Below, piece after piece: positions 1-47,149 of a DNA stretch of 47,149 nucleotides (positions within the stretch are counted from its first letter, which is position 1; each line of letters opens with the position of its first letter). The DNA is taken from sequence record MZ501080. One strand, 5' to 3'. The translations under genes were made by a program, and so were the position numbers. The notes beneath the pieces were generated by a model, which worked only from the letters and a program-made list of their open reading frames with translations, had not been told where the DNA came from and did no database searches. Source of the stretch: Escherichia phage JeanPiccard.

Positions 1-507
1 ATGAGCAAAGCAGCATTAAAGATGGGTGAGGGAAATTTCAAGGCACTCTACAACAAGAAGTATGGCGATATTGCTATGGTGGCAATCAACCGTAAGTATA
101 CGCCTGAGGAGGTTTTCGATTTCGCAGTGAGATACTTCTCCTGGGCTGAGGGTGAGGCAATTAAAGCCATTGAGACGGCGGCATTCCGGGGTGTGGTTAG
201 TGAGAGCTTAGTGCACAAGCCTAGAGTGTTCACATTAACCGGCCTGGCACTATTCATGGGTGTTAACATCAATAGATTCGCTCGTTGGCGTGCTGAGGCT
301 GGATACTCTGACGTGATGGAATTCATTGATAACGTAATCTACGAACAGAAATATCAGCTCTGCGTTGCAGGCATTATCAACTCCACCATTGTTGGTAAAG
401 AGCTTGGCATTGATAAGCCGCAGGAGATCACCATTAGCAACAACTCCACAGCCAACGACGTTGATAGCATGAAGGAAGCGCTTGAGTCTGTTATTGGTAA
501 GTTGTAG
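1..507 (+). CDS. terminase small subunit (may be 5'-truncated by window edge)
   Basis: ORF directly upstream of large terminase; HTH-like segment LTGLALFMGVNINRFARW; position in packaging module. Confidence 0.6.
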   Translation: MSKAALKMGEGNFKALYNKKYGDIAMVAINRKYTPEEVFDFAVRYFSWAEGEAIKAIETAAFRGVVSESLVHKPRVFTLTGLALFMGVNINRFARWRAEAGYSDVMEFIDNVIYEQKYQLCVAGIINSTIVGKELGIDKPQEITISNNSTANDVDSMKEALESVIGKL

Positions 508-522
508 CACTTATTGTTAAAA
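505..522 (+). promoter_or_regulatory. dyad motif TAGCACttatTGTTAAAA (family copy a); TAG is the terS stop codon
   Basis: member of repeated TAGCAC-N5-TTG(C/T)TAAA family; followed about 22 nt later by TGaGATAAT -10-like element. Confidence 0.4.
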
Positions 523-575
523 GAAGAGCCCCAATCAGTGAGATAATGGTCCCAATAAACTAACGAGGTGATGAT

Positions 576-1052
576 ATGGATTGGGGTGATTTTTTCTATT
601 TAAGCAGCGAATCTCCTAGTGGTCTAAAATGGAAAGTTGACAAAGGGAGGGTAAGGGCTGGCGATAACGCTATAACGGCAATTGGTAATGGCTATTACAA
701 GGGCAGGTTAAACCAGGTGACTGTTTATGCCCACAGGGTAGTTTATTTTCTTGCGTACGGAGTAAAGCCAGAGGTAATAGATCACATTGATGGTGATGGC
801 CTTAATAACTCAATAGACAATCTTCGAGACGGAACAACAAGGCAGAATATGCAAAACAGAGCGTGTAAGGGCTACAGCTACAACAAAAGGGATGACGTTT
901 ATTACGCGCAGATAACAAAGAATGGGGTGACTAGACATATTGGGTCTTTCTCCACAAAGGAATCAGCCATAGCTGCATACCTAAGAGAGAAGTCTTTAGT
1001 TCATGAGTTTTATAATGAGGAAAGAGATATATGCTCATCTGGGAAGAAATGA
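576..1052 (+). CDS. HNH homing endonuclease with AP2-like DNA-binding domain
   Basis: HIDGDGLNNSIDNLR HNH motif; C-terminal AP2-like segment; inserted between terS and terL; paralog at 13303..13779. Confidence 0.8.
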   Translation: MDWGDFFYLSSESPSGLKWKVDKGRVRAGDNAITAIGNGYYKGRLNQVTVYAHRVVYFLAYGVKPEVIDHIDGDGLNNSIDNLRDGTTRQNMQNRACKGYSYNKRDDVYYAQITKNGVTRHIGSFSTKESAIAAYLREKSLVHEFYNEERDICSSGKK

Positions 1053-2593
1053 CAAGTCAGGAGAAGCTAGCCGTTAAGGCCATCTCAGAGCATAGTTTTG
1101 AGGGCTTTTTAAGGTGTTGGTTTTCAATAACGCAAGGAGAGCGATACATCCCCAATTGGCATCACAAGTACTTGTGCAGAATTATCGACGAGATTATTGC
1201 CGGAGAGCGGAAAGACACCATCATTAACATAGCTCCGGGTAGCGGAAAGACAGAAATTACATCAATCCACTTCCCGGTTTACTCGATGCTAAAGCTAAAG
1301 AAGGTTCGCAACCTGAACATCTCGTTCGCCGACTCAAACGTGAAGCGAAACTCAAAGCGCGTCCGTGACTTGATATCATCAAAGGAGTTCCAGGAGCTAT
1401 GGCCTTGCAAGTTCGGGACAAATAAAGATGACGAGATTCAGATCGTTGATGACAATGGAAAGGTTAGATTCGAGTCCATATCAGCATCAAAAGGAGGTAG
1501 GATTACTGGCACGCGTGGTGGGTATATTACCGACACATACAGTGGCGCGGTAATGCTGGATGACTTCGATAAACCCGACGAGATGTTTTCATCTGTATAC
1601 AGAGCCAAGAGTCACACGCTGCTTGGTAATACCATTCGTTCGCGTCGAGCAAGCTCGGTAAAGGGGAAGGCAACTCCAATTATCCAGATTCAGCAGAGAC
1701 TTCACGTCAATGACTCAACATGGTTCATGCTTAGCGGCGGCATGGGGATTGATTTTGATTTGGTTAAGATACCAGCACTGGTTACTGAAGATTACGCCGA
1801 TACATTACCTGACTGGATTAAGCAGCAATTTATTGATGATGTATTATCAAGCGAATATGTTGAGCGTGATGGGGTGAGGTATTATAGCTACTTTCCAGGA
1901 AAGGAGTCTGTGCATGACCTGGTTGCGATGTGGGATAGTGACCCGTACACGTTCCTTAGCCAGTATCAACAGGAACCCGTAGCGCTCGGCGGCAATCTGA
2001 TTAACGTGGACTGGTTCCAGCGAATCAGTGATACATTCAGACCTCCAGCTAAGTACGATTACCGATTCATCACATGCGATACTGCAATGACTACAAAGAG
2101 TTATAGTGACTTCTCTGTACTTCAGCTGTGGGGCTATAAGGATGCTAAGATTTACCTGATAGACCAGCGTAGAGGTAAGTGGGAGGCACCAGAGTTGGAG
2201 GCTGAGCTTCTGGATTTTGAGAAGAAATCAAGGGCAACCAGTCAGACGGATGGCATCCTTCGAAAGATTATCATCGAGAAGAAAGCCTCTGGCATAGGCT
2301 TGATTCAATCGGCGGGTAGAGTTATGCGAACACCGATAGAGCCATACGTACCGGATAACGACAAGCTTACTCGCGTAATGAGCGCATTACCACAGATTAA
2401 GACTGGTAACGTCGTTCTTCCAGAGTCAGCGACATGGCTAAATGGATTGCTTACTGAGGTTGCGGCTTTTACCGCAGACGACTCACATAAGCACGATGAC
2501 CAAATTGACTGTCTAACAATGGCAGTAAACCTTGTTCTCAATATCGCAGATGATCCTAAGTCCAGATTAATGCGCATAGCGGGAATTAAATAG
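1049..2593 (+). CDS. terminase large subunit
   Basis: about 515 aa; Walker A-like PGSGKTE; C-terminal nuclease-like region; ATGA overlap with upstream stop, GGGAAG RBS (alternative ATG at 1031). Confidence 0.9.
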   Translation: MTSQEKLAVKAISEHSFEGFLRCWFSITQGERYIPNWHHKYLCRIIDEIIAGERKDTIINIAPGSGKTEITSIHFPVYSMLKLKKVRNLNISFADSNVKRNSKRVRDLISSKEFQELWPCKFGTNKDDEIQIVDDNGKVRFESISASKGGRITGTRGGYITDTYSGAVMLDDFDKPDEMFSSVYRAKSHTLLGNTIRSRRASSVKGKATPIIQIQQRLHVNDSTWFMLSGGMGIDFDLVKIPALVTEDYADTLPDWIKQQFIDDVLSSEYVERDGVRYYSYFPGKESVHDLVAMWDSDPYTFLSQYQQEPVALGGNLINVDWFQRISDTFRPPAKYDYRFITCDTAMTTKSYSDFSVLQLWGYKDAKIYLIDQRRGKWEAPELEAELLDFEKKSRATSQTDGILRKIIIEKKASGIGLIQSAGRVMRTPIEPYVPDNDKLTRVMSALPQIKTGNVVLPESATWLNGLLTEVAAFTADDSHKHDDQIDCLTMAVNLVLNIADDPKSRLMRIAGIK

Positions 2594-2605
2594 CCGTGAT
2601 AAACT

Positions 2606-2628
2606 AGCCCCTACATGGGGCTTTTTTA
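2606..2628 (+). terminator. rho-independent terminator
   Basis: hairpin AGCCCCtacaTGGGGCT followed by T6. Confidence 0.6.
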
Positions 2629-2640
2629 TTGGAGAAAAAC

Positions 2641-3906
2641 ATGGTCAAGACAGACAGCTACGCCAATATCTTTCTAGGCGGCAGTGATGGCAGTGAGATT
2701 TACGGAAGTTTACAGAATCAGGCGCCTACAATTCTGGCTTCGCTTTATGCGGATAATGCACTGGTGCGTCGAATTATAGACACAATCCCTGAAACGGCAT
2801 TGGCGGCAGGATTCCACATTGATGGTATTGATGACGAACCTGCATTCTGGTCACGCTGGGATGACCTGGAAATGACACAGAATATTAACGATGCCTGGTC
2901 ATGGGCGAGATTATTCGGTGGAGCGGCAATTGTCGCTATCGTTAAGGACAATAGAGCGCTAACAAGTCCGGTAAGGGAAGGTGCCGAGCTTGAAACTGTT
3001 CGCGTTTACGACCGTACTCAAGTAAAAGTGCAGACACGCGAGGAGAATCCCCGCAACGCACGTTTTGGCAAGCCTCTGACCTATCGGATCACTACTAATG
3101 AGAGCGATATGTTCTACGATGTGCACTACAGCCGAATTCACATCATTGACGGAGAGCGAGTACCTAACGTAATGCGTCGACAGAATGATGGCTGGGGCCG
3201 TAGCGTTCTTTCCATTGACATCCTTGACTCAATTAAGGATTACACCAAATGCGAACAACTGGCAACTCAGTTGCTGAAGCGTAAGCAGCAAGCGGTCTGG
3301 AAAGTAAAAGATTTAGCCTTGTTGTGTGATGATAGCGAAGGGGTTGGTGCTGCCAGATTGCGACTTGCCCAGGTAGATAACAATAGCGGCGTTGGTCAGG
3401 CGATTGGCATTGACGCTGAATCTGAAGATTACAGCATTCTAAACTCTGATATTGGCGGGATTGATGCGTTCCTGGATAAGAAGTTTGATAGAATCGTTGC
3501 TCTGAGCGGCATTCATGAAATCATCTTGAAGAACAAGAACGTTGGCGGCGTATCATCAAGCCAGAACACAGCACTTGAGACATTCCACAAGCTGGTTGAC
3601 CGCAAGCGCAACTCTGAACTTCTTCCGATTCTTGAGTTCTTAATCCCGTTCATCGTTAACGTTGACGAATGGTCAGTTGAGTTTAATCCTTTAGCTCAGG
3701 AATCAAGCAAGGACAAAGCAGAGATTCTGGAGAAGAACGTAAACAGCATTGCGGCGCTAATTGCAGCTGGCGCTATGGATACTAACGAGGCACGTGATAC
3801 ACTACGAACTATCGCGCCAGAGATTAAGATTTCAGATGGCGATATTGACGCTCAACAACAAGAACCACCAGAGGAGGATGTAATTAATGAGCAAAATCCG
3901 CTATGA
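2641..3906 (+). CDS. portal protein
   Basis: about 420 aa ORF immediately after terL; GGAG RBS before ATG 2641 (track start 2629 is TTG); acidic C-terminus. Confidence 0.8.
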   Translation: MVKTDSYANIFLGGSDGSEIYGSLQNQAPTILASLYADNALVRRIIDTIPETALAAGFHIDGIDDEPAFWSRWDDLEMTQNINDAWSWARLFGGAAIVAIVKDNRALTSPVREGAELETVRVYDRTQVKVQTREENPRNARFGKPLTYRITTNESDMFYDVHYSRIHIIDGERVPNVMRRQNDGWGRSVLSIDILDSIKDYTKCEQLATQLLKRKQQAVWKVKDLALLCDDSEGVGAARLRLAQVDNNSGVGQAIGIDAESEDYSILNSDIGGIDAFLDKKFDRIVALSGIHEIILKNKNVGGVSSSQNTALETFHKLVDRKRNSELLPILEFLIPFIVNVDEWSVEFNPLAQESSKDKAEILEKNVNSIAALIAAGAMDTNEARDTLRTIAPEIKISDGDIDAQQQEPPEEDVINEQNPL

Positions 3907-4978
3907 CAGCGCAAAGGTGAAAGCCAGATTTGATGAAAACGGCTTTCTGGTTGATACCCCGATTGTTGCTCGCGTCGGGGTGCAAACATACTACCTTCCG
4001 GACGGCACAGAACGCAGAGAATTTAGACCAGCCTCAGAGGTCTTTAAACCTGATTCTCTGGCTAGTTATCAGGGAAAGCCAATTACCTTAGGTCATGTGT
4101 TTGTTAACGCAGATAATGCTAAAGAGGTCGTTGTAGGTTCGGTATCTGGCTCGGCAATGCGTGAAGATTCAAATGTGATTGTTCCGCTAACTGTTTACGA
4201 CAAGGAATCAATCGAGAAGGCCAAGAATGGCATCGCTGGTGAGTTGTCAGTAGGCTACCATACTGTTGATATTGAGTCTAAGGGCTGGGGTAGCAACGAA
4301 ACCGGTGAGTATAAGCTGGATGGAGAGTATCAATCACAAGATGAGATTCCTACTGACTGGGTTAGATTTGATGCCCTGCAAACTGAAATTAAGGTAAACC
4401 ACGTCGCCCTGGTATATAAAGGTCGCGCTGGTGTGGCCAAACTTAACTTTGACGCTCAACAGGAAAACCCGTATACTACTGACGTTGATATCAATAAAGA
4501 GGATAAACAGGAAATGACAGTTAAAATTAAACTCGACGGCGCGCAGGAATTCGAAGTTGCCACGGAAATCGCTTCTCACATCGAAGCACTGAACGCAAAG
4601 GCTGACACCGCAATCGCAGAGCGTGATGCGCTGAAAGCTAAAGTAGATGCAATTCCCTCTGAAATCGAGGCAGCCGTAGCTAAAGCTAAAGCTGATGCTG
4701 ACGCCCTGGCGGCACTAGTTGCTGTTGCTGCTGAAGCTGGCGTTAAGGCTGATGGTATGGATGCTAAAGGCATTAAAGTTGCTTACGTTAAAGAAGTCTC
4801 CGGCCTTGATGTTTCTGAGAAATCCGACGCATACATCGACGCAGCGTTCGACATTGCCAAAGAATCTGATAAAATGGCTGAAGTACGTAAAGCGACTACC
4901 GCTTCCGACAAATCTGACAGCGCCAATGAGCCTAAGAAATTAGACCCGCGTGCTCGTTTAGCTAAAATCAAGAAATAA
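3887..4978 (+). CDS. head morphogenesis / scaffold-like protein (possible prohead protease-scaffold fusion)
   Basis: position between portal and capsid genes; Ala/Lys-rich coiled-coil C-terminal half typical of scaffolds; GAGGAGG RBS. Confidence 0.55.
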   Translation: MSKIRYDSAKVKARFDENGFLVDTPIVARVGVQTYYLPDGTERREFRPASEVFKPDSLASYQGKPITLGHVFVNADNAKEVVVGSVSGSAMREDSNVIVPLTVYDKESIEKAKNGIAGELSVGYHTVDIESKGWGSNETGEYKLDGEYQSQDEIPTDWVRFDALQTEIKVNHVALVYKGRAGVAKLNFDAQQENPYTTDVDINKEDKQEMTVKIKLDGAQEFEVATEIASHIEALNAKADTAIAERDALKAKVDAIPSEIEAAVAKAKADADALAALVAVAAEAGVKADGMDAKGIKVAYVKEVSGLDVSEKSDAYIDAAFDIAKESDKMAEVRKATTASDKSDSANEPKKLDPRARLAKIKK

Positions 4979-4990
4979 GGAGTTATAAAC

Positions 4991-5485
4991 ATGGCAATTC
5001 GTTCTGTAGCACTCGCTGGTATGATTTCTGATACCTCTCTGTATAACATCGACGGCGCTTGTGTGGTTGGCGGCGCGACTGCAATTCCAGCTGGGACCGC
5101 GGTTTCTGTTACCTCAGCCCAGCCGGTTGATGGTCACAAGATTGTTACTGCTGCTAACGTAGCGGCGGACCCGGCAACCGGCGCAGGCGCTCTCGGCGTT
5201 GTAGTTCGCTCTCATTATGATACTCCTGACGGCACCGCGCGAGTAAATGAGGCAGTGAACGTTCTCACTGCTGGCAGAATCTGGATGCGAACCACGCTTT
5301 CTTCAGCACCCACCTTTGGAGCTTCAGTGTTGATTAACGAAGCTGGTGTCGTGGCAGCTGGTGGCGTAGCAACTGGCTGGACATTCGCAGGTGGATTTGT
5401 GACTGGTTACACTGGTACTGACCCAATTCAACCTGGCCAATCAGTTGATGGCGCGCTTGTTGAAGTCCAGGTTAAGCAGAAGTAA
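4991..5485 (+). CDS. putative capsid decoration / head structural protein
   Basis: Gly/Ala/Thr/Val-rich beta-type composition; strong RBS AAGGAG; strong terminator downstream; lambda-like order (decoration before major capsid). Confidence 0.45.
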   Translation: MAIRSVALAGMISDTSLYNIDGACVVGGATAIPAGTAVSVTSAQPVDGHKIVTAANVAADPATGAGALGVVVRSHYDTPDGTARVNEAVNVLTAGRIWMRTTLSSAPTFGASVLINEAGVVAAGGVATGWTFAGGFVTGYTGTDPIQPGQSVDGALVEVQVKQK

Positions 5486-5504
5486 TTGAGTAAAATATAA
5501 ACCA

Positions 5505-5529
5505 ACCTCCTTCGGGAGGTTTTTTTTTA
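5505..5529 (+). terminator. rho-independent terminator
   Basis: hairpin ACCTCCttcgGGAGGT followed by T9. Confidence 0.7.
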
Positions 5530-5534
5530 CACCA

Positions 5535-5562
5535 TTGCGTGGGCTAAAAACTCGTGTATAAT
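5535..5562 (+). promoter_or_regulatory. sigma70-like promoter for major capsid gene
   Basis: TTGCGT, 16-nt spacer, TATAAT with upstream TG. Confidence 0.5.
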
Positions 5563-5600
5563 GAATCCGTAGACACCTAACTGAAAAGGAACAATAAAGA

Positions 5601-6545
5601 ATGGCCATTAAATTTGATGCAGAACAAGCAAAAATCACCGCTCACCTCGAGCAAATGGGCGTAGAGAAGGCCGATGCCGCCGGTATCTGGACCGTCAATC
5701 AGCTGACCGCCGCTCTGAATCGTGCTTACGAAAAAGAATATGCAGACAATTCTGTTGTTAATATCTTCCCGGTAACCAATGAAATTCCTGGTCACGCTAA
5801 GTATTTCGAATATCCAGAATTTGATGGCGTTGGTATTGCTCAGATTATCGCTGATTACTCTGACGACCTGCCGCTGGTTGATGCTTTCATGACCGAGAAA
5901 CAAGGTAAAGTGTTCCGTTTCGGTAACGCATTCCTGATTTCTACTGATGAAATTAAGGCTGGGGCTGCAACTGGTCAGTCGCTATCAACTCGCAAACAAG
6001 CACTGGCTTTCGAGGCGCACGACAACCTGCTGGATAAACTGGTTTGGTCTGGCTCCACTCCGCACGGTATCGTGAGCGTGTTCGACCAGCCGAACATCAA
6101 CAACGTTGTTGCGACGCCAGACTGGAGTGAACCTCTGAACGCAATCAATGACGTCACTGCGATGATTGATGCAGTTGAGACTTCAACTCATGGTGTCCAT
6201 CATGTGACTGACATTCTGCTTCCGGCATCAGCTCGCCGAGTAATGCAGCGCCTGGTTCCGAACACCACCCTGAGCTACGGTGAGTTGTTCACTCGTAACA
6301 ACCCAGGTCTGACAATTCGTTTCTTGCAGTTCCTGGATAACTACGATGGTGCTGGTGGTAAAGCTGCCCTGGCGTTTGAAAAGAACCCGTTGAACATGTC
6401 TATCGAGATTCCAGAAGCTACCAACGTACTTCCTGGTCAACCGAAAGATTTGCACTTTAAGTACCCAGTAACTTCTAAAGCGACCGGTCTGATTGTTTAT
6501 CGCCCTCTGACGATGGCAGTAATCAAAGGCATTACCTTCGCGTAA
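5601..6545 (+). CDS. major capsid protein
   Basis: 314 aa; position and size; own promoter and strong flanking terminators consistent with very high expression. Confidence 0.8.
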   Translation: MAIKFDAEQAKITAHLEQMGVEKADAAGIWTVNQLTAALNRAYEKEYADNSVVNIFPVTNEIPGHAKYFEYPEFDGVGIAQIIADYSDDLPLVDAFMTEKQGKVFRFGNAFLISTDEIKAGAATGQSLSTRKQALAFEAHDNLLDKLVWSGSTPHGIVSVFDQPNINNVVATPDWSEPLNAINDVTAMIDAVETSTHGVHHVTDILLPASARRVMQRLVPNTTLSYGELFTRNNPGLTIRFLQFLDNYDGAGGKAALAFEKNPLNMSIEIPEATNVLPGQPKDLHFKYPVTSKATGLIVYRPLTMAVIKGITFA

Positions 6546-6551
6546 TAAATC

Positions 6552-6573
6552 GCCCTCTTCGGAGGGCTTTTTT
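6552..6573 (+). terminator. rho-independent terminator
   Basis: hairpin GCCCTCttcgGAGGGC followed by T6, then conserved ACGTCTG. Confidence 0.7.
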
Positions 6574-6637
6574 ACGTCTGTACCAAATGGATTTGTTGGG
6601 TTATAATCACCAAATCAGATAAACAAAGGAGACAAAA

Positions 6638-6883
6638 ATGATTCGCTTAGAACACACTGGCGCCTGCCTAATCGTTTACAAGGGTGAGAAATATTTGCCT
6701 GGTGACACTTTCGAGGTTGATGCCATTTGCGACGGTCTTAAGCGTTTAATCGCAGAGGGTAAGCTCACGATTGAGGGTGACGCCAAAACAACCAAGCAGA
6801 TCGCGCAAGAAATTGTTAGCAAGAAAAAGCGCAAAGAACCGAAAACCATCTCCGAGGCTGAGGCTGGCAACGAGTACAAATAA
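6638..6883 (+). CDS. hypothetical small protein (Lys-rich C-terminus)
   Basis: 81 aa ORF with AAAGGAG RBS, bracketed by two terminators and preceded by TATAAT. Confidence 0.5.
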   Translation: MIRLEHTGACLIVYKGEKYLPGDTFEVDAICDGLKRLIAEGKLTIEGDAKTTKQIAQEIVSKKKRKEPKTISEAEAGNEYK

Positions 6884-6888
6884 CAAAC

Positions 6889-6910
6889 AGGGCGCTTCGG
6901 CGTCCTTTAT
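6889..6910 (+). terminator. weak rho-independent terminator
   Basis: imperfect hairpin GGGCGCttcgGCGTCC followed by TTTATT. Confidence 0.35.
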
Positions 6911-6924
6911 TGTATGGAGCTAAT

Positions 6925-7323
6925 ATGAATGATGCAATTTTGGCATTTATGCGATCGCTTGTACCTGCGCTCAAGGCAGTGGATGACGAATCAATTAATG
7001 TGTGGATCGATTTGGCACGTCTCTACGTATGTGAGGGTAAGTTTGGTAATGATGCAGATCGCGCTGTGGGCCTTTATGCACTACACCTGATGCTTGCTGA
7101 TGGCGCATTTAAGGGTGAGAGTGAAGGGCTGGAAACATACAGTCGCAGAATGGCAAGTTACGCACTGAGCGGTGAATTCTCTATCACTTATGATAACCAG
7201 TCGGCAATCCAGGGTGACTTATCATCTTCATCGTGGGGCCGTATGTATAAGGCACTCCTCCGCAAGAAAGGTGGAGGCTTTGGGTTGATTACTTCCGCTC
7301 GTGGCGGTGGGTGCGGTTGCTGA
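6925..7323 (+). CDS. putative head-tail connector / head completion protein
   Basis: position after capsid gene; GGAG RBS before ATG 6925; ATGA-coupled to next gene. Confidence 0.5.
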   Translation: MNDAILAFMRSLVPALKAVDDESINVWIDLARLYVCEGKFGNDADRAVGLYALHLMLADGAFKGESEGLETYSRRMASYALSGEFSITYDNQSAIQGDLSSSSWGRMYKALLRKKGGGFGLITSARGGGCGC

Positions 7324-7694
7324 TGAACTACAACGAAATCGAATCAATCACTCGCGCTGGCATTAACTTCTTTAGTGATTCTAATGGCGTTTACGAGATG
7401 AGTACAGGCGCTGGATATGTTGAAGTCGTTAACGGTGTTGAGGTTAATATTCCAGCAAGAATATTCCAGCTAAAGGGCTTGGTGAGAGAAATCAAGACGC
7501 GCGATATCGATGGCGATTTTATCCAGTTTGGCGATAAGCGTGGAATATTCACAGCTCAGGTGGAAATCAAGCAGGGTTATCAGATCAAAGTTGATGGCGA
7601 GACTTTTGTTGTTGTTGACCCGCGCCCCGTTAAACCAACAGGTACAGTGGTTGGTTATAGACCAATCCTTCGTAGGGTGGCTACTTATGGCTAG
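7323..7694 (+). CDS. putative head-tail joining protein
   Basis: 124 aa; translationally coupled in neck gene block. Confidence 0.45.
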   Translation: MNYNEIESITRAGINFFSDSNGVYEMSTGAGYVEVVNGVEVNIPARIFQLKGLVREIKTRDIDGDFIQFGDKRGIFTAQVEIKQGYQIKVDGETFVVVDPRPVKPTGTVVGYRPILRRVATYG

Positions 7695-8124
7695 AAATAT
7701 TGGAAGCGTGGCTACCTTTGAGAAATCTATTGCTGACTGGATTGACAGGGCTGATAAAGGTTTCGATATTGTAGTGGCTAATACTGTCATTAAGACAGCT
7801 AACGCAATTGTAGACCTTTCCCCTGTCGACACAGGTAGGTTCAAAGCTAACTGGCAAATCACCGCAAATTCACCAGCCCAGCAATCATTGAATGAGTACG
7901 ATCAGACTGGTGGGCAGACGAAAACATATCTCGCCAGACAGGCTAGGGCAGTCGCCAACTCAAAAGCCACTAGTGTTATTTATATCACCAACCGACTTGA
8001 TTACGCAGCAGACCTTGAGTACGGGGCTTCAAATCAGGCTCCGGCTGGCGTTCTTGGTGTGGTGCAAGCAAGGTTGGGCAGGTATTTCCAGGAAGCGGTA
8101 GAGGAGGCTCGTCGTGCAATATGA
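7687..8124 (+). CDS. putative neck / tail completion protein (HK97 gp10-like)
   Basis: 145 aa from ATG 7687 with AGGGTGG RBS; segment DTGRFKANW reminiscent of HK97 gp10-type neck proteins. Confidence 0.5.
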   Translation: MARNIGSVATFEKSIADWIDRADKGFDIVVANTVIKTANAIVDLSPVDTGRFKANWQITANSPAQQSLNEYDQTGGQTKTYLARQARAVANSKATSVIYITNRLDYAADLEYGASNQAPAGVLGVVQARLGRYFQEAVEEARRAI

Positions 8125-8515
8125 ATTATCATTAGCAGCAAGGAAATTCGTCAACGATTTGTTGGTAAATGAATTTCCGGTCAGGTATCCAGTTGCGTGG
8201 GAGAATGCTGCATTCACTCCTCCGGCTGATGGCTCAATCTGGCTTAAGTACGACTACACAGAAGCTGACACGGTAACCTATGGCCTGAGCAGGAAGTGCA
8301 AATACTACTTAGGCATGGTCCAGATTTCTGTTTTCTTCAGCCCGGGCACTGGAGTTGATAAGCCTAGGCAAATCGCTAATCAATTGGCAGAATCTATCGT
8401 TGATGGTACAATGCTTGACAGCGGGACCATTTATGAGTCTGGAGTTGTTAACCCGGTTATCAAATCCAAATCTGGGTGGTTTATCCCGGTTCGTTTTTAT
8501 GTTCGTCTAGACTAA
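8114..8515 (+). CDS. putative tail terminator protein
   Basis: GTG start with GAGGAGG RBS 7 nt upstream; immediately precedes major tail protein gene. Confidence 0.5.
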   Translation: MQYELSLAARKFVNDLLVNEFPVRYPVAWENAAFTPPADGSIWLKYDYTEADTVTYGLSRKCKYYLGMVQISVFFSPGTGVDKPRQIANQLAESIVDGTMLDSGTIYESGVVNPVIKSKSGWFIPVRFYVRLD

Positions 8516-8530
8516 CAAAAGGAAAAATAC

Positions 8531-9187
8531 ATGGCTCATTTATCAAACGGCACTCAGGTGTTCGTAGAAGGCTCTCGCGGAGCTGCAATTGACGTAACTG
8601 CAATCTCTAACGCAGTTACCCCTGTTTTAACTGTATCTGACGCATCCGGATTGGTTGTTGGTGATTATCTGCTTTTCACCTCCTCAGCCTCCACGCTTCT
8701 GGCTGATAAGCAAGTTCGCGTAACTGCAATCACTGGCACGTCAGTAACTGTTGAGGGTATTGATACCTCCAGCACCACCAAGTTCCCGGCTGGCTTAACT
8801 GGTGAAGTTGTTAAGATTACTTCCTGGTTCGAAGTTCCGTGCGTTCAGGACGTATCTACTGATGGCGGCGAACAGCAGTTCGTTAACTTCCAGTGTCTTT
8901 CTGATGACCGTGAACAGCAGATTCCGACTTACAAGTCTGCCGTAACAAACACCTTTACCTTTGCTCACGAGTACACTAACCCGGTTTACCCGGTTCTGCG
9001 TAACTATGATGAGTCTGGTCAGGTTGTTGCAATTCGTCTGTTCGTACCTCGCGCTCAGGAAATGCGCTTGCAGTCCGGAACCATCGCTTTCAACGACACC
9101 CCTACCATTGGTGTTAACGAAATCGAGACGGTATCCATCGCAGTATCCATTCGTGGTCGCCTGTCATCTGTGGCAGCTGAAGTTTAA
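8531..9187 (+). CDS. major tail (tube) protein
   Basis: 218 aa; position before chaperone/tape-measure genes; strong terminator downstream. Confidence 0.75.
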   Translation: MAHLSNGTQVFVEGSRGAAIDVTAISNAVTPVLTVSDASGLVVGDYLLFTSSASTLLADKQVRVTAITGTSVTVEGIDTSSTTKFPAGLTGEVVKITSWFEVPCVQDVSTDGGEQQFVNFQCLSDDREQQIPTYKSAVTNTFTFAHEYTNPVYPVLRNYDESGQVVAIRLFVPRAQEMRLQSGTIAFNDTPTIGVNEIETVSIAVSIRGRLSSVAAEV

Positions 9188-9194
9188 AACACAA

Positions 9195-9216
9195 ACCCTC
9201 TTCGGAGGGTTTTTTA
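9195..9216 (+). terminator. rho-independent terminator
   Basis: hairpin AACCCTCttcgGAGGGTT followed by T5. Confidence 0.7.
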
Positions 9217-9221
9217 TTGCA

Positions 9222-9239
9222 TAGCACTTTTTGATAAAG
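9222..9239 (+). promoter_or_regulatory. dyad motif TAGCACttttTGATAAAG (family copy b)
   Basis: motif family member; followed by TATAGTTAACTCATCTAAACGAA leader. Confidence 0.4.
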
Positions 9240-9297
9240 CGTTAATTCAATCTTCCTGTATAGTTAACTCATCTAAACGAAATGAGAGATTAAAGAA

Positions 9298-9546
9298 ATG
9301 AATAACGTTAAAAACATCATCAAACTTACTGCGGTTCTTGTTGCTTTTTATGCAGTGGTTCAGATTGTTAACCCAACTAGCGAGGCTGATGCCAGCAGCA
9401 AGGTAAATAAATATACTGTTGAATTTGCTAAGGCTGAGAGAGCATGTCAGGAGCTTGTAGGAGGAAAAGTTGACCAAATCATGAAATATGGCAAAGAGGT
9501 TTGTAAGGACTCGGCTGCTAAGATTGCAAAAGAAAACACTAAGTAA
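9298..9546 (+). CDS. small secreted/membrane protein (moron-like)
   Basis: 82 aa; N-terminal hydrophobic signal-like segment IIKLTAVLVAFYAVVQIV; own motif-promoter inside tail module. Confidence 0.5.
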   Translation: MNNVKNIIKLTAVLVAFYAVVQIVNPTSEADASSKVNKYTVEFAKAERACQELVGGKVDQIMKYGKEVCKDSAAKIAKENTK

Positions 9547-9585
9547 TAGAATACATACTCACAAACAATAAGAGGATTAACTAAG

Positions 9586-9900
9586 ATGGCAAAGTTCAAA
9601 CTTTCACTGGCGGCACTGCCAGACTTCAAGCTACCAGTAAAATTCAAACTGGCTAACGACCAGGATGTAGAGGTTATTTTTACAGTTAAGCACAAGAAGA
9701 CCTCTGAGCTTCAGGAGTTACTACAGAAAGAAGACCTGAGTACTAAAGAATTGATTATGGCAATCGCCTCTGATTGGGACTTGGAAGAGGAATACAACGA
9801 AGATAACGTCAATGAGTTCTCCGACCTGTTCCCTGCTTCAACTGTAGCGCTAACTACCGCTTACATGCAGGCGCTTGCTGGTCAGCGAGTAAAAAACTAA
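9586..9900 (+). CDS. tail assembly chaperone (lambda G-like)
   Basis: 104 aa acidic protein before tape measure; ends at slippery A AAA AAC. Confidence 0.7.
   Translation: MAKFKLSLAALPDFKLPVKFKLANDQDVEVIFTVKHKKTSELQELLQKEDLSTKELIMAIASDWDLEEEYNEDNVNEFSDLFPASTVALTTAYMQALAGQRVKN
9891..9897 (+). other. programmed -1 ribosomal frameshift slippery heptamer A_AAA_AAC
   Basis: last two sense codons of G-like ORF; the -1 frame is open from here through 10208. Confidence 0.6.
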
Positions 9901-9908
9901 AACGAGCG

Positions 9909-10208
9909 GTGTATCTTCAGTACCAGTCAGAGCCAACAGATGCCGAACTGGAAGCTATTGGGATGCGCCGCTCTGATTACGAAGGTGAAGAGCCTGAAGT
10001 TTTACACTTCGATGACAACATGATGAAGGCGTGGGACATTTATTGTTCAATGGCTACACAGTGGCGAGTCGGAGTTAACGGAGCTACAGGACTTGATTAC
10101 AACGTGCTAAATTTCCTCTTTAGAGTGTATAATGTTTCTGAAGAAGAATTGGTGCTCAGCGATTTACGCATCCTTGAAGCTAAGGCTCTTGAGATGATGA
10201 AAACCTGA
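9909..10208 (+). CDS. tail assembly chaperone frameshift extension (lambda GT-like); expressed as a 9586..10208 fusion
   Basis: ORF in -1 frame relative to G-like gene with no independent ATG or RBS (first codon GTG); classic G/GT arrangement. Confidence 0.65.
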   Translation: MYLQYQSEPTDAELEAIGMRRSDYEGEEPEVLHFDDNMMKAWDIYCSMATQWRVGVNGATGLDYNVLNFLFRVYNVSEEELVLSDLRILEAKALEMMKT

Positions 10209-10218
10209 GAAAAAAAAT

Positions 10219-10241
10219 AACCCGCTTCGGCGGGTTTTCTA
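10219..10241 (+). terminator. rho-independent terminator
   Basis: hairpin AACCCGCttcgGCGGGTT followed by TTTCT; A-run upstream. Confidence 0.6.
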
Positions 10242-10255
10242 TTATGGAGGCTTAG

Positions 10256-13231
10256 ATGGCAACAAATGAATTAGCCGGAATCACGCTAGCCGTAGACGTA
10301 TCGCAGGTAGATAGGGGAACGCAATCCCTACAGAAGTTCAGGCAGGCTAACCAACAGGCCGCTTCCGGGATTAGTGAATTCATAAACGCTGAGCAGGTTG
10401 CTAAAAACCAGGCGAGAGATACAGCTCGCGCACTTGCTGAGCAACAGGCATCACTGGCTAAGCTGCAAACTGCGATTGATCCAACTGCGGCAAAGTTCCG
10501 TAAGCTGCAAGAGGCGGCCGTAGGTCTTGATAAGGCGTTCGCTGCTGGCGTAGTTCCTGATGAGGAATTTTTCCGATTAGGTGAGGCTCTTGAAACGCAG
10601 AATGCAAAACTTGCGCGTTCACGCGCAGCTTTAACCGAGGAGGGGAGGGCGGCGGCTCAAGCGGCAAAGGAGAAAGCGGCAGCAAAAGCAGCAGCGGATA
10701 GATTTATCGCATCACTTGAGCGACAAGCTCAAGCTGCGACGCTGACTCGTGAGGAGTACTTAAAGCTACAGGCTGCACAGCTTGGTGTTAGTTCTCAGGC
10801 TGCGCCTATTATTGACAGAATCGCTGAGGCTTCAGAGCGAGCAAATGTTCAATTAGCAAACCAAAGCAAGGCTTTTCAGAAGTCCGGGCTAAGTGCCGGG
10901 CAATACAAGAACGCCATTAGCCAACTGCCAGCACAGATTACAGATATTGGAACATCACTTGCTGGTGGCATTCCGATTTGGCTTATTGCAATTCAGCAGG
11001 GCGGACAAATTAAGGATGCATTCGGAGGTATTGGTAACACATTTAGATTCGCGCTGGCTGCACTAAACCATTTTAATGTTGCTGTTGGCGTTTTGGGAGG
11101 CGCACTCGTCGCTCTCGGTATTGGCGCGGCTCAGGCTGAAAGTGAATTCAGGGCATTGAACTCTGCCATTGCATTCTCAAACAACTCGACAATCACTTCA
11201 ATCTCGCAAATTAGACAGTTGGTTAGCTCTGTTTCTGACGCTACCGGCGCCACCAGAGGACTGGTAACCAGCATCGCAACAAGCCTTGTTGAGCAAGGAA
11301 ACCTTACGCTAACGCAGATTGATAAGATTACTAAATCAACAGCAAGATGGGCGCAGTTGACAGGTAAGGATGCAAAGGAGATTACTGGTTACTACAACCA
11401 GATTGCAAGCGACCCAATCCAGGGTTTAGTTGACTTGGATAAGCGCTTTAACTTCCTCACACAGGGGCAGCTGACGACAATCGAAAACCTGAGAAAGACA
11501 AAGGGGGAGGTCGAGGCCGTTACCGCCGCGATTGATATTTTCAGCAAGTCGCAGGAAGCCAACCTTAACGACATTGCAGCTCAATTAACTCCACTTGAGT
11601 TAGCATGGAATGACTTCAAGAAGTACATCTCTGATGTCTGGGATGCAATTAGCCGTAGAACACTAGGTGCTTTAAACCTGTTTGTTGACGTAATAGCAGG
11701 AACAATTGAGCAAATCAGGGTCTTCCTTAACCAGGGTGACGTTCTGATTGGTGAATTCGTAATCAGCGCAACTCAGGCATTGCAGAACATACCTGGCCTT
11801 GATGGTGTTGGTGATGATGTTATCAAGGGGCAGCAGAAGATTATCGATGCCGCCAAGAAGCAAAACCTTGAGCTAGAGAAGTCCATCAGGGAGCGAGATG
11901 CCAGAATCAGAGAGGGAGAGCTTGGTTACGTTAATCGCAGAGAGAATCAGAATACCAATGAGCAATCAGGGACCGATGAGGAATTCGCAAAAAGGAAGAA
12001 GGCACTTCAGGATGAGCTTGACGCGATCAAGAAAAACAGGAAAGAGGAAAATGGGAGGGTTAATGAGCAAAGGGATTTAACAATAGGTTATGAATCTGGC
12101 GTTCTGGCACTTCAGGCTCAACTCAAGGTTCTTCAGGAAAATCGGGATATTGGCGCAGTAATAAGCAATGAGCGCAAGCAGTATCTTCAGGAGGAGGCTA
12201 AATTCAGGATCCTTGAGCAGAGGCAGCTTGATGGCTCGATTACCAAAGAGCAAGCGAGACTTATCGTTGAAAAGGACAAAGTTCTTGAGTTGGCCAAGCA
12301 GAAGGCTGAACTAGGTGATCAGATTGTTTTGCAGGAGCGCGCCAATAAGTTAGCTGAAGATAACCGCAAGAAGATTCTTCAGATTAACAATGAGGCAAAT
12401 AACATTGATTTAGGCGCTGGATTGTCATCTCGAGAGCAGCAGAGAGCCAAAGAGATTCAGGCCCTCCAGTCCAATCAGGTTAATGCTGGTGGCGCACTTG
12501 ATGACGTGGATTTTCAGCAACTCCTCGAAGCAAGACGCAACTTTTACGCTCAGGAGGATGCGCTACGTGAAAACTGGCTCGCTGGCGTGAATCAATCCTT
12601 TGCCAATTGGGCTGAGAGCGCTAAGGATGCATTCTCAATTGCTGGAAGTTTAACCACAACAGTCTTTGAGGGCATTACCGACCAGATTACAAACCTTGTA
12701 ACAACTGGCGAGACAAACTTCAGGGAGTTTACTGTAAGCATCCTTAAGCAGATTGCTAAGATTGCGGCTCAGCTTCTTGTTGTCAAGGCAATTGAGTCTA
12801 GCTTAAGTAGCTTCGGTGGCACTGGTGGCGCTATTGGTTCAATTGCCTCAGCTATAGGTTTTGCTGGTGGCGGCTACACTGGTGATGGCGGGAAGTATCA
12901 GCCAGCAGGAACCGTACACCGCGGTGAGTTTGTATTCACAAAAGAAGCAACAAGCCGAATTGGTGTTAAGAACCTTTACGCGCTAATGAAGGGATACGCA
13001 AACGGTGGCGCTGTAGGTGGTCCATCTGGTTATGCTAATGGCGGTTTGGTTTCTGGTGGGTCAGATGTTAATGTTAGTGGCATCACCGTTAACGTTAATG
13101 GTGGCGTTGGTAGCGACCCAGAACAGGCCAAGGCATTGCAGAGTGGCGTTAAGGCTATCGTTGCGGAAGAAATTGCTCAGTCTTTCCAGCAGGGTGGAAA
13201 AGCGTATGCCTACCTGAGGGGCTTTAACTAA
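10256..13231 (+). CDS. tail tape measure protein
   Basis: 991 aa, Ala/Gln/Glu-rich coiled-coil composition, Gly-rich C-terminus; located after G/GT chaperones. Confidence 0.9.
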
Positions 13232-13249
13232 TAGCACTAAATGGTAAAG
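13232..13249 (+). promoter_or_regulatory. degenerate dyad motif TAGCACtaaaTGGTAAAG (family copy c)
   Basis: motif family member with one half-site altered; followed by TATAAT. Confidence 0.3.
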
Positions 13250-13302
13250 CCAAAAGGATTTGGCTTGCTATAATCAACTCATTAAAACTGTGAGGTGATA
13301 AA

Positions 13303-13779
13303 ATGAACTGGAATGATATTTTCGATTATAGGGATGGTGTTCTTTATTGGAAGATAAGTCCGAGGTCAAGAACCCCAATCGGATCAGTTGCCGGACATTT
13401 ATCAAAGGCTGGCTATATAACAACGTCATACATGAAGAGGGCTCTTCTTGCCCATAGGGTTGTGTGGGAAATGCATAACGGACCAATACCAGAAGGAATG
13501 CAGATAGACCACATAAATCACAACAGAAGTGATAACAGGATTTGCAATTTAAGACTTGCTACTGTTTTTGATAACAATCAAAACATGAGCAGAGGTAAGG
13601 GAAATAGAAGTGGCGTTGTTGGTGTTAGCTGGCATAAGAGCGCAAAAAAGTGGTGCGCTGAGATTCATGCGAATGGCAAAAAGAAATACCTCGGCGTGTT
13701 TGATAGTTTTGATGATGCGGTTCTCGCTAGAAAGAGCGCAGAGTTACATTTTGGTTTTCATGAAAATCACGGAGCATAA
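13303..13779 (+). CDS. HNH homing endonuclease with AP2-like domain (second copy)
   Basis: IDHINHNRSDNRICNLR HNH motif; AP2-like C-terminal part; inserted between tape measure and tail tip genes. Confidence 0.8.
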   Translation: MNWNDIFDYRDGVLYWKISPRSRTPIGSVAGHLSKAGYITTSYMKRALLAHRVVWEMHNGPIPEGMQIDHINHNRSDNRICNLRLATVFDNNQNMSRGKGNRSGVVGVSWHKSAKKWCAEIHANGKKKYLGVFDSFDDAVLARKSAELHFGFHENHGA

Positions 13780-13781
13780 AA

Positions 13782-14132
13782 ATGGCAATAGACAGTTTTA
13801 ACTGGTGCACTCAGATACAAAATGGAGGAGCCGCATTTTCCAACACGAACAATGTGCGAATCGTTAGCTTTGGTAATGGCTACGAGGCTAGAGGAACGGG
13901 AGGCTACCGCAGCAACAAGCGCAGTTACCAGATGACCTACACCAACAAGGACTGGCGGGATGTGATGGATTTCTGCTTCAACCACATCATTACACCGTTC
14001 TTCTGGACTACTCCGCAGGGAGATACATCAATGTTCGTTATCCAGCAAGATAGCATTAGCGTTACACCACTCAGTAAGGAAGTTCAGACTGTGAATATGC
14101 AATTCGTGGAAGTCTTTAGCTCAATGCGTTAA
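13782..14132 (+). CDS. minor tail protein (lambda M-like)
   Basis: 116 aa; first gene of M-L-K-I-J-like block. Confidence 0.7.
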   Translation: MAIDSFNWCTQIQNGGAAFSNTNNVRIVSFGNGYEARGTGGYRSNKRSYQMTYTNKDWRDVMDFCFNHIITPFFWTTPQGDTSMFVIQQDSISVTPLSKEVQTVNMQFVEVFSSMR

Positions 14133-14136
14133 ACTA

Positions 14137-14159
14137 AGCCCCATTAGGGGCTTTTTTTA
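14137..14159 (+). terminator. rho-independent terminator (internal, probably partial)
   Basis: hairpin AGCCCCattaGGGGCT followed by T7. Confidence 0.55.
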
Positions 14160-14171
14160 TTGGAGAAATGT

Positions 14172-14927
14172 ATGTTAAGTCCAAAGTTTGAAAATCAGTT
14201 ACAAAGCCTTTTTCCTGGCGAGATTGTTACTCTAATCCAGGTGGACGGGACCTCGTTTGGTTCTAACGTTTATTCGTTCCACAATGAGAACATTTCATAC
14301 ACGCCAGAAGAAATCATGCTAGCCCAAATGAACGGCGAGCCACTGCCAGAAAAGACAATTACATTTCGTGGTGAAGAGTACGGCCCAAGACCATTTGGAA
14401 TCTCGGGTATCAATATGACCTCTGACGGCAAGGCCAACAAGGTTACGCTAACGGTATCAAACGTAGACCAGAGAATTAGCGCGCTTATCCGCACCTACAA
14501 TGGATTGGTTAAGGCAAAGGTTACTATCTGGATTACTACGCGCGATAACATCAATGAGGATGGAAGCATTGCTGACGGGGACTATCGCAGATTCGTTTAC
14601 TTTATTGAGCGACCGAAGCAGGTTGATTACAAGACGGCATCATTTGAGCTTAGCTCACCTATGGATATGGATGGAATTTACATCCCTGCGAGACTTGTTC
14701 AGTCGGTTTGCTATTGGGCGTCAAGGGGTTGGTATCGTAGCGGTAATGGTTGCGACTATTCAGGCAATAGATACTTCGATAAAGACGACAACCCGGTCAG
14801 CGATCCTTCCTTAGACTTCTGTGCTGGTACTGTTAACAGTTGCAAGATTAGATTCGGCGAGAATAACCAGCTTTCATTTGGTGGATGCGCGGCTGCAAGC
14901 CTGCAAGCCAAAGCGAATCAGAGCTAA
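14172..14927 (+). CDS. minor tail protein (lambda L-like)
   Basis: C-terminal Cys cluster (CYW..C..C..C) as in gpL Fe-S proteins; GGAG RBS before ATG 14172. Confidence 0.75.
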   Translation: MLSPKFENQLQSLFPGEIVTLIQVDGTSFGSNVYSFHNENISYTPEEIMLAQMNGEPLPEKTITFRGEEYGPRPFGISGINMTSDGKANKVTLTVSNVDQRISALIRTYNGLVKAKVTIWITTRDNINEDGSIADGDYRRFVYFIERPKQVDYKTASFELSSPMDMDGIYIPARLVQSVCYWASRGWYRSGNGCDYSGNRYFDKDDNPVSDPSLDFCAGTVNSCKIRFGENNQLSFGGCAAASLQAKANQS

Positions 14928-14937
14928 GGGGAAATAA

Positions 14938-15696
14938 ATGTTAACACCGAAAGTTAAACTGGAAATATTCCAGCACGCAAAAGAAGTTTACCCGCACGAA
15001 TGCTGCGGGGTTGTCACACAGAAGGGGCGGGCGCAGAAATATCACAGAATCACTAACGCCAGCAAAGACCCTGAAAATGAGTTTATCCTTGATTCAAATG
15101 AGTATGGTGAAATTGTTTTCAGTCTGGCTTATAACGAATCAATTGTTTATGTAGTTCACTCTCACACTGGTGACGGAGCGACAACAAGACCGAGCCCCGC
15201 GGATATCTGTAGCTGCAACGAGTGCGAGATTCCTTACGTTATCGTAAGCATCCCAGAGGGAGATATGCGAATTCTTGAGCCATCAACCATGCCGCTGATT
15301 GGTCGCCCCTGGGGTCTTGGTGGCTTCGATTGCTGGGAGCTGGTGATGGCATTTCACAAGAAATACGGCGTCAAACTGAATGACTACCGTGTTAATTACC
15401 CGTGGTGGGAGAAGCGGTACAATGAAAATATCTATGACGACAACTGGGTTAAGGAAGGCTTTGAGCTGTTAAAAACTTCAGATATTCCGATTGGTTCCAT
15501 GATTATGATGCAAGTGCAAAGTGAGGTGACAAACCACGCCGGAATCTACATTGGCAATAACAGATTCATCCACCATCTCTATGGTAAAATGAGCTCTGTT
15601 GATATCTACTCCGATTACTGGCGAGAGCGCACAGTGCGAATCGTTCGCCATAAGGATTTACCAGAGGACGTGATTTATGACCCAGAAACTGATTGA
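14938..15696 (+). CDS. tail tip protein (lambda K-like: JAB/MPN plus NlpC/P60 domains)
   Basis: ECCG..HSHTGDGATTRPSPADI JAB-type motif; C-terminal DCWELV..H..Y NlpC/P60-like segment. Confidence 0.8.
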   Translation: MLTPKVKLEIFQHAKEVYPHECCGVVTQKGRAQKYHRITNASKDPENEFILDSNEYGEIVFSLAYNESIVYVVHSHTGDGATTRPSPADICSCNECEIPYVIVSIPEGDMRILEPSTMPLIGRPWGLGGFDCWELVMAFHKKYGVKLNDYRVNYPWWEKRYNENIYDDNWVKEGFELLKTSDIPIGSMIMMQVQSEVTNHAGIYIGNNRFIHHLYGKMSSVDIYSDYWRERTVRIVRHKDLPEDVIYDPETD

Positions 15697-16249
15697 TATT
15701 AAGTTAGGCCTATCTCTAGGCCGAAAGTTTGGCAAGATTCACCAAATGGCTGTGAGTAGCGTGCCAGAGGCAATGAGAGCACTTTGTTCTCAGATCCCAG
15801 CCTTCAAGGAGTTCATGAATAGCCATGTAGGTCAAAACACAAGGTACGCCGTGTTCGTTGATGGTAAAAATGTGAACGAGCATCGAATCTCTGATTTTAG
15901 CGCCGTTCAGGAGATACGCATCTTACCAATTCCCCAGGGTCGTAAGTCTGGCGGTTTGTTTCAGACAATTTTAGGTGCCGCTCTTATCACGGTTGGCATC
16001 TTTACTGGTCAGATTTATCTTGTTGGCGCTGGTGTGTCTTTAGCTGCTGGTGGTATTGCGCAATTACTTTCACCACAAGCAACAGGATTAAAGACTCAGG
16101 ACAACAAAACAAGCAACAGAGCATCTTACGCATTTGGTTCAGCTGTGAACACGGTGGCTGCTGGTTATCCAATCTGTCTCCCGTATGGCTATAGAACGGT
16201 TGGCGGTTCTGTGTTTAGTGCCGGCAGTTATTCCGAAGACATTGCTTAA
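15677..16249 (+). CDS. tail assembly protein (lambda I-like)
   Basis: 190 aa; Gly/Ala-rich hydrophobic C-terminal half; overlaps K-like gene. Confidence 0.75.
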   Translation: MTQKLIDIKLGLSLGRKFGKIHQMAVSSVPEAMRALCSQIPAFKEFMNSHVGQNTRYAVFVDGKNVNEHRISDFSAVQEIRILPIPQGRKSGGLFQTILGAALITVGIFTGQIYLVGAGVSLAAGGIAQLLSPQATGLKTQDNKTSNRASYAFGSAVNTVAAGYPICLPYGYRTVGGSVFSAGSYSEDIA

Positions 16250-16256
16250 ATATCAT

Positions 16257-16280
16257 ACCCGCCTAGTGCGGGTTTTTTAT
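16257..16280 (+). terminator. rho-independent terminator
   Basis: hairpin CCCGCctagtGCGGG followed by T7. Confidence 0.6.
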
Positions 16281-16329
16281 TTAGTGTAGAATGGCACAAA
16301 TGATCAAAACAAACGTGAGGCTTTGTGAT

Positions 16330-19300
16330 ATGGCTGAAGAGATTAAGATTTATGGTGCTAAAGGCGGTAGCCAGAAGCAGCATCAACCAGTGGAGCAGGA
16401 AGATAACCTTATTTCACTTAACAAGGTTAAGGTATTGCTTGCGGTTGCTGACGGAGAGGTGGATCCAAACTTCTCAATGAAGGATTTATACCTTGCTGAC
16501 GTTCCGGTGCAAAACCAGGATGGTAGCTACAACTACGAAGGTGTTCGCGCTGAGTTCCGTGCTGGCACGCAGTATCAGGACTATATCGCTGGCCTTGATG
16601 GTGCAAACTCAGAGATTCAGGCATCCAGAGAAATCACGAACGATACCCCGTATATCATCGCGGTTAACAATACTCAGCTATCAGCAATTCGAGTTAAGCT
16701 ATTTTGGCCTCGACTAGTTAAGCAAGAAAGTAACGGCGACCTGAACGGTACGACATGTGAGTATGCAATTGACCTATCTGTTAATGGTGGAGTATATCAG
16801 GAATACACTCGCGGAGTTGCTAACGGTAAGACAACTACAGGTTACGACCGCAGCATTCGTGTCAACCTTCCGGCAGAGTTTGATAGCGCACTGGTTCGAA
16901 TCCGTAAGATTACGCCAGACTCAACTAGTAGCACGCTGGTCAACGGAATGCAGATTACAACCTATCAGGAAGTAATCGACGCTAAATTCCGCTATCCGCT
17001 TACCGCCCTGGTTTATGTTGAGTTTGGCTCTGACTTGTTCCCTAACGGAATCCCAACAATTTCTATAAAGAAGCGCTGGAAGTTGATTCAGGTACCGACA
17101 AACTACGACCCGGAGACGAGAACTTACAGCGGGACATGGAATGGACTGTTCAAAATGGCATGGTCAAACAACCCAGCTTGGGTTCTTTATGACTTAGTGA
17201 CAAACCGCCGATATGGTCTTGACCAGCGAGAACTAGGTGTAGAGATTGATAAGTGGGGTCTTTACGAGGCTGCGCAATTCTGCGACCAGATGGTGCCGGA
17301 TGGTAAGGGTGGTTTAGAGCCTCGTTATCTTTGCGATATGGTTGTACAGAACAAGGTTGAGGCCTACACGCTAATTCGTGATATCTGTTCAATCTTCCGT
17401 GGTCTGACTTTCTATGATGGAGAAAAGATTGGCATCGTAGTTGATAAGCCTCGTAATCCATCATACATCTTCACGAATGATAACGTTGTAAACGGATTGT
17501 TCAGCCGCACCTTTGCCAGTGATAAGAGTCTTTACACCACTGCAAACGTTCAGTTTGATGATGTTGAGAACAACTATCAGCAGGATGTTGAGCCAGTTTT
17601 TGAACTCGAGGCTACTCGAAGATTTGGCTTTAACCCTGTTGACCTCACGGCTATTGGCTGTACTCGCAGAAGTGAGGCAAACAGGCGCGGCAGGTGGCTC
17701 CTAAAAACCAACCTGAGAAGCGAAACTATCAGCTTCACTACCGGGTTGGAAGGTATGATTCCGATGGTTGGCGAGGTAATTGCGGTCAATGACGCTGCAT
17801 GGTCGAGCAACTATCAGTTAAACCTTTCTGGTCGCATTGAATCAGTTCAGGGATTGCAGGTTTTCACCCCTTTTAAAGTTGACGCAGCGCCTGGTGACAG
17901 AATTCTTCTGAACAAGCCAGACGGAAGTCCAGAGGCAAGAACTATTGCCAGCGTTTCGGAGGATGGAAGAACAATCAACCTTAACACTGCTTTTAGTTTT
18001 GTAGCTCAACCTGACACTGTTTTCGCAATCGATAAGGATAATATCGCGCTTCAACAGTATGTTGTGACCGGGATTCAAAAAGCAGACTCTGATGGTTCGG
18101 ATTCATTTCAGTATACGATTACAGCAGTAGAGTATGACCCGAACAAGTATGACGAGATTGACTACGGGGTTAACATTGTTGACCGTCCAACTTCAATTGT
18201 GGAACCTGACAGATTGTCGCCGCCCGAGAACTTAACAGTATCAAGCTACAGTAAGGTTGTTCAGGGTTTGTCGGTTGAGACGATGGTTATCGGATGGGAT
18301 AAAGCGCCATACGCTAAAACATACAATGTTCAGTGGAGAAAAGAAAATGGCAACTGGATTAACGTACCCAGAACAGCAAGTACAGAGGTTGATATTGAGG
18401 GCATTTACGCAGGAATCTATGACGTTAGGGTTCGCAGCGTATCAGATACTGAAAACGTATCTGCCTGGTCTGACATTGTAACGGTATCGCTAACTGGCAA
18501 GATTGGTCGCCCATCTGCGCCTACGGTTATCACGGCTTCAACTGATGAGGTATTTGGAATTCGTGTTAAGTGGGGTTTCCCTGAAGGATCCGGTGACACT
18601 GCTTACACTGAACTTCAGCAGGTCGCTGATAATGGTGACGGCACTTACAATCCTGATAACGCAAGTTTGCTTACGTTACTGCCGTACCCAGCATATGAAT
18701 ACTGGCACACGCCAATTCAGCCAGGAAAGGTTATCTGGTATCGCGCTAGATTGATCGACAGAATAGGTAATACCTCTGATTGGTCTGACTTTGCTAGAGG
18801 TATGAGCACTGACGATGCCAACATCATCAACGATTACATCAAAGTTGATATTGAAGGCTCAGAAGGATTCAAATATCTCGAGCAGAATGCGATTCAAAAG
18901 AATCAGGACATTCAGAATCAAGCTGAGGCAATTATCGAGAACGCATTAGCTAATGACACTGATGTTCGTCGCATGACTAAGGAGAACGGAAAACGTAAGG
19001 CTGAATATGTTCAGGCAGTGAATCTCATAGCTGATGAAACTCAGGCGCGTGTGGAGGCTCTCACGGCCCTTAAAGCACAGATAGATGATGAGATTGTTGG
19101 TCAGATTACGACTATTGAAACGGCGCTGGCTACAGAGACTGAAGCTAGAGCTACGGCTGACACTCAGCTATCAGCAAGGATTGGTGATAACGAGGCGGCG
19201 CTAAACCAGAAGCTAGACGCTTTTGCTAACGCTGAGTCAACTGGAGTTCAGTATGGGATTAGTTTGGGCCTTAACTATAATGGTCAGACTTATTCATCCG

Positions 19301-19701
19301 GCATGAGCATGGAGCTAGTTGGTACTGGTGGTAATGTTCGTAGTCAGTTCATCTTTGACGCAAACAGATTCGCTATCAGTAACGGTATTGGTTCTGGTTC
19401 CGGTCAGTGGCAGCTGCCCTTTGTTGTCGAGAACGGAAACGTAATCATCCAGAGCGCAGTAATCGGTGACGGTTCAATCAGTAACGCTAAGATTGGTAAC
19501 TTTATTCAGTCTAACAACTACGTAGCAGGAACTACAGGTTGGAGGATTGATAAGTCTGGAAACGCCGAGATTCACGGAAGGCTGTACGCCAACAGTGGGG
19601 AGTTCGCTTTTAATGGAACAAACAACACAGTACAGATTAACGGTAACGGAATCACAGTAAACTTACCTGGAGGTGGAAGAGTTGTGGTAGGTACGTTCTA
19701 A
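16330..19701 (+). CDS. central tail fiber / host specificity protein (lambda J-like)
   Basis: clear similarity to lambda J by eye (PTNYDPETRTYSGTWNGLFKMAWSNNPAWVLYDLVTNRRYG versus lambda PSNYNPQTRQYSGIWDGTFKPAYSNNMAWCLWDMLTHPRYG); alternative ATG at 16291. Confidence 0.9.
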   Translation: MAEEIKIYGAKGGSQKQHQPVEQEDNLISLNKVKVLLAVADGEVDPNFSMKDLYLADVPVQNQDGSYNYEGVRAEFRAGTQYQDYIAGLDGANSEIQASREITNDTPYIIAVNNTQLSAIRVKLFWPRLVKQESNGDLNGTTCEYAIDLSVNGGVYQEYTRGVANGKTTTGYDRSIRVNLPAEFDSALVRIRKITPDSTSSTLVNGMQITTYQEVIDAKFRYPLTALVYVEFGSDLFPNGIPTISIKKRWKLIQVPTNYDPETRTYSGTWNGLFKMAWSNNPAWVLYDLVTNRRYGLDQRELGVEIDKWGLYEAAQFCDQMVPDGKGGLEPRYLCDMVVQNKVEAYTLIRDICSIFRGLTFYDGEKIGIVVDKPRNPSYIFTNDNVVNGLFSRTFASDKSLYTTANVQFDDVENNYQQDVEPVFELEATRRFGFNPVDLTAIGCTRRSEANRRGRWLLKTNLRSETISFTTGLEGMIPMVGEVIAVNDAAWSSNYQLNLSGRIESVQGLQVFTPFKVDAAPGDRILLNKPDGSPEARTIASVSEDGRTINLNTAFSFVAQPDTVFAIDKDNIALQQYVVTGIQKADSDGSDSFQYTITAVEYDPNKYDEIDYGVNIVDRPTSIVEPDRLSPPENLTVSSYSKVVQGLSVETMVIGWDKAPYAKTYNVQWRKENGNWINVPRTASTEVDIEGIYAGIYDVRVRSVSDTENVSAWSDIVTVSLTGKIGRPSAPTVITASTDEVFGIRVKWGFPEGSGDTAYTELQQVADNGDGTYNPDNASLLTLLPYPAYEYWHTPIQPGKVIWYRARLIDRIGNTSDWSDFARGMSTDDANIINDYIKVDIEGSEGFKYLEQNAIQKNQDIQNQAEAIIENALANDTDVRRMTKENGKRKAEYVQAVNLIADETQARVEALTALKAQIDDEIVGQITTIETALATETEARATADTQLSARIGDNEAALNQKLDAFANAESTGVQYGISLGLNYNGQTYSSGMSMELVGTGGNVRSQFIFDANRFAISNGIGSGSGQWQLPFVVENGNVIIQSAVIGDGSISNAKIGNFIQSNNYVAGTTGWRIDKSGNAEIHGRLYANSGEFAFNGTNNTVQINGNGITVNLPGGGRVVVGTF

Positions 19702-19706
19702 AATAA

Positions 19707-19725
19707 AAGCCCCGAAAGGGGCTTT
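19707..19725. terminator. bidirectional terminator between convergent J and minus-strand operon
   Basis: hairpin AAAGCCCCgaaaGGGGCTTT flanked by A-run and T-run. Confidence 0.6.
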
Positions 19726-19729
19726 GTCT

Positions 19730-20662
19730 TTAATACATGTCTGGAAGGTAAGGCAATGGAGTGGATATTGTTACGTCAGGTCTGTTTCCAATCTCATATC
19801 TTACAATCCTTGATCCAGTTCCCGATCGAACATAACCATTACTCATTACGATTCCTTTGTTTCTTAACTCCTTGTAAGCTGGAATTGCCCTGGTGTTAAA
19901 TCCGCATCTTAATATTGGGAAGTAGGATTCGCCAATATACTGATTGCTACCTGATAGGTTTATGAATCCAGAAACAACCAACGGCCTTGTAACGGTTGAT
20001 AAAGTGCAAACACCATTAGAGTTAAATATGTTCAATCCGGGTCCTGGTATTGGCGCAACCATCTGAAAAATAATCAAGTCCATAGTGACACTTCCAGGAG
20101 TGTCTCCAGTATCTTCAGTGTTTATGTTTGTGCATATCAGTTGATTGCTCCCGTTGTATTCAACCGAGACGCCGGAGTTATTCCACTTTCCAAATGGTAT
20201 CCCATAAATTGGCAGCGTGTATGTGTTGGTGAAAGATATCCTCTGAGCAAACTTGCACACCAACAACCTGTCAGTGGTGGTTATCGAAGTAAAATCTGTG
20301 CTATTGGCAACATAAATACCCTGACCAGTAGATGCTCTTAGTACCTCAACAACAGTACCAGAAAATTGAGTTATACGGTCAGAATATCCATTCTCATAGC
20401 CAATCGATATTGTTCCGCTTGATGCTGTTGATGAGAATCCATTTATGTAGTAAACCTCAACGCCCCTATCAAGTTCGAATGAGTAGGCACCATTATTAGG
20501 GATTAGGAACCTTGACGCTCCTTCATTACCCTGGATTGAAAAAGTTTTGCTAAATCCACCACTAGAAACGTTGAAGTTGCCAGCAAAGTTCAAGGCACGC
20601 ATCCCTGCGGTTATTGTCATTGGCTTTCTTCCGTCATTGAGGTCTATATAAATACCTTGAGC
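19730..20662 (-). CDS. hypothetical beta-rich protein co-transcribed with lipoprotein (possible receptor-binding or exclusion partner)
   Basis: 310 aa from ATG 20662 (AAGGAG RBS, TAATG overlap with upstream gene); Gly/Ser/Thr/Asn-rich. Confidence 0.45.
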   Translation of the reverse strand, partial: AQGIYIDLNDGRKPMTITAGMRALNFAGNFNVSSGGFSKTFSIQGNEGASRFLIPNNGAYSFELDRGVEVYYINGFSSTASSGTISIGYENGYSDRITQFSGTVVEVLRASTGQGIYVANSTDFTSITTTDRLLVCKFAQRISFTNTYTLPIYGIPFGKWNNSGVSVEYNGSNQLICTNINTEDTGDTPGSVTMDLIIFQMVAPIPGPGLNIFNSNGVCTLSTVTRPLVVSGFINLSGSNQYIGESYFPILRCGFNTRAIPAYKELRNKGIVMSNGYVRSGTGSRIVRYEIGNRPDVTISTPLPYLPDMY

Positions 20663-20664
20663 CA

Positions 20665-20895
20665 TTAATTCCACTCCTTAGAACCATAATCACGAACGGA
20701 CCCACTGGAGCCTTTAATTCCATCGTAGCGAATATCAATTTCACCAGCCGGAACAATTACGCCGCTTTTCCATTTAGCTACGCACACTCCGTTTGAGGAT
20801 GTAGCGCACCAACCATCTGGGCGAGGACCAGATGAGCAGCCTACCATCATGATTGCTGCTGCGGAGATGATTACTGATTTGATGAAGTTATTCAT
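20665..20895 (-). CDS. lipoprotein, Cor-like superinfection exclusion candidate
   Basis: signal peptide [19 protein letters not shown] followed by Cys (lipobox MVGC); about 76 aa; adjacent to tail genes. Confidence 0.55.
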
Positions 20896-20960
20896 TTTTA
20901 AGTCCTTATTAAGTTTTCTCGTTTCGATGTGGTAATGATAACTCATCCCTGCGGATTGTC

Positions 20961-20978
20961 TTTAGCAATTCGTGCTAT
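20961..20978 (-). promoter_or_regulatory. dyad motif (minus orientation, copy d) overlapping methyltransferase stop codon
   Basis: TTTAGCAATTCGTGCTAT is the reverse complement of ATAGCACGAATTGCTAAA. Confidence 0.4.
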
Positions 20979-21651
20979 TTGCAATGAAAACCGCCCTTGC
21001 GAATCCTCTCGGTGTAAGACTGCGGACTACCTTCGTTTTCTTACTCTTACCGCCTAGCTTCTTGTATTGGTCTGAGAATCCGTCATTAACAGGCACGGGA
21101 ATAGCATCAGGCCATTTAAACCCATTGCCAGACCAAATACATGTCTTCTTAGGATATGCGTCGCGAGGCTTTATTAGGTCGCTAAAAAACGGGTGTAAAT
21201 CATCTTCCGGCAAATAGCCTCCGTATTCGTAAGGGTGGAAAGTGTTATCAGGCTTTCGCCAAAGTGATGAAAGTACGCTTATCGGGTTCTCAATCATGTA
21301 TGGCACTTGGTACTTATTAGCCAGGTTAAAGGCAACTTTACACGCTTCAGCAGCTTCAATTTGGAAATTGGGGTTAGCAAGGCGCTTGCGCTCAAAGTGT
21401 CTTGACCCGCTCACCGCTAAATCCGTACAGGGCGGGAATGCCAAAATGAAATCAGGCTTCACATTAAAATCGAAGTCAGCATCTATCCATGCGTTAACAT
21501 AGGTGATGTTGTGATGCTCAACCTTTGCATTTAAGTCACCGTAGCTCCCATGGTCAGAATCATCAAAGTTGAAACAGTAGCAAGTGTGACCAGCTTCAGC
21601 CCAATCTTTCACCGCAAGACCAGAGCCATCAAATAAAGACCAGATAACCAT
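20962..21651 (-). CDS. DNA C5-cytosine methyltransferase (short Dcm-like)
   Basis: motif I-like LFDGSG, PC motif FPPCTDLAVSG, ENV-like MIENPIS. Confidence 0.65.
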   Translation of the reverse strand: MVIWSLFDGSGLAVKDWAEAGHTCYCFNFDDSDHGSYGDLNAKVEHHNITYVNAWIDADFDFNVKPDFILAFPPCTDLAVSGSRHFERKRLANPNFQIEAAEACKVAFNLANKYQVPYMIENPISVLSSLWRKPDNTFHPYEYGGYLPEDDLHPFFSDLIKPRDAYPKKTCIWSGNGFKWPDAIPVPVNDGFSDQYKKLGGKSKKTKVVRSLTPRGFARAVFIANSTNC

Positions 21652-22034
21652 TTTACAATCCTCTCTCGTTGTTTGTGCGACTAACTATACCAGGTTTTGC
21701 GTCTGAGTTTTAGCTATTCGTGCTATTGCATACACGTAACAGATGTAACTTGATGTATACAATCTAATCCGCGGAAAATGATATACGCCAAGTTACGCAT
21801 GGTTACGCTATATTTACATTAAAATATCTATATATATCAACCATTTACTCTTATTATTATTATTATATATATTACTGTGTATATCATGTAACTACCTCTA
21901 TAGAGTGTTCCGGTTGCAATTTTAATATCATGTGGATTTATACAGTGTTGCACGGTGCTATACCAATGCACCCTCAGCAATAAATGATATACACGATATA
22001 CACACTAGTTACATTGAGCTATAGCTGATCTGAG
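21652..22034. promoter_or_regulatory. AT-rich divergent control region 1 (iteron-like repeats; candidate early promoters or origin)
   Basis: no ORFs; (ATT)n tract, GATATACAC tandem repeat, GTAAC/GTTAC and GTATAC repeats, TACACGTAAC; about 75 bp homologous to 40887..40960. Confidence 0.45.
21708..21726 (-). promoter_or_regulatory. dyad motif (minus orientation, copy e) upstream of methyltransferase gene
   Basis: TTTAGCTATTCGTGCTAT; followed on minus strand by TATAGT and leader before ATG 21651. Confidence 0.4.
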
Positions 22035-22379
22035 GTGCCAGAAAACGTAACTAGTGGCAATGCATACATGGAATTACAAGAATTCACACGTAAACTTAAT
22101 AAATTGATAGGCACAAACGATTGGATTCCAGCAAGCCACGCGGATATAGTTAACCCATCGAAAGCAAGCAACCAAATAGATACGAAAATGGGAAAGAAAA
22201 TAGATAGATACTCAGCTCACACCGTAATACTACCCAGCTATGCTCCGGTTTTTATTGGTGTAACTTACGAAGTGGCTCTTAGATTATGCGAGTCATCATA
22301 TGGTAAAGACTGGAAAAACAAATCAATTAGAATAGAGAAGACAACTAGAGAACATATCAAAATCATCGCGGGGGTATAA
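22035..22379 (+). CDS. hypothetical protein (start uncertain)
   Basis: 114-aa ORF with GTG start and no clear RBS; in-frame ATG at 22068. Confidence 0.35.
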   Translation: MPENVTSGNAYMELQEFTRKLNKLIGTNDWIPASHADIVNPSKASNQIDTKMGKKIDRYSAHTVILPSYAPVFIGVTYEVALRLCESSYGKDWKNKSIRIEKTTREHIKIIAGV

Positions 22380-22380
22380 A

Positions 22381-22575
22381 ATGACTTACTACATTATCAA
22401 AGAGAAAAACAACGCGTTGTTCGGAGACTGCTACTTTGGCGGCCCAGCTGGATACACCACAGATAAGAACGAGGCCGACAGATTCGAGACTAAAGAAGAG
22501 GCTAGAGATGTACTGACCGGGTACTTCACTGAAGAAGATTTGAAGTCTGTTAAAGTTGTTAAAGTGAAGGAATAG
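22381..22575 (+). CDS. hypothetical protein
   Basis: 64 aa ORF tightly packed before nuclease gene. Confidence 0.45.
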   Translation: MTYYIIKEKNNALFGDCYFGGPAGYTTDKNEADRFETKEEARDVLTGYFTEEDLKSVKVVKVKE

Positions 22576-22578
22576 AAT

Positions 22579-23544
22579 ATGAGCTTTAAAGTTTTTACGA
22601 GAGAGGAACTAAGCAACGAGGCTTACCACGCTGAAACTGACCACATCTCAGGCTCCTCACTTGTTGAGATTATCCAGGGTTCACCAGCCAAGTGGAAGTT
22701 CAAGCAGCGCAATGGCGATAGCAAGGCTCTTAAATTCGGCACGCTGAGTCACACTTACATCCTGGAAGGTGACATGTTTGATAAAGAATACCTTCGCGCA
22801 ACCGACCTTGACGCGATTGAAGGCTTAATTACAAGCCAGACCGGATTAGCAGCAGCACTTAAAAAAGTCGGTGTGGCTGGTACGTCAGGGAAGGGCTATA
22901 GCGAGCTAGTAGAGATGATGTATCGTTCAGGTGAGGATTGGCCTGTTAAATGGCTAATTGAGCAGCAGGAGAGCGCTCAGGCGCTTTTGGAGGGTAAGCA
23001 GCTAGTTAGCGCAGCAGACTATGACAAAGTGGTGGCAATGCGTGAAGTTCTTTGCAATATCCCGGCATACAATGCAATCGTGAATAGCGACACCGCACAG
23101 AAAGAGCTATCAATCTTCGGTGAGATTCTCGGTGTCGGAGTAAAGATTCGAATCGACCATGTTGACGTTGTTGATGGAGTGGTCCGCATTACAGATTATA
23201 AAACCACAGCGGACGCAAGCCCTGAAGGATTCGGTAAGTCTGCATTCTCTCACGGATACCTTGCAAAAATGGCTCTTCAGCGCGATCTGCTTGTGAAGGC
23301 GTTCAACGAGAAGCGAAAGGTTGTTGTGGGTTTGCTGGCGCAGGAGAAGGTGGAGCCATACTTACCAATGCTGTATACCCTAACTGACGAGCAGCTACGA
23401 ATTGGCCGACTCCAGTATCTTGAGGCGCTAGCAAATTACAAGAAGTGCAGGGAGCTAGATATCTGGCCTGGCTACTCGAATGGCATTACAGAGCAAGAAT
23501 TGATGATTCCTGAGTGGGCAATTAAACAATATAGAGAGATATAA
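22579..23544 (+). CDS. PD-(D/E)XK exonuclease (RecE/RecB-family-like)
   Basis: IDHVDVVDG ... ITDYK motif pattern (D..D/E.K); co-located with annealing protein and SSB genes. Confidence 0.65.
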   Translation: MSFKVFTREELSNEAYHAETDHISGSSLVEIIQGSPAKWKFKQRNGDSKALKFGTLSHTYILEGDMFDKEYLRATDLDAIEGLITSQTGLAAALKKVGVAGTSGKGYSELVEMMYRSGEDWPVKWLIEQQESAQALLEGKQLVSAADYDKVVAMREVLCNIPAYNAIVNSDTAQKELSIFGEILGVGVKIRIDHVDVVDGVVRITDYKTTADASPEGFGKSAFSHGYLAKMALQRDLLVKAFNEKRKVVVGLLAQEKVEPYLPMLYTLTDEQLRIGRLQYLEALANYKKCRELDIWPGYSNGITEQELMIPEWAIKQYREI

Positions 23545-23545
23545 A

Positions 23546-24010
23546 ATGAACAAAGATTGCTGGCAGACTCCTTTAGAGTTATTTAAACCAATAGATGAAA
23601 AATACAACTTCGAGGTTGACGTATGTGCCAGTCCAGAGAACGCGCTTTGTGAATACTTCTGGACCGTAGATGATGACTGCTTGCAACAGGATTGGGGTGA
23701 TGATGGCGGTTTCGTTTGGTGTAATCCACCATATAGCAATCCATTACCATTTGTTGAAAAGTGCCAGCAATACGGATATGCAGTCATGCTATTGAATCAG
23801 GATACGTCAACAAAATGGGCTAAGATAGTCTTTGAAAAAGCATCAAAGGTTATACTTTTATCAGACAGGGTTAGATTTATAAATCCAGTAACACTTGAGG
23901 TTGGCAAGTCAAACCCAAAATGCCAGATGATTGTTGTTTTCGACAAGAGCAGTAATACTGGTGTTGATATACGCTGGTGCTCAATAAAAGAAATTCATAA
24001 GCACATATAA
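23546..24010 (+). CDS. dam: phage-type DNA N6-adenine methyltransferase (Dam-like)
   Basis: WQTP N-terminus and catalytic NPPY motif (WCNPPYS); about 154 aa, typical of the small phage Dam family. Confidence 0.8.
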   Translation: MNKDCWQTPLELFKPIDEKYNFEVDVCASPENALCEYFWTVDDDCLQQDWGDDGGFVWCNPPYSNPLPFVEKCQQYGYAVMLLNQDTSTKWAKIVFEKASKVILLSDRVRFINPVTLEVGKSNPKCQMIVVFDKSSNTGVDIRWCSIKEIHKHI

Positions 24011-24011
24011 A

Positions 24012-24029
24012 TAGCACTTTTTGTTAAAA
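24012..24029 (+). promoter_or_regulatory. dyad motif TAGCACttttTGTTAAAA (family copy f)
   Basis: directly after dam stop; followed by TATAGTTAAAG. Confidence 0.4.
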
Positions 24030-24086
24030 CGAAATTAATGTTTTTCGTTATAGTTAAAGAACACAAGAAAACAATGGGGGTTAGTC

Positions 24087-24302
24087 ATGTTAAAATTAGA
24101 ATGCATCAATTTTCCAATCACGTTTAACAGCAATGGGAATGGTGAAATCACTTTCAACACAAAAGATAATGGGGTGTGGGAAGACGATGAAGTTTCCACT
24201 ATTGGCCTGGATCATTTCATTGAACAACACAACATAAAGAACCCTAAGAACTCAAGCAAAAAAGATTACTATTACTACAGTATGGGTAACGAACGAGGTT
24301 AA
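24087..24302 (+). CDS. hypothetical protein
   Basis: 71 aa ORF downstream of motif-promoter. Confidence 0.45.
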   Translation: MLKLECINFPITFNSNGNGEITFNTKDNGVWEDDEVSTIGLDHFIEQHNIKNPKNSSKKDYYYYSMGNERG

Positions 24303-24306
24303 AAAC

Positions 24307-24381
24307 ATGAATCTTCACCCGCTTACATATATACACATTATCGCCTGGATCGGTTTATTCATTTACTTATTCAATCTATAA
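24307..24381 (+). CDS. possible small hydrophobic peptide (24 aa)
   Basis: ATG after GAGGT; sequence MNLHPLTYIHIIAWIGLFIYLFNL has one hydrophobic helix. Confidence 0.25.
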   Translation: MNLHPLTYIHIIAWIGLFIYLFNL

Positions 24382-24392
24382 GGATTCATATA

Positions 24393-25043
24393 ATGCAAAT
24401 TTCAGAATCATTCAAGTCCATTTTAAGTGCGCTTCACAGAGCTAAATCGATGTTTGCTAAAGCTGAGAGATCGCAGCAAAACTCACATCTTAAGAACAGA
24501 TACGCTAAATTAGAAGATGTTTTAGCGGCAGTTGAGCCCGGGCTTGATGAGTGCGGATTAGTGATGTTCCAAAGCGTAATTGACGATGAATCAACTAACC
24601 GATTAAAGGTTGAGACAAAAATCTTCCACGCGGAATCTGGAGAGTGGGTTAGCTTCTTAATGATTGTTCCAATCAGCAAGCAAGACGCTCAAGGTTACGG
24701 ATCCGCACTTACATATGCTCGACGATATGGCATTACATCGGCTTTAGGGCTTAGCCAGGCTGATGATGATGGCAATCTCGCAGCTAAAGGCGTCAAGGAC
24801 TTTAAACGAGAGCTTGAGAAGTGCAATACTCTTGATGAGCTTCGTAATGTATGGAAGGAGGCTAAGCAGTCACTTGATGCAGCAGGATGGAAGGTTTTCG
24901 AACCTCACATTATAGAGCGAAAAGCTGAAATCGAAGCAAACGCAGCAACTGGATTCAACCCAGCCACACCCAAGAAAGTTGCAGAAAAAAGTAGTGATAA
25001 AGAAAAGATTGAAGTAGAATCTCAACAAATCGACACATTCTAA
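24393..25043 (+). CDS. single-strand annealing protein (Erf-like)
   Basis: GSALTYARRYG segment as I recall from ERF-family recombinases; located between nuclease and SSB genes. Confidence 0.6.
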   Translation: MQISESFKSILSALHRAKSMFAKAERSQQNSHLKNRYAKLEDVLAAVEPGLDECGLVMFQSVIDDESTNRLKVETKIFHAESGEWVSFLMIVPISKQDAQGYGSALTYARRYGITSALGLSQADDDGNLAAKGVKDFKRELEKCNTLDELRNVWKEAKQSLDAAGWKVFEPHIIERKAEIEANAATGFNPATPKKVAEKSSDKEKIEVESQQIDTF

Positions 25044-25083
25044 ATTTAACGGGGCTACGTCCCCAACAATAGAGAGATAAAAA

Positions 25084-25512
25084 ATGCACGTAATTACTGG
25101 TCAGATTCGCCGCGCTCCGTTCACTAAAGAAGGTCAAAACGCCAATGGTACATGGAAAATGTTTGCTGTTGATTTGAGTGAGAGATACAAGGATAAAGAT
25201 GGGCAGACTCAGTATAGTAACTATCGCGCAGTCTTCTTCGCGAAAGAGTCTATGCTGGATTGGTATAACGAGGCATTTCAAGAAGGTAAAGTTGTTAGCG
25301 TTAGCGCAGATACTCTTTCTGTTGATGTTCGTGATAAAGATGGTAAGACTTACGTAACAATCAACATGAACAACCCTAGACTTGAGTTTAGTCAGCGAGG
25401 TGAAAGTGGTGTTCAGCAGCAACAGCCAAGACAACAGCAGCAACAACCGCAAGCACAACAGCAGAAGCTTCAGCCGCAGCAGCAGCAATTTGATGACTCC
25501 ATTCCATTCTAA
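25084..25512 (+). CDS. single-stranded DNA-binding protein
   Basis: Gln/Pro-rich linker and acidic C-terminal tail DDSIPF (E. coli SSB ends DDDIPF). Confidence 0.75.
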   Translation: MHVITGQIRRAPFTKEGQNANGTWKMFAVDLSERYKDKDGQTQYSNYRAVFFAKESMLDWYNEAFQEGKVVSVSADTLSVDVRDKDGKTYVTINMNNPRLEFSQRGESGVQQQQPRQQQQQPQAQQQKLQPQQQQFDDSIPF

Positions 25513-25520
25513 TAAAAGAT

Positions 25521-25544
25521 AAAGCCCCTTTCGGGGCTTTTTTA
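25521..25544. terminator. bidirectional terminator (convergent SSB operon and tail fiber gene)
   Basis: hairpin AAAGCCCCtttcGGGGCTTT flanked by A-run and T-run. Confidence 0.65.
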
Positions 25545-28073
25545 TTAACCTATCTTAGTATAAGTCCATTGGTATGTTGCAGCGCCCTGTGCAGTTATCC
25601 CGACAGTTCTTCCGCTTACATCCATTGAAGTGAAAACGCCAGTTTTTGTAATTGTTATTGATGATGTTGTACCATCAAAAAGTACATCAGCAATTACACT
25701 ATAGTTAGCCCCGGCCCCAGTAACCCAGGTCGAAACCTTGTATAAACCTGCGTTGTTTGGCAACTCAAAAAGACCAGTTGAAACATTAGCCTGAACAGCC
25801 ATAGCGCCCTTTCCGGTGTATACACCGTCAGTTTTAAGTCCTAATGATGAATACGTTTGCTTATAACCGCCAACGATCATGCCACCCATTGGTTCAGTAA
25901 ACCAGTTCACATTACCCTGACTAACAACCGATATAGCAGGAGAGCCACCTTTAGCTGACTGGAACCTACCGCTCAAAACGTCAATTCTAGATGTTGAATC
26001 CTGGGCGTAGATAGTTACAGGATACCCACCAGAACCAGTGTAAACCAAGCCGTTATCATTAATATCATCTTCAGATGAGTCAATGATTACATGGGAAGTT
26101 CCAGACGCCTTGATGTACGAAACAACACCACCGGAACCAGCGCCTGTTGTTCTAACTTCATTCTTCCATGATGTTAGGCCTGAAATCCTGCCATTTGAGT
26201 TATTAAACCTAATCAGGCAACAATCCTGAGAACCGTTCGTGTCAATAATGTTACCTTCGACGTCCATTCCCAGTATGTTTACGCTATGACTGTTAATAAA
26301 GTTAATTCCAGCACCACCGTAAGAACCAGATGTTGATGATATATTGCTGGCATCCATTGCGCAGTTAATCATCGTCACGCTCATCACTGAACCAAATTCA
26401 TAAGGTGAAATGCAATCTGATGCGTAACAAGTCTCAAGCAATATTGTCGTCCCAGTCGCCTTGATGAATCCCGTCCTGCAATTCCTGGCCCAAACATTCT
26501 GTAACTTAGTTTGGTATGTTCCAGTGGTATCCGTGTAACAGCCCCACGCTCCATGTACCGTGCAATCTTTGATGCATGAATTTTCCAGACCAGTTGCAGA
26601 ACCAACATTAGAAACGAAGTTAAATGCTATCTTTTGATCATTCCCTGGTGCTGAGGTAGGCGTAGTGCCTGGGTTATAAAAAATGTAAAGTCCCTCAATA
26701 AACACTTGATACATTCTTATGTTTTGCGCATCACCCTGAACCAGGGCAAACAGGTTAATGTTCCCATCAACTGAGATAAATGCTTGCGCCCTGTTAATTT
26801 GGTCTGTCCCCTCCCCAATAATTCTTGTGCTGTTCCCAATCCTTACCGTCCTGTTAATAAACATAAAACCTTTTGGTATGTATACAGTTTTACCGGTATT
26901 AACTGCCGCCTGAAGCGCAACTGAGTCAAGTGACTCATTAAGGTTTGATGCAAATGGATAAACAGCCCGTGCAGCCTCAATTGTAGAGAATTTAGATGAC
27001 AGCGGAACTAAAGTGCCATTGTTTGTAGCACCAAAATCCATGACGTTAACAAAGTCACCAAGTTTACTTTCCTTGCTCCTTTCTACAGATGAGGTCAATG
27101 TCGATTTGTAATTCATCGAACTGAATCGTGATTGAGCCTCAGTCGTTGAATAAACATCAAGCAGACCCCTTACCCTTAAGGCGCTGGATCCACCAGTAGC
27201 TCCATCTCCACCAGGAACGCTTAGAAGTTCCCTTACATAAAAATTCCTAGAACCAGTAGCTCCAGTAATGGTAATTTCCGCAACCCTAAAAACGGCGTTT
27301 GAGGTTGTAGAAGGAGAAATTCTTACTACGTTACTTCCATTAACACCACGCGTCGCAAGAACATCAATACAAATAGTAGTGTTTGTCGCCGGGAACATTG
27401 AACTTAAGGCTGACGGAATGTTAACCATGTTTGCAATTTTGCACTGGTAGCTACCACCTGAATAAAATTGCATTGTCTGCCAGTCAAGGGATGTAAGCAG
27501 TGGTGTTGTAGTACTTCCTATGCCGTGTTCTGCAAAGTAAGCCACTGCGGCCGTATTCCCAGCTGCATTTATTGCGTTAACGGTTCTGTTGTATGAGTTC
27601 AGTGCATTATTGCTAGCACCAACGGCAGTTGATGCACTTTCTGCGGCAGAAATTTGACTAGCAAGTGCCTCTGCAGCTCCGGTAGTTGACTGAGTTGCTA
27701 ACTGTTCAAATCGAGGCCAATCGAAGGTGTCTTGACCAATAAATTGCAGCAATCCTTCGATGGATGTCTCCTTTGACTGATAGTAACGCAGAGTCTCAGC
27801 AACATTCTGAGCTAAACCCGGAGCGGTAATCCCATCGTGCGCAAGAATCGCGTAACCAGTTCCGGCAGGAACAGTTTCAGAGTTAGGGTTATAAACATTA
27901 ATCTTAGTGTCGCTGACAATTTCCGAGATGGCGTAGATCTTTATCGGGTTAGTTTTGAAAATGATAGTAGCACCTACGCGAATCAGTGTAAGCGGTGCTT
28001 TCCATGTTGTACCAACACCAGTTACCTCTCCATTCGCGGCTAGTGACGCTGTTCCTAAGTCATAAATTGCCAT
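25545..28073 (-). CDS. tail fiber / tailspike with beta-helix (pectate-lyase-like) domain
   Basis: 842 aa from ATG 28073; conserved fiber N-terminus MAIYDLGTASLAANGEVTG; central VMDFGATNNG plus repetitive Gly/Asn/Ser/Thr beta-helix-like region. Confidence 0.75.
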   Translation of the reverse strand: MAIYDLGTASLAANGEVTGVGTTWKAPLTLIRVGATIIFKTNPIKIYAISEIVSDTKINVYNPNSETVPAGTGYAILAHDGITAPGLAQNVAETLRYYQSKETSIEGLLQFIGQDTFDWPRFEQLATQSTTGAAEALASQISAAESASTAVGASNNALNSYNRTVNAINAAGNTAAVAYFAEHGIGSTTTPLLTSLDWQTMQFYSGGSYQCKIANMVNIPSALSSMFPATNTTICIDVLATRGVNGSNVVRISPSTTSNAVFRVAEITITGATGSRNFYVRELLSVPGGDGATGGSSALRVRGLLDVYSTTEAQSRFSSMNYKSTLTSSVERSKESKLGDFVNVMDFGATNNGTLVPLSSKFSTIEAARAVYPFASNLNESLDSVALQAAVNTGKTVYIPKGFMFINRTVRIGNSTRIIGEGTDQINRAQAFISVDGNINLFALVQGDAQNIRMYQVFIEGLYIFYNPGTTPTSAPGNDQKIAFNFVSNVGSATGLENSCIKDCTVHGAWGCYTDTTGTYQTKLQNVWARNCRTGFIKATGTTILLETCYASDCISPYEFGSVMSVTMINCAMDASNISSTSGSYGGAGINFINSHSVNILGMDVEGNIIDTNGSQDCCLIRFNNSNGRISGLTSWKNEVRTTGAGSGGVVSYIKASGTSHVIIDSSEDDINDNGLVYTGSGGYPVTIYAQDSTSRIDVLSGRFQSAKGGSPAISVVSQGNVNWFTEPMGGMIVGGYKQTYSSLGLKTDGVYTGKGAMAVQANVSTGLFELPNNAGLYKVSTWVTGAGANYSVIADVLFDGTTSSITITKTGVFTSMDVSGRTVGITAQGAATYQWTYTKIG

Positions 28074-28097
28074 TGTGTAAAGTCTCCATTTGTAAAA

Positions 28098-28115
28098 TAG
28101 CACGATTTGCTAAAG
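28098..28115 (+). promoter_or_regulatory. dyad motif TAGCACgattTGCTAAAG (family copy g)
   Basis: located between tail fiber start and primase terminator, plus orientation. Confidence 0.3.
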
Positions 28116-28138
28116 TTGATTGTAGCATCTTTAGGGCA

Positions 28139-28162
28139 TAAAAAAACCTCCCGAAGGAGGTT
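28139..28162 (-). terminator. rho-independent terminator for primase operon
   Basis: on minus strand: hairpin AACCTCCttcgGGAGGTT followed by T7. Confidence 0.6.
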
Positions 28163-29084
28163 AGTCTAGTAATTCGCTTGCTTTATATATTCTCTTCCTT
28201 ATGCCTGACTTGAAAAAATTATCATCATTTGGGATTACAACATCAAGATTGCGATCATCAGCAACAGCGAGTAAATCAAAAGCGTGGCGAGTACAAGCGA
28301 TGCGTAACTTGTAGTTTCTAAGCGCGTAAGCAACCATTTCCATGTTGTAACTGGAGTGGCAAACAAGCACGCAGCGGTTGCCAGTAGCAATATTGACGCG
28401 AACACCATCAATCCAATTATCGACCAGATAAGCGTACTCATCATCCTTAAAGGAACCAATAACAGAAACAGATTGGCGAGTATAATCTTTTGCAGCATAA
28501 CTAACATTTCCCTCTTCATTGATAAACATTACATTGCACATTTCTTCTGATATACCTTCACTATAAGCCATAAAGCACGGTACTGCGTGGATTAGTTCGC
28601 CTGACTTTGCCCTGCCAACATCAAAACCGAACTCACTATAAATACCCTCGTATGTACTTAGCGGCGTTGATTCTACTCTTTCCGTCCTTTCCATTATCTC
28701 TAGGCATCTTTCGTGGTCAATCTGAGCGCCCATCTTGTAGAGCTGGGTTCTTGATGCTTGCTTATTTGCCTTATTAACAACTTCTACAGGGATAAGGTTT
28801 AGCCACTCACCGAGAACGTCGATACATTCACTGAATGACTGCCCTCTCATTTTTTGAACCCAGACAATTCCATCTCCCGAGCCGCACTGGTTGCAGATAA
28901 TTCCACCGTCACCATCTACACTAACCTTGTTTGTCCACCTTGCCCTATCGTGACCTCCACAATAAATACATGGCTGGTGCTTCTTGGTCTGGAAGAACTT
29001 TGGGTCAGCGCCGCAGATATTGATAAGCGCCTTATCCCACAGGCCGCGCATTCTGGGTAAAACCTCTTTCTTATCGTGGTGCAT
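28161..29084 (-). CDS. putative DNA primase (zinc-ribbon type)
   Basis: CxxC..CxxC zinc ribbon CIYCGGHDRARW...CNQCGSGDG resembling primase-helicase Zn-binding domains; adjacent to helicase. Confidence 0.6.
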   Translation of the reverse strand: MHHDKKEVLPRMRGLWDKALINICGADPKFFQTKKHQPCIYCGGHDRARWTNKVSVDGDGGIICNQCGSGDGIVWVQKMRGQSFSECIDVLGEWLNLIPVEVVNKANKQASRTQLYKMGAQIDHERCLEIMERTERVESTPLSTYEGIYSEFGFDVGRAKSGELIHAVPCFMAYSEGISEEMCNVMFINEEGNVSYAAKDYTRQSVSVIGSFKDDEYAYLVDNWIDGVRVNIATGNRCVLVCHSSYNMEMVAYALRNYKLRIACTRHAFDLLAVADDRNLDVVIPNDDNFFKSGIRKRIYKASELLD

Positions 29085-29142
29085 ATCAGTCTATCTCTTA
29101 ACAAATAAAAAAGGATGTACCGATTATGGCACATCCAATTCT

Positions 29143-29616
29143 TTACTCTTTAGCTTTTCGTGCTGCTTCGTTGGCGGCCTTGATCTTGCGCCATGATCGA
29201 CACTCTGGCTTGGTGGCTAATTCAGCCTCAGTAACAACGCGCAGCATGTGACGTTTTTTGCATCGTAGTGTAAGCGGTTTTCCGTTACCGTCGAATTGCA
29301 GGTCCGGTCGACAGAATGTAGCGCGAAAACCTTCCCCAGTTCGTTTGTAGTAGTTATGCGACAGTTGAGCGCCACGTGCAGAAATCATACCACGCTTAAA
29401 CCATTCTTCCACGGCCTGAGGAGTTACCTTTAGCTGCTTTGCGATATTCGCCTTTGTGCCGAAGAAATCAAGTAGCATCTCAAGCCGCGCACGTAGCCCT
29501 GCCCTTACTTCATCTTTTAAAACGTAGTAGCCTGAAGGTCGTTTGCGCTTCTTTTTGTCTTCAGTGCGGACGGTTCCGTTATTCCCGTTAATGGTTCGCT
29601 TGTCTACTGCATTCAT
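29143..29616 (-). CDS. HTH DNA-binding protein (putative transcriptional regulator)
   Basis: helix-turn-helix-like segment ANIAKQLKVTPQAVEEWFKRG; basic termini. Confidence 0.55.
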   Translation of the reverse strand: MNAVDKRTINGNNGTVRTEDKKKRKRPSGYYVLKDEVRAGLRARLEMLLDFFGTKANIAKQLKVTPQAVEEWFKRGMISARGAQLSHNYYKRTGEGFRATFCRPDLQFDGNGKPLTLRCKKRHMLRVVTEAELATKPECRSWRKIKAANEAARKAKE

Positions 29617-29629
29617 TTCATCACCTCAA

Positions 29630-29648
29630 TAGCATTTTTTGTTAAAAG
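29630..29648 (+). promoter_or_regulatory. dyad motif TAGCATttttTGTTAAAAG (family copy h) in divergent intergenic region
   Basis: one mismatch from family consensus; upstream of helicase gene. Confidence 0.35.
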
Positions 29649-29717
29649 TCATTCTGGTTTAATGGTATTATTGTAATCAATTAAACGCTACAAGACAATT
29701 TTTATAGGAATTTAGAT

Positions 29718-31712
29718 ATGTTACCTATCGAGAAGCTGGTTGCAAACTTTGATAAAGAAAGAATTAAACAGATTCAGAAAGATTACCAGTTTGGCGAGAT
29801 AACCCCTTACGAGTTCCAGTGCGTTACATTTGATGCAATTGGGAAGGCTATTGGCAAGTATGAGGCCCCATTTATCGCAGATCTTTCTGTGTCTGCTGGT
29901 AAGACAATCATTCTTGCCATGATTGGTAAGCGCATGGAGCAATTGGGATTGCCTTACATGGTTCTATCTCGCCAGTCAGAGATAATCAGCCAGAACTCAG
30001 AGGAACTTCGTAACTTCGGCATCCGTAACAGCGTATATTGCGCCGGCCTTAACGTTAAATCAGTTTATTACCCAACCATAGTTGCTAGTGAGGGCACGGC
30101 AGCCAACGGCTTGTTTAAGGGGCTTGGTGACTACGTCCCTGCAGTTATCGCAATAGACGAATGTCACATGGTCGATCACATGGATATTGTAGAAGCTGAG
30201 GAGAACGAAGAAACATTTGAGCAAATGAGCACAAAGAAAGGAGAAATGGTATTTAAAGATGGCGTTAATACCGGATTGCTTGGCACTGGTCGTGCGCAGT
30301 ACACGCTAATCATCACCGAAATGAAAAGGCGATGCCGCGAGAAGTACGGTCGCGAGCTTAGAATTTTTGGCCTAACTGGCAGCCCGTATCGAAATAACGA
30401 TCACATAGTGGTTAGCAATCCAAATGTTCGTGGATTCTGGCGCAAGACAGTGATTCAGGTGCCAACTAATTACCTTGTTGATTTGGGATTTGTTGTGCCT
30501 ACTGTTTATGGCGAGGTTGGCGATTTGGGTTACGATCTTAGTGAGTTTGTGCCCGATGGGAACGATGGCGTGAAGGACTTTGGCAAGAAAGAAATGGATG
30601 CAATGGAAGAGAAAATCCACCAAAGCCAATCCATGACGCAAAAGATTATGCAATTTGCTGCAAAGTTCATGGAGACTCGTAACTCGGCTCTTGTGACATG
30701 TTCTGGTAAGCGTCACTGCGAGGAAGCGGCAGCGTCGCTTCCTGATGGTGTGACATGGGCTATAGTAACTGACTCTACAGGTGAGAAAAAGCGCCGTGAG
30801 ATTCTGGCTGATGCATATGAAGGTAAGTATAAATTCATATTTCAGATAGGTTGCCTCACAACCGGCGTTAACGTTCCACCATGGGATACATCAATCATTC
30901 TGCGCAAAGTTGGTAGTATCACGCTTCTTATTCAGCTTTTGGGTAGAGGAATGCGAATTCTTAAGAAGAAGCATAAGGAAATGGGAATGGTTAAGGATGA
31001 TCACGTGGTGCTTGACTTTGCTGGTACTCTTGATGACATGGCAGAATTGTACTTTGACCCAATCATAGAAGAAGTTCAGGACCAGAAGTTCAAATCGTCA
31101 CGAAAAAGTGGCGACAATCCAAGGGTATGTCCTGCCTGCGGCTATGAGAACTCTCCTTTTGCTCGTCGCTGCAATAACGTAATTGATGGGAAACGTTGTG
31201 AGCATTTTTTTAAATTTCGCTTGTGCGAAGACATAGAGGACCAGCAGACAAAAGTTACTATTAAGAAAGGTTGTGGTGAGAAGAATGATATTGCCGCTAA
31301 AAACTGCAGGTGCTGTGGCGAGATGCTTATTGACCCTAACGCAAAGTTGTCTGGAAAGATGTATCGACAAGGGGATTGGTTGAGAGTTTACGGATTCAGT
31401 ATTGGGTTAACTAAAAACCAAACCGGAATCGTTGCTCGATATGAAATCATGGCTCACAGCGGGGATAGGTTTGTTGCTTACGAAACTTTCTTTCCAGAGA
31501 GTGATCATCGCGTCTGCTCTGTAAAGTGGAAGGCGTTTTGCCAAACCCACATCGCCAACAAAACAGAAGCATTTCGCATCGGAAGACTTCGAAACACTAA
31601 AATGATTATGACCAATGCAAGTCAATTCCGTGAACCTATGAGAGTGACGCACAGAAAAAACCAGAAAGGTCAGGATATTATCGCAAATAAATCTTTTACT
31701 ATGGAGGATTGA
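29718..31712 (+). CDS. ATP-dependent DNA helicase (SF2-like) with C-terminal zinc-ribbon region
   Basis: Walker A SAGKT, Walker B/DExH-like IDECH; C-terminal CPACG..C..CRCCG cysteine clusters. Confidence 0.75.
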   Translation: MLPIEKLVANFDKERIKQIQKDYQFGEITPYEFQCVTFDAIGKAIGKYEAPFIADLSVSAGKTIILAMIGKRMEQLGLPYMVLSRQSEIISQNSEELRNFGIRNSVYCAGLNVKSVYYPTIVASEGTAANGLFKGLGDYVPAVIAIDECHMVDHMDIVEAEENEETFEQMSTKKGEMVFKDGVNTGLLGTGRAQYTLIITEMKRRCREKYGRELRIFGLTGSPYRNNDHIVVSNPNVRGFWRKTVIQVPTNYLVDLGFVVPTVYGEVGDLGYDLSEFVPDGNDGVKDFGKKEMDAMEEKIHQSQSMTQKIMQFAAKFMETRNSALVTCSGKRHCEEAAASLPDGVTWAIVTDSTGEKKRREILADAYEGKYKFIFQIGCLTTGVNVPPWDTSIILRKVGSITLLIQLLGRGMRILKKKHKEMGMVKDDHVVLDFAGTLDDMAELYFDPIIEEVQDQKFKSSRKSGDNPRVCPACGYENSPFARRCNNVIDGKRCEHFFKFRLCEDIEDQQTKVTIKKGCGEKNDIAAKNCRCCGEMLIDPNAKLSGKMYRQGDWLRVYGFSIGLTKNQTGIVARYEIMAHSGDRFVAYETFFPESDHRVCSVKWKAFCQTHIANKTEAFRIGRLRNTKMIMTNASQFREPMRVTHRKNQKGQDIIANKSFTMED

Positions 31713-31713
31713 T

Positions 31714-32133
31714 ATGAAAATTACAGATAAGGTTGATTACATTGAGTTTTACCCAGGCCCTGTTAATTCATGCCCTAAAGAGGATGACGAACAAATCTTT
31801 TGCTCTGATTGGGTTAAGTATAACTATCCAGACATGGTGTTTTTCCACTGCGTGAATGAGGGTAAGAAAACAATTGGACAAGCAAGAAAAGACCAGGCTA
31901 AGGGTTTATTGAAGGGCGTATCTGACTGCATGTTTCTGATACCTGAATCTATCCGAGGCAAATACCCTTTCGGAGCCATAGAGCTAAAGAGGGCAGGAAA
32001 AACACAGGCAAGCCCAGTCAGTGACGAACAGAAGTCCTTCCTGAAAAGCGTAAGAGAATCAGGCGGCTTCGCGGCTGTAGCCTATGGTCGCGAGGGTTTT
32101 CTGGCAGCATTCAAAGAAATGATTTCAAAATAG
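31714..32133 (+). CDS. VRR-NUC domain nuclease
   Basis: 139 aa; segment GAIELKRAGKTQASPVSDEQKSFLKSV typical of VRR-NUC proteins; coupled to helicase. Confidence 0.6.
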   Translation: MKITDKVDYIEFYPGPVNSCPKEDDEQIFCSDWVKYNYPDMVFFHCVNEGKKTIGQARKDQAKGLLKGVSDCMFLIPESIRGKYPFGAIELKRAGKTQASPVSDEQKSFLKSVRESGGFAAVAYGREGFLAAFKEMISK

Positions 32134-32148
32134 CACGAATTGCTAAAG
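32131..32148 (+). promoter_or_regulatory. dyad motif TAGCACGAATTGCTAAAG (family copy i); TAG is the VRR-NUC stop
   Basis: exact 17-mer TAGCACGAATTGCTAAA shared with copies j, p, q. Confidence 0.45.
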
Positions 32149-32211
32149 GTATTTCGCAGGGATGCGATATAGTTACCCCATCGAAACGAAACACTAAAAG
32201 AGAGAAACAAA

Positions 32212-32415
32212 ATGGCCACTATCTACACCACTAAGAAATACATTTCACGTAAAACTGGTTACGAGTATAACCTGGTTCTTGATGACTCGCTCGGCATGCT
32301 TCTCGCTGACGCTGAAGATGCTGAATACTGCTTTGAAGTTAGCTCGACTTACAAAGATGATTTAGAAACTGTTAAAAACGTATTCGGCGAAAAATTTGAT
32401 GAGGTGTCAGAATGA
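32212..32415 (+). CDS. hypothetical small acidic protein (paralog A)
   Basis: 67 aa; C-terminal 23 aa identical to paralog B (YKDDLETVKNVFGEKFDEVSE). Confidence 0.55.
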   Translation: MATIYTTKKYISRKTGYEYNLVLDDSLGMLLADAEDAEYCFEVSSTYKDDLETVKNVFGEKFDEVSE

Positions 32416-32453
32416 GAGTGGTAGTTGTAAACTGGAAAACTGGAGAGGATTCA
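32347..32453 (+). repeat. 107-bp direct repeat, copy 1
   Basis: differs at 3 positions from 32658..32764. Confidence 0.85.
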
Positions 32454-32459
32454 AAATAG
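32412..32459 (+). pseudogene. truncated 5' remnant (15 codons) of small ORF duplicated at 32723..32881
   Basis: MRVVVVNWKTGEDS then premature TAG supplied by the dyad motif. Confidence 0.5.
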
Positions 32460-32474
32460 CACGAATTGCTAAAC
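32457..32474 (+). promoter_or_regulatory. dyad motif TAGCACGAATTGCTAAAC (family copy j)
   Basis: sits exactly at the junction where the duplicated segment ends. Confidence 0.45.
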
Positions 32475-32531
32475 TATGACGCATGGAAGCGTGTATTATC
32501 AACTCATCGAAAAGAAACTAGGAGAGAAAAA

Positions 32532-32726
32532 ATGAATACTATCTATACTGCTAAATTCTACGAATCACGCAAAACCGGTTACCAGTATGAATTAGTAATT
32601 ACAGATGACGGTTATTTTCTTGATGATGGTGAGGGGTACTCATTCGAAGTTAGCCCAACCTACAAGGATGATTTAGAGACTGTTAAAAACGTATTCGGCG
32701 AAAAATTTGATGAGGTGTCAGAATGA
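32532..32726 (+). CDS. hypothetical small acidic protein (paralog B)
   Basis: 64 aa from ATG 32532 (GGAGAG RBS); paralog of 32212..32415. Confidence 0.55.
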   Translation: MNTIYTAKFYESRKTGYQYELVITDDGYFLDDGEGYSFEVSPTYKDDLETVKNVFGEKFDEVSE

Positions 32727-32764
32727 GAGTGGTAGTTGTAAACTGGAAAACTGGAGAGGATTCA
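32658..32764 (+). repeat. 107-bp direct repeat, copy 2
   Basis: near-identical to 32347..32453. Confidence 0.85.
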
Positions 32765-32881
32765 GAATTCTTCTTCAATACATTCTCGCAATACATTGAT
32801 AAGTATGTTTTCGTTATTGATGGTGAGTGTGAGGTTGTTGTTCCTATTAAGCTAATTGATGGATTGGGAGTATCAGGATAA
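32723..32881 (+). CDS. hypothetical small protein (full-length copy of truncated ORF)
   Basis: 52 aa; ATGA overlap upstream and TAATG overlap downstream. Confidence 0.45.
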   Translation: MRVVVVNWKTGEDSEFFFNTFSQYIDKYVFVIDGECEVVVPIKLIDGLGVSG

Positions 32882-33102
32882 TGGCAATTTTTACATTTGA
32901 GAATCAATGGGAAGCATTTAAGGTAATGGCAGCGGAGGAATTATACAAGGCATATTATAAGCGTGATTTATGGGGATTGGTGCATTGCCTGGATATGAGC
33001 TTTGAAGAAGACTACCTGAACACCGATATCGAAACATGGCGAGACAGGATGGTTGCTGATATCGAAGAGATGAAAAAAGATTGCCCGGAGGATTTTTTAT
33101 GA
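32881..33102 (+). CDS. hypothetical protein
   Basis: 73 aa ORF, translationally coupled. Confidence 0.45.
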   Translation: MAIFTFENQWEAFKVMAAEELYKAYYKRDLWGLVHCLDMSFEEDYLNTDIETWRDRMVADIEEMKKDCPEDFL

Positions 33103-33284
33103 TTGGCATCTGCGTAAAAACGAATGGGCAATTTACACTACTCGAGGATTACGAAATCAACTCTCATTCAGATGAGGTAACAGTGTTTAGCGATGATGGA
33201 TGCTATTGGTTCCTTAGTTATCAAGGTGATGGCTACTACGGATGCATTGATTCAAACGGAAAAGAAGTTAGTTTCTTAGTCTAA
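33099..33284 (+). CDS. hypothetical protein
   Basis: 61 aa from ATG 33099 (GGAGG RBS). Confidence 0.45.
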   Translation: MIGICVKTNGQFTLLEDYEINSHSDEVTVFSDDGCYWFLSYQGDGYYGCIDSNGKEVSFLV

Positions 33285-33303
33285 TAGCACTTTTTGTTAA
33301 AAC
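33285..33303 (+). promoter_or_regulatory. dyad motif TAGCACttttTGTTAAAAC (family copy k)
   Basis: immediately after stop codon of upstream gene. Confidence 0.4.
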
Positions 33304-33359
33304 TAAAATCCACGGATGGATTATATTAAGCACATAAACAACGCAGAGGATTTTGAATA

Positions 33360-33488
33360 ATGAAAATCGTAGACAAAGAAATGTTTGAAATTGCACAGAC
33401 TTATGCAAATGAAGCAGTTAAAACCGGCTCATATTTCTACTGGATGTGCGCTAAAGAATACCTGAAAATGGCTTACGGGTTATGATAA
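33360..33488 (+). CDS. hypothetical small protein (42 aa)
   Basis: ATG after AGAGGA RBS; ATGA-coupled to next ORF. Confidence 0.35.
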
Positions 33489-33730
33489 TTGAAACTGGGC
33501 GCGAAGCTGTATGGGCGCATTGCGGGGAGGCTGGATTGCAAGATGACATTAAGCAGATATCCCGCTTCTTTGAAATAAAAGATATCAGCGTTGTCTTTAA
33601 TGGTAAATTCTCATACATGGATGAGCGACCAAGAAAATACGTAAGAGTTAAGCCAGGTGTCAGGATTGATGTTAATGAATTCCTTAAATCTGAGGGATTC
33701 AAGTTTAAGATAACGAAGTCTAAGGATTAA
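33482..33730 (+). CDS. hypothetical protein
   Basis: 82 aa ORF. Confidence 0.45.
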   Translation: MIIETGREAVWAHCGEAGLQDDIKQISRFFEIKDISVVFNGKFSYMDERPRKYVRVKPGVRIDVNEFLKSEGFKFKITKSKD

Positions 33731-33732
33731 GT

Positions 33733-33984
33733 ATGTTGGGTTTAGATTTTCAGCCAGAGCATTATGATTTAGTGTATGGGCAAAGTGGATCGAAGTTTAG
33801 AGCGATACCTATTGCTGACTGGTTCCCTCCTGACTATGTTGATGTGAACGCAAAAACTAAAGAAGGAAAGTGGGTACAGATTTACTACTCCCCAGCATGC
33901 GGAAACCTTTGCATGACTGACCTTGATCAGAAATTAGCAATTAGTGCGGAAGTGATAGACTACTGGTTGAAAGAAGTTGAATGA
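33733..33984 (+). CDS. hypothetical protein
   Basis: 83 aa ORF with AAGGA RBS. Confidence 0.45.
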   Translation: MLGLDFQPEHYDLVYGQSGSKFRAIPIADWFPPDYVDVNAKTKEGKWVQIYYSPACGNLCMTDLDQKLAISAEVIDYWLKEVE

Positions 33985-34067
33985 CGAGCCTAATACTAGT
34001 AGCATCGTTACCACTGTTTAGCTTTACTATCTTATACTTTATCGTAATGAATTAAGGAACTTTTATA

Positions 34068-35198
34068 ATGGCAACCGCAAAAATCACCAACGAACAATTG
34101 CGCGAAGAGTTAGCAAATGGCATGACCAACAAGGCAATCGCAGAGAAGTACGGAATGAACATTCGCAACGTTGAATTGCGTCGCAGTAAATTAGCTAAAC
34201 AAGGCGAAGGGCATGGTCGCGATGTAAGCAACTTAATCCCTCAGGGCTATGCAGTTAAAGGCGTCTCCAGCTTAATTGGTGCTGATGGCGAGATTAAGCA
34301 ACAGTGGGTTAAATCAGATATCGACAAGGAGAAGCAAGAAGAGATGATGCTTCAGGCAATTCAGGCCCTAACTGATGAGTTGCCGCGTGAGAAAGCTAAA
34401 GCTTTAAGGGTTGGTTTATGGGAAGATACTTTAAGCCTTTACCCCGTGTTCGACCTCCACATTGGAGCAATGGCTCATCATGCTGAGTGTGGTGAGAACT
34501 ATAGTACTGAAATCGCTGAGAGAGTTCTTAATGATTACTTTGATTACGCGGTTGCAAAGGCCCCCAACTCCAAGAAAGCTGTATTGCTGATTGGGGGTGA
34601 CTTCCTTCACTCTGACGGAATGGAAGCGGTAACACCAACCAGTCGTCATGTTCTTGATCAAGATAGCCGTTATCACAAACTTGTTTACGTAGCAGTGCGA
34701 GCGACACGTCGAGCAATTAGCCGTATGCTTGATAAGCACGCCGAGGTTGAGGTTCAGATTATTCCAGGTAACCACGATCTCTCAGGTATGATTTGGCTTC
34801 GTGCTGCAATGGCAGCTTTCTATATGGATGAGCCTCGAGTTAATGTTGATGCGTCCCCCGCTGCGCTTCACGTAACGCAATTTGGGAAGACGCTGCTTGG
34901 TTACTGCCATGGGCACGAACTCAAAAAGCCTGATACCCGACTATCAGCACTGGCTCGTGACCATCGCAAAGCATTTGGTGAATCAGAGTATGTTTACACC
35001 CATTCAGGCCACTATCACCATCAAACTATTACGGAAGGAAATCTGGGTATTGATGAATCACACGGCCAGCTTGGAGCGAAAGATGCGTACAGTGCTAACG
35101 GAGGTTATCGCTCTTACCGACAGGCTTCGGTGATAATTTATAGTCCTGAGTTTGGTGAGATTGGACGATTTACTTGCCGCCCGGAAATGTTTAGTTAA
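34068..35198 (+). CDS. calcineurin-like metallophosphoesterase with N-terminal HTH-like domain
   Basis: phosphoesterase motifs GDFLHSD and GNHD plus His-rich C-terminal HSGHYHH; N-terminal GMTNKAIAEKYGMNIRNV resembles an HTH. Confidence 0.65.
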   Translation: MATAKITNEQLREELANGMTNKAIAEKYGMNIRNVELRRSKLAKQGEGHGRDVSNLIPQGYAVKGVSSLIGADGEIKQQWVKSDIDKEKQEEMMLQAIQALTDELPREKAKALRVGLWEDTLSLYPVFDLHIGAMAHHAECGENYSTEIAERVLNDYFDYAVAKAPNSKKAVLLIGGDFLHSDGMEAVTPTSRHVLDQDSRYHKLVYVAVRATRRAISRMLDKHAEVEVQIIPGNHDLSGMIWLRAAMAAFYMDEPRVNVDASPAALHVTQFGKTLLGYCHGHELKKPDTRLSALARDHRKAFGESEYVYTHSGHYHHQTITEGNLGIDESHGQLGAKDAYSANGGYRSYRQASVIIYSPEFGEIGRFTCRPEMFS

Positions 35199-35216
35199 TA
35201 GCACTTTTTGCCTAAC
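35199..35216 (+). promoter_or_regulatory. degenerate dyad motif TAGCACttttTGCCTAAC (family copy l)
   Basis: directly after stop of phosphoesterase gene; followed by ATAATTACCACATCGAAACGAA leader. Confidence 0.3.
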
Positions 35217-35282
35217 GCATGCCGTAGAAATGCGGCATAATTACCACATCGAAACGAAATGAACTAAACGAGGAAACACAAA

Positions 35283-35459
35283 ATGACTAAAATGATTTAT
35301 TGCACCAAAAACAACTCCAAGACGCTACCATTTACAGTTAACCAGCCGTACAATGCAGAGTACCAGGGTGATGGATATTACAAGATTTACGGCGACGATA
35401 TGACGTGGATTTTAGCGCCGATTGAAGGTTCACTGGTTGAATTCATTATCGCTGACTAG
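35283..35459 (+). CDS. hypothetical small protein (58 aa)
   Basis: ATG with ACGAGGAAA RBS downstream of motif and leader. Confidence 0.4.
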   Translation: MTKMIYCTKNNSKTLPFTVNQPYNAEYQGDGYYKIYGDDMTWILAPIEGSLVEFIIAD

Positions 35460-35485
35460 CACAGAAAAAACATAGCGTTACGAAC

Positions 35486-35511
35486 GGGGAGCCTTTTGGC
35501 TCCCTTTTTTT
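35486..35511 (+). terminator. rho-independent terminator
   Basis: hairpin GGGGAGCCttttGGCTCCC followed by T8. Confidence 0.65.
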
Positions 35512-35589
35512 GTGCTTCTTTTACGAGCAGGGCTAATGTATCATTCTTTTACTAACTTAAACATTGACAAATACATAAAGGTGGATCAC

Positions 35590-35805
35590 ATGAGGGAAGT
35601 AATTAACGCCGCTACGGCATCAACTGGCGGTGCCGCGGTAACTGGCGCAGCAACTGGTCAAATGACCATAGCAATAATCAGTCTTATCGCTCTTATCATT
35701 TTTGGTGCGTGGGGGGCTTACTGGAAGTATAAGGACAGCCAGGCGATTCGCAGAGCACTTGAGTCGGGAGATTTAAAGACAGCAATCAAGATAAGGAGCA
35801 AATAA
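35590..35805 (+). CDS. holin (single-TM, pinholin-like)
   Basis: 71 aa from ATG 35590 (AAAGGTGG RBS); one TM segment MTIAIISLIALIIFGAWGAYW; charged C-terminus; precedes endolysin. Confidence 0.6.
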   Translation: MREVINAATASTGGAAVTGAATGQMTIAIISLIALIIFGAWGAYWKYKDSQAIRRALESGDLKTAIKIRSK

Positions 35806-36291
35806 ATGAAGCAGAAGCTGCTAATTAGCGCGGCTACGGCTGCGGCAATATACATCGCAGCACCGCTTATTGAGCTCGTTGAGGGTGTGGAGAACGAGAC
35901 TTACATAGACATTGCCGGGGTGAAAACCGTATGCGCAGGTGTCACTGGCCCTGACGTGGTTTGGGGTAAAACATACAGCAACAGTGAATGCCGGAAGCTG
36001 CTGGAGAAACACATTCAAATTCACGCAAAGCATGTTCAGAATGCAGTTACCCACCCAATTGCACCGCAGACAATGGCGGCTTTAATCAGTTTTAGCTACA
36101 ACGTTGGCGGTCATGCCATGAAGAATTCAACGGCAATCCGACTAATCAATCAGGGTAAAGTGGAGCAGGGTTGCAAGGCTCTCGGGATGTGGACAAAGGC
36201 TACCGTTAATGGCAAGAAGGTTGTCGTTAAGGGGTTAGTGAATCGCAGGAATGAGGAGATTAAGTTATGCTTAAGTGGGTTGCAGCGTTAG
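35806..36291 (+). CDS. endolysin, lysozyme-like with N-terminal SAR (signal-anchor-release) domain
   Basis: weakly hydrophobic Ala/Gly-rich N-terminus LLISAATAAAIYIAAPLI followed by lysozyme catalytic region ENETYID...T. Confidence 0.8.
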   Translation: MKQKLLISAATAAAIYIAAPLIELVEGVENETYIDIAGVKTVCAGVTGPDVVWGKTYSNSECRKLLEKHIQIHAKHVQNAVTHPIAPQTMAALISFSYNVGGHAMKNSTAIRLINQGKVEQGCKALGMWTKATVNGKKVVVKGLVNRRNEEIKLCLSGLQR

Positions 36292-36656
36292 TAATGTGCG
36301 TATCTTTATCTGGATGTTCAGCGACTGATGCACTGACCGGATTGATTGGCAGTAAGCCGGAAATTAGTGCGCAGGCTGGTGCAGAGAATAACAAGGTTGG
36401 AGTTGGGTTAACGAATAAGGTTGACTCAAGTAACTCCAGCGAAGCCACTGTGAAAGACTCTAAAGTTGGCTCGCTAGATAGCTCAAGCGGGAAAAAGACT
36501 GCTGACAACTCTATTAAGGCATCTACAATCACCGCGGAAAAGATTGAGATTACCAACAACGAATCATCCGCACTTCCGTGGATTGGAACTGGAGCAATGG
36601 GGTTGCTGGTTCTGATTCTCATGGCATTAATCTTAAGACGTAAAAAAGCCTCCTAA
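36267..36656 (+). CDS. unimolecular spanin (u-spanin, T1 gp11-like)
   Basis: N-terminal lipoprotein signal with lipobox LSGC, Ser/Thr-rich periplasmic region, C-terminal TM GAMGLLVLILMALIL then RRKKAS. Confidence 0.7.
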   Translation: MLKWVAALVMCVSLSGCSATDALTGLIGSKPEISAQAGAENNKVGVGLTNKVDSSNSSEATVKDSKVGSLDSSSGKKTADNSIKASTITAEKIEITNNESSALPWIGTGAMGLLVLILMALILRRKKAS

Positions 36657-36668
36657 TGGAGGCTATAT
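36645..36668. terminator. bidirectional terminator
   Basis: hairpin GCCTCCtaatGGAGGC with flanking A-run and T-rich tail. Confidence 0.5.
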
Positions 36669-36670
36669 TT

Positions 36671-37006
36671 TTAGCTAAATAACTCGTCGTCAGTCATTGT
36701 TCCTATATTCATCATCTCTTTTATGTACTTGCTTTGATACCCGTTAAGCGCCTCGAAGTTAAACTCAAATGGCCTCTTCAAGCTACCCTTGCTAGCAAAC
36801 TCACCGCACTTACCATCAATGTATCCCATGCTAAGCATCTTCGCGCAGAACTCCTTTGAAGCGGCGCTGCAAAATTCTCTGTGAGATAATCCTGCTGCTT
36901 TGCTAAATCTCTCAGAGTCCTTGTGTTGGTAGATGAATCGCGCCAAATGCTGGCGCGTAAAGTATGAATACGACTCACAGAAGCGGTATAAATCCAAAAT
37001 GAACAT
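36671..37006 (-). CDS. hypothetical Cys-rich protein co-transcribed with ATPase
   Basis: 111 aa; four Cys (possible metal site); ATG 4 nt after ATPase stop. Confidence 0.45.
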   Translation of the reverse strand: MFILDLYRFCESYSYFTRQHLARFIYQHKDSERFSKAAGLSHREFCSAASKEFCAKMLSMGYIDGKCGEFASKGSLKRPFEFNFEALNGYQSKYIKEMMNIGTMTDDELFS

Positions 37007-37009
37007 TCA

Positions 37010-38593
37010 TCACCCCAGCAATCTCGGATTAATATAAACTTTATCACCAATCAGGCACGTATAGTTTTTCTCATCAAGCATTGGCAGTAAGTGATCTTTA
37101 ATCTTCGTCATCACCCCAGCCTGAGCCTCGAACGGCTTAACCTTGCGCGCTGCCTCATACAATGAACGAACACCAACAACTCCCTTACCGTTTTTGCCTT
37201 GCTTGATCAGGATATCAATAAGCTTATTCATCTCGGCATTGTCTCCAGCGTGACCCGCAGCGTTGGCAGATGATAGATACGTCTTGCTCAGCTCCTGGAA
37301 CATAATTACTGCCTCTTGCATGGTGTCTAGCTCAATCTCTCTTGACTTCTGTGGACTTCCACCGTTAGGGTTGAACCAGTTACGCACAGTGTGAAGAACC
37401 GCTGCAATCCTGATGGCCTGTTTATCGAACTTCCCCAACGCGCCGCGCAACATTGTGTGGGAATACTTACCGCCGTCAGCAAGGTGAGGTTCCATTTCCT
37501 GACGAGCGCGGTTTAGGTATTTCATTGCTGAATTACTCACTGTCAACTTTACTTCTTGCTCGTTCATTATTTCGTGAACCAATCGGAAGTAGTCAGCCTT
37601 CAACCCGCCATCAATTGGTTCATAAGTCGATTCGCCATTTTCATCAACGAATACACGCTCACCCAGGAATGACTTTTCACGAACCAAAAGGAAACGTTCA
37701 GATACACCGATACCGCGCGCACCAGCATTCATGATTGCGTTAATTGTTTCGTCTTGCGCAATTACAGAGATGCAGCCCATAGCAACGAAGCTCATGTTGT
37801 TCTCTGCGTTCGCACGGGCGATAGATACGTTACCAGCATCCCATGCTTTAAGCACAAGCTCGCTGTTCGTTTTCTTTGAGCCATCGCCATACGTCATGCC
37901 AAGAAGTGAATTCACGCTCGTTGCTTCATCCGAGATTACTGCGAAGTTTCCCTGGCGGTTGTTTATTCGGGCCAAGCCTTCAGGCGTAGTGTCTGATACG
38001 GGGAAAACGATATCGCAAAGTTTCTCGAGCTTCTCCTCTAAATCTTCTTTTTCCTCAAATAGTGAAGCCATCTCTGACGGAGATTTTTCCTGCTTCATCT
38101 CTTTGGATAATGCAGATAGTTTGGCCATGATCTTTTTACGCTCACGCTTTCGCACTTCATTCAGTCGCTCAGTCTCGGCAATCATTGGAGCAATTGAAAG
38201 TGAGTTAATAGCTGATTTACCAGTAGATGGTGGCTGGCTTGTTACGACGTAAAGCGACGTGGGCTGCTGAGTTCCGTGATACTCTACAGTGAATCGACCA
38301 AGCATAGCAGCGGAAATACACCCCAGGAAGTGCATGTAAGCTGAAGATTCAGGGAACTGAACCGAACGAGCAATGTTGGCTGACAGTTTACCAACAACAT
38401 CAATATCATTTCCTAGTGAGATTACAGGATACTTGTCATTGGCAGCGTCAATCTCTACTGGCGCCTTCCAGAATGATTGGGACTGTCGATAGCCATTAGC
38501 ATTGATGGCGACACGCAAAGGCGGGAGGTTGTCTGCGGCAGCGATTGCCATAACCTGTTCAACAGATAGTTTATCTTCGTTGAAATCAAACAT
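37010..38593 (-). CDS. P-loop NTPase (possible SF3-like helicase/ATPase)
   Basis: Walker A TSQPPSTGKS, Walker B FAVISDE; N- and C-terminal regions paralogous to 41779..42306. Confidence 0.65.
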   Translation of the reverse strand: MFDFNEDKLSVEQVMAIAAADNLPPLRVAINANGYRQSQSFWKAPVEIDAANDKYPVISLGNDIDVVGKLSANIARSVQFPESSAYMHFLGCISAAMLGRFTVEYHGTQQPTSLYVVTSQPPSTGKSAINSLSIAPMIAETERLNEVRKRERKKIMAKLSALSKEMKQEKSPSEMASLFEEKEDLEEKLEKLCDIVFPVSDTTPEGLARINNRQGNFAVISDEATSVNSLLGMTYGDGSKKTNSELVLKAWDAGNVSIARANAENNMSFVAMGCISVIAQDETINAIMNAGARGIGVSERFLLVREKSFLGERVFVDENGESTYEPIDGGLKADYFRLVHEIMNEQEVKLTVSNSAMKYLNRARQEMEPHLADGGKYSHTMLRGALGKFDKQAIRIAAVLHTVRNWFNPNGGSPQKSREIELDTMQEAVIMFQELSKTYLSSANAAGHAGDNAEMNKLIDILIKQGKNGKGVVGVRSLYEAARKVKPFEAQAGVMTKIKDHLLPMLDEKNYTCLIGDKVYINPRLLG

Positions 38594-38667
38594 TACTTCT
38601 CTCCGTATTGTTTTTGAGAGGCCATTATATCAACGACCTCTTATAAAGCATTATCAATTTGTGCTAT

Positions 38668-39021
38668 TTACAGGTATTGAGCTTCAAATAAGTAAGTCTG
38701 GCAAAGAGTGTAAAAACCAACGTCCTCGCTGCGGTAAAGCTGCCAGGCATTACCATCTTCATCGTAAATGTAACCGGCAGACTGACCAAGGCCAGCATGA
38801 AGTGCCACCTGATAGCGCTTCCCTTCTTTAAAGTCTTTTTTAACACCTGATTTGTGGTTAACCCTTGTGCAGTAAAGCGTCTTAGTCTTGATGTACTTAC
38901 CGCGTTCTTCAAGGTTAATCCATTTTCCACCTTTCTTGATCTGCTCTACACCATCTTTAACGCGAGCTTTGTAGAGTACGTTTTCTTTGCTGATGAAGTT
39001 TTTAGTCAGTGTAGTAGTCAT
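38668..39021 (-). CDS. hypothetical protein
   Basis: 117 aa basic ORF on minus strand. Confidence 0.45.
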   Translation of the reverse strand: MTTTLTKNFISKENVLYKARVKDGVEQIKKGGKWINLEERGKYIKTKTLYCTRVNHKSGVKKDFKEGKRYQVALHAGLGQSAGYIYDEDGNAWQLYRSEDVGFYTLCQTYLFEAQYL

Positions 39022-39184
39022 TTTTTACTCTCTTCGTTGTCCACATGAATTTGTTAGGTACTGACTTGCGCACGATACGCACAACAATCTTGTCAACCTT
39101 CTGAACTAAGCCGTAAATCTTTCCATCAAGTGATGCTCTATAGGTGGCCTCTTCCATTGCGTCATTGAAGTTGTCGAACATTTT

Positions 39185-39376
39185 CTATCTCTTTGTTGCG
39201 TAAGTAATGTTGCTTGCTGGAGTTGAGCATATGATATCAAGTGGTTTGCTATTGTGCTTAATTGTCTTGCTTTGTTCTCTAGCTGCCAAAATTGAATCAA
39301 TAATCCTTTGAATGATAACCTTATCTCGCTTGCTTGACAGCTTGTGGCGTCTCATTAAAGTTTTGATGTCTTGCAT
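39185..39376 (-). CDS. hypothetical small basic protein
   Basis: 63 aa; strong RBS GGGAGGGG; preceded on minus strand by dyad motif and CATCGAAACG leader. Confidence 0.5.
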   Translation of the reverse strand: MQDIKTLMRRHKLSSKRDKVIIQRIIDSILAAREQSKTIKHNSKPLDIICSTPASNITYATKR

Positions 39377-39416
39377 TTTTCGTACCCCTCCCGTTTCGAT
39401 GAGATTAATATACAGG

Positions 39417-39435
39417 AAAAGCCCCTAAGGGCTTT
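39417..39435 (-). terminator. terminator hairpin (minus-strand operon)
   Basis: hairpin AAAGCCCttaGGGGCTTT with flanking T/A runs. Confidence 0.45.
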
Positions 39436-39450
39436 AGCAATTCGTGCTAT
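39433..39450 (-). promoter_or_regulatory. dyad motif (minus orientation, copy n)
   Basis: TTTAGCAATTCGTGCTAT is the reverse complement of ATAGCACGAATTGCTAAA. Confidence 0.4.
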
Positions 39451-39594
39451 TTTGTGCCTTTTCTATCGCCTTGAGCATAATTTCATGACTCTCAAGCAAG
39501 TCTTCTCGGAACCAGTCTCCGCAAGGCCAACCCTTTCCGCTGTAGGCACTTATGACCTCAAGATCAAAATAATTTATCTCAGATGGTAATAGCA

Positions 39595-39834
39595 TCATTT
39601 CACCTCGTCAAAAGTTGCAATACCAGGGATAAACATTCCAACCTTCCAGCGCGCAATGGCAATCCACCCAGAATCGTGCTTGTGAGGTCGCTCAGCGCCA
39701 TTAATCAACCACTCGTTCGGGATTGTCTTGCCGTTAATGATTAGCGGCTCAGCGTCGTATACACAGCCTTTAACGAATGGCGTTAAGACTTTTTTGTCGG
39801 TGCTGGTAATAACATTGGTGCAGCGAATTTTCAT
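39595..39834 (-). CDS. hypothetical protein
   Basis: 79 aa; GAGGTGG RBS. Confidence 0.45.
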   Translation of the reverse strand: MKIRCTNVITSTDKKVLTPFVKGCVYDAEPLIINGKTIPNEWLINGAERPHKHDSGWIAIARWKVGMFIPGIATFDEVK

Positions 39835-40004
39835 TGCACCACCTCAAACTCATCAGGGTGAATAACAAGTGGCTTACCACTCCCATCAATAATTACCACT
39901 CTACCATCGCCACACTCATTTAATACCGCGTAGACTCCACCAATCTCAATCCCGTAATAACATGGCGTGTAAATCGTATCAAACTTAACTAACTTAATTT
40001 TCAT
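39831..40004 (-). CDS. hypothetical small protein (57 aa)
   Basis: manual translation MKIKLVKFDTIYTPCYYG...EFEVVQ; ATGA overlap with downstream gene. Confidence 0.4.
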   Translation of the reverse strand: MKIKLVKFDTIYTPCYYGIEIGGVYAVLNECGDGRVVIIDGSGKPLVIHPDEFEVVQ

Positions 40005-40014
40005 ATCTCAATCC

Positions 40015-40188
40015 TCAAAATGGTAAGCATTCAGTGCAGCCGAGGCCGTCACAACAGAAAAACTCATCCTCTGACTGGAATTGCTTGGCTAAATCTATAT
40101 CCAGTTTTCCACGAACCACAAGGTCGGTGTAATCTTCATTAAGCCCAATCAGTGCACATTCGTGGCGTAGCACGTCTTTTCTGTTCAT
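40015..40188 (-). CDS. hypothetical small Cys-containing protein (57 aa)
   Basis: manual translation MNRKDVLRHECALIG...FFCCDGLGCTECLPF; GGAG RBS; ATGA overlap with upstream gene. Confidence 0.4.
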   Translation of the reverse strand: MNRKDVLRHECALIGLNEDYTDLVVRGKLDIDLAKQFQSEDEFFCCDGLGCTECLPF

Positions 40189-40523
40189 CATTTTTTCAAC
40201 TCCGCTTTCTGAACACTTGAAATCTCACCTTTGCTTAACAACCGCCCTTTACTGAACCGATGACAAATGAACTTAACGGAAAAGTAGTCACTCGGATCGA
40301 GCGCCACACGCTTTTCCATGAAGACCTTGCGGCTTGAGGCCAGAAATACTTTGCTGCCTTTCTTACCCACTCTTGATCGCAACAGCTCATAGGTTGAATC
40401 GACAAACTGATACTTAAAGCGCCAGGCTCCGTAAGCCCACAAATACATCCGGCCAGACGGAGTCATGAACCTGGTCTTTCCGTCAGTTGCGTCCTTCCAG
40501 ACAACTCCGTAAACAATGCTCAT
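40188..40523 (-). CDS. hypothetical protein
   Basis: 111 aa; AAGGAG RBS; first gene of minus-strand operon. Confidence 0.5.
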   Translation of the reverse strand: MSIVYGVVWKDATDGKTRFMTPSGRMYLWAYGAWRFKYQFVDSTYELLRSRVGKKGSKVFLASSRKVFMEKRVALDPSDYFSVKFICHRFSKGRLLSKGEISSVQKAELKK

Positions 40524-41230
40524 TTATTTCTCCTTTCCTCTCGTTTCTAGGACTGAATCATAGCAACCAACCACTGATAGGTCATTAGCAAAAAGTGCTA
40601 TTCGTTAGATTTATGGATTGTTGCAGATATTGAAATTATTATCATGATTATTGCACATATAGCAATATTGCTTCAGATGCAATGATGTTTTTGATTGTTG
40701 CGGATTGAGCAATGAAGTGGTGGGGGAGTGAATGAAAGATGGATGGACTAACATACAAGTTGATTTTGACTCCCGATAACCTATCCTGTGGTATACACGT
40801 AACCGCCGTATACTCAGTGTCGTCACAAAAGTTAGTGGACACTAACCTACGTTTTTTACGCCAATATACACTCGATATACAATATAATATCTATATATAT
40901 CAACCTTTTACTTTATTATTATTATTATTATTATATATATGTATACCGTGTATACCGGTCATGGATGGAATAGTTGATATGTTCCGCGCAGATATTCTGA
41001 CACTTGTCAGAAAGGGATGACATTGTAGGAATAAAAAGGCACATATATAGGAAATATCCTCAAAAATCTGTACACAGTGGATACGGCAGGTTTACAACCA
41101 GTGCCGGAGCGGGCTTGAGAGGCAAAATGCGTATCCATGATAAAATATACTAAAATATACATTGACCGACACGTAAATAGGTGGCAATATAGCAATCACT
41201 GAAACGAAGTAAACCAAACGAGGTATTAAC
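40524..41230. promoter_or_regulatory. AT-rich divergent control region 2 (homologous to region 1)
   Basis: no credible ORFs; shares ATATCTATATATATCAACC(A/T)TTTACT(C/T)TTATTATTATT core, TACACGTAAC and GTATAC repeats with 21652..22034. Confidence 0.45.
40585..40601 (-). promoter_or_regulatory. dyad motif (minus orientation, copy o)
   Basis: TTAGCAAAAAGTGCTAT is the reverse complement of ATAGCACTTTTTGCTAA. Confidence 0.35.
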
Positions 41231-41779
41231 ATGCAGAAAGTAACACTAGGTGAAGTTATCCGCGAGATGGTTCGTAACGCGATGGCGTCTGATGGTGGTG
41301 AATTCAAAGTTCCGGTTAGCCAGATATTCAAGCTGGTTCGCGGGAAAGAATACCCTGAGATGCGGTATGATGAGGATACCAGTGAGATCCTAAACCTTGC
41401 AGATAGGGCGATGCCGGAACTAAAGAACTCATACATTTATAATACGGTTTCGAGAATGACCGAGCTTCGAGATGCAAACAAGCGAGCGCGCTATAAGTTC
41501 ATCTGGATTGATGAGGATGGCGAGCAGGTAAGCCCTGGTAGCTTCGATGGTGATGGCGCCGATAAATACCTGGTAATATACATTGAGGACGGCGCGCACT
41601 GGACTGGAAGTCGCGAGAAGAAAAAGCAGGAATCGGAGAGGGAGGCAGCAACCATTGAAAGGTTTAAATCTCGATTGCTCAAGCTGTCACCTAGCGTCGC
41701 TGGGCTGGAAGGTGATGAACTTAAGGGTGCTGTTGCAATGATTAATGCTTATCAGGAAATGATTAAGGAAACCAAATAA
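41231..41779 (+). CDS. hypothetical protein
   Basis: 182 aa; ACGAGG RBS; first gene of plus-strand operon leaving control region 2. Confidence 0.5.
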   Translation: MQKVTLGEVIREMVRNAMASDGGEFKVPVSQIFKLVRGKEYPEMRYDEDTSEILNLADRAMPELKNSYIYNTVSRMTELRDANKRARYKFIWIDEDGEQVSPGSFDGDGADKYLVIYIEDGAHWTGSREKKKQESEREAATIERFKSRLLKLSPSVAGLEGDELKGAVAMINAYQEMIKETK

Positions 41780-42306
41780 TGTTTGATTTCAACGAAGAAA
41801 AGCTGACAGATGAGCAGGTCATGAGTATTGCGAAGCAGGATGGGATTCCCCCGCTACGGGTTGCAATCAATGCAAACGGGTATCGTCATGTTCAACACCT
41901 CTGGAGTCATCCTGATGCGTCATCAATCCACAAGGGTGAGGCTGTTGAGGTTCTGCTGACAGCGATAAGGACTGAATCTATAGCTCGCAGGGGAGTTGTT
42001 GGCTTACAGAAGTCTTATGACCTAATTAGGAAGCTAAAGAGGTTTAAAGGTGACAATGACGGGCTAATGGAGAGGATTAAGGACGAAATGATTCCAGAGC
42101 TAGAGAAAGCGAATCTCGTTTGCCTCATTGGAGATAAGATTTATGTCCACCCGGCTATCATTGAGGAGTCCTGGCAACCCAACTTCAAAACTTACGAAGG
42201 TGATCACACTAGTAGACTACCATACCACTTGCGGTACAGTGAGGCGGAGGTGGAAGAGGCTATTGAGTTCTACCGGAAGACTAAATCACTCCTGAATGGC
42301 GAATAG
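41779..42306 (+). CDS. domain-deleted paralog of the P-loop ATPase (N- and C-terminal modules only)
   Basis: MFDFNEEKLTDEQVMSIA..PPLRVAINANGYR and CLIGDKIYVHP match the ends of 37010..38593; no Walker motifs. Confidence 0.55.
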   Translation: MFDFNEEKLTDEQVMSIAKQDGIPPLRVAINANGYRHVQHLWSHPDASSIHKGEAVEVLLTAIRTESIARRGVVGLQKSYDLIRKLKRFKGDNDGLMERIKDEMIPELEKANLVCLIGDKIYVHPAIIEESWQPNFKTYEGDHTSRLPYHLRYSEAEVEEAIEFYRKTKSLLNGE

Positions 42307-42321
42307 CACGAATTGCTAAAC
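42304..42321 (+). promoter_or_regulatory. dyad motif TAGCACGAATTGCTAAAC (family copy p); TAG is the stop codon
   Basis: exact consensus copy. Confidence 0.45.
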
Positions 42322-42376
42322 AATGGATCGGGTAGTCAGCTATGATTACCCTATCAACAACGAAGAGGAAATGAAG

Positions 42377-42586
42377 ATGGAAGCTGTAATTATCGAAGAT
42401 TTCGCAGGTGACAGCACGGAGGTGTCGACTTCAGTATATTACGACGGCATCGTGAGCATTGACATTGACCTGGATAACTTAGGCGATAGATACACGCTCG
42501 CCCACTATACACCAGAGGCGGCCCGCAAATTGGCGGCGGCATTAATCCTGGCGGCGGACGAGGCGGACGAGGTGGAGAAAAAATGA
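42377..42586 (+). CDS. hypothetical acidic protein (start uncertain)
   Basis: GAGGAA RBS before ATG 42377; track ORF starts at 42323. Confidence 0.4.
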   Translation: MEAVIIEDFAGDSTEVSTSVYYDGIVSIDIDLDNLGDRYTLAHYTPEAARKLAAALILAADEADEVEKK

Positions 42587-42846
42587 AACGTTTAATGACA
42601 TGCATGACCATTATTGCGGCAATTATTGCTCTTACTGGTTGCGAGAAAGCACCGGAGGTTCAGATTCAGTCAGGTGAATTCAATGTGGAGCGTCTATTCA
42701 CAGTGGATGGATGTACCGCCTACCGATTCCGAGATAGCGGTAAAGCCGTCTACTACACAAATTGCCATGGCAGTACGCAGAGTGAGTACAAGTCCGGCAA
42801 GGTCACGAAACAAGAAATAGTTCAGACAAATCGCACGAATTGGTAA
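42583..42846 (+). CDS. lipoprotein
   Basis: signal peptide MKRLMTCMTIIAAIIALTG followed by Cys (lipobox LTGC); 87 aa. Confidence 0.55.
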   Translation: MKRLMTCMTIIAAIIALTGCEKAPEVQIQSGEFNVERLFTVDGCTAYRFRDSGKAVYYTNCHGSTQSEYKSGKVTKQEIVQTNRTNW

Positions 42847-43028
42847 AAGGGGATTCATCCTGACTGGTATAATCCAACGCATCAACCAAATGAATGGAAG
42901 TTAAGTGACGATATACGAACATAAATTCAGTAGCAGGGGTATTGATATGCTCCTGCACTATGTAGACGAAAAATACGCAAAGCTAATGCTTAAGACGCAT
43001 GGCGGCACAATAACGAGGATTAACATAA

Positions 43029-43646
43029 ATGGCTAAAATAATCATTCTTAATGGACCTGCTTCTATTGGTAAGGACACTATCGGTAACGCGCTTGTGAAA
43101 GATTACAATTGCATCCCGACAAGCTTTAAGCTTCCTATTTTTGAGATCGCAGCTTCAGTCCTTGGCACTCGGGCGTTCAGTAAGTTCATCACGGCTTATA
43201 ATGACCGAGATCAGAAAGAGATGCCTCATGATTTTCTCGGTGGGAAAACGTGTCGAGAGTTCATGATCTGGATTAGCGAGTCGGTGGTCAAGCCGCTATT
43301 TGGCAATCAGCACTTCGGTAAGCTGACGAGCGAGCGTATCCAGCTTTGTGACGAGGGATTTAGCTTTGTTTGCACTGATGGCGGTTTTCCTGATGAGGTT
43401 ATACGCCTGGTGGAAGATGGTCACTATGTTACCGTTGTGCGCCTGTTCATGGATGGCAAGACCTTCGCGGGAGATAGCCGTGATTATATCCGCATCAAGG
43501 AATCGCACTTCCCTGATTATAGGCAATATAACGAGCATGATGTACATCTGGTGAATGGTGATATTGACGGCGGCGTCATGGCAGTGGTTCGCGCCTGCGG
43601 TATCCGTCCTGCAATCGACGAGTGGGCCGACGATATTCCCTGGTAA
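43029..43646 (+). CDS. P-loop kinase (deoxynucleoside monophosphate kinase-like)
   Basis: Walker A GPASIGKDT at N-terminus (the GKDT form recalled from phage dNMP kinases). Confidence 0.55.
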   Translation: MAKIIILNGPASIGKDTIGNALVKDYNCIPTSFKLPIFEIAASVLGTRAFSKFITAYNDRDQKEMPHDFLGGKTCREFMIWISESVVKPLFGNQHFGKLTSERIQLCDEGFSFVCTDGGFPDEVIRLVEDGHYVTVVRLFMDGKTFAGDSRDYIRIKESHFPDYRQYNEHDVHLVNGDIDGGVMAVVRACGIRPAIDEWADDIPW

Positions 43647-43647
43647 A

Positions 43648-43665
43648 TAGCACGAATTGCTAAAC
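43648..43665 (+). promoter_or_regulatory. dyad motif TAGCACGAATTGCTAAAC (family copy q)
   Basis: exact consensus copy directly after kinase stop. Confidence 0.45.
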
Positions 43666-43719
43666 CAGCTCCGGCGGGTTCTGTTATAGTTAGTTCACAC
43701 CAAACGAGAGGAAAGATAA

Positions 43720-43911
43720 ATGATTACGATTAACCTATCAGAAGAAATGGCCGCTGACCTTATTGATTCACTAAGCCTGGTTAAAATTCGATATGGAACT
43801 TACCACATGAGCGAATCAGTAAAGGAAGTGGTAAAGCAAGTTAAGCAGCAGGTCGGAGCTACCAAAATCGAATTGCAGAACACCCCATACGATTTTAATA
43901 AAGGTGAATAA
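43720..43911 (+). CDS. hypothetical protein (MITINLS paralog 1)
   Basis: 63 aa; N-terminus MITINLSEEMAADL. Confidence 0.45.
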   Translation: MITINLSEEMAADLIDSLSLVKIRYGTYHMSESVKEVVKQVKQQVGATKIELQNTPYDFNKGE

Positions 43912-43912
43912 G

Positions 43913-44140
43913 ATGATTACAATCAACCTGTCAGACAAGCAGGCGGCAGAACTCAAGTCCATGATGAACTCTTTCATGCCAACGCGCTGCGACGGTCAGC
44001 GTAATGTGGTAGATGAGGTTAGAGACCAAATCAACAATCAGCAATTCGACGTCAGTGACTTCGAGTCATCACGTCAGTACGAGGCGCTTAGCGTTAATGC
44101 TGCATACCTGGCTAACTGGGATAAGGCAACGAAGAAATGA
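43913..44140 (+). CDS. hypothetical protein (MITINLS paralog 2)
   Basis: 75 aa from ATG 43913 (AAAGGTG RBS); N-terminus MITINLSDKQAAEL. Confidence 0.45.
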   Translation: MITINLSDKQAAELKSMMNSFMPTRCDGQRNVVDEVRDQINNQQFDVSDFESSRQYEALSVNAAYLANWDKATKK

Positions 44141-44283
44141 TTTACATCCACACTTACTACACTGGCAAGTTCAATAGCGTTAAGCACGTTCGGGTTTATG
44201 AGGATTTTAAAGAAGCATTCAAGCAGCAGGAGGTTCTTGGTGGAGTTGTCCAGGAATGTGAAATTCTAGAAGAATACAAATAG
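44137..44283 (+). CDS. hypothetical small protein (48 aa)
   Basis: ATGA overlap with upstream stop; stop TAG supplied by dyad motif. Confidence 0.35.
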   Translation: MIYIHTYYTGKFNSVKHVRVYEDFKEAFKQQEVLGGVVQECEILEEYK

Positions 44284-44299
44284 CACTAATTGTTAAAAC
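44281..44299 (+). promoter_or_regulatory. dyad motif TAGCACtaatTGTTAAAAC (family copy r)
   Basis: followed by hairpin TGGGGTAA..TTACCCCA enclosing TGATATAGT and CATCGAAACGAA leader. Confidence 0.4.
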
Positions 44300-44353
44300 A
44301 ACATTGGGGTAATTTGATATAGTTACCCCATCGAAACGAATGAGGACAAACAG

Positions 44354-44599
44354 ATGGATAAAGACCCAATATTTGACATGATGATGAGTCAGTGTGAGGC
44401 AGTGGGTAAAGAAATGGCAATGCGGTTCCACCAATCAGAGCCCAAGCTACAGGCCAACCACTTCGACGGCTACGCAACATTCATCATTGCCCAGGCGTGC
44501 GGTATGCGTGAAGAGCCACAGGTTCACAGCATTCACTTGACCGAAGAACAGGCTAGAGAACTGGCTTACGAAATTCTAGAGCAACTTAATAAAATTTGA
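44354..44599 (+). CDS. hypothetical protein
   Basis: 81 aa ORF downstream of motif and leader. Confidence 0.45.
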   Translation: MDKDPIFDMMMSQCEAVGKEMAMRFHQSEPKLQANHFDGYATFIIAQACGMREEPQVHSIHLTEEQARELAYEILEQLNKI

Positions 44600-44608
44600 G
44601 GTTACAAA

Positions 44609-44764
44609 ATGGCTACTTGGGTTCTTGTTATAATGATTTACAATGCTGGAGTTGAGAGCATTGAGATGGATAGTAAGCAAACCTGCATAGAGGCAGTGGA
44701 AATTATAATGGATAATAAGGTGTCATCTCAAACAAAGGCTGTTTGCATCAGGAAAAAAGAATAA
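44609..44764 (+). CDS. hypothetical small membrane protein (51 aa)
   Basis: TGAGG RBS; hydrophobic N-terminus MATWVLVIMIYNAGV. Confidence 0.35.
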   Translation: MATWVLVIMIYNAGVESIEMDSKQTCIEAVEIIMDNKVSSQTKAVCIRKKE

Positions 44765-44809
44765 CAACACGCATTCTAACTAACAATAATTTAAGCAAGG
44801 TGATTCATC

Positions 44810-44941
44810 ATGAAAGTGCAAGAAAGCCCAGTGGAGTGGTGTAAGCGAATGCAGGACAAAGCCGAGACTGGTGAAGAGGCGATGGCTTATTACGAGCTGG
44901 CGCAAATGTGGATGGAACGGGAGAAGAAGAGCGATGATTAA
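44810..44941 (+). CDS. hypothetical small protein (43 aa)
   Basis: AAGGTG RBS; ATGA overlap with next ORF. Confidence 0.3.
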   Translation: MKVQESPVEWCKRMQDKAETGEEAMAYYELAQMWMEREKKSDD

Positions 44942-45086
44942 CACTTGTATATTTTTCTATGGCCATGAATTTATTGATGACCTAATCTACTTTCATGAAA
45001 AGTATGGTGACACATTCGAGTGTGACGGCGACAAAATTGAGGTGCTAGCGGTGTTTTATAGAGGTGGCAAAAATGAGCTTCACTGA
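44934..45086 (+). CDS. hypothetical small protein (50 aa)
   Basis: translationally coupled chain of small ORFs. Confidence 0.3.
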   Translation: MINTCIFFYGHEFIDDLIYFHEKYGDTFECDGDKIEVLAVFYRGGKNELH

Positions 45087-45225
45087 ATACGTTATCGCAT
45101 GTGAACGACTGGTCTTTGATATGAAGACTTTTCACTGGTTCATCATTAAGGATTTGATTAAGCCTTATAAGCAGGGTGTGACACCTGAGGCATTTATCAA
45201 GAACTTCTATAGCACTAAAAGCTAA
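45073..45225 (+). CDS. hypothetical small protein (50 aa)
   Basis: ATGA overlap with upstream ORF. Confidence 0.3.
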   Translation: MSFTEYVIACERLVFDMKTFHWFIIKDLIKPYKQGVTPEAFIKNFYSTKS

Positions 45226-45282
45226 ACGCAGTCGCCAGGGATGGCATATAATTACCCCATCAACACAACGAGAGACTGAGAA

Positions 45283-45522
45283 ATGTTCGGACTAAATGAA
45301 GCGATGTTCAATGCGGTAAAGCGCCAGGCTAAAAAGCTCAACGATAAGTATGAGTCACTAAGCAAGCTGGACCGCAAGAATGATAAGTTGGTTGCTGGTA
45401 TCATAACTGAGATTTGGCAGCCTGTTTCCACAGTTATCAGTAGGGATCGATTTGTGTGGGTATCTGGTTATCTTAAGGGTCGCGTTGGTCATGACGAGAA
45501 TGGGAATAGTCTTTATGAGTGA
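45283..45522 (+). CDS. hypothetical protein
   Basis: 79 aa; ACGAGAG RBS region; preceded by TATAATTACCCCATCAACACAACGAGAG leader. Confidence 0.45.
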   Translation: MFGLNEAMFNAVKRQAKKLNDKYESLSKLDRKNDKLVAGIITEIWQPVSTVISRDRFVWVSGYLKGRVGHDENGNSLYE

Positions 45523-45579
45523 GTTGACAATCTGGTTTATTGCTGGGCTTATTACTTGGGCTTACTTTGGGGTATTGGC

Positions 45580-45807
45580 ATGAGAACATTGAGACAGATT
45601 TTACACGGTTGTAAGAAGCATCATTATGTTTACTTTCGTGATATTAAGTGGTTCGAGGATGCTCACTTTTTAGATGGCTACAAGACAAAGTTAGTATGCA
45701 AGAAATGCATGCACGTGGAGAACAGCATGGTGGATATGATGATTTGCCGCAGCACACTAGACTACATTGCGTATGGAAAGCTCAAACATCCACCAGTTAA
45801 ACCGTAA
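45580..45807 (+). CDS. hypothetical Cys/His-rich protein (possible zinc finger)
   Basis: ORF with CKKHH...CKKCMH...C pattern; start uncertain (track start 45556). Confidence 0.35.
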   Translation: MRTLRQILHGCKKHHYVYFRDIKWFEDAHFLDGYKTKLVCKKCMHVENSMVDMMICRSTLDYIAYGKLKHPPVKP

Positions 45808-46077
45808 TTTTTAGAAAGAGCTTGCATCACTGACTGGAACCATCTAAAATTAACCACGTAGACAAACGAGGCCACCAATTGGCAACGGCGCACGGAGCGC
45901 GCTACAAGGTAAGTCCGTTGCTCATTAAGTAGCGTATGCGGCACATAAGGCCAGTGAGGATAAGGCGAAAACCTCGATAAGTCGGCCCCAAGTCGAATAG
46001 TACGAGTCGATGTAAGGTTGCAGAATACAACCGGTCGTTTCAGCCGACCCCGGAGCCGTAACCGGGACTCATTCAAA

Positions 46078-46155
46078 GCTCTGCTAGCTCAACAGGACAG
46101 CAGCAACGACCTTCTAAGTCGTAGGTTACTGGTTCGAATCCAGTGCGGAGCGCCA
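46078..46155 (+). tRNA. tRNA-Arg(TCT): tRNA-Arg (anticodon UCU), CCA encoded
   Basis: manual cloverleaf: acceptor GCTCTGC/GCGGAGC (one G-U pair), anticodon stem ACGAC/GTCGT with loop CTTCTAA, T-arm ACTGG-TTCGAAT-CCAGT, discriminator G, then CCA. Confidence 0.7.
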
Positions 46156-46186
46156 GATTTAACCAATAACTCTAGGGAGTTTAATT

Positions 46187-46408
46187 ATGAAAACTGTAAC
46201 AATCATCGTAAAAGATTCAGAAACCGGAACCATTCAGAAGTTTAACGCAAAACTCGACTTTGAGCATCAGTGCTTAAAGGGCGTAATCGGTGGCGTATCA
46301 GTAAATGCAAATATTTACGGCTGGCTAATGAATTCAAATAACAAAGATGAAGTCTCTTTGGCTGGTAAAAAATTCGAATTTAAAGAAGCGGCCAATGACG
46401 ACGAGTAG
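46187..46408 (+). CDS. hypothetical protein
   Basis: 73 aa; GGGAG RBS. Confidence 0.45.
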   Translation: MKTVTIIVKDSETGTIQKFNAKLDFEHQCLKGVIGGVSVNANIYGWLMNSNNKDEVSLAGKKFEFKEAANDDE

Positions 46409-46592
46409 ACTGTGGAACGTCAAACTTTCAATCAGATTGATGGGCCGCTCGTGCAAAAATTGCACTCAAGATTATATCGCGTCAGTTGCCGCAACCAGCG
46501 CTGAGGATGCGGTAGCGAAAGTAAAAGAGATGTCGGGTGCTGACCCTGACACTCACAAATTCCTGGTAGCTTACGTTCGTGAGCGAAAGTAA
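46395..46592 (+). CDS. hypothetical protein (start uncertain)
   Basis: ATGA overlap with upstream stop; track start 46347. Confidence 0.4.
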   Translation: MTTSRLWNVKLSIRLMGRSCKNCTQDYIASVAATSAEDAVAKVKEMSGADPDTHKFLVAYVRERK

Positions 46593-46635
46593 AAAGTGTT
46601 ATACCCTCGTTAAGTTTCGTTTCTCTCGTTGTTTT

Positions 46636-46660
46636 AGCCCTCGCTTGAGGGCTTTTTTTC
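46636..46660 (+). terminator. rho-independent terminator
   Basis: hairpin AGCCCTCgcttGAGGGCT followed by T7 and conserved CGTCTGTA. Confidence 0.65.
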
Positions 46661-46739
46661 GTCTGTATGTTGACAATAATATATAGGTGCATTAGTATTA
46701 ACTCATCGGGGCGACCCACTAACCAGAAGGAGATTCAAA

Positions 46740-46979
46740 ATGATTACATTAAAAGCAATTCACAAAGATGGTAGCGAGCAGGTTTTTGAAGTTAAGAACT
46801 TCGGCCACAGAGCAATGCAGAACCGGATTGATGCTGTTGATTGTGATCGCGAGCCATTCAGTATTTACCTTAATGATGACTCGGTTGTCGTTGTGTACGC
46901 AATGAATTCGGCGGGTTCAACTGTTGGCAAGTACTTTTATTTTGATTCAGCAGGAGCCCGAGAAGATTACATATCTTAA
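46740..46979 (+). CDS. hypothetical protein
   Basis: 79 aa; strong RBS AAGGAG; preceded by TTGACA-like and TATAGG elements. Confidence 0.5.
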   Translation: MITLKAIHKDGSEQVFEVKNFGHRAMQNRIDAVDCDREPFSIYLNDDSVVVVYAMNSAGSTVGKYFYFDSAGAREDYIS

Positions 46980-46984
46980 AGCAT

Positions 46985-47008
46985 AGCCCCTTAATTGGGG
47001 CTTTTTTA
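46985..47008 (+). terminator. rho-independent terminator
   Basis: hairpin AGCCCCttaattGGGGCT followed by T6 and conserved ACGTCTG. Confidence 0.65.
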
Positions 47009-47052
47009 CGTCTGCAGTATGGTATAATCTGACCTCAAGAAAGGAGGATTTA

Positions 47053-47145
47053 ATGCATAATATTATTGCTACAATTATCTTTGGTGCCACTTGCCTATCA
47101 TTTATCCTTGGCGTGGTATGGTTACTAACTTTATTGGGGTTTTAA
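47053..47145 (+). CDS. possible small hydrophobic peptide (30 aa)
   Basis: strong RBS AAGGAGG; TATAAT upstream; single TM-like sequence. Confidence 0.3.
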   Translation: MHNIIATIIFGATCLSFILGVVWLLTLLGF

Positions 47146-47149
47146 TGAC

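What the first reader, a model, noticed from the sequence alone, without database searches (positions are those of the whole stretch)
21652..22034. AT-rich ORF-free control region 1 with iteron-like repeats between divergent transcription units
About 380 bp without credible ORFs between the minus-strand methyltransferase operon and the plus-strand recombination operon. It contains (TTA/ATT)n microsatellite-like tracts, a tandem GATATACAC-GATATACAC (21986-22003), repeated GTAAC/GTTAC pentamers, the palindrome GTATAC and TACACGTAAC (21732-21741). A 75-bp core is homologous to a second region at 40887-40960. Candidate bidirectional early promoter/operator cluster or replication origin.
Basis: seen in the sequence. 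Interest (0 to 1): 0.7.

Follow-up and report, generated by a model that had tools for sequence, protein, structure and literature searches.

The report
Candidate replication origin of T1-like phage
This non-coding gap of an Rtp/T1-like coliphage holds two outward-facing promoters at its edges. Between them lies a conserved array of short protein-binding words around the most easily melted DNA of the genome. The array is one of two such modules found in every T1-family phage examined, and it is the best candidate so far for the unmapped replication origin of these phages.

Summary
The window is a complete-looking Rtp-like Drexlerviridae genome. The gap is larger than reported, 21652-22187, because the start of ORF 22035 is not conserved.

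Anatomy:
- Left edge: a leftward promoter carrying the known family box ATAGCAC..TTGnTAAAA.
- Right edge: a rightward family-type promoter, TTGGAT-N18-TATAGTTAACCCATCGAAA.
- Centre, about 390 bp: 16 copies of a 6-nt word, [GT][TA]TAC[AG]. A base-composition model predicts 4.8.
- Four words stepped 10/10/11 bp run into a roughly 55-bp AT core. The core holds an IHF consensus, (TTA)5 and (TA)4, and two inverted words follow it.

The core matches a second module at 40867-40954 with 81% identity. These two places are the least stable duplex segments and the most word-dense segments of the genome.

Among relatives the words are invariant while the spacers between them vary. T1, TLS, Webervirus and Hanrivervirus have the same two syntenic modules but with different words. 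That implies a co-evolving phage-encoded binding protein.

No RNA structure is supported, and promoter-like hexamers in the core are not conserved across the family.

My best reading is an iteron plus AT-rich origin-like module, resembling P4 ori/crr (about 0.45). The main rival is an operator array. No published T1-family origin was found in the papers I could search. Function is untested.

The parts
21684..21728 (-). Leftward promoter for the methyltransferase-like gene. On the minus strand the family box CAATAGCACGAATAGCTAAA lies at 21728-21709, then 19 nt, then TGG+TATAGT at 21692-21684. The box starts 77 nt before the ATG at 21651.
   Evidence: Searches list about 20 box copies in the window. 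The TLS paper PMC11447400 gives the same 21-nt consensus, placed about 76 nt upstream of start codons.
21729..21760 (.). Word cluster A: ATACAC/GTTACG overlapping (ATACACGTAAC), GTTACA at 21744-21749 on the minus strand, and the palindromic TGTATACA at 21753-21760.
   Evidence: Nearly invariant in 18 phages of two subfamilies. Word list.
21769..21779 (+). Conserved CCGCGGAAAAT element. Similar CCGGCGTAAAAT-like elements occur in the TLS and Hanrivervirus modules.
21782..21818 (+). Phased direct array of four words: TATACG at 21782, GTTACG at 21792, GTTACG at 21802 and TTTACA at 21813. The steps are 10, 10 and 11 bp.
   Evidence: Column identity is 0.98 within words and 0.72 in spacers across 18 phages.
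21819..21875 (.). AT-rich core. It holds ATATCTATATATATCAACCATTTAC with the IHF consensus TATCAACCATTTA at 21835-21847, then (TTA)5 at 21851-21865 and (TA)4. It also contains the threshold sigma-70-like pair TTTACT (21844) - N18 - TATATT (21873).
   Evidence: Second least stable 60-bp window of the genome, z = 5.15. IHF pattern. Promoter scan.
21876..21895 (-). Two inverted words directly right of the core: TATACA at 21878-21883 and GTTACA at 21887-21892, both read on the minus strand, 9 bp apart. On the plus strand this reads TGTATATCATGTAAC.
   Evidence: Invariant in Braunvirinae and conserved in Rogunavirinae.
21936..22094 (.). Distal word clusters: TATACA at 21939, tandem GATATACAC x2 at 21986-22003, GTTACA at 22008, the palindrome AGCTATAGCT at 22017-22026, GTTACG at 22046 (minus strand) and TTTACG at 22089 (minus strand).
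   Evidence: Words are invariant and flanks vary in 14 Braunvirinae. No compensatory changes between the inverted copies.
22107..22187 (+). Rightward promoter and leader of the recombination operon: ATAGGCAC at 22107-22114, TTGGAT at 22121-22126, N18, TATAGT at 22145-22150, then TAACCCATCGAAA. The ATG of a 63-aa inserted ORF is at 22188.
   Evidence: The same -10 plus leader sequence occurs at five other box promoters in the window.
40855..40956 (+). Second copy of the module: TTTACG at 40855, TATACA at 40865 and TATACA at 40876 (steps 10 and 11). The core carries the IHF consensus at 40898-40910 and (TTA)7 at 40913-40933. Inverted TATACA words lie at 40940 and 40949.
   Evidence: This is the least stable 60-bp window of the genome, z = 5.5.

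Best explanation
The gap is a composite of three parts.

**Edges (shown by sequence family membership).** Its two edges carry outward-facing promoters of the phage's own promoter family. These drive the methyltransferase/cor unit leftward and the recombination operon rightward.

**Centre (shown).** About 390 bp in the middle forms a conserved array of sites for a sequence-specific DNA-binding protein. It contains some 16 copies of a 6-7-nt word (TTACGC, TATACAC, GTTACA). Four of them are head-to-tail, one helical turn apart, and run into a roughly 55-bp AT-only core. Two more face back from the other side of the core. The core is one of the two most easily melted stretches of the genome and, in this subfamily, carries an IHF consensus. 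A second copy of the module lies at 40855-40956.

**Function (inferred).** The module is a replication origin, or one of a pair of cis-acting replication regions. In this model a phage-encoded protein coats the phased words on one face of the helix. IHF bends the core, and the (TTA)n(TA)n tract melts. The phage's MCM-like DUF3987 helicase and its P4-alpha-like zinc-ribbon primase then enter.

The binding protein is not identified. Candidates are the Cro-fold protein at 29146-29616, a domain of one of the two helicases, or a small early protein.
For: **Word excess and density.**

**Phylogenetic footprint.** Words are invariant and spacers variable in 18 R1 copies and 10 R2 copies. TTACGC and ATACAC swap at the same position between lineages.

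**Duplex stability.** The two cores are the two least stable 60-bp windows in the window and in Rtp, T1, TLS, Sd1, Msk, A110b, T145P1, Webervirus cp41 and Hanrivervirus C4. Their z-scores are 4.5-6.0, and the third-ranked window never exceeds 3.75.

**Synteny.** The modules always occupy the same two syntenic gaps. In TLS the R1-equivalent module is not between divergent genes.

**Lineage-specific words.**
- TLS uses TGTTCAC/GTGAACAG.
- T1 uses GATTAACAC x3, GTGTAACAG and ATTACGCC.
- Webervirus uses GGTAAGAT.
- Hanrivervirus uses TGTTATC/GATAACG.

This points to a phage-encoded, co-evolving binder rather than a host factor.

**Flanking genes have their own promoters**.

**Core promoter-likeness is not conserved.** Sigma-70-like hexamer pairs in the core number 2-4 in Braunvirinae and Rogunavirinae but only 0-1 in the other four lineages, against about 1.1 expected.

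**No RNA signal.** There is no Rfam hit, the folding z-score is -0.63 and the covariation term is +0.17.

**Annotated analogue.** The P4 record has ori and crr, two regions with 8-bp repeats stepped 9-11 bp in both orientations plus tandem 10-mers. The window's primase shares the P4 alpha zinc ribbon, 47% over 53 aa.

**Replication genes.** The phage has its own primase and an MCM-like helicase.

**Literature.** Two papers state that no origin has been found in T1-like phages.
Against: - No experiment or dataset available here shows initiation, protein binding or melting.
- Neither module adjoins a replication gene. One sits upstream of the exonuclease VIII-Erf-SSB operon and the other next to the probable pac region.
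- The constant position just upstream of the recombination operon would also suit a regulatory site.
- In this subfamily the core carries TTTACT-N18-TATATT with spacing conserved at 17-18 in most relatives. Related GenBank records annotate predicted promoters there.
- No homologue of a known origin-binding domain was found. The P4 alpha C-terminal domain has no sequence match, and the Cro-fold protein looks like an ordinary operator binder.
- GC skew only tracks transcription direction.
Confidence: 0.45

Rival explanations
1. The central module is an operator array. A phage regulator, for example the Cro-fold protein at 29146-29616, coats the phased words. It thereby switches the promoters at the edges of the two gaps, and possibly a promoter inside the AT core. 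This would time expression of the recombination operon and the early clusters.
For: - Both modules sit at the head of gene clusters, and one is always directly upstream of exonuclease VIII.
- Braunvirinae and Rogunavirinae cores have threshold -35/-10 pairs, 2-4 against 1.1 expected. The TTTACT/TTTAGA-to-TATATT spacing is 17-18 in most relatives.
- Predicted promoters are annotated there in CEB_EC3a and AHP42.
- The recognition helix of the Cro-fold protein differs between lineages that use different words, and is identical in the two subfamilies that share words.
Against: - Cro-type dimers bind inverted half-sites, whereas the arrays are head-to-tail at one-turn steps.
- No words occur at the regulator's own promoter gap, 29617-29717, or at the other roughly 20 promoters.
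- Core promoter-likeness is absent in T1, TLS, Webervirus and Hanrivervirus.
- A 390-bp array with about 16 sites around a 55-bp AT-only tract is far more than known phage operators need.
- The (TTA)n length varies from 3 to 7 between copies.
Confidence: 0.3
2. The modules serve another DNA transaction. They could be an accessory site for terminase (pac enhancer), a recombination hot spot used by the adjacent exonuclease VIII/Erf system, or a site organising the injected DNA.
For: - R2 lies about 200 bp from the probable pac repeats. The T1 record's terminal repeat starts in the homologous repeat.
- R1 is always next to the recombination genes.
- From my own knowledge, not tested here: the P1 pac site also has short hexamers on both sides of a central region, plus an IHF site.
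Against: - R1 lacks the GATTGTTGC-type repeats of the pac region.
- No second packaging start in T1-like phages was seen in the papers read.
- Nothing in the sequence is specific to recombination.
Confidence: 0.12
3. The region encodes a small protein or a structured non-coding RNA, and the repeats are incidental.
For: Short ORFs exist at 21837-21980 (minus strand), 21932-22024 (plus strand) and 22035-22379 (plus strand). Several GenBank records annotate hypothetical proteins across the region.
Against: - Annotated starts differ between relatives, and the candidate start codons are not conserved.
- Conservation is in 6-7-nt blocks and not in codon periodicity.
- There is no Rfam family.
- The RNA fold z-score is -0.63 and the covariation term is +0.17. 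The inverted copies vary independently in their flanks.
Confidence: 0.03

Closest known systems
Satellite phage P4 ori and crr (bound by the alpha primase-helicase)
   Same: - Two separate cis regions share short repeats.
- The 8-bp repeats are stepped 9-11 bp, in direct and inverted orientation.
- A set of tandem 10-mers lies nearby, as annotated in NC_001609.
- The window's primase shares the alpha zinc ribbon.
- The words of the relative TLS (TGTTCAC[AG], GTGAACAG) are almost the P4 repeat TGTTCACC.
   Different: - The words in this window are TTACGC/TATACAC, not TGTTCACC.
- No homologue of the alpha origin-binding domain was found.
- The helicase is MCM-like DUF3987 and is encoded separately.
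- The modules are 19 kb apart.
- P4 lacks a long AT-only microsatellite core.
- Function here is untested.
Iteron-type origins: lambda ori, Bacillus phage SPP1 oriL/oriR, staphylococcal pathogenicity island (SaPI) ori (details from my own knowledge)
   Same: - Repeated initiator sites abut an AT-rich unwinding region.
- SPP1 has two origins sharing the same boxes in a pac-type siphovirus of similar size.
- SaPI ori has two sets of short iterons flanking an AT-rich stretch.
   Different: - Lambda, SPP1 oriL and SaPI origins lie in or next to the initiator gene. These modules do not.
- Lambda and SPP1 iterons are 18-19 bp, whereas these words are 6-7 bp.
- No initiator has been identified here.
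Drexlerviridae 21-nt repeat aaATAGCACnnnTTGnTAAAA (TLS reannotation, PMC11447400; probably the 'conserved inverted repeats' assigned to Rtp52 in the Rtp genome paper, recalled from its abstract only)
   Same: The left edge of the gap (21709-21728) is a copy. [quoted passage not shown]
   Different: This accounts for only about 45 bp of the gap. The central words are a different motif, confined to the two modules.

Membership tests
Drexlerviridae ATAGCAC promoter-associated repeat | Match to aaATAGCACnnnTTGnTAAAA | tested here: met
   The minus-strand sequence CAATAGCACGAATAGCTAAA lies at 21728-21709. It differs from the commonest window form at 2 positions.
Drexlerviridae ATAGCAC promoter-associated repeat | Oriented with transcription, intergenic, about 76 nt upstream of a start codon, followed by a -10-like hexamer | tested here: met
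   The box starts 77 nt before ATG 21651. TGGTATAGT follows 19 nt downstream of the box.
Iteron-type replication origin | Several copies of a short repeat, phased with the helix, conserved in relatives | tested here: met
   Steps are 10/10/11 bp. Word identity is 0.98 against 0.72 for spacers. There are 16 words against 4.8 expected.
Iteron-type replication origin | Adjacent AT-rich region of low duplex stability | tested here: met
   The two cores are the two least stable 60-bp windows in all 10 genomes examined.
Iteron-type replication origin | Located in or next to the initiator or replication genes | tested here: not met
   The neighbours are a methyltransferase-like gene and the exonuclease VIII operon (R1), and small early genes plus the probable pac region (R2). 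Primase and helicases lie at 28-31 kb and 37-38.6 kb.
Iteron-type replication origin | Initiator binds the repeats; replication starts there | not testable with these tools
   This needs footprinting or ChIP, and marker-frequency analysis or 2D gels.
P4 ori/crr | Type 1 repeat TGTTCACC | tested here: not met
   The window's words are [GT][TA]TAC[AG]. Only the relative TLS has TGTTCAC-type words.
P4 ori/crr | Alpha-type protein with a C-terminal origin-binding domain | tested here: not met
   By BLASTP only the N-terminal zinc ribbon of alpha matches the window's primase. There is no match to the helicase or the Cro-fold protein. A fold-level comparison with the alpha domain was not done.
Sigma-70 promoter inside the AT core | -35 and -10 hexamers with a 16-18 bp spacer | tested here: inconclusive
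   TTTACT-N18-TATATT scores 9 of 12, the scan threshold. Such pairs are 2-4 against 1.1 expected in Braunvirinae and Rogunavirinae, but 0-1 in four other lineages. TSS mapping is needed.
T1-type pac site | Repeats of the GTGATTGTTGC type at the position of the T1 genome end | tested here: not met
   These repeats are present at 40615, 40645 and 40692 in the second gap, but absent from 21652-22187.
Structured non-coding RNA | Rfam match or conserved structure with covariation | tested here: not met

The most novel reading that the evidence does not exclude
The two modules are the long-sought replication origins of T1-family phages. They would be a pair of cis-acting regions, like P4 ori plus crr or SPP1 oriL plus oriR. 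Arrays of 6-7-nt words, whose sequence has diverged in step with a phage-encoded initiator in each subfamily, would flank a microsatellite-like unwinding element and load an MCM-like phage helicase.
Probability: 0.4. Interest if true: 0.65.

Novelty: new member of a known kind. Interest (0 to 1): 0.55.

Why it matters
T1 is one of the seven classical T phages, and Drexlerviridae are common laboratory and fermentation contaminants and therapy candidates. Even so, the two papers found here that searched for an origin report none. One of them states that no iteron-like repeats occur anywhere in the TLS genome.

This analysis gives exact coordinates for two candidate sites in each of ten genomes, together with the words to mutate. 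That makes the question directly testable. The lineage-specific words would also give a handle for identifying the initiator. They could explain replication incompatibility or cross-talk between co-infecting T1-like phages.

If the rival reading is right instead, the same sites define the main timing switch of these phages.

Tried and rejected
- **Exact dyad search.** A search for a recurring palindromic operator found only terminators.
- **DnaA boxes.** ATATACACA is one mismatch from TTATNCACA, but relatives have ...ACACG, so it is not conserved.
- **LexA box.** TACTGT is present at 21873, but no CAG half-site lies at the required spacing.
- **RNA.** Rfam gave only a tRNA elsewhere. RNAalifold and fold z-scores were negative.
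- **Copies outside phages.** The module has no match in 5,426 E. coli genomes or 72,556 plasmids.
- **IMG/VR.** The scans added few relatives.
- **Unavailable papers.** The Rtp genome paper could not be read, and the T1 genome paper was not among the papers I could search. I cannot exclude that either mentions these AT-rich regions.
- **Literature searches.** Searches for T1-family transcript maps, origins, DUF3987 origins and the P4 iteron found nothing relevant.
- **Identifying the binder.**
  - The Cro-fold protein has a lineage-variable recognition helix, but so does the helicase's winged helix, so the comparison does not discriminate.
  - Its fold is an ordinary Cro.
  - There is no PDB sequence match.
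- **GC skew.** It only follows gene orientation.

Full report
**Context.**

The window is a complete-looking 47-kb genome of an Rtp-like coliphage (Drexlerviridae, Braunvirinae). Its closest records are A110b, BEK3, Rtp, IME542 and the vB_EcoS-12210I group.

The finding lies between two units. One is a minus-strand unit holding an rtp44-like membrane protein, a Cor-type lipoprotein and an extra methyltransferase-like gene at 20962-21651. The other is the plus-strand exonuclease VIII-Dam-Erf-SSB operon.

**Observation.**

The similarity to the second region is real. 21804-21883 matches 40867-40954 at 80.7% over 88 columns. The E-value is 1e-15 in a whole-genome self comparison, and this is the second best internal repeat of the genome.

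The gap is larger than reported. ATG 22068 reads CACGG in relatives. The start codons that other records annotate upstream are not conserved. Homology with Rtp continues to 22190, where the window has a 193-bp insertion carrying its own 63-aa ORF (ATG 22188). The conserved 64-aa gene follows at 22381. The non-coding region is therefore 21652-22187.

**Edges: two promoters of the phage's own family.**

A 20-nt box at 21709-21728 reads CAATAGCACGAATAGCTAAA on the minus strand. It is one of about 20 copies in the window of the repeat aaATAGCACnnnTTGnTAAAA. That repeat was described for TLS and is said to occur also in T1, Rtp and Rogue1. TGGTATAGT follows it 19 nt downstream, and the box starts 77 nt before the methyltransferase ATG.

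At the right edge lies TTGGAT-N18-TATAGTTAACCCATCGAAA (22121-22163). The -10 plus leader sequence is the same as at five other box promoters in the window. The second gap is built the same way. It has a box at 40584-40603 pointing left, and TTGACC-N17-CAATAT at 41163 pointing right. Transcription of the flanking genes therefore does not need the central repeats.

**Centre: a word array around an AT core.**

The repeated unit is a 6-7-nt word, [GT][TA]TAC[AG] (TTACGC, TATACAC, GTTACA).

- **Count.** There are 16 copies in 21729-22100 against 4.8 +/- 2.1 in Markov simulations of the region itself (0 of 5000). The second region has 13 against 4.8.
- **Density.** The genome mean is 0.85 per 200 bp. 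R1 has 10 and R2 has 8, the two densest places in the genome.
- **Layout.** Four words at 21782, 21792, 21802 and 21813 (steps 10, 10, 11) run into a core at 21819-21875. The core is nearly all A/T. It holds TATCAACCATTTA, a perfect IHF consensus, then (TTA)5(TA)4. Two inverted words (TGTATATC, TGTAAC) follow the core.
- **Distal sites.** Further words lie at 21729-21760 and 21936-22094, including the tandem GATATACAC pair.
- **Second copy.** R2 repeats this layout, with three words stepped 10 and 11, the same IHF consensus, (TTA)7 and two inverted TGTATAC words.
- **Stability.** By nearest-neighbour stability, the R2 and R1 cores are the two least stable 60-bp windows of the genome, at z = 5.5 and 5.15. 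The next is 3.2.

The IHF pattern itself is weak evidence. It has 10 matches genome-wide against 3.2 expected.

**Relatives.**

I aligned R1 from 18 phages of two subfamilies, the right part of R1 from 14 Braunvirinae, and R2 from 10 phages. All show a footprint pattern. Words are invariant or nearly so, with column identity 0.98. The spacers between them vary, at 0.72.

In R2, TTACGC and ATACAC replace each other at the same position in different lineages, so they are one class of site. Inverted copies such as CTAGTTAC...GTAACTAG change their flanks independently, so no hairpin is being maintained. The (TTA)n tract varies from 3 to 7 units.

R1 and R2 do not evolve in concert. Sd1 has a window-like R2 but a Rogunavirinae-type R1.

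**Family-wide picture.**

I examined Rtp, T1, TLS, Sd1, Msk, A110b, T145P1, Webervirus cp41 and Hanrivervirus C4. In each, the two least stable windows (z = 4.5-6.0, third window at most 3.75) fall in the same two syntenic gaps. One is directly upstream of exonuclease VIII. The other lies between the early cluster containing the DUF3987 helicase and the early cluster leading to terS.

The layout is conserved but the words are not:
- T1 uses GTGTAACAG, ATTACGCC x2 and a tandem GATTAACAC x3.
- TLS uses TGTTCAC/GTGAACAG/TGGAACA.
- Webervirus uses GGTAAGAT/ATCTTACC.
- Hanrivervirus uses TGTTATC/GATAACG.

Several of these phages infect E. coli, so differing words argue for a phage-encoded binder that co-evolves with its sites, not a host factor. 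In TLS the R1-equivalent module is not between divergent genes. Divergent transcription is therefore not what maintains the module.

**What the centre is not.**

- **Not an RNA.** There is no Rfam hit in the region. The RNA fold z-score is -0.63 and the covariation term is +0.17.
- **Not coding.** No short ORF in the region is conserved.
- **Not found outside phages.** There are no matches in E. coli genomes or plasmids.
- **Not pac.** The pac-like repeats (TGATTGTTGC x3 and ATTGCAAT-type palindromes at 40600-40720) are a separate part of R2. They are homologous to the position where the T1 record's terminal repeat begins, and they are absent from R1.

**Promoter in the core?**

TTTACT-N18-TATATT (21844-21873) is a threshold match. 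TTTACT/TTTAGA with a 17-18-nt spacer recurs in most Braunvirinae and Rogunavirinae. Two GenBank records annotate predicted promoters there.

However, such hexamer pairs occur only 0-1 times in the T1, TLS, Webervirus and Hanrivervirus cores, which is the chance level. A promoter may exist in this subfamily, but it is not the conserved property of the module.

**Mechanism.**

The conserved properties are these:
- head-to-tail short sites one helical turn apart;
- converging arrays on both sides of the least stable DNA;
- further site clusters 100-250 bp away;
- two copies per genome;
- lineage-specific words.

These are the properties of iteron-type origins. The closest annotated analogue I could inspect is P4. 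Its ori and crr are two cis regions carrying 8-bp repeats stepped 9-11 bp in both orientations, plus three tandem 10-mers. The window's primase shares the P4 alpha zinc ribbon, and the TLS words are nearly the P4 repeat.

Membership fails on other points. The words differ in this window. No alpha-type origin-binding domain was found by sequence. The helicase is a separate DUF3987 protein. Its confident model (pLDDT 89.7) resembles MCM subunits (Foldseek E = 3e-6, TM about 0.35) and ends in a winged helix.

The only obvious site-specific binder conserved in the family is the protein at 29146-29616. It has an all-alpha Cro fold, resembling Xfaso 1 and N15 Cro. Its recognition helix varies between lineages, in parallel with the words:
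- TPQAVEEW in the three phages that share words;
- SNQTVQGW in T1;
- NLKTVWGW in TLS;
- SIQVVQQW in Webervirus;
- SQQTVNQW in Hanrivervirus.

The helicase's winged helix also varies, and a Cro dimer would be expected on inverted repeats such as the ATAGCAC box. The binder is therefore unassigned.

**Weighing.**

| Reading | Weight |
|---|---|
| Origin-like function | about 0.45 |
| Operator array controlling the edge promoters | about 0.30 |
| Another DNA transaction (packaging accessory, recombination site) | about 0.12 |
| Coding or RNA | about 0.03 |

The main points against an origin are the lack of an adjacent replication gene and the constant position upstream of the recombination operon. 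The main points against an operator are the head-to-tail geometry, the size of the array, and the absence of words at any other promoter, including the regulator's own.

**Novelty.**

The ATAGCAC box is known. I found no description of the two word/AT-core modules. Two papers on T1-like phages report no origin, and one of them states that no iteron-like repeats exist in TLS. The Rtp genome paper could not be read and the T1 genome paper was not found, so prior mention cannot be excluded. The kind of element is well known. This would be a new member of that kind, with exact coordinates that make the question testable.

Noticed in passing
window 20961-20980 and 21709-21728 (and about 18 other places): The ATAGCAC..TTGCTAAA box ends 19-20 nt before the TATAGT-like -10. 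It therefore spans about -52 to -33, and its inverted repeat TAGCA-N5-TGCTA is centred near -42. That is the position of a class II activator site and not of a -35 hexamer. The box is invariant across subfamilies, although the Cro-fold protein's recognition helix is not.
   Followed up: partly
window 20962-21651 (minus strand): The methyltransferase-like gene (PHROG 757, no Pfam hit) is bracketed by two promoter boxes and is absent at this position in Rtp. BEK3 and CEB_EC3a carry a Roi-like DNA-binding gene here. Rogunavirinae carry a Rha/anti-repressor gene on the other side of the module, and DTL carries an HNH gene. Both flanks of the module are an insertion hot spot.
   Followed up: partly
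window 22188-22379: A 193-bp insertion relative to Rtp carries a 63-aa orphan ORF with no PHROG match. The long ORF 22035-22379 is this gene plus a fortuitous upstream extension.
   Followed up: yes
window 40600-40720: This is a very highly conserved non-coding stretch with TGATTGTTGC/GATTATTGC repeats and the palindromes ATTGCAAT and GCAATATTGC. Position 1 of the T1 record, the start of its 2.8-kb terminal repeat, falls in the homologous GTGATT|GTTGC repeat. This is the probable pac site.
   Followed up: partly
window 37013-38593 (minus strand): The model of the DUF3987 helicase (pLDDT 89.7) resembles MCM2-7 subunits (Foldseek E = 3e-6, TM about 0.35). It ends in a winged-helix domain at residues 451-521. 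T1-family phages thus appear to use an MCM-like replicative helicase.
   Followed up: partly
L063 (TLS) 28755-29015 and 120-440: The TLS module words TGTTCAC[AG] and GTGAACAG are almost identical to the P4 type 1 origin repeat TGTTCACC, although no alpha-type binding domain was detected by sequence. The TLS paper states that no iteron-like repeats exist in that genome.
   Followed up: partly
window 32124-32457 and 32450-32768: This is a tandem duplication at 77% identity. Each copy starts with an ATAGCAC box promoter followed by a small gene.
   Followed up: no
window 46078-46152: A tRNA gene (Rfam tRNA, 55.5 bits), as in related phages that carry tRNA-Arg.
   Followed up: no
L054 (MG065688) and L066 (MG065657): Records named 'Campylobacter phage' A110b and C4 are Drexlerviridae genomes closely related to coliphages. 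Both are UNVERIFIED records, and the host label is doubtful.
   Followed up: no

What the first reader, a model, noticed from the sequence alone, without database searches (positions are those of the whole stretch)
25545..28073. Large minus-strand tail fiber with beta-helix / pectate-lyase-like central domain (possible depolymerase)
The 842-aa protein combines a conserved fiber N-terminal anchor (MAIYDLGTASLAANGEVTG) with a long Gly/Asn/Ser/Thr-rich repetitive region and a VMDFGATNNG segment reminiscent of right-handed beta-helix tailspikes that degrade surface polysaccharide. This would be a second receptor-recognition device in addition to the J-like central fiber and a likely host-range determinant.
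Basis: inference. Interest (0 to 1): 0.5.

Follow-up and report, generated by a model that had tools for sequence, protein, structure and literature searches.

The report
Phage side fibre with sugar-cutting tailspike head
This gene encodes the already annotated lateral tail fibre of coliphage JeanPiccard, whose outer two-thirds is a tailspike-type beta-helix that most likely binds and cuts the O2-type O-antigen; it is an ordinary member of a well-known kind.

Summary
The ORF is real: 25545..28073 on the minus strand, 842 aa, starting at an ATG preceded by a GGAG ribosome-binding site. It is 100% identical to the GenBank "lateral tail fiber protein" of Escherichia phage JeanPiccard (Bas02, Drexlerviridae).

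It lies in the conserved slot between ssb and primase. It is a three-part mosaic:
- a universal N-terminal anchor (aa 1-~100);
- a helical and beta-sandwich connector (to about aa 310-322);
- a C-terminal module (aa 323-842).

"Pectate lyase" holds only at the level of fold. The Pfam hit is below its threshold, and Asp574 and Glu606 are invariant across the family, which suggests a hydrolase.

The probable target is O-antigen rather than capsule. Pas et al. 2023 already placed this exact protein in an O2-serogroup receptor-binding subtype. Independently, phage SU57 carries a roughly 93% identical head, was isolated on ECOR57 (O2:H1), and forms haloed plaques there.

Enzymatic activity, trimer formation and target specificity have not been tested experimentally. 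Verdict: already known, low interest.

The parts
25545..28073 (-). Complete lateral tail fibre / tailspike gene (842 aa plus stop)
   Evidence: ORF list. 100% identical to 'lateral tail fiber protein [Veterinaerplatzvirus Jeanpiccard]'. Same slot as SU57_00050 'tail spike protein'.
27774..28073 (-). Universal N-terminal anchor (aa 1-~100), a small beta-rich domain
   Evidence: This is the only part of the N-terminal third that is shared at DNA level with SU57 and T145P1. It is homologous to the N-termini of Drexlerviridae and Webervirus fibres and of lambda-like/phi80 Stf. AF2 models strands 2-78 with pLDDT about 72-86.
27108..27773 (-). Connector (aa ~101-322): helical stretch 88-170 (probable trimeric coiled coil), beta-sandwich ~176-301, and a linker containing LDVYS (aa 305-309)
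   Evidence: AF2 secondary structure. At DNA level it is shared with vB_EcoS_FP (27135-28814, 89.6%) but not with SU57 or T145P1. It is analogous to the helix bundle and connection domain of Depo32 (PMC10581125).
25854..27107 (-). Right-handed parallel beta-helix, the putative O-antigen-binding and hydrolysing domain (aa 323-~740). It includes the cap motif VMDFGATNNG (aa 344-353) and the invariant Asp574 and Glu606
25548..25853 (-). C-terminal beta-sandwich tip domain (aa ~741-842)
   Evidence: AF2 models strands 740-840 with pLDDT about 80-90. It is co-inherited with the beta-helix in all full-module relatives.
25521..25540 (.). Bidirectional intrinsic terminator between the convergent ssb and fibre genes
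   Evidence: Terminator scan finds an 8-bp stem on both strands. SU57 has an annotated terminator at the equivalent position.
28081..28162 (-). Upstream control region: primase terminator (28162-28145), an extended -10-like TGcTACAAT (about 28128-28120), and the GGAG RBS (28087-28084)
   Evidence: Sequence read and terminator scan. The promoter assignment is my inference from the consensus only.

Best explanation
The gene encodes the lateral tail fibre of the T1-like siphovirus JeanPiccard, and that fibre is built as a tailspike.

**Architecture.** The N-terminal anchor (aa 1-~100) fixes it to the tail. A helical and beta-sandwich connector follows. The distal module (aa 323-842) is a right-handed beta-helix with a beta-sandwich tip.

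**Proposed mechanism.**
- As a presumed trimer, the distal module binds the O-antigen of smooth E. coli, most probably serogroup O2.
- It cleaves that glycan as an endoglycosidase, with Asp574 and Glu606 as candidate catalytic carboxylates.
- This lets the virion work through the O-antigen layer, so that the central J-like fibre and its receptor-binding locus can reach the terminal receptor LptD.
- On rough hosts such as K-12 the fibre is dispensable.

**Evolution.** The head is a horizontally exchanged cassette. Related heads occur in Kagunavirus-like and ~50-kb siphovirus tailspikes, in P22-like tailspikes, and in 751-aa E. coli prophage tail proteins.

**Shown here:** the ORF, its identity, synteny, mosaic structure, the predicted fold, the residue conservation and the homology links.

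**Inferred:** trimer formation, enzymatic activity, the catalytic residues, O2 specificity and the order of events during infection.
For: **Identity and synteny.** The protein is 100% identical to the JeanPiccard lateral tail fibre. It lies between Erf/SSB and primase, as in SU57.

**Anchor.** It matches PHROG tail-fibre families and the N-terminus of Depo32/DpK2 (E about 1e-32). That region is the 'N-terminal anchor domain and helical bundle' of Depo32 (PMC10581125).

**Candidate active site.** Asp574 and Glu606 are invariant in 43 relatives at 24-54% identity. Both are conserved in the 611R6 tailspike. They lie 32 residues apart at the ends of consecutive long strands (563-574 and 597-606), which fits adjacent rungs.

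**Cassette exchange.**
- The module boundary at aa ~306-333 is seen in BLASTP and in DNA.
- The same head sits directly downstream of J-like genes in 43.6-kb and 49.8-kb siphovirus contigs.
- It is fused to a P22 head-binding domain (PF09008) in P0095, and occurs in 751-aa prophage tail proteins.

**O2 link.**
- Pas et al. 2023, Table S1, list JeanPiccard_RBP (QXV80800.1) in the O2 subtype with 611R6 and an SCU-116 prophage. I confirmed 37% identity over 648 aligned positions to the 611R6 tailspike.
- One prophage homologue is labelled 'Escherichia coli O2' by its source.
- SU57's head is 88% identical over aa 285-842, and about 93% from aa 331 onward by my reading of that alignment.
- SU57 was isolated on ECOR57 and forms haloed plaques there (PMC7718038). 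ECOR57 is listed as O2:H1 (PMC7432712).
- SU57 reached EOP above 0.001 only on ECOR57 (O2), ECOR61 (O2) and rough ECOR63. O2 strains are enriched among its spot-positive ECOR strains (Fisher p = 0.006, or 0.024 without ECOR57).

**Hydrolase rather than lyase.** The O2 repeat is described as three L-rhamnose residues plus amino sugars, with no uronic acid listed (PMC5293828).

**Terminal receptor.** LptD, from PMC8594841.
Against: - No experiment on this protein exists.
- The O2 assignment by Pas et al. is in their lowest confidence tier (in silico, by horizontal transfer). It rests on relatives only 37-53% identical, and specificity can change at that distance.
- SU57 also gave weak spot lysis on non-O2 ECOR strains (O1, O7, O25, O75, O86, O173). 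It missed two O2 strains (ECOR49 and ECOR59).
- SU57 plated on two Salmonella strains (SARA15 and SARB21).
- Serogroup O2 is genetically heterogeneous (PMC5293828).
- The SU57 authors did not attribute the halos to the spike and say halos are general among T1-like phages.
- The catalytic pair is inferred from conservation only. I had no model coordinates to measure distances. No solved relative aligns by sequence beyond the N-terminal cap of the helix.
- The Pfam hit is below its threshold.
- The monomer AF2 model of the full protein is poor in aa 80-189 and 288-338.
Confidence: 0.72

Rival explanations
1. A non-enzymatic adhesin. The beta-helix head only binds a surface glycan reversibly, as the T5 pb1 L-shaped fibre does, and does not cleave it.
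For: - Some Drexlerviridae (Webervirus) O-antigen-targeting RBPs lack depolymerase domains and were proposed to bind without catalysis, by analogy with T5 pb1 (PMC13463945).
- No activity data exist for this protein.
- The Pfam enzymatic family hit is sub-threshold.
Against: - An Asp and a Glu are invariant across relatives down to 24% identity, in the middle rungs of the helix.
- The nearest phage neighbours by fold are active depolymerases or endoglycosidases.
- SU57, with a roughly 93% identical head, makes halos.
Confidence: 0.13
2. A capsule or exopolysaccharide depolymerase. The head targets a K-antigen, colanic acid or another exopolysaccharide rather than O-antigen, possibly as a lyase.
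For: - The N-terminal anchor is homologous to that of the Klebsiella K2 capsule depolymerases Depo32 and DpK2.
- Halos are classically associated with capsule depolymerases.
- Many O2 ExPEC strains carry K1 (Table 4 in PMC5293828).
Against: - The anchor and the head are independent cassettes, so anchor homology says nothing about the substrate.
- Head homologues sit in P22-like tailspikes. In 611R6 an OafA-type O-acetylase gene follows the tailspike directly, a serotype-conversion arrangement typical of O-antigen phages.
- Pas et al. group the head with hosts of one O-serogroup.
- There is no sequence similarity to known K1, K5 or other capsule enzymes beyond the helix cap.
Confidence: 0.1
3. 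An O-antigen tailspike with a specificity other than O2, either another serogroup or a broader rhamnose-containing epitope.
For: - JeanPiccard itself was isolated on rough K-12, and no smooth host is stated for it in the text passages I read.
- The O2-labelled relatives are only 37-53% identical.
- SU57 plated on two Salmonella strains and gave weak lysis on O1, O7, O25, O75 and O86 strains.
- O2 antisera cross-react with O1, O50, O53, O74 and O117.
- The closest head alleles come from phages of unknown host type: T145P1 (C-module DNA 93% identical) and 2725-N35.
Against: The closest head with a known smooth host, SU57 at about 93% identity, was isolated on an O2:H1 strain. Among ECOR strains it plaques only on O2 or rough strains.
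Confidence: 0.25

Closest known systems
Tail spike protein SU57_00050 of Escherichia phage vB_EcoD_SU57 (MT511058; Drexlerviridae, Braunvirinae)
   Same: - It occupies the same genomic slot between ssb and primase.
- The anchor is the same (70% identity over aa 1-138).
- The beta-helix head is nearly identical (88% over aa 285-842, about 93% from aa 331).
- SU57 forms haloed plaques on ECOR57, which is O2:H1.
   Different: The connector (aa ~140-330) is unrelated, and SU57's protein is shorter at 777 aa. SU57 was isolated on a smooth O2 host, whereas JeanPiccard was isolated on rough K-12.
Depo32 (phage GH-K3; PDB 7VYV/7VZ3) and DpK2 (phage RAD2; 7LZJ), lateral tailspike depolymerases of Klebsiella Webervirus phages (Drexlerviridae)
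   Same: - The N-terminal anchor and helical region are homologous (aa 1-174, E about 1e-32).
- The overall plan is the same: anchor, helix bundle, connection domain, beta-helix, then C-terminal beta-sandwich.
   Different: - The enzymatic heads show no sequence homology beyond the fold.
- Depo32 degrades K2 capsule and has an extra CBM and C-terminal helix bundle.
- Its proposed catalytic residues lie in an inter-subunit cleft.
- The protein studied here most likely targets E. coli O-antigen.
O2-serogroup RBP subtype of Pas et al. 2023 (Lederbergvirus 611R6 tailspike URC09205.1; Uetakevirus prophage RBP of strain SCU-116)
   Same: The receptor-binding head is homologous: 37% identity over 648 aligned positions to 611R6, with Asp574 and Glu606 conserved. 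This exact protein is listed in that subtype.
   Different: - The anchors differ (P22-type head-binding domain or Uetakevirus anchor) and so does the virion type (podovirus).
- In those phages the spike is the main or only RBP. Here it is an accessory lateral fibre beside an LptD-targeting central fibre.
Lateral tail fibre of Drexlerviridae phage ETEP102 (Nouzillyvirus), modelled in PMC11267873
   Same: The published AF2 model has the same four parts: adaptor, flexible coil, depolymerase domain and tip domain. It was compared with CBA120 TSP2 and proposed to act in a two-step infection ending at an LptD-type tail tip. The first ~100 aa are shared at DNA level (89%).
   Different: The head cassette is different, and the proposed specificity is O149.
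O-antigen endoglycosidase tailspikes of P22, Sf6, HK620 and CBA120 TSP2
   Same: - Right-handed beta-helix with a C-terminal beta-sandwich.
- Foldseek hits to Sf6 (E = 1.4e-6) and CBA120 TSP2.
- These enzymes use a pair of acidic catalytic residues (my background knowledge), which matches the invariant Asp/Glu found here.
   Different: - There is no sequence homology beyond the helix cap.
- The anchors differ.
- In those podoviruses and myoviruses the spike is an essential primary RBP.

Membership tests
Drexlerviridae lateral tail fibre (T1/Rtp-type) | Conserved N-terminal anchor sequence shared across the family | tested here: met
   phrog_24092 E = 1.8e-117. tblastn matches 968 phage records, most aligning only to the N-terminal ~125-130 aa. 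Depo32/DpK2 N-terminus E about 1e-32.
Drexlerviridae lateral tail fibre (T1/Rtp-type) | Gene located on the opposite strand, between the recombination/ssb genes and primase/helicase | tested here: met
   Erf 24393-25043 and SSB 25084-25512 on the plus strand, the fibre at 25545-28073 on the minus strand, and primase 28161-29084 on the minus strand. SU57, FP and 2725-N35 have the same layout. It is described in BASEL S1C Fig.
Drexlerviridae lateral tail fibre (T1/Rtp-type) | Physical presence as a lateral fibre on the virion | not testable with these tools
   This needs virion proteomics or cryo-EM.
Beta-helix tailspike / polysaccharide depolymerase (pectin lyase-like fold) | Right-handed parallel beta-helix fold | tested here: met
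Beta-helix tailspike / polysaccharide depolymerase (pectin lyase-like fold) | Homotrimer | not testable with these tools
   Only monomer prediction was available. A trimer is expected by analogy with Depo32.
Beta-helix tailspike / polysaccharide depolymerase (pectin lyase-like fold) | Catalytic residues in the helix groove, and glycan-cleaving activity | tested here: inconclusive
   Asp574 and Glu606 are invariant in 43 relatives and lie on consecutive strands. I had no coordinates, no alignment to a solved active site and no assay.
Pfam PF12708 Pect-lyase_RHGA_epim (pectate lyase-like) | Score at or above the curated gathering threshold | tested here: not met
   18.4 bits against a cut-off of 27, E = 0.0021, aa 341-554. 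Only the cap motif is clearly homologous. Some relatives do carry precomputed PF12708 hits.
O2-serogroup RBP subtype (Pas et al. 2023) | At least 30% aa identity over the RBD to subtype members | tested here: met
   37% over 648 aligned positions to the 611R6 tailspike. 53% over aa 323-842 to the 751-aa prophage tail proteins. The protein is listed in their Table S1.
O2-serogroup RBP subtype (Pas et al. 2023) | Phage or prophage host of serogroup O2 | tested here: inconclusive
   JeanPiccard was isolated on rough K-12. Indirect support: SU57, with a head about 93% identical, has the host ECOR57, which is O2:H1. One prophage homologue is labelled E. coli O2. O2 strains are enriched among SU57-sensitive ECOR strains, p = 0.006.

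The most novel reading that the evidence does not exclude
The head (aa 323-842) may be a bona fide O2/O50-specific endoglycosidase, probably an endorhamnosidase using Asp574 and Glu606. I found no solved relative by sequence beyond the helix cap. It would be carried by a phage that can be propagated on K-12, and only 23 family representatives score E <= 1e-30 among 1.84 billion cluster representatives. JeanPiccard would then offer a convenient pair of conditions for testing how an accessory enzymatic side fibre cooperates with an LptD-directed central fibre: rough K-12, where the fibre is dispensable, and smooth O2 ExPEC/APEC strains, where it would be required.
Probability: 0.45. Interest if true: 0.3.

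Novelty: already known. Interest (0 to 1): 0.15.

Why it matters
Side fibres of this kind decide which smooth, O-antigen-bearing E. coli strains a T1-like phage can reach. That matters for phage therapy, for host-range engineering, and for enzyme tools against O2 ExPEC and APEC strains.

For this scan the main result is negative. The gene is already annotated, its architecture is typical of Drexlerviridae, and its head has already been assigned in silico to an O2 subtype in the literature.

This analysis adds three things:
- a confident fold model of the head;
- a candidate catalytic Asp/Glu pair;
- an independent host-based line of support for O2, through SU57 and ECOR57.

Tried and rejected
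- **Active-site mapping by sequence.** I searched the PDB with a profile of 43 relatives. Only the N-terminal cap of the helix aligned, so no catalytic residues could be transferred.
- **Internal sequence repeats.** Self-BLASTP found none, so "repetitive" is structural only.
- **Serotyping prophage carriers.** A distant blastn search of 5,426 complete E. coli genomes found 9 weak matches at about 65% identity. I had no means to serotype those genomes. Cluster-member names yielded only one "E. coli O2" label.
- **Hosts of the closest alleles.** I looked for the host O-type of phage T145P1. The source paper is not in the library.
- **SU57 follow-up paper.** The ECOR57 population-dynamics paper contains no receptor data.
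- **Conserved recombination motifs.** I compared the window gene at DNA level with Kagunavirus-like and ~50-kb siphovirus loci and with 611R6. Similarity was only about 67-70% and lay inside the head; no junction motif was conserved. The sole downstream resemblance was a terminator hairpin similar to that of L007.
- **GTG start at 28103.** Rejected in favour of the ATG at 28073, on the basis of the RBS and the database protein length.
- **Intramolecular chaperone.** Some relatives with other heads carry an S74 peptidase domain (PF13884). Pfam finds none in this protein.
Full report
**1. The observation**

The window holds a minus-strand ORF running 25545..28103 from a GTG. An in-frame ATG at 28073 gives 842 aa beginning MAIYDLGTASLAANGEVTG. 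The ATG is the real start. A GGAG lies 9 nt upstream of it, and the 842-aa product is 100% identical, end to end, to a database protein of 842 aa (P0001).

- VMDFGATNNG is at aa 344-353.
- Gly+Asn+Ser+Thr make up 38.6% of the protein, against 23.4% on average in 11 other large proteins of the window.
- Self-BLASTP finds no internal sequence repeat. "Repetitive" is therefore true only of the structure.

**2. What the window is**

P0001 is named [quoted passage not shown] and comes from a 47,149-bp contig, the same length as the window. The first 25 kb is about 86% identical to Braunvirinae phages BEK2/3, FP and AugustePiccard.

The gene neighbourhood is as follows:
- a J-like central fibre at 16291-19701 (phrog_31);
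- Erf at 24393-25043;
- SSB at 25084-25512;
- the fibre on the opposite strand;
- primase at 28161-29084.

SU57, FP and 2725-N35 have the same layout. The BASEL paper describes it as the variable lateral-tail-fibre locus of Drexlerviridae (PMC8594841). That paper also reports LptD as the terminal receptor of JeanPiccard (Bas02). It states that O-antigen binding by Drexlerviridae lateral fibres "has never been directly demonstrated". Among their Drexlerviridae, only Bas07 plaques on K-12 with restored O16 antigen.

The gene is flanked by two terminators: a bidirectional one at 25521-25540 and the primase terminator at 28162-28145. A TGcTACAAT between the primase terminator and the RBS resembles an extended -10 element. 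That promoter reading is my inference only.

**3. Anatomy: a three-part mosaic**

BLASTP against 120 relatives shows two blocks:
- aa 1 to ~320/333 is shared with many Drexlerviridae fibres that carry unrelated C-termini;
- aa 323-842 is shared with proteins that carry unrelated N-termini.

At DNA level the picture is finer:
- window 25545-27092/27158 (the head) is 83-89% identical to SU57, T145P1 and 2725-N35 over blocks that also include upstream flank; the head alone is 93% identical to T145P1 by megablast;
- window 27135-28073 (anchor plus connector) is 89.6% identical to vB_EcoS_FP;
- SU57 and T145P1 share only 27774-28073 (aa 1-100) of the N-terminal third.

The DNA junction falls at the LDVYS motif (aa 305-309).

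The full-length AF2 model (pLDDT 72.5) gives:
- a small beta-rich anchor (strands 2-78);
- helices 88-170 at low confidence, as expected for a trimeric coiled coil modelled as a monomer;
- a beta-sandwich at about 176-301;
- a disordered linker at 288-338;
- a long run of short strands at 340-~720;
- a terminal beta-sandwich at 740-840.

**4. Fold of the head**

Modelled alone with 30 aligned sequences, aa 323-842 reaches pLDDT 86.4 and pTM 0.74.

- 32.6 to the AlgE4 A-module;
- 30.5 to the Acinetobacter phage AS12 tailspike;
- 29.8 to RbmB;
- 29.7 and 29.4 to CBA120 TSP2;
- 27.6 to the phi297 tailspike;
- 26.3 to Depo32;
- 22.7 to the HK620 tailspike.

All of these are right-handed parallel beta-helices. 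Foldseek with the full model returns the phi297, LKA1, Fri1, K2-2, CBA120 TSP2 and Sf6 tailspikes. Its low TM-scores reflect the multi-domain model.

By sequence, only the cap of the helix is recognisable:
- 4RU4 and 4RU5 at E = 1.2e-12 over aa 336-457;
- PF12708 at 18.4 bits, below its gathering score of 27;
- a family profile against the PDB aligns the cap only.

The beta-helix reading is therefore supported. "Pectate lyase" is a fold label, not a family membership.

**5. Candidate active site**

A full scan of 1.84 billion cluster representatives finds 644 relatives at E <= 1e-3 but only 23 at E <= 1e-30. The family is small.

In an alignment of 43 members that are 24-54% identical to the query, the invariant positions are Pro472, Tyr520, Gly541, Thr542, Asp574, Glu606 and Gly680 (numbering is module position plus 322). 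Asp574 (in NCAMD) and Glu606 (in GMDVEGN) end two consecutive long strands 32 residues apart. That fits adjacent rungs facing the same side. Both are conserved in the 611R6 tailspike.

By my background knowledge, a pair of carboxylates is what P22-type endoglycosidase tailspikes use. I had no model coordinates, so the geometry is untested.

**6. What the head targets**

Related heads occur in several settings:
- immediately downstream of J-like genes in a 43.6-kb and a 49.8-kb siphovirus contig; this is the arrangement that Humolli et al. 2025 describe for the O-antigen-dependent Kagunavirus and Skatevirus tailspikes;
- fused to a P22 head-binding domain (P0095, PF09008);
- in 751-aa E. coli prophage tail proteins, one of which is labelled "Escherichia coli O2".

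Pas et al. 2023 (PMC10408124) clustered E. coli RBPs at 30% or more identity over the RBD and assigned serogroups from host data. Their Table S1 lists [quoted passage not shown]. It is grouped with Lederbergvirus 611R6 and a Uetakevirus prophage of strain SCU-116. I confirmed 37% identity over 648 aligned positions to the 611R6 tailspike. In 611R6 an OafA-type O-acetylase gene follows the tailspike.

An independent line not used by Pas et al. comes from phage SU57:
- Its spike is 88% identical over aa 285-842, and about 93% from aa 331 onward.
- SU57 was isolated on ECOR57 and makes haloed plaques there.
- ECOR57 is listed as O2:H1 (PMC7432712).
- In the original host-range table, SU57 reached EOP above 0.001 only on ECOR57 (O2:H1), ECOR61 (O2:H4) and ECOR63 (rough). 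It gave spot lysis on ECOR50 and ECOR62, both O2:H4.
- Four of six O2 strains were spot-positive, against 8 of 66 others. Fisher p = 0.006, or 0.024 without the isolation host.

There are caveats:
- SU57 also gave weak lysis on O1, O7, O25, O75, O86 and O173 strains.
- It missed ECOR49 and ECOR59, and it plated on two Salmonella strains.
- O2 is genetically heterogeneous.
- The serotypes of ECOR19-23 were not visible in the excerpts I read.

The O2 repeat is described as three L-rhamnose residues plus amino sugars, with no uronic acid listed. That argues for a hydrolase rather than a beta-eliminating lyase.

**7. Most likely mechanism**

A trimeric side fibre is anchored by aa 1-~100. Its beta-helix head binds and probably hydrolyses O2-type O-antigen. 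This clears or traverses the O-antigen layer so that the central fibre can engage LptD. On rough K-12 the fibre is dispensable, which explains isolation of the phage on K-12.

- Shown here: identity, synteny, mosaicism, the predicted fold, residue conservation and the homology links.
- Inferred: trimer formation, catalysis, the residues involved, the specificity and the order of events.

I put 0.72 on an enzymatically active, glycan-specific lateral tailspike, and about 0.55-0.6 on O2 specifically.

Rivals:
- binding only (0.13);
- capsule or EPS depolymerase (0.10);
- a different O-specificity (0.25; this overlaps the main model).

**8. Comparison with what is known**

The closest relatives are:
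- SU57_00050, with the same slot and nearly the same head;
- Depo32 and DpK2 of Klebsiella Webervirus phages, with the same anchor and overall plan but a different head and a capsule substrate;
- the ETEP102 fibre, already modelled as adaptor, coil, depolymerase and tip;
- the O2 subtype of Pas et al.

The protein meets the tests I could run for a Drexlerviridae lateral fibre and for a beta-helix tailspike fold. It fails the Pfam PF12708 threshold. Catalysis and trimer formation are untested.

**9. Novelty and verdict**

The gene is annotated. Its family architecture is published. This exact protein already appears in the literature as a predicted O2-specific RBP.

New here are:
- the confident head model;
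- the Asp574/Glu606 proposal;
- the SU57/ECOR57 support for O2.

Interest is low (0.15). The most novel reading still open is that this is a first tractable O2-specific endoglycosidase on a phage that grows on K-12 (probability about 0.45; interest 0.3 if true).

Noticed in passing
window 28081-28162 (minus strand): A strong intrinsic terminator (28162-28145) directly follows the primase gene. After it come a TGcTACAAT extended -10-like element and the GGAG RBS of the fibre gene. The SU57 authors doubted that their homologous gene is transcribed, because of the same terminator. A dedicated (late?) promoter may resolve that doubt.
   Followed up: partly
window 25521-25540; L007 5996-6023: The bidirectional terminator hairpin after the fibre stop (AAAGCCCCGAAAGGGGCTTT) resembles the hairpin after the homologous tailspike of a Kagunavirus-like contig (GGCCCCAAACGGGGCC). 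This recalls the conserved downstream 'motif three' that Pas et al. propose as a recombination hotspot.
   Followed up: partly
window 23546-24010 (+): A 154-aa ORF contains an NPPY motif (WCNPPYS), typical of N6-adenine DNA methyltransferases. A second methyltransferase (phrog_757) lies at 20962-21651 on the minus strand.
   Followed up: no
window 19730-20674 (-): A 314-aa membrane protein (phrog_1265, category 'moron') is encoded convergently just downstream of the J-like gene. [quoted passage not shown]
   Followed up: no
window 25084-25512 (+): The SSB has an unusually glutamine-rich tail (QQQQPRQQQQQPQAQQQKLQPQQQQ) before the canonical acidic DDSIPF tip.
   Followed up: no
L005 (ON470589.1, phage 611R6) 1-4000 and 41542-42666: The 611R6 'phage genome' record carries bacterial sucrose-utilisation genes at one end and tRNA-Arg and yfdC at the other, so it looks like an excised prophage region. 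An OafA/YrhL-type O-acetylase gene directly follows its tailspike, which suggests serotype conversion of the same O-antigen.
   Followed up: no
Literature: PMC4356574, Table 2 versus S1 Table: The text and Table 2 give 11 ECOR strains lysed by SU57. S1 Table has 12 ECOR rows with an SU57 entry. The O2-enrichment statistic I computed uses the 12 rows.
   Followed up: partly
L006 4001-5986 and L007 4001-5995: In two other siphovirus lineages (49.8-kb and 43.6-kb contigs) the same head family sits directly after the J-like gene, where it presumably acts as the main tailspike. In JeanPiccard it is an accessory lateral fibre at a distant locus. The same cassette therefore serves in two different positions of a siphovirus tail.
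   Followed up: partly

What the first reader, a model, noticed from the sequence alone, without database searches (positions are those of the whole stretch)
32166..32194. Conserved transcribed leader (TATAGTTACCCCATCGAAACGAA-like) downstream of motif-promoters
Several cassettes share a -10-like TATAGT/TATAAT followed by (T)TACC(C/A)CATC(G/A)AAACGA(A/G), e.g. 32166-32194, 35236-35262, 44316-44340, 45249-45270, and on the minus strand upstream of 39376. Degenerate versions precede genes at 9260, 13270, 24040 and 41195. In some copies the -10 sits in the loop of an inverted repeat (TGGGGTAA...TTACCCCA at 44304-44333). This conserved 5' UTR could be a translation enhancer, an RNase processing site or a regulator target.
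Basis: seen in the sequence. Interest (0 to 1): 0.5.

Follow-up and report, generated by a model that had tools for sequence, protein, structure and literature searches.

The report
Conserved start-site motif of phage promoters
The repeated TACCCCATCGAAACGA sequence is the downstream half of about 19 promoter cassettes in this T1-like coliphage, the place where host RNA polymerase is predicted to begin each transcript, and the same start-site sequence sits at the same distance behind ordinary host-type promoters in many unrelated phages (including T7's A3 promoter) for a reason not yet known.

Summary
TACCMCATCRAAACGA occurs 5 times in the window, against 0.03 expected. A graded version follows nearly all of about 19 intergenic modules in this Rtp-like (Drexlerviridae) phage. 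Each module reads: ATAGCACnnnTTGnTAAAA, 21 nt, G at -14 plus TATAGT, TACCyC, CA, TCGAAACGAA, then SD and ATG.

The motif is locked to the -10 hexamer and never occurs alone. It breaks down as discriminator (TACCCC), start site (C-1/A+1) and initial transcribed sequence. In about half of 143 modules from eight genomes, the discriminator and start region is also the 3' arm of a co-varying hairpin that holds the -10 in its loop.

The motif is not lineage-specific. CATCGAAACGA follows canonical TTGAC-N17-19-TAnnnT promoters in at least 120 viral contig stretches. A permuted motif gives 0 hits and a 3-nt offset gives 0 hits. The phages include T7-like, T4-like and temperate groups. T7 A3, whose start site is mapped, is TACCACAT-GAAACGA.

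The closest known analogues are the PeSL promoter/stem-loop cassettes of T4-like phages and the transcribed "downstream regions" of T5/T7 early promoters. Why the sequence is conserved is unresolved; promoter escape, the RNA 5' end and a recombination-linker role are all open. I rate it a new variant of a known kind, of moderate interest.

The parts
32130..32191 (+). Focal module. Upstream element ATAGCACGAATTGCTAAAGG 32130-32149. Spacer hairpin TCGCA(32154-58)/TGCGA(32163-67). -10 TATAGT 32168-32173, with G at -14 (32166). Discriminator TACCCC 32174-32179. Predicted start A at 32180. Initial transcribed sequence ATCGAAACGAAA 32180-32191. ATG at 32212.
   Evidence: (score 30.4)
35198..35259 (+). 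Module. Upstream element 35198-35217. Spacer hairpin ATGCCG..CGGCAT, overlapping the first bases of the -10 (-11.7 kcal/mol). -10 CATAAT 35236-41. TACCAC 35242-47. Predicted start 35248. ATCGAAACGAAA 35248-59. ATG 35283.
44280..44341 (+). Module with the -10 in a hairpin loop. 5' arm TGGGGTA 44305-11. -10 TATAGT 44318-23. 3' arm TACCCCA 44324-30 (discriminator plus +1). Leader ATCGAAACGAAT 44330-41. ATG 44354.
   Evidence: (-14.2 kcal/mol)
45209..45270 (+). Module. -10 TATAAT 45247-52. TACCCC 45253-58. Predicted start 45259. Variant leader ATCAACACAACG. ATG 45283.
20917..20978 (-). Upstream element 20959-78. -10 TATCAT 20935-40. TACCAC 20929-34. Predicted start 20928. ATCGAAACGAGA 20917-28. 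Gene start 20895 (Cor-like lipoprotein).
39389..39450 (-). Module. -10 TATATT 39407-12. AATCTC. Predicted start 39400. ATCGAAACGGGA 39389-39400. Gene start 39376.
32456..32517 (+). Module. -10 TATTAT 32494-99. CAACTC. Predicted start 32506. ATCGAAAAGAAA. ATG 32532.
9221..9282 (+). Module in the late region. -10 TATAGT 9259-64. TAACTC. Predicted start 9271. ATCTAAACGAAA. ATG 9298.
38606..38667 (-). Module with the -10 in a hairpin loop. 5' arm AGAGGTC 38635-41. -10 TATAAT 38624-29. 3' arm GGCCTCT 38617-23. One G.T pair. Leader is not consensus. Helicase gene start 38593.
   Evidence: -12.9 kcal/mol
42303..42364 (+). Module. GGGTA/TACCC stem around -10 TATGAT 42341-46 (-15.9 kcal/mol). Leader ATCAACAACGAA.
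504..565 (+). Weaker module driving the HNH cassette 576-1052. The cassette, module included, is absent from the closest relative.
13231..13292 (+). Module driving the HNH cassette 13303-13779. Leader ATTAAAACTGTG. The cassette is absent from T145P1 and from Rtp, starting at the beginning of the module.
21666..21726 (-). Module with a degenerate leader (CACAAACAACGA).
24011..24072 (+). Module with a degenerate leader (ACACAAGAAAAC). A synteny breakpoint lies inside it.
29629..29689 (+). Weak module before the helicase gene. Its ATAGCAT motif lies in the 5'UTR of the divergent HTH regulator gene 29143-29616(-).
33284..33345 (+). Module. Leader ATAAACAACGCA.
40539..40601 (-). Module. Leader CTAGAAACGAGA.
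42830..42891 (+). Module. The CATC is displaced by 1 nt.
43647..43708 (+). Module. Leader ACACCAAACGAG.
41162..41209 (+). Canonical sigma-70 promoter. TTGACC 41162-67, N17, CAATAT 41185-90, 7-nt discriminator, then leader-like ACTGAAACGAAG from 41198. Gene at 41231.
   Evidence: read directly
22145..22168 (+). TATAGT + TAACCC + ATCGAAAGCAAG with no upstream ATAGCAC motif. It is the only strong -10+leader site in the window that lacks that motif.

Best explanation
The motif is the downstream half of the core promoter in a repeated intergenic promoter/stem-loop cassette. It is not a free-standing RNA element.

Each cassette runs from the stop codon of the upstream gene to the ATG of the next. 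Its parts, in order, are:
- an upstream element aATAGCACwwwTTGyTAAAAc at -51..-31;
- a spacer of fixed length;
- an extended -10 (G at -14, then TATAGT at -12..-7);
- the discriminator tACCyC at -6..-1;
- the start site C-1/A+1;
- the initial transcribed sequence (A)TCgAAACgAA at +1..+11;
- a short, U-poor, unstructured 5'UTR, then SD and ATG.

Host sigma-70 RNA polymerase is inferred to start at the A of CATC, so transcripts begin pppAUCGAAACGA. In about half of the cassettes the discriminator and start region is also the 3' arm of a hairpin whose loop holds the -10. This hairpin can only form in read-through RNA, or in single-stranded DNA, coming from the upstream gene. By analogy with PeSLs it would insulate or terminate upstream transcription, or stabilise the upstream transcript.

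The same start-site and initial transcribed sequence is used by canonical sigma-70 promoters of many unrelated phages. I infer that it acts at initiation or promoter escape, or as the exact 5' end of the RNA, and that exchange of promoter cassettes between phages spreads and homogenises it.

Shown: the anatomy, the fixed register, the co-variation and the distribution. Inferred: the start site (from geometry and from T7 A3) and the function of the conserved transcribed bases.
For: Architecture and register. 143 of 167 upstream-motif hits in 8 Drexlerviridae genomes have a -10 at a fixed offset, 120 of them exactly. G at -14 occurs in 114 of 143. Downstream counts are C-1 99, A+1 117, A+5..+7 about 102, C+8 72 and A+10/+11 about 90. 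An independent set of 314 unique IMG/VR modules gives the same consensus, and CATCGAAACGAA is the commonest 12-mer (40 copies).

Anchoring to the -10. 137 of 153 good copies sit at the exact offset.

Never stand-alone. All 18 exact copies of CATCGAAACGA, and 16 of 22 copies with one mismatch, follow a -10 and the upstream motif. In 1.1 Mb of other phage loci, 128 of 130 copies follow a -10 at the exact offset; the other two are 1 nt off.

Distribution across phages. A permuted motif gives 0 hits and N8 spacing gives 0 hits. N4 gives 8 and N6 gives 32. This mirrors the known start-site window of sigma-70 polymerase.

T7 comparison. T7 A3 reads TACGAT-GTACCAC-A(+1, annotated at 750)TGAAACGACAG. 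T7 A1 reads ...CAGCC-A(+1, annotated at 498)TCGAGAGGG. In other T7-like contigs the A3-type promoter carries the full CATCGAAACGAC.

Downstream targets. The motif precedes tRNA genes and non-coding leaders as well as ORFs.

Hairpin. 41 of 143 modules have a stem scoring at least 6 between -31..-13 and -6..+3, against 5.2 on average (maximum 12) in partner shuffles. The figure is 97 of 314 against 11 in IMG/VR. 72 of 143 folds span the -10. The region -31..+4 has mean z = -2.5, whereas +5..+39 is unstructured.

Cassette behaviour. A complete module sits in front of a native gene in T4-like phages that show no detectable homologue of the Drexlerviridae HTH regulator. In RB43 and Fraggle the same gene and leader sit behind different upstream halves, with the junction just upstream of the -10.
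Against: There are no transcript 5'-end data for any Drexlerviridae phage, so the start site is inferred.

Sigma-70 polymerase is not known to read sequence beyond about +2. A purely DNA-level reason for conserving +3..+11 is therefore not established.

The pattern is close to my own chance estimate in 596 Gb of bacterial genomes (57 hits). It is evidently not simply 'the best initial sequence' for the host polymerase.

The consensus is graded, and the Gs at +4 and +9 are weak. Part of the signal may be an A/C-rich, U-poor composition rather than a specific site.

The TTGnTA of the upstream element lies 22 bp from the -10, so how the upstream element works is unknown.

Strand asymmetry of the hairpin is contradictory: the MFE favours the sense strand, while wobble-pair counts do not.
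Confidence: 0.6

Rival explanations
1. Recombination linker or mobile promoter. The conserved start-site and leader patch, together with the rest of the cassette, is kept mainly because it provides short homology at which gene cassettes are swapped. The swapping would occur within and between co-infecting phages, as proposed for PeSLs. Gene conversion and horizontal transfer would then keep the copies alike, rather than any biochemical role of the sequence.
For: The identical 11-mer occurs in T1-, T4-, T7-like and temperate phages but is near my chance estimate in bacterial genomes. RB43 and Fraggle have the same gene and leader with different upstream promoter halves. A Drexlerviridae-type module lies in front of a native T4-like gene. 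8 of 27 synteny breakpoints against the closest relative, and 7 of 41 against Rtp, fall in or within 30 nt of modules, against about 5% expected. HNH cassettes carry their own module. PeSL crossovers were mapped between the -10 and the ATG (PMC2839356).
Against: About a quarter of all gene junctions carry a module, so the breakpoint enrichment largely disappears if the null model is 'any gene junction'. An 11-16 bp patch is short for homologous exchange. The linker idea does not explain the strict register to the -10 (0 hits at +3 nt). It also does not explain why this part is conserved across families rather than the -35 or the spacer.
Confidence: 0.3
2. 5'-terminal RNA element. What matters is that the transcript begins exactly pppAUCGAAACGA. 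This is a U-poor, unpaired 5' end. It could resist 5'-end-dependent decay (RppH, RNase E). It could avoid non-canonical capping. Or it could mark phage transcripts for, or protect them from, a host or phage factor.
For: The register to the -10 follows the start-site distribution (N4 8, N5 at least 120, N6 32, N8 0), as expected if the RNA end must be exact. T makes up only about 9% of +5..+12. The +5..+39 region is unstructured, with mean MFE -1.7. The motif is phage-enriched and not a host promoter feature. It works in front of ORFs, tRNAs and non-coding RNAs alike.
Against: No factor is known that reads such an end. The discriminator part (TACCyC) is conserved in Drexlerviridae even though it is not transcribed. 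The graded consensus tolerates many A/C substitutions.
Confidence: 0.25
3. The motif is a leader-RNA regulatory element specific to this phage: a translation enhancer, an RNase processing site or the target of a phage regulator.
For: It lies between the -10 and the SD in about 19 cassettes. It is A-rich and unstructured.
Against: It is anchored to the -10, not to the SD, and the UTR is 18-40 nt. It is never found inside operons or away from a promoter. Six of its 16 bases precede the predicted start. The same motif precedes tRNAs and non-coding RNAs. It occurs in phages that share no detectable regulator. It lacks the U-containing RNase E preference, a judgement I make from memory of the consensus.
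Confidence: 0.1
4. Sigma-dependent promoter-proximal pause or antiterminator loading site, like the -10-like AACGAT in the initial transcribed region of lambda PR'.
For: The leader contains AACGA, as lambda PR' does according to my memory of that sequence. T1-like late regions are punctuated by terminators. Some temperate-phage copies are followed by a short terminated leader.
Against: No hexamer within CATCGAAACGAAA has both the A at position 2 and the T at position 6 that sigma region 2 requires. I checked this directly on the sequence. No Q-like gene was identified.
Confidence: 0.05

Closest known systems
PeSLs (promoter-early stem-loops) of T4-like phages RB49/phi1, PST/T4 and nt-1/KVP40 (Arbiol et al. 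2010, PMC2839356; Comeau et al. 2014, PMC4122927)
   Same: [quoted passage not shown] Both contain a sigma-70-type early promoter plus a stem-loop. The stem-loop is most often between -35 and -10 or overlapping the -10, is G-run/C-run rich and includes G-T pairs. Both concentrate in front of small accessory ORFs and at indels. Conservation spans the whole 60-100 bp.
   Different: Here the host is a siphovirus family (Drexlerviridae). There is no -35 at 17 bp; instead there is a specific 20-bp element whose TTGnTA lies 22 bp from an extended -10. The start-site and initial transcribed sequence is itself strongly conserved and shared across phage families, which the parts of the PeSL papers I read do not mention. 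Promoter, terminator and mini-circle activities are untested here.
Phage T7 early promoters A3 and A1 for E. coli RNA polymerase
   Same: T7 A3 is TACGAT-GTACCAC-A(+1)TGAAACGACAG. The window's 20978/35198 modules are TATCAT/CATAAT-TACCAC-ATCGAAACGA. That is 15 of 16 identical, apart from a one-base indel. T7 A1 starts ATCGAGAGGG after ..GCC. The start sites are annotated in the T7 record. In other T7-like contigs the A3-type promoter carries the full CATCGAAACGAC.
   Different: T7 A promoters have canonical -35 hexamers and 7-nt discriminators, and they occur once per genome. Here there are about 19 copies with a different upstream half.
Downstream sequence region (+1..+20) of T5/T7 early promoters (Kammerer, Deuschle, Gentz & Bujard 1986; cited from memory)
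   Same: This is a transcribed part of strong phage promoters that shows homology between promoters. It was shown to affect promoter strength at a late step, promoter clearance.
   Different: The T5 consensus is different (for example ATAAATTTGAGAG in PN25). No experiment exists for the CATCGAAACGA type.
21-nt direct repeats aaATAGCACnnnTTGnTAAAA of phage TLS, also noted in T1, Rtp and Rogue1 (PMC11447400, 2024)
   Same: This is the upstream element of the modules described here. The reported position, about 76 nt upstream of start codons, equals 50 nt to +1 plus a UTR of about 26 nt.
   Different: That paper treats the repeats as isolated elements of unknown role (stoperator, enhancer or UP element). 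It reports only three sigma-70 promoters in TLS. The section I read does not mention the fixed-distance extended -10, the hairpin or the conserved start-site motif.
Hairpin promoters of phage N4 virion RNA polymerase
   Same: A hairpin is an integral part of a phage early promoter.
   Different: N4 hairpins have 5-7 bp stems with 3-nt loops and are read by a phage-encoded single-subunit polymerase. Here the loop is 8-14 nt and contains a sigma-70 -10, and no phage polymerase is encoded.

Membership tests
Sigma-70 extended -10 promoter | A -10 hexamer close to TATAAT, with A at position 2 and T at position 6 | tested here: met
   143 of 167 upstream-motif hits have such a hexamer at a fixed offset. 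In the window the hexamers are TATAGT, TATAAT, CATAAT and TATCAT.
Sigma-70 extended -10 promoter | TG (chiefly G at -14) one base upstream of the hexamer | tested here: met
   G at -14 in 114 of 143 and 252 of 314 modules. T at -15 in 64 of 143.
Sigma-70 extended -10 promoter | Pyrimidine/purine start site 6-8 nt after the hexamer | tested here: met
   C-1 and A+1 lie 7 nt after T-7 in 99 and 117 of 143 modules. The spacing profile across viral contigs is N4 8, N5 at least 120, N6 32, N8 0.
Canonical sigma-70 promoter (-35 plus -10) | TTGACA-like hexamer 16-19 bp upstream of the -10 | tested here: not met
   TTGnTA lies exactly 22 bp upstream. A canonical scan finds no excess, 41 against 37.4 expected, and misses the modules.
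Any promoter | Transcription demonstrably initiates there | not testable with these tools
   I found no 5'-end data for Drexlerviridae. The only support is analogy to the mapped T7 A3 and A1 starts.
PeSL | [quoted passage not shown] | tested here: met
   The motif's ATAG or TAA supplies or abuts the upstream stop codon at 504, 13231, 24011, 32130, 33284, 35198, 42303 and 43647. SD and ATG follow 18-40 nt after +1.
PeSL | Stem-loop between -35 and -10, or overlapping the -10, with co-varying arms | tested here: met
   72 of 143 folds span the -10, 27 lie just upstream and 9 overlap it. Partner-shuffle control: 41 observed against 5.2.
PeSL | Near-consensus -35/-10 early promoter with an AT-rich upstream block | tested here: not met
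   There is no -35 at 17 bp. The upstream block is a specific GC-containing motif.
PeSL | Association with indels and accessory ORFs | tested here: inconclusive
   Breakpoints are enriched against a whole-genome null (8 of 27 and 7 of 41 against about 5%), but not clearly against a gene-junction null.
PeSL | Measured promoter activity, terminator activity and mini-circle formation | not testable with these tools
   Needs reporter assays and inverse PCR.
PeSL | Resident in T4-like myoviruses | tested here: not met
   The window is a Drexlerviridae siphovirus. Single copies of the same module do occur in RB43-, KP15- and Fraggle-type T4-like phages.
Intrinsic (rho-independent) terminator | GC-rich hairpin immediately followed by a U-tract | tested here: not met
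   Only 5 of 72 hairpins that span the -10 have at least 4 T in the next 8 nt. 16 of 27 spacer hairpins do, because the T-rich -10 follows them. Four such hairpins are annotated as terminators in the T1 record.
Sigma-dependent pause element (lambda PR' type) | A -10-like hexamer (A at position 2, T at position 6) in the initial transcribed region | tested here: not met
   No hexamer within CATCGAAACGAAA satisfies both positions (direct reading of the sequence).
Known RNA families (Rfam 15) | A match at the gathering threshold | tested here: not met
   The only hit in the window is a tRNA at 46078-46152. There were no hits in five temperate-phage loci that carry the motif.

The most novel reading that the evidence does not exclude
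CATCGAAACGA at +1 is a pan-phage 'cassette head'. It would be a short sequence that unrelated phages of enterobacteria and their relatives (T1-, T4- and T7-like and temperate phages) place exactly at the transcription start of host-polymerase promoters. Two functions are possible. It may give phage transcripts a defined 5' end with a special fate, such as protection from decay or shut-off, or recognition by a common host factor. Or it may serve as a universal short-homology linker that lets promoter-less or promoter-bearing gene cassettes be exchanged between unrelated phages. The -10-in-the-loop hairpin would then be part of the same exchange and insulation device.
Probability: 0.15. Interest if true: 0.75.

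Novelty: new variant of a known kind. Interest (0 to 1): 0.5.

Why it matters
For T1-like phages, the result turns the unexplained 'direct repeats' of the TLS/T1 literature into a complete promoter model. That model comprises an upstream element, a fixed spacer, an extended -10, a start site and a leader. It predicts about 19 transcription starts per genome in phages where standard promoter finders see almost none, which should improve annotation and engineering of these common fermentation contaminants and therapy candidates.

More generally, an 11-nt start-site and initial-transcribed motif is shared at single-nucleotide register by unrelated phages and is scarce in bacterial genomes. That points to a selective force on the first ten transcribed bases that current promoter models do not capture. 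It also gives a simple, testable handle on two older questions: what the transcribed 'downstream region' of strong phage promoters does, and whether conserved linker sequences drive modular exchange between phages.

Tried and rejected
- Literature. Searches for Drexlerviridae or T1 start-site and RNA-seq data returned nothing relevant. The Rtp genome paper is not held. Searching for the motif string found only unrelated primers.
- Canonical -35/-10 scan. No enrichment, and it does not detect the modules.
- Rfam. No family matches.
- TTGCTA as a normal -35. Rejected, because the spacing is a constant 22 bp, and the hexamers at 17 bp are not -35-like or -10-like.
- Strand of the hairpin. The MFE favours the sense strand (-9.6 against -7.5). 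Direct stem and wobble counts do not, and are reversed in IMG/VR. The comparison is confounded because the 3' arm is constrained by the discriminator consensus. I left this inconclusive.
- Hairpins as canonical terminators. Mostly no U-tract.
- Breakpoint enrichment as proof of recombination. Significant against a random-position null but not convincing against a gene-junction null.
- Sigma-dependent pause element. No valid hexamer.
- Hfq (ARN)n, IHF and Dam-site readings of the leader. Inspected by eye, no fit.
- Antisense copy elsewhere that could encode a pairing sRNA. None; all hits are in the sense orientation within modules.
- Upstream-motif hits in large non-Drexlerviridae contigs. Mostly chance hits without a leader, apart from the KP15/RB43 type.
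- Correlation of leader strength with the central triplet class of the upstream motif (TTT, GAA, AAA). None.
Full report
WHAT THE WINDOW IS. The window is an almost complete genome of an Rtp-like (Veterinaerplatzvirus/Rtpvirus, Drexlerviridae, "T1-like") coliphage. The best match is 89.7% identity to T145P1, and Rtp matches at about 85%. The gene order matches Rtp, T1 and TLS.

CHECKING THE OBSERVATION. TATAGT-TACCCC-ATCGAAACGAAA lies at 32168-32191. TACCMCATCRAAACGA with up to 2 mismatches occurs 5 times against 0.03 expected. Aligning everything downstream of the upstream motif ATAGCACnnnnnGCTAA (23 hits against 4 expected) shows one architecture in about 19 intergenic sites. It reads: ATAGCACnnnTTGnTAA, exactly 21 nt, TATAGT-like hexamer, TACCnCATCgAAACGA-like sequence, then SD and ATG. 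A -15..+12 matrix trained only on other genomes picks 14 window sites above every shuffle, and 13 of them carry the upstream motif at the right distance.

ANATOMY ACROSS THE FAMILY. In eight genomes from several Drexlerviridae subfamilies and genera (window, Rtp, T1, TLS, Klebsiella GH-K3, phiEB49, Henu7, haarsle), 143 of 167 upstream-motif hits have a -10-like hexamer at a fixed offset, 120 of them exactly. The information profile has four blocks:
- an upstream block at -51..-31;
- G at -14 in 114 of 143, which marks an extended -10;
- the -10 hexamer;
- then C-3 (82), C-1 (99), A+1 (117), T+2 (79), C+3 (73), A+5..+7 (about 102), C+8 (72) and A+10/+11 (about 90).

An independent sample of 314 unique modules from IMG/VR gives the same profile, and CATCGAAACGAA is the commonest 12-mer with 40 copies. 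92 of 143 leaders score above the 99th percentile of random 12-mers. The score distribution piles up at the maximum with a graded tail, and it does not depend on the central-triplet class of the upstream motif.

WHAT THE MOTIF IS TIED TO. It is tied to the -10. Of 153 modules with at least 9 of 11 matches to CATCGAAACGA anywhere from -6 to +35, 137 have it at the exact canonical offset. The distance to the start codon, in contrast, ranges from about 18 to 40 nt. It never occurs alone: all 18 exact copies, and 16 of 22 one-mismatch copies, in the eight genomes follow a -10 and the upstream motif. Operon-internal genes have ordinary SD contexts without it. With T-7 as the last base of the hexamer, the conserved C and A fall at -1 and +1, 7 nt downstream, which is the usual sigma-70 start position. 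The 16-mer therefore divides into discriminator (TACCCC, not transcribed from this promoter), start site (CA) and initial transcribed sequence (TCGAAACGA...).

THE HAIRPIN. The best stem between -31..-13 and -6..+3 scores at least 6 in 41 of 143 modules. When 3' partners are shuffled among modules, the mean is 5.2 and the maximum 12. In IMG/VR the figures are 97 of 314 against 11.

The arms co-vary between copies:
- GGGGTA/TACCCC;
- GGGGTT/AACCCC;
- AAGGCC/GGCCTT;
- AGGGGA/TCCCCT;
- AAGGGC/GCCCTT;
- AAGGCAC/GTGCCTT;
- GATGAAGTG/CACTTCATC.

The 3' arm almost always starts at -6. Folding -31..+6 gives a stable hairpin spanning the -10 in 72 of 143 modules. A hairpin lies just upstream of the -10 in 27, overlaps it in 9, and is absent in 35. 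The region -31..+4 has mean z = -2.5, whereas +5..+39 is unstructured.

Only 5 of the 72 spanning hairpins are followed by a T-rich tail, so most are not canonical terminators. Several spacer hairpins, however, are annotated as terminators in the T1 record. Whether the structure acts in sense RNA is unresolved, because the MFE favours the sense strand while wobble counts do not. In the window itself, modules 44280, 38667(-), 42303 and 35198 have strong hairpins, and 32130 and 45209 have short spacer hairpins.

BEYOND DREXLERVIRIDAE.
1. A complete module sits in front of a native T4-like gene in Klebsiella and Enterobacter myoviruses. It includes a GGGATA/TATCCC stem and ATCGAAACGAAA. It is also present in RB43, RB16 and KP15. 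No T4-like record appeared among the listed hits, strongest to weakest, for the Drexlerviridae HTH regulator.
2. In RB43 the orthologous gene has a different upstream half, TTGCTT-N17-TACAGT, but the same ACACA-CATCGAAACGAA. A neighbouring promoter is TTGACC-N17-TATATT plus the same leader. The Fraggle/RB43 alignment loses homology just upstream of the -10.
A composition-matched permutation gave 0 hits, and the true motif moved 3 nt gave 0 hits. With N4 there were 8 stretches and with N6 there were 32. This distribution follows the start-site window of sigma-70 polymerase.
4. In 1.1 Mb of these loci, 128 of 130 copies of the 11-mer follow a -10 at the exact offset, and the other two are 1 nt off.
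5. The contexts include T7-like genomes, T4-like and larger myoviruses, and temperate-phage early regions with repressor genes and operator repeats. Some cassettes are PeSL-style, with the -35 in a GGGG/CCCC hairpin loop. In others the next gene is a tRNA or a short terminated non-coding RNA.
6. In T7 itself, A3 reads TACGAT-GTACCAC-A(+1 at 750)TGAAACGACAG and A1 reads ...CAGCC-A(+1 at 498)TCGAGAGGG. In other T7-like contigs the A3-type promoter carries the full CATCGAAACGAC. The experimentally mapped T7 starts coincide with the A that I predict as +1.
7. In 596 Gb of bacterial genomes the same pattern gives only 57 hits. These are scattered over many phyla, with a minority in Enterobacterales. 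That is close to my own rough chance estimate of about 13 or more. The motif is thus phage-associated and is not a general feature of host promoters.

HOW IT MOST LIKELY WORKS.

Shown:
- the composite anatomy;
- the single-nucleotide register to the -10;
- the absence of stand-alone copies;
- the co-varying hairpin;
- the cross-family distribution.

Inferred:
- Host sigma-70 holoenzyme uses the extended -10 and starts at the A of CATC.
- The conserved +2..+11 acts at initiation or escape, or as the exact 5' end of the transcript.
- The hairpin, present only in read-through RNA or single-stranded DNA, insulates or terminates transcription from the upstream cassette, or protects the upstream transcript's 3' end. 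This is the role proposed, and partly shown, for PeSL stem-loops (PMC2839356).
- Cassette exchange spreads and homogenises the element.

The role of the upstream ATAGCAC...TTGnTAAAA element remains open. It is centred near -42, is pseudo-palindromic (TAGCA-N5-TGCTA) and lies 22 bp from the -10. One candidate reader is the conserved Cro-like HTH protein (window 29143-29616). That gene has a canonical promoter, and one of the motifs lies in its own 5'UTR. Retention of the module in T4-like phages without a detectable homologue of that protein argues for a host factor or the polymerase itself. A resemblance to the Lrp consensus is recalled from memory and is only a lead.

RIVAL EXPLANATIONS. A phage-specific leader-RNA function (translation enhancer, RNase site or regulator target) is disfavoured for three reasons: the anchoring to the -10, the tRNA and non-coding contexts, and the cross-family spread. 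A lambda-PR'-type sigma pause element fails, because no hexamer has both A at position 2 and T at position 6. Two rivals stay alive. One is a recombination-linker or mobile-promoter role. The other is a 5'-terminal RNA role. Both are compatible with the best explanation and may coexist with it.

COMPARISON WITH WHAT IS KNOWN. The upstream half was published as 21-nt "direct repeats" of unknown role in TLS, and was noted in T1, Rtp and Rogue1 (PMC11447400). The section I read does not connect them to a -10, a hairpin or a start-site motif, and it reports only three sigma-70 promoters. The overall design matches PeSLs (PMC2839356, PMC4122927), except for the missing -35, the specific upstream element, the host family and the conserved start region. 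The start region matches T7 A3 and A1, and conceptually it matches the transcribed "downstream region" of T5/T7 promoters (Kammerer et al. 1986, cited from memory). I found no description of CATCGAAACGA as a shared motif. The accessible library is incomplete, however, and the T1 (2004) and Rtp (2006) genome papers could not be read.

VERDICT. This is a real, non-random element. It is not a novel regulatory RNA. It is the discriminator, start site and initial transcribed sequence of a PeSL-like promoter cassette. The unexpected part is that the same start-site sequence is used in exact register by unrelated phages and hardly at all by bacteria. I classify it as a new variant of a known kind, with interest about 0.5.

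Noticed in passing
window 41162-41209 and 46670-46712: Two canonical sigma-70 promoters: TTGACC-N17-CAATAT and TTGACA-N17-TAGTAT. Their start regions resemble the module leader (ACTGAAACGAAG; TAACTC|ATCGGGGCG). They may be the factor-independent immediate-early promoters of the two arms.
   Followed up: partly
window 22145-22168 (also Rtp L001 about 28420-28445): A strong -10+leader site (TATAGT TAACCC ATCGAAAGCAAG) with no upstream ATAGCAC motif. It lies inside the annotated ORF 22035-22379 (rtp46 in Rtp). Either it is an internal promoter or the gene really starts at the in-frame ATG at 22188.
   Followed up: no
window 21730-22030 and 40830-41160: AT-rich non-coding stretches between divergent gene arms. 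They are full of short repeats (GATATAC(A/G)C, GTTACGC twice, TATATA runs). They could be an origin, a pac site or an early-control region.
   Followed up: no
window 29143-29720: The Cro-like HTH regulator gene (weak P22_Cro Pfam hit) has a canonical promoter, TTGTCT-N17-TACAAT, at 29698-29670(-). The ATAGCAT motif of the divergent helicase module (29629) lies in its 5'UTR. T1 and TLS have the same arrangement. This suggests autoregulation, and that this protein may read the upstream motif.
   Followed up: partly
window 504-1052 and 13231-13779: Two HNH endonuclease cassettes each carry their own promoter module. Both are missing from the closest relative (T145P1), from the start of the module to the end of the gene. 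Mobile endonuclease genes appear to travel with the cassette promoter.
   Followed up: partly
L008 2503-2584 (Klebsiella phage Fraggle_ER53); L009 9909(-), 9593(-), 10473(-) (RB43): T4-like myoviruses carry a complete Drexlerviridae-type module, and also canonical or Mot-box-like promoters with the identical leader, within a 1-kb cluster of small genes. In RB43 and Fraggle the same gene sits behind different upstream promoter halves.
   Followed up: yes
L204, L145, L158, L144 and similar temperate-phage contigs: Downstream of a CI-like repressor gene, and of promoters flanked by operator-like repeats, lies a conserved RNA of about 65 nt. It starts AUCGAAACGAAACAUCGA... and ends in a hairpin plus U-tract. 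No ORF follows directly and it matches no Rfam family. It may be an unknown early leader, an antitermination RNA or an sRNA.
   Followed up: partly
L323 and L331 (contigs of about 147-149 kb): The same promoter and CATCGAAACGAA start lies directly in front of a tRNA-like sequence (GCAGTAGCTCAG...). The motif is therefore used for non-coding genes as well.
   Followed up: no
window 46078-46152: A tRNA gene (Rfam RF00005, 55.5 bits) among the small early genes.
   Followed up: no
window, upstream motifs (for example 32131-32145): TAGCACGAATTGCTA fits the E. coli Lrp consensus YAGHAWATTWTDCTR at 11-12 of 15 positions. The consensus is recalled from memory, so this is an untested lead for a host factor reading the upstream element.
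   Followed up: no

What the first reader, a model, noticed from the sequence alone, without database searches (positions are those of the whole stretch)
32347..32764. 107-bp near-identical direct repeat marks a recent tandem duplication of a small gene pair, with the dyad motif at the junction
Segments 32347-32453 and 32658-32764 differ at only 3 positions. They carry the 3' end of two paralogous 64-67 aa genes (identical C-terminus YKDDLETVKNVFGEKFDEVSE) plus the start of an overlapping downstream ORF (MRVVVVNWKTGEDS). In copy 1 that ORF is cut after 15 codons by the TAG of a dyad motif (32457); in copy 2 it continues for 52 codons. This shows duplication or recombination in progress at a motif site.
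Basis: seen in the sequence. Interest (0 to 1): 0.65.

Follow-up and report, generated by a model that had tools for sequence, protein, structure and literature searches.

The report
Two-allele tandem duplication in a coliphage
An Rtp/T1-like coliphage carries two old, diverged versions of one small early gene side by side, each with its own promoter; this looks like an ordinary recombination product, but it shows clearly how a repeated promoter motif marks the places where these phages gain and lose genes.

Summary
Segments 32347-32453 and 32658-32764 differ at 3 of 107 positions, and the last 86 nt of the repeat are identical. The truncated 15-codon ORF ends at the TAG of the motif.

This is a head-to-tail pair of units of 326 and 311 bp. 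Each unit holds the motif, a promoter, a phrog_6031 gene and the start of the 52-aa gene. It is not a simple recent duplication:
- The 5' two-thirds of the two genes are about 60% identical, with synonymous sites saturated.
- Each 5' part groups with a different single-copy allele in other phages. Copy 1 is 98% identical to RobRod40. Copy 2 is 93-97% identical to BEK6 and an ENA contig.
- Only the motif (24/24) and the 3' tail are shared. Both tails carry an Ala-to-Val change seen in no relative.
- The three mismatches are the end of the RobRod40-like patch.

All of about 115 GenBank relatives, and every related contig checked, have one copy. The outer boundaries and the junction carry TTCAAAAT / TTCAAAAT / TTCAGAAT, which is the signature of microhomology-mediated duplication.

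The motif is the published T1-family 21-nt repeat. Here it bounds cassette gains and losses, with four different inserts at this same site in relatives, much like PeSL cassettes of T4-type phages. An assembly artefact cannot be excluded without reads. The finding is ordinary in kind and modest in interest.

The parts
31714..32133 (+). VRR-NUC nuclease gene (139 aa). Its stop codon TAG (32131-32133) is the TAG of motif copy 1. This is the left flank of the duplication.
   Evidence: ORF list. Pfam VRR_NUC at E 1.5e-8, above the curated cut-off. 87-90% DNA identity to relatives.
32124..32131 (+). Left microhomology, TTCAAAAT.
   Evidence: Sequence of the three boundary sites printed side by side.
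32130..32147 (+). Motif copy 1, ATAGCACGAATTGCTAAA. This is the T1-family direct repeat, with the dyad TAGCA-N5-TGCTA.
   Evidence: It matches the published TLS consensus aaATAGCACnnnTTGnTAAAA.
32148..32211 (+). Promoter and leader 1: a 20-nt spacer containing the small hairpin CGCAGGGATGCG, a -10-like TATAGT (32168-32173), the conserved CATCGAAACGAAAC, and a ribosome-binding site.
   Evidence: a 63-nt family with 7 copies. The spacer matches the promoter of the same gene in ENA contig L019 at 39/40.
32212..32415 (+). Copy 1 of the phrog_6031 gene (67 aa, 'long-loop' allele). Bases 32212-32367 are RobRod40-type.
   Evidence: phrog_6031 at E 4.8e-27. 97% amino-acid and 97.8% DNA identity to RobRod40; about 70% amino-acid identity to all other relatives.
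32347..32453 (+). Repeat copy A, the tail of unit 1. From 32368 onward it is identical to unit 2.
32412..32459 (+). 15-codon stub of the 52-aa gene (MRVVVVNWKTGEDSK*). Its start overlaps the stop of copy 1 (ATGA).
   Evidence: Sequence. Homology to the full gene at 32723-32881.
32450..32457 (+). Duplication junction: a single TTCAAAAT joining the 52-aa-gene stub to the motif.
   Evidence: This junction is absent from IMG/VR, JGI metagenome contigs and GTDB genomes, apart from one chance hit.
32456..32473 (+). Motif copy 2, ATAGCACGAATTGCTAAA.
32474..32531 (+). Promoter and leader 2: a spacer with the hairpin CGCATGGAAGCG, a -10-like TATTAT (32494-32499), CATCGAAAAGAAAC, and the ribosome-binding site AGGAG.
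   Evidence: The spacer matches IMG/VR contig L010 at 37/40.
32532..32726 (+). Copy 2 of the phrog_6031 gene (64 aa, 'short-loop' allele). Its 5' part is BEK6/L019-type.
   Evidence: phrog_6031 at E 1.6e-33. 93.8% amino-acid identity to BEK6 and 97% to P0001/L019.
32658..32764 (+). Repeat copy B, the tail of unit 2.
   Evidence: 97.2% identical to T145P1.
32723..32881 (+). Intact 52-aa accessory gene (phrog_22569). Among the distinct relatives examined it is present only in T145P1, SU57, DTL and Sd1.
32761..32768 (+). Right microhomology, TTCAGAAT. SU57, DTL and Sd1 have TTCAAAAT at this position.

Best explanation
The window is a Braunvirinae (Rtp/T1-like, Drexlerviridae) coliphage genome. 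The locus is a real tandem duplication holding two different alleles of a promoter-led early-gene unit.

An unequal (illegitimate) recombination or template switch occurred between two short matching sequences. One is TTCAAAAT at the VRR-NUC stop codon, which is the upstream edge of the promoter-associated repeat. The other is TTCA(A/G)AAT at codons 13-15 of the 52-aa gene. This placed two [motif - promoter - phrog_6031 gene - 15-codon stub] units head to tail.

Short-patch homologous recombination with other phages of the same gene pool also took place, either before or after the duplication. It left unit 1 with a RobRod40-type 5' gene segment and unit 2 with a BEK6-type one. The motif and the 3' tail are still the window's own sequence in both units.

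An equivalent route is a PeSL-style event. In that route a small circle, closed at the TTCAAAAT microhomology, integrates by a crossover within the motif downstream of VRR-NUC. This reproduces the observed gene order.

The outcome is that the phage encodes both major allele classes of this acidic, all-beta 64-67 aa protein, each behind its own motif and -10 element, plus a probably inert 15-aa stub. The 89-nt and 24-nt direct repeats make the arrangement easy to lose by recombination, giving back either single allele. It may therefore be a transient intermediate of allele replacement.

Shown: the anatomy, the single-copy state in relatives, the mosaic ancestry, the microhomology at the three boundary sites, and the cassette boundaries at motifs. 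Inferred: the order of events, expression of both copies, and any selective benefit.
For: 1. Repeat and unit anatomy.
- Identity between the units is 24/24 in the motif, 38/65 in the promoter remainder, 81/135 in the gene 5' part, 104/107 in the tail, and 88/89 in the last 89 nt.

2. The 5' parts are old alleles.
- pS is 0.70-0.83 in codons 1-45.
- In the tail there are 3 synonymous and 0 non-synonymous differences.

3. The two copies have different nearest relatives.
- Copy 1 5' part: 97.8% to RobRod40, against about 74% to the others.
- Copy 2 5' part: 92.7% to BEK6 and 97% amino-acid identity to L019.
- Tails and the 52-aa gene: 97-98% to T145P1.

4. The tail identity arose within this genome.
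- Both copies share bases found in none of 14 relatives compared at the DNA level.
- One of these bases gives Ala to Val in KNVFGEKF. All 18 other family members aligned have A, E or C there.
- The four copy-1-type genes found elsewhere have A or E at that position, and none is followed by a 52-aa gene.

5. Relatives have one copy.
- 111 GenBank phage records (111 places) match copy 1, and 114 records (116 places) match copy 2.
- The one two-place record I fetched is a record-end overlap, not a second copy.
- About 37 fetched loci, some of them the same contigs fetched twice, all show one copy.

6. Microhomology signature.
- The left boundary, junction and right boundary read TTCAAAAT, TTCAAAAT and TTCAGAAT.
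- The right site is 8/8 in SU57, DTL and Sd1.
- The geometry is the same as in the T4 dmd-tifA amplifications, where 6-10 bp microhomologies flank the unit and one remains between repeats (PMC9391042).

7. Motifs bound cassettes.
- Four different motif-bounded inserts occur at this exact site: BEK6, L019, L038 and the window.
- At 42303/42830 there are three states: BEK6 has no cassette and one chimeric motif, the window has cassette A, and RobRod40 has cassette B.
- 34 of 189 alignment breakpoints lie within 10 nt of a motif, against 3 expected.

8. Both genes look intact.
- They are full length, keep all family-invariant residues, and have ribosome-binding sites and -10-like boxes at the family's fixed spacing.
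Against: - No reads are available, so the junction is supported by this one assembly only. The exact junction occurs nowhere else in the collections scanned.
- The microhomology is short: 4 nt perfect, or 7 of 8 in the present sequence.
- The enrichment of breakpoints at motifs falls to about 2-fold when only crude intergenic positions are considered (17/65 against 12% expected). Part of the association therefore reflects the motifs being intergenic.
- Promoter activity is not shown. TTGCTA lies 22 nt from the -10 box, and the consensus scan finds no canonical sigma-70 promoter here.
- The protein's function is unknown: no Pfam or PADLOC match and no significant PDB fold match. Any benefit of carrying two alleles is conjecture.
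Confidence: 0.75

Rival explanations
1. Simple recent tandem duplication of one resident unit, with the two copies later diverging by point mutation.
For: The arrangement is head to tail. The 3' 89 nt (88/89) and the 24-nt motif are identical or nearly so. The boundaries carry microhomology.
Against: Identity drops abruptly to about 60% in the promoter and gene 5' part, with saturated synonymous sites. This is incompatible with a tail that has no substitutions after 32367. Each 5' part has a near-identical counterpart as the single copy of another phage: 97.8% to RobRod40 and 93-97% to BEK6/L019. The differences were therefore imported, not accumulated in place.
Confidence: 0.03
2. Ancient paralogous gene pair kept in this lineage, with the 3' ends homogenised by recent gene conversion.
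For: The 5' parts are diverged and the 3' tract is identical, which is the classic conversion pattern.
Against: No other genome or contig has two copies: about 115 GenBank phages plus IMG/VR, JGI, ENA and Logan loci. Both alleles occur elsewhere as the sole copy at the same position. Copy 1 carries a stub of the 52-aa gene, which its own allele lineage lacks. The junction has a fresh microhomology signature.
Confidence: 0.07
3. Assembly artefact. A mixed population of two related phages, one carrying each allele, was collapsed into one contig that runs through both variants in series.
For: The two units look like alleles from two lineages. The shared motif (24 nt) and tail (89 nt) are the kind of repeats that confuse assemblers. 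No independent assembly contains the junction. The window's exact proteins are not in the contig collection.
Against: The junction joins codon 15 of the 52-aa gene to the motif through only 4-8 nt of shared sequence. That is far shorter than any assembler k-mer or overlap, so reads carrying GGATTCAAAATAGCACG must exist. A bubble mis-traversal would reuse an existing long repeat rather than create a new junction inside a gene. Both tails share private substitutions, which is not expected for two independent strains.
Confidence: 0.12

Closest known systems
Microhomology-mediated tandem segmental amplification in phage T4 (dmd-tifA locus, rII, genes 16-18; Srikant et al. 2022, PMC9391042)
   Same: Head-to-tail units. 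A short (6-10 bp) microhomology sits at both outer boundaries, and a single copy remains between the repeats (compared). The unit contains small early, possibly anti-host, genes. The phage packages by the headful mechanism, so extra DNA is tolerated.
   Different: Here there are two copies only. The interiors are different alleles rather than identical copies. The event is natural, not selected in the laboratory. No selective agent is known.
PeSL (promoter-early stem-loop) mobile regulatory cassettes of T4-type phages (Arbiol et al. 2010, PMC2839356; Comeau et al. 2014, PMC4122927)
   Same: A repeated intergenic unit of roughly 60-100 bp that begins at the upstream gene's stop codon and holds a promoter-like element, a small stem-loop, a Shine-Dalgarno sequence and a start codon. 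Gene cassettes that differ between related phages are bounded by two copies, and the 'empty' genome has one chimeric copy (compared). Integration of a mini-circle at a motif would give exactly the observed order.
   Different: The sequence is unrelated and the phage family is different (siphovirus, Drexlerviridae). The dyad has a 5-bp stem with no U-tract and folds no better than shuffled sequence, so it does not look like a terminator. The spacing from the -35-like hexamer to the -10 box is 22 nt rather than the canonical distance. The right-hand join of this unit lies in a microhomology inside a gene, not in a pre-existing motif. Mini-circles have not been tested.
21-nt direct repeats of phage TLS and other T1-like phages (German et al. 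2024, PMC11447400)
   Same: This is the same element. The consensus is aaATAGCACnnnTTGnTAAAA, with about 20 copies per genome, oriented with transcription, about 76 nt upstream of start codons, and with GAA, TTT and AAA sub-classes (compared).
   Different: The paper proposes stoperator, enhancer-site or UP-element roles and does not discuss recombination. Here the repeats coincide with cassette and duplication boundaries.
phrog_6031 (Rtp gp55 homologues), small proteins of unknown function
   Same: Both copies match the profile over their full length, at E 5e-27 and 2e-33. They sit at the same position downstream of VRR-NUC as in Rtp, SU57, RobRod40 and BEK6.
   Different: This is the only genome seen with two members.

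Membership tests
Microhomology-mediated tandem segmental duplication | Two or more units arranged head to tail with nothing between them | tested here: met
   Units 32124-32449 and 32450-32760, with spacings of 326 and 311 nt.
Microhomology-mediated tandem segmental duplication | The same short sequence at the left boundary, the junction and the right boundary | tested here: met
   TTCAAAAT (32124), TTCAAAAT (32450) and TTCAGAAT (32761). The right site is 8/8 in SU57, DTL and Sd1.
Microhomology-mediated tandem segmental duplication | Single-copy state in close relatives | tested here: met
   One copy in 111-114 GenBank records and in all fetched loci.
Microhomology-mediated tandem segmental duplication | Units are copies of one another throughout | tested here: not met
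   Only the motif and the tail are shared. The interiors are about 60% identical and come from different lineages. Extra recombination patches, or an event between two different genomes, are needed to explain this.
PeSL-type mobile regulatory cassette | A repeated intergenic motif that carries a functional early promoter | tested here: inconclusive
   There are 20 copies, with a -10-like box 19-20 nt after the motif and a conserved leader. BPROM calls it a promoter in SU57. The -35 to -10 spacing is 22 nt and the consensus scan is negative. Promoter activity was not measured.
PeSL-type mobile regulatory cassette | A stem-loop that acts as a terminator or attenuator | tested here: not met
   The dyad has a 5-bp stem, a 5-nt loop and no U-run. 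Fold z-scores are -0.5 to -0.9.
PeSL-type mobile regulatory cassette | Insertions and deletions between related genomes are bounded by two motif copies, with one chimeric motif in the empty state | tested here: met
   Window 42303/42830 compared with BEK6 and RobRod40. Four different cassettes occur after VRR-NUC: BEK6, L019, L038 and the window.
PeSL-type mobile regulatory cassette | Excised mini-circles detectable in infected cells or virions | not testable with these tools
   This needs outward-facing PCR on phage DNA.
T1-family 21-nt direct repeat (TLS DR) | Match to aaATAGCACnnnTTGnTAAAA, oriented with transcription, about 76 nt upstream of a start codon | tested here: met
   Both copies read AAATAGCACGAATTGCTAAA. 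They lie 84 and 78 nt from the consensus start to the ATG.
phrog_6031 protein family | Full-length profile match | tested here: met
   E 4.8e-27 and 1.6e-33, covering profile positions 1-66 of 66.

The most novel reading that the evidence does not exclude
The T1-family repeat ATAGCACnnnTTGnTAAA, together with its promoter and leader, is the Drexlerviridae counterpart of PeSLs. On this reading it is a portable 'stop + restart' regulatory cassette whose copies act as preferred crossover points for gaining, losing and swapping small early genes. The tandem pair would then be such an exchange caught midway. It might also be kept because carrying both the long-loop and short-loop alleles of the acidic phrog_6031 protein widens the range of host targets or defences the phage can handle. 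That would be heterozygote advantage fixed by duplication.
Probability: 0.3. Interest if true: 0.55.

Novelty: new member of a known kind. Interest (0 to 1): 0.33.

Why it matters
As a single event it is minor: a 0.3-kb duplication of a gene of unknown function.

Its value is as a clean natural snapshot of how small virulent siphophages shuffle early genes. The locus shows ancestry changing every 50-150 bp, a duplication junction with a microhomology signature, and a previously described but functionally unassigned repeat sitting at the cassette boundaries.

If the motif-mediated shuffling reading holds, it gives a concrete and testable role to the T1-family repeats. It also identifies the spot after VRR-NUC as a natural 'landing pad' for accessory genes, which could be useful for engineering Drexlerviridae phages used in therapy.

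The two-allele state also offers a simple genetic test of what phrog_6031 does: delete either copy and compare plating efficiency on a panel of E. coli strains.

Tried and rejected
- Junction searches. I searched for the exact junction (22-28-mers) in IMG/VR, JGI metagenome contigs and GTDB genomes. There were no true hits. The single GTDB hit, in an Ignavibacterium MAG, shares 24 nt inside a cell-division-type gene and has no other similarity, so it is chance.
- Exact-protein look-ups. Copy 1, VRR-NUC and the 52-aa protein are not on record, so no independent assembly of this genome was found.
- Function of the small protein. There is no Pfam match, only a PHROG of unknown function, and no meaningful PADLOC hit. 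The AlphaFold model (pLDDT 84, six strands) has no PDB neighbour with E below 0.2. I dropped the DNA-mimic / anti-defence idea as unsupported beyond the net charge of -8 to -9.
- RNA explanations. Rfam finds only the tRNA at 46078-46152. The motif and promoter regions do not fold better than shuffles. I rejected a terminator or riboregulator reading of the dyad.
- Canonical sigma-70 promoter. The scan found none at either motif.
- A second copy in another phage. The record MK907272 shows two 'places', but this is a gene split across the ends of a permuted record.
- Literature. I found no report linking the T1-family repeats to recombination in the library searched.

Full report
**What the window is.** Megablast of the locus and of the right-hand 25 kb finds only Braunvirinae (Drexlerviridae, Rtp/T1-like) coliphages. 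The nearest are Veterinaerplatzvirus T145P1 genomes, at about 88% identity over about 73% of the query. The gene order around the finding matches that of Rtp, SU57, RobRod40 and BEK6. It runs: helicase, VRR-NUC nuclease, a run of small genes of unknown function, then a DNA-repair exonuclease.

**The observation.**
- Segments 32347-32453 and 32658-32764 differ at 3 of 107 positions (32349, 32355, 32367).
- From 32368 to 32456, 88 of 89 bases match.
- The pair extends at 90% identity to 32313-32457 / 32624-32768.
- A second, exact 24-nt repeat, TTCAAAATAGCACGAATTGCTAAA, lies at 32124 and 32450.
- No other long coding repeat exists in the window.
Copy 1 is 32212-32415 (67 aa) and copy 2 is 32532-32726 (64 aa). 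A 15-codon stub at 32412-32459 ends at the motif's TAG. The intact 52-aa gene is at 32723-32881.

**Anatomy.** The locus consists of two head-to-tail units of 326 and 311 bp. Each unit contains, in order:
- the motif;
- a 20-nt spacer holding a small GC hairpin;
- a -10-like hexamer (TATAGT or TATTAT);
- a conserved leader (CATCGAAA[C/A]GAAAC);
- a ribosome-binding site;
- a phrog_6031 gene;
- the first 42-45 nt of the 52-aa gene.

Identity between the two units is sharply bimodal:

| Segment | Identity |
|---|---|
| Motif | 24/24 |
| Rest of the promoter | 38/65 |
| Gene 5' part | 81/135 |
| Tail | 104/107 |

Synonymous sites are saturated in codons 1-45 (pS 0.70-0.83). In the tail there are three synonymous differences, all within the first seven codons, and none after that.

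**Relatives have one copy.**
- tblastn of copy 1 and copy 2 against 50,697 phage records finds 111 and 114 records, essentially one place each.
- The one two-place record I fetched is a gene split across the ends of a permuted record.
- About 37 loci fetched from GenBank, IMG/VR, JGI, ENA and Logan, some of them the same contigs fetched twice, each have one copy.
- In the usual arrangement the gene lies 76-91 nt after VRR-NUC, with one motif in between.
- The exact junction sequence is absent from IMG/VR, the JGI metagenomes and the GTDB genomes. The single hit there is a chance 24-mer in an Ignavibacterium gene.

**Ancestry is mosaic at the 50-150 bp scale**.

Unit 1:
- The promoter spacer matches, at 39/40, the promoter of the same gene in ENA contig L019.
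- The gene from the start to 32367 is 97.8% RobRod40-type. All other relatives are about 74% identical there.
- From 32368 onward it is identical to unit 2.

Unit 2:
- The spacer matches IMG/VR contig L010 at 37/40.
- The gene 5' part is 92.7% identical to BEK6 and 97% (amino acid) to L019.
- The tail and the 52-aa gene are 97-98% identical to T145P1.

The three mismatches of the 107-bp repeat are all RobRod40-lineage bases. They mark the end of that imported patch, not mutations that arose after the duplication.

Both tails share bases found in none of 14 relatives compared. One of these changes Ala to Val in KNVFGEKF. All 18 aligned family members, and the four copy-1-type genes found elsewhere, have A, E or C at that position. 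Copy-1-type alleles elsewhere are never followed by a 52-aa gene, yet copy 1 here carries its first 15 codons. The tail of unit 1 is therefore this genome's own sequence, duplicated or converted very recently. The 5' parts are old alleles drawn from the shared gene pool.

**How the junction formed.** The three boundary sites read as follows:

| Site | Sequence |
|---|---|
| Left | ...ATGATTTCAAAATAGCACG... |
| Junction | ...GAGGATTCAAAATAGCACG... |
| Right | ...GAGGATTCAGAATTCTTC... |

- The shared sequence is TTCAAAAT. It matches 7 of 8 at the right-hand site here and 8 of 8 in SU57, DTL and Sd1.
- One microhomology at each outer edge and one at the junction is the same signature described for the T4 dmd-tifA amplifications, which use 6-10 bp microhomologies (PMC9391042).
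- The join is therefore an illegitimate recombination or a template switch. The left partner happens to be the VRR-NUC stop codon, which is also the 5' edge of the motif. As a result the duplicated unit carries its own promoter.

**The motif.**
- It is the 21-nt direct repeat published for phage TLS (aaATAGCACnnnTTGnTAAAA). That paper reports 21 copies, about 76 nt upstream of start codons, and notes the repeat in T1, Rtp and Rogue1. Its function is unassigned (PMC11447400).
- The window has 20 copies, against a mean of 0.56 in shuffles, in the same GAA, TTT and AAA classes.
- A -10-like hexamer follows 19-20 nt after the motif, followed by a conserved leader.
- In 15 of the 20 copies the upstream ORF's stop codon lies inside or against the motif.
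- TTGCTA lies 22 nt from the -10 box, which is too far for a canonical sigma-70 promoter. BPROM nevertheless annotates it as a promoter in SU57.
- By my arithmetic the dyad TAGCA-N5-TGCTA would be centred near -42, a position typical of a class II activator site. This is inference only.
- A weak Cro-like HTH protein is encoded at 29143-29616 on the minus strand (below the Pfam cut-off). It is an untested candidate binder.
- The dyad is not a convincing terminator.

**Motifs as cassette boundaries.**
- At the very site of the finding, three other genomes carry unrelated inserts bounded by two motif copies. BEK6 has a 60-aa gene, L019 has 67-aa and 59-aa genes, and L038 has 126-aa and 42-aa genes.
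- At 42303/42830 the window has an 87-aa-gene cassette between two motifs. BEK6 has the same flanks joined through one chimeric motif. RobRod40 has a different gene between the same flanks.
- 34 of 189 alignment breakpoints against three relatives fall within 10 nt of a motif, against 3 expected genome-wide. The enrichment is about 2-fold when restricted to crude intergenic sequence.
- This is the pattern described for PeSL cassettes of T4-type phages (PMC2839356). A PeSL-style integration at the VRR-NUC motif, by a circle closed at TTCAAAAT, would give exactly the observed order.

**Function.** Both copies match phrog_6031, which has no known function. There is no Pfam or PADLOC match. An AlphaFold model (pLDDT 84) is a small six-stranded sheet with no significant PDB neighbour. 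The proteins are acidic, with 15 D+E against 6-7 K+R. The family has conserved ends and a variable central hairpin that comes in a short and a long form. The window carries one of each. Whether that matters is unknown.

**Verdict.** The repeat is real and far beyond chance. It marks a tandem pair that is unique among known relatives. It is a stacking of two old alleles, made by microhomology-mediated unequal recombination plus short-patch homologous exchange. It is not a simple fresh duplication. The association with the motif is real and fits a wider, PeSL-like role of the T1-family repeat at module boundaries. An assembly artefact is unlikely on the logic of the junction but cannot be excluded without reads. 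The phenomenon is of a known kind, the specific instance is new, and interest is modest.

Noticed in passing
window 32130 (motif after VRR-NUC); L005 33195-33540; L019 2520-2975; L038 609-1436: The position directly after the VRR-NUC stop codon is a hot spot for inserts. Four unrelated inserts, each bounded by two exact copies of ATAGCACGAATTGCTAAA, occur there in different phages: a 60-aa gene, 67-aa and 59-aa genes, 126-aa and 42-aa genes, and the duplicated unit here.
   Followed up: partly
window 42303-42847: An 87-aa-gene cassette lies between two motif copies. BEK6 has the same flanks joined by one chimeric motif and no cassette. RobRod40 has a different 744-bp gene between the same flanks. 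This is a three-state polymorphism bounded by motifs.
   Followed up: partly
window, 20 motif sites (504, 9221, 13231, 20978-, 21726-, 24011, 28097, 29629, 32130, 32456, 33284, 35198, 38667-, 39450-, 40601-, 42303, 42830, 43647, 44280, 45209): In 15 of 20 motif copies the upstream ORF's stop codon is the motif's TAG, the motif's terminal TAA, or a TAA directly abutting the motif. A -10-like hexamer follows 19-20 nt later, and then comes a conserved CATCGAAACGA leader. Together these form a compact 'stop + restart' unit of about 63 nt.
   Followed up: partly
window 21793-21890 and 40856-40952: Two AT-rich stretches of about 100 nt are about 79% identical to each other. They contain (TTA)n and TATATA runs. 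Both lie just beyond minus-strand motif copies, at 21726 and 40601. They might be divergent early-promoter regions or origin-like regions.
   Followed up: no
window 32067-32105: A terminator-like hairpin (13 pairs, then GTTTTCTGGC) lies inside the 3' end of the VRR-NUC coding sequence, about 25 nt before the motif. It could attenuate read-through into the promoter cassette.
   Followed up: no
window 29143-29616 (-): A 157-aa protein with a weak Cro/YdaS-like helix-turn-helix (P22_Cro, 26 bits, below the cut-off). It is transcribed divergently from the helicase and is annotated 'transcriptional regulator' in RobRod40. It is a candidate binder of the dyad motif.
   Followed up: no
window 32723-32881: The 52-aa gene (phrog_22569) is itself accessory. 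Among the distinct relatives examined it is present only in T145P1, SU57, DTL and Sd1. It is slotted between phrog_6031 and the 73-aa gene, with overlapping ATGA and TAATG start/stop junctions.
   Followed up: partly
window 32881-33102: The 73-aa gene immediately to the right is 93% identical to Rtp but only 74% to T145P1, while the 52-aa gene just before it is 98% identical to T145P1. This is another sharp mosaic breakpoint at a gene boundary.
   Followed up: no
window 46078-46152: A single tRNA gene, annotated tRNA-Arg in relatives.
   Followed up: no
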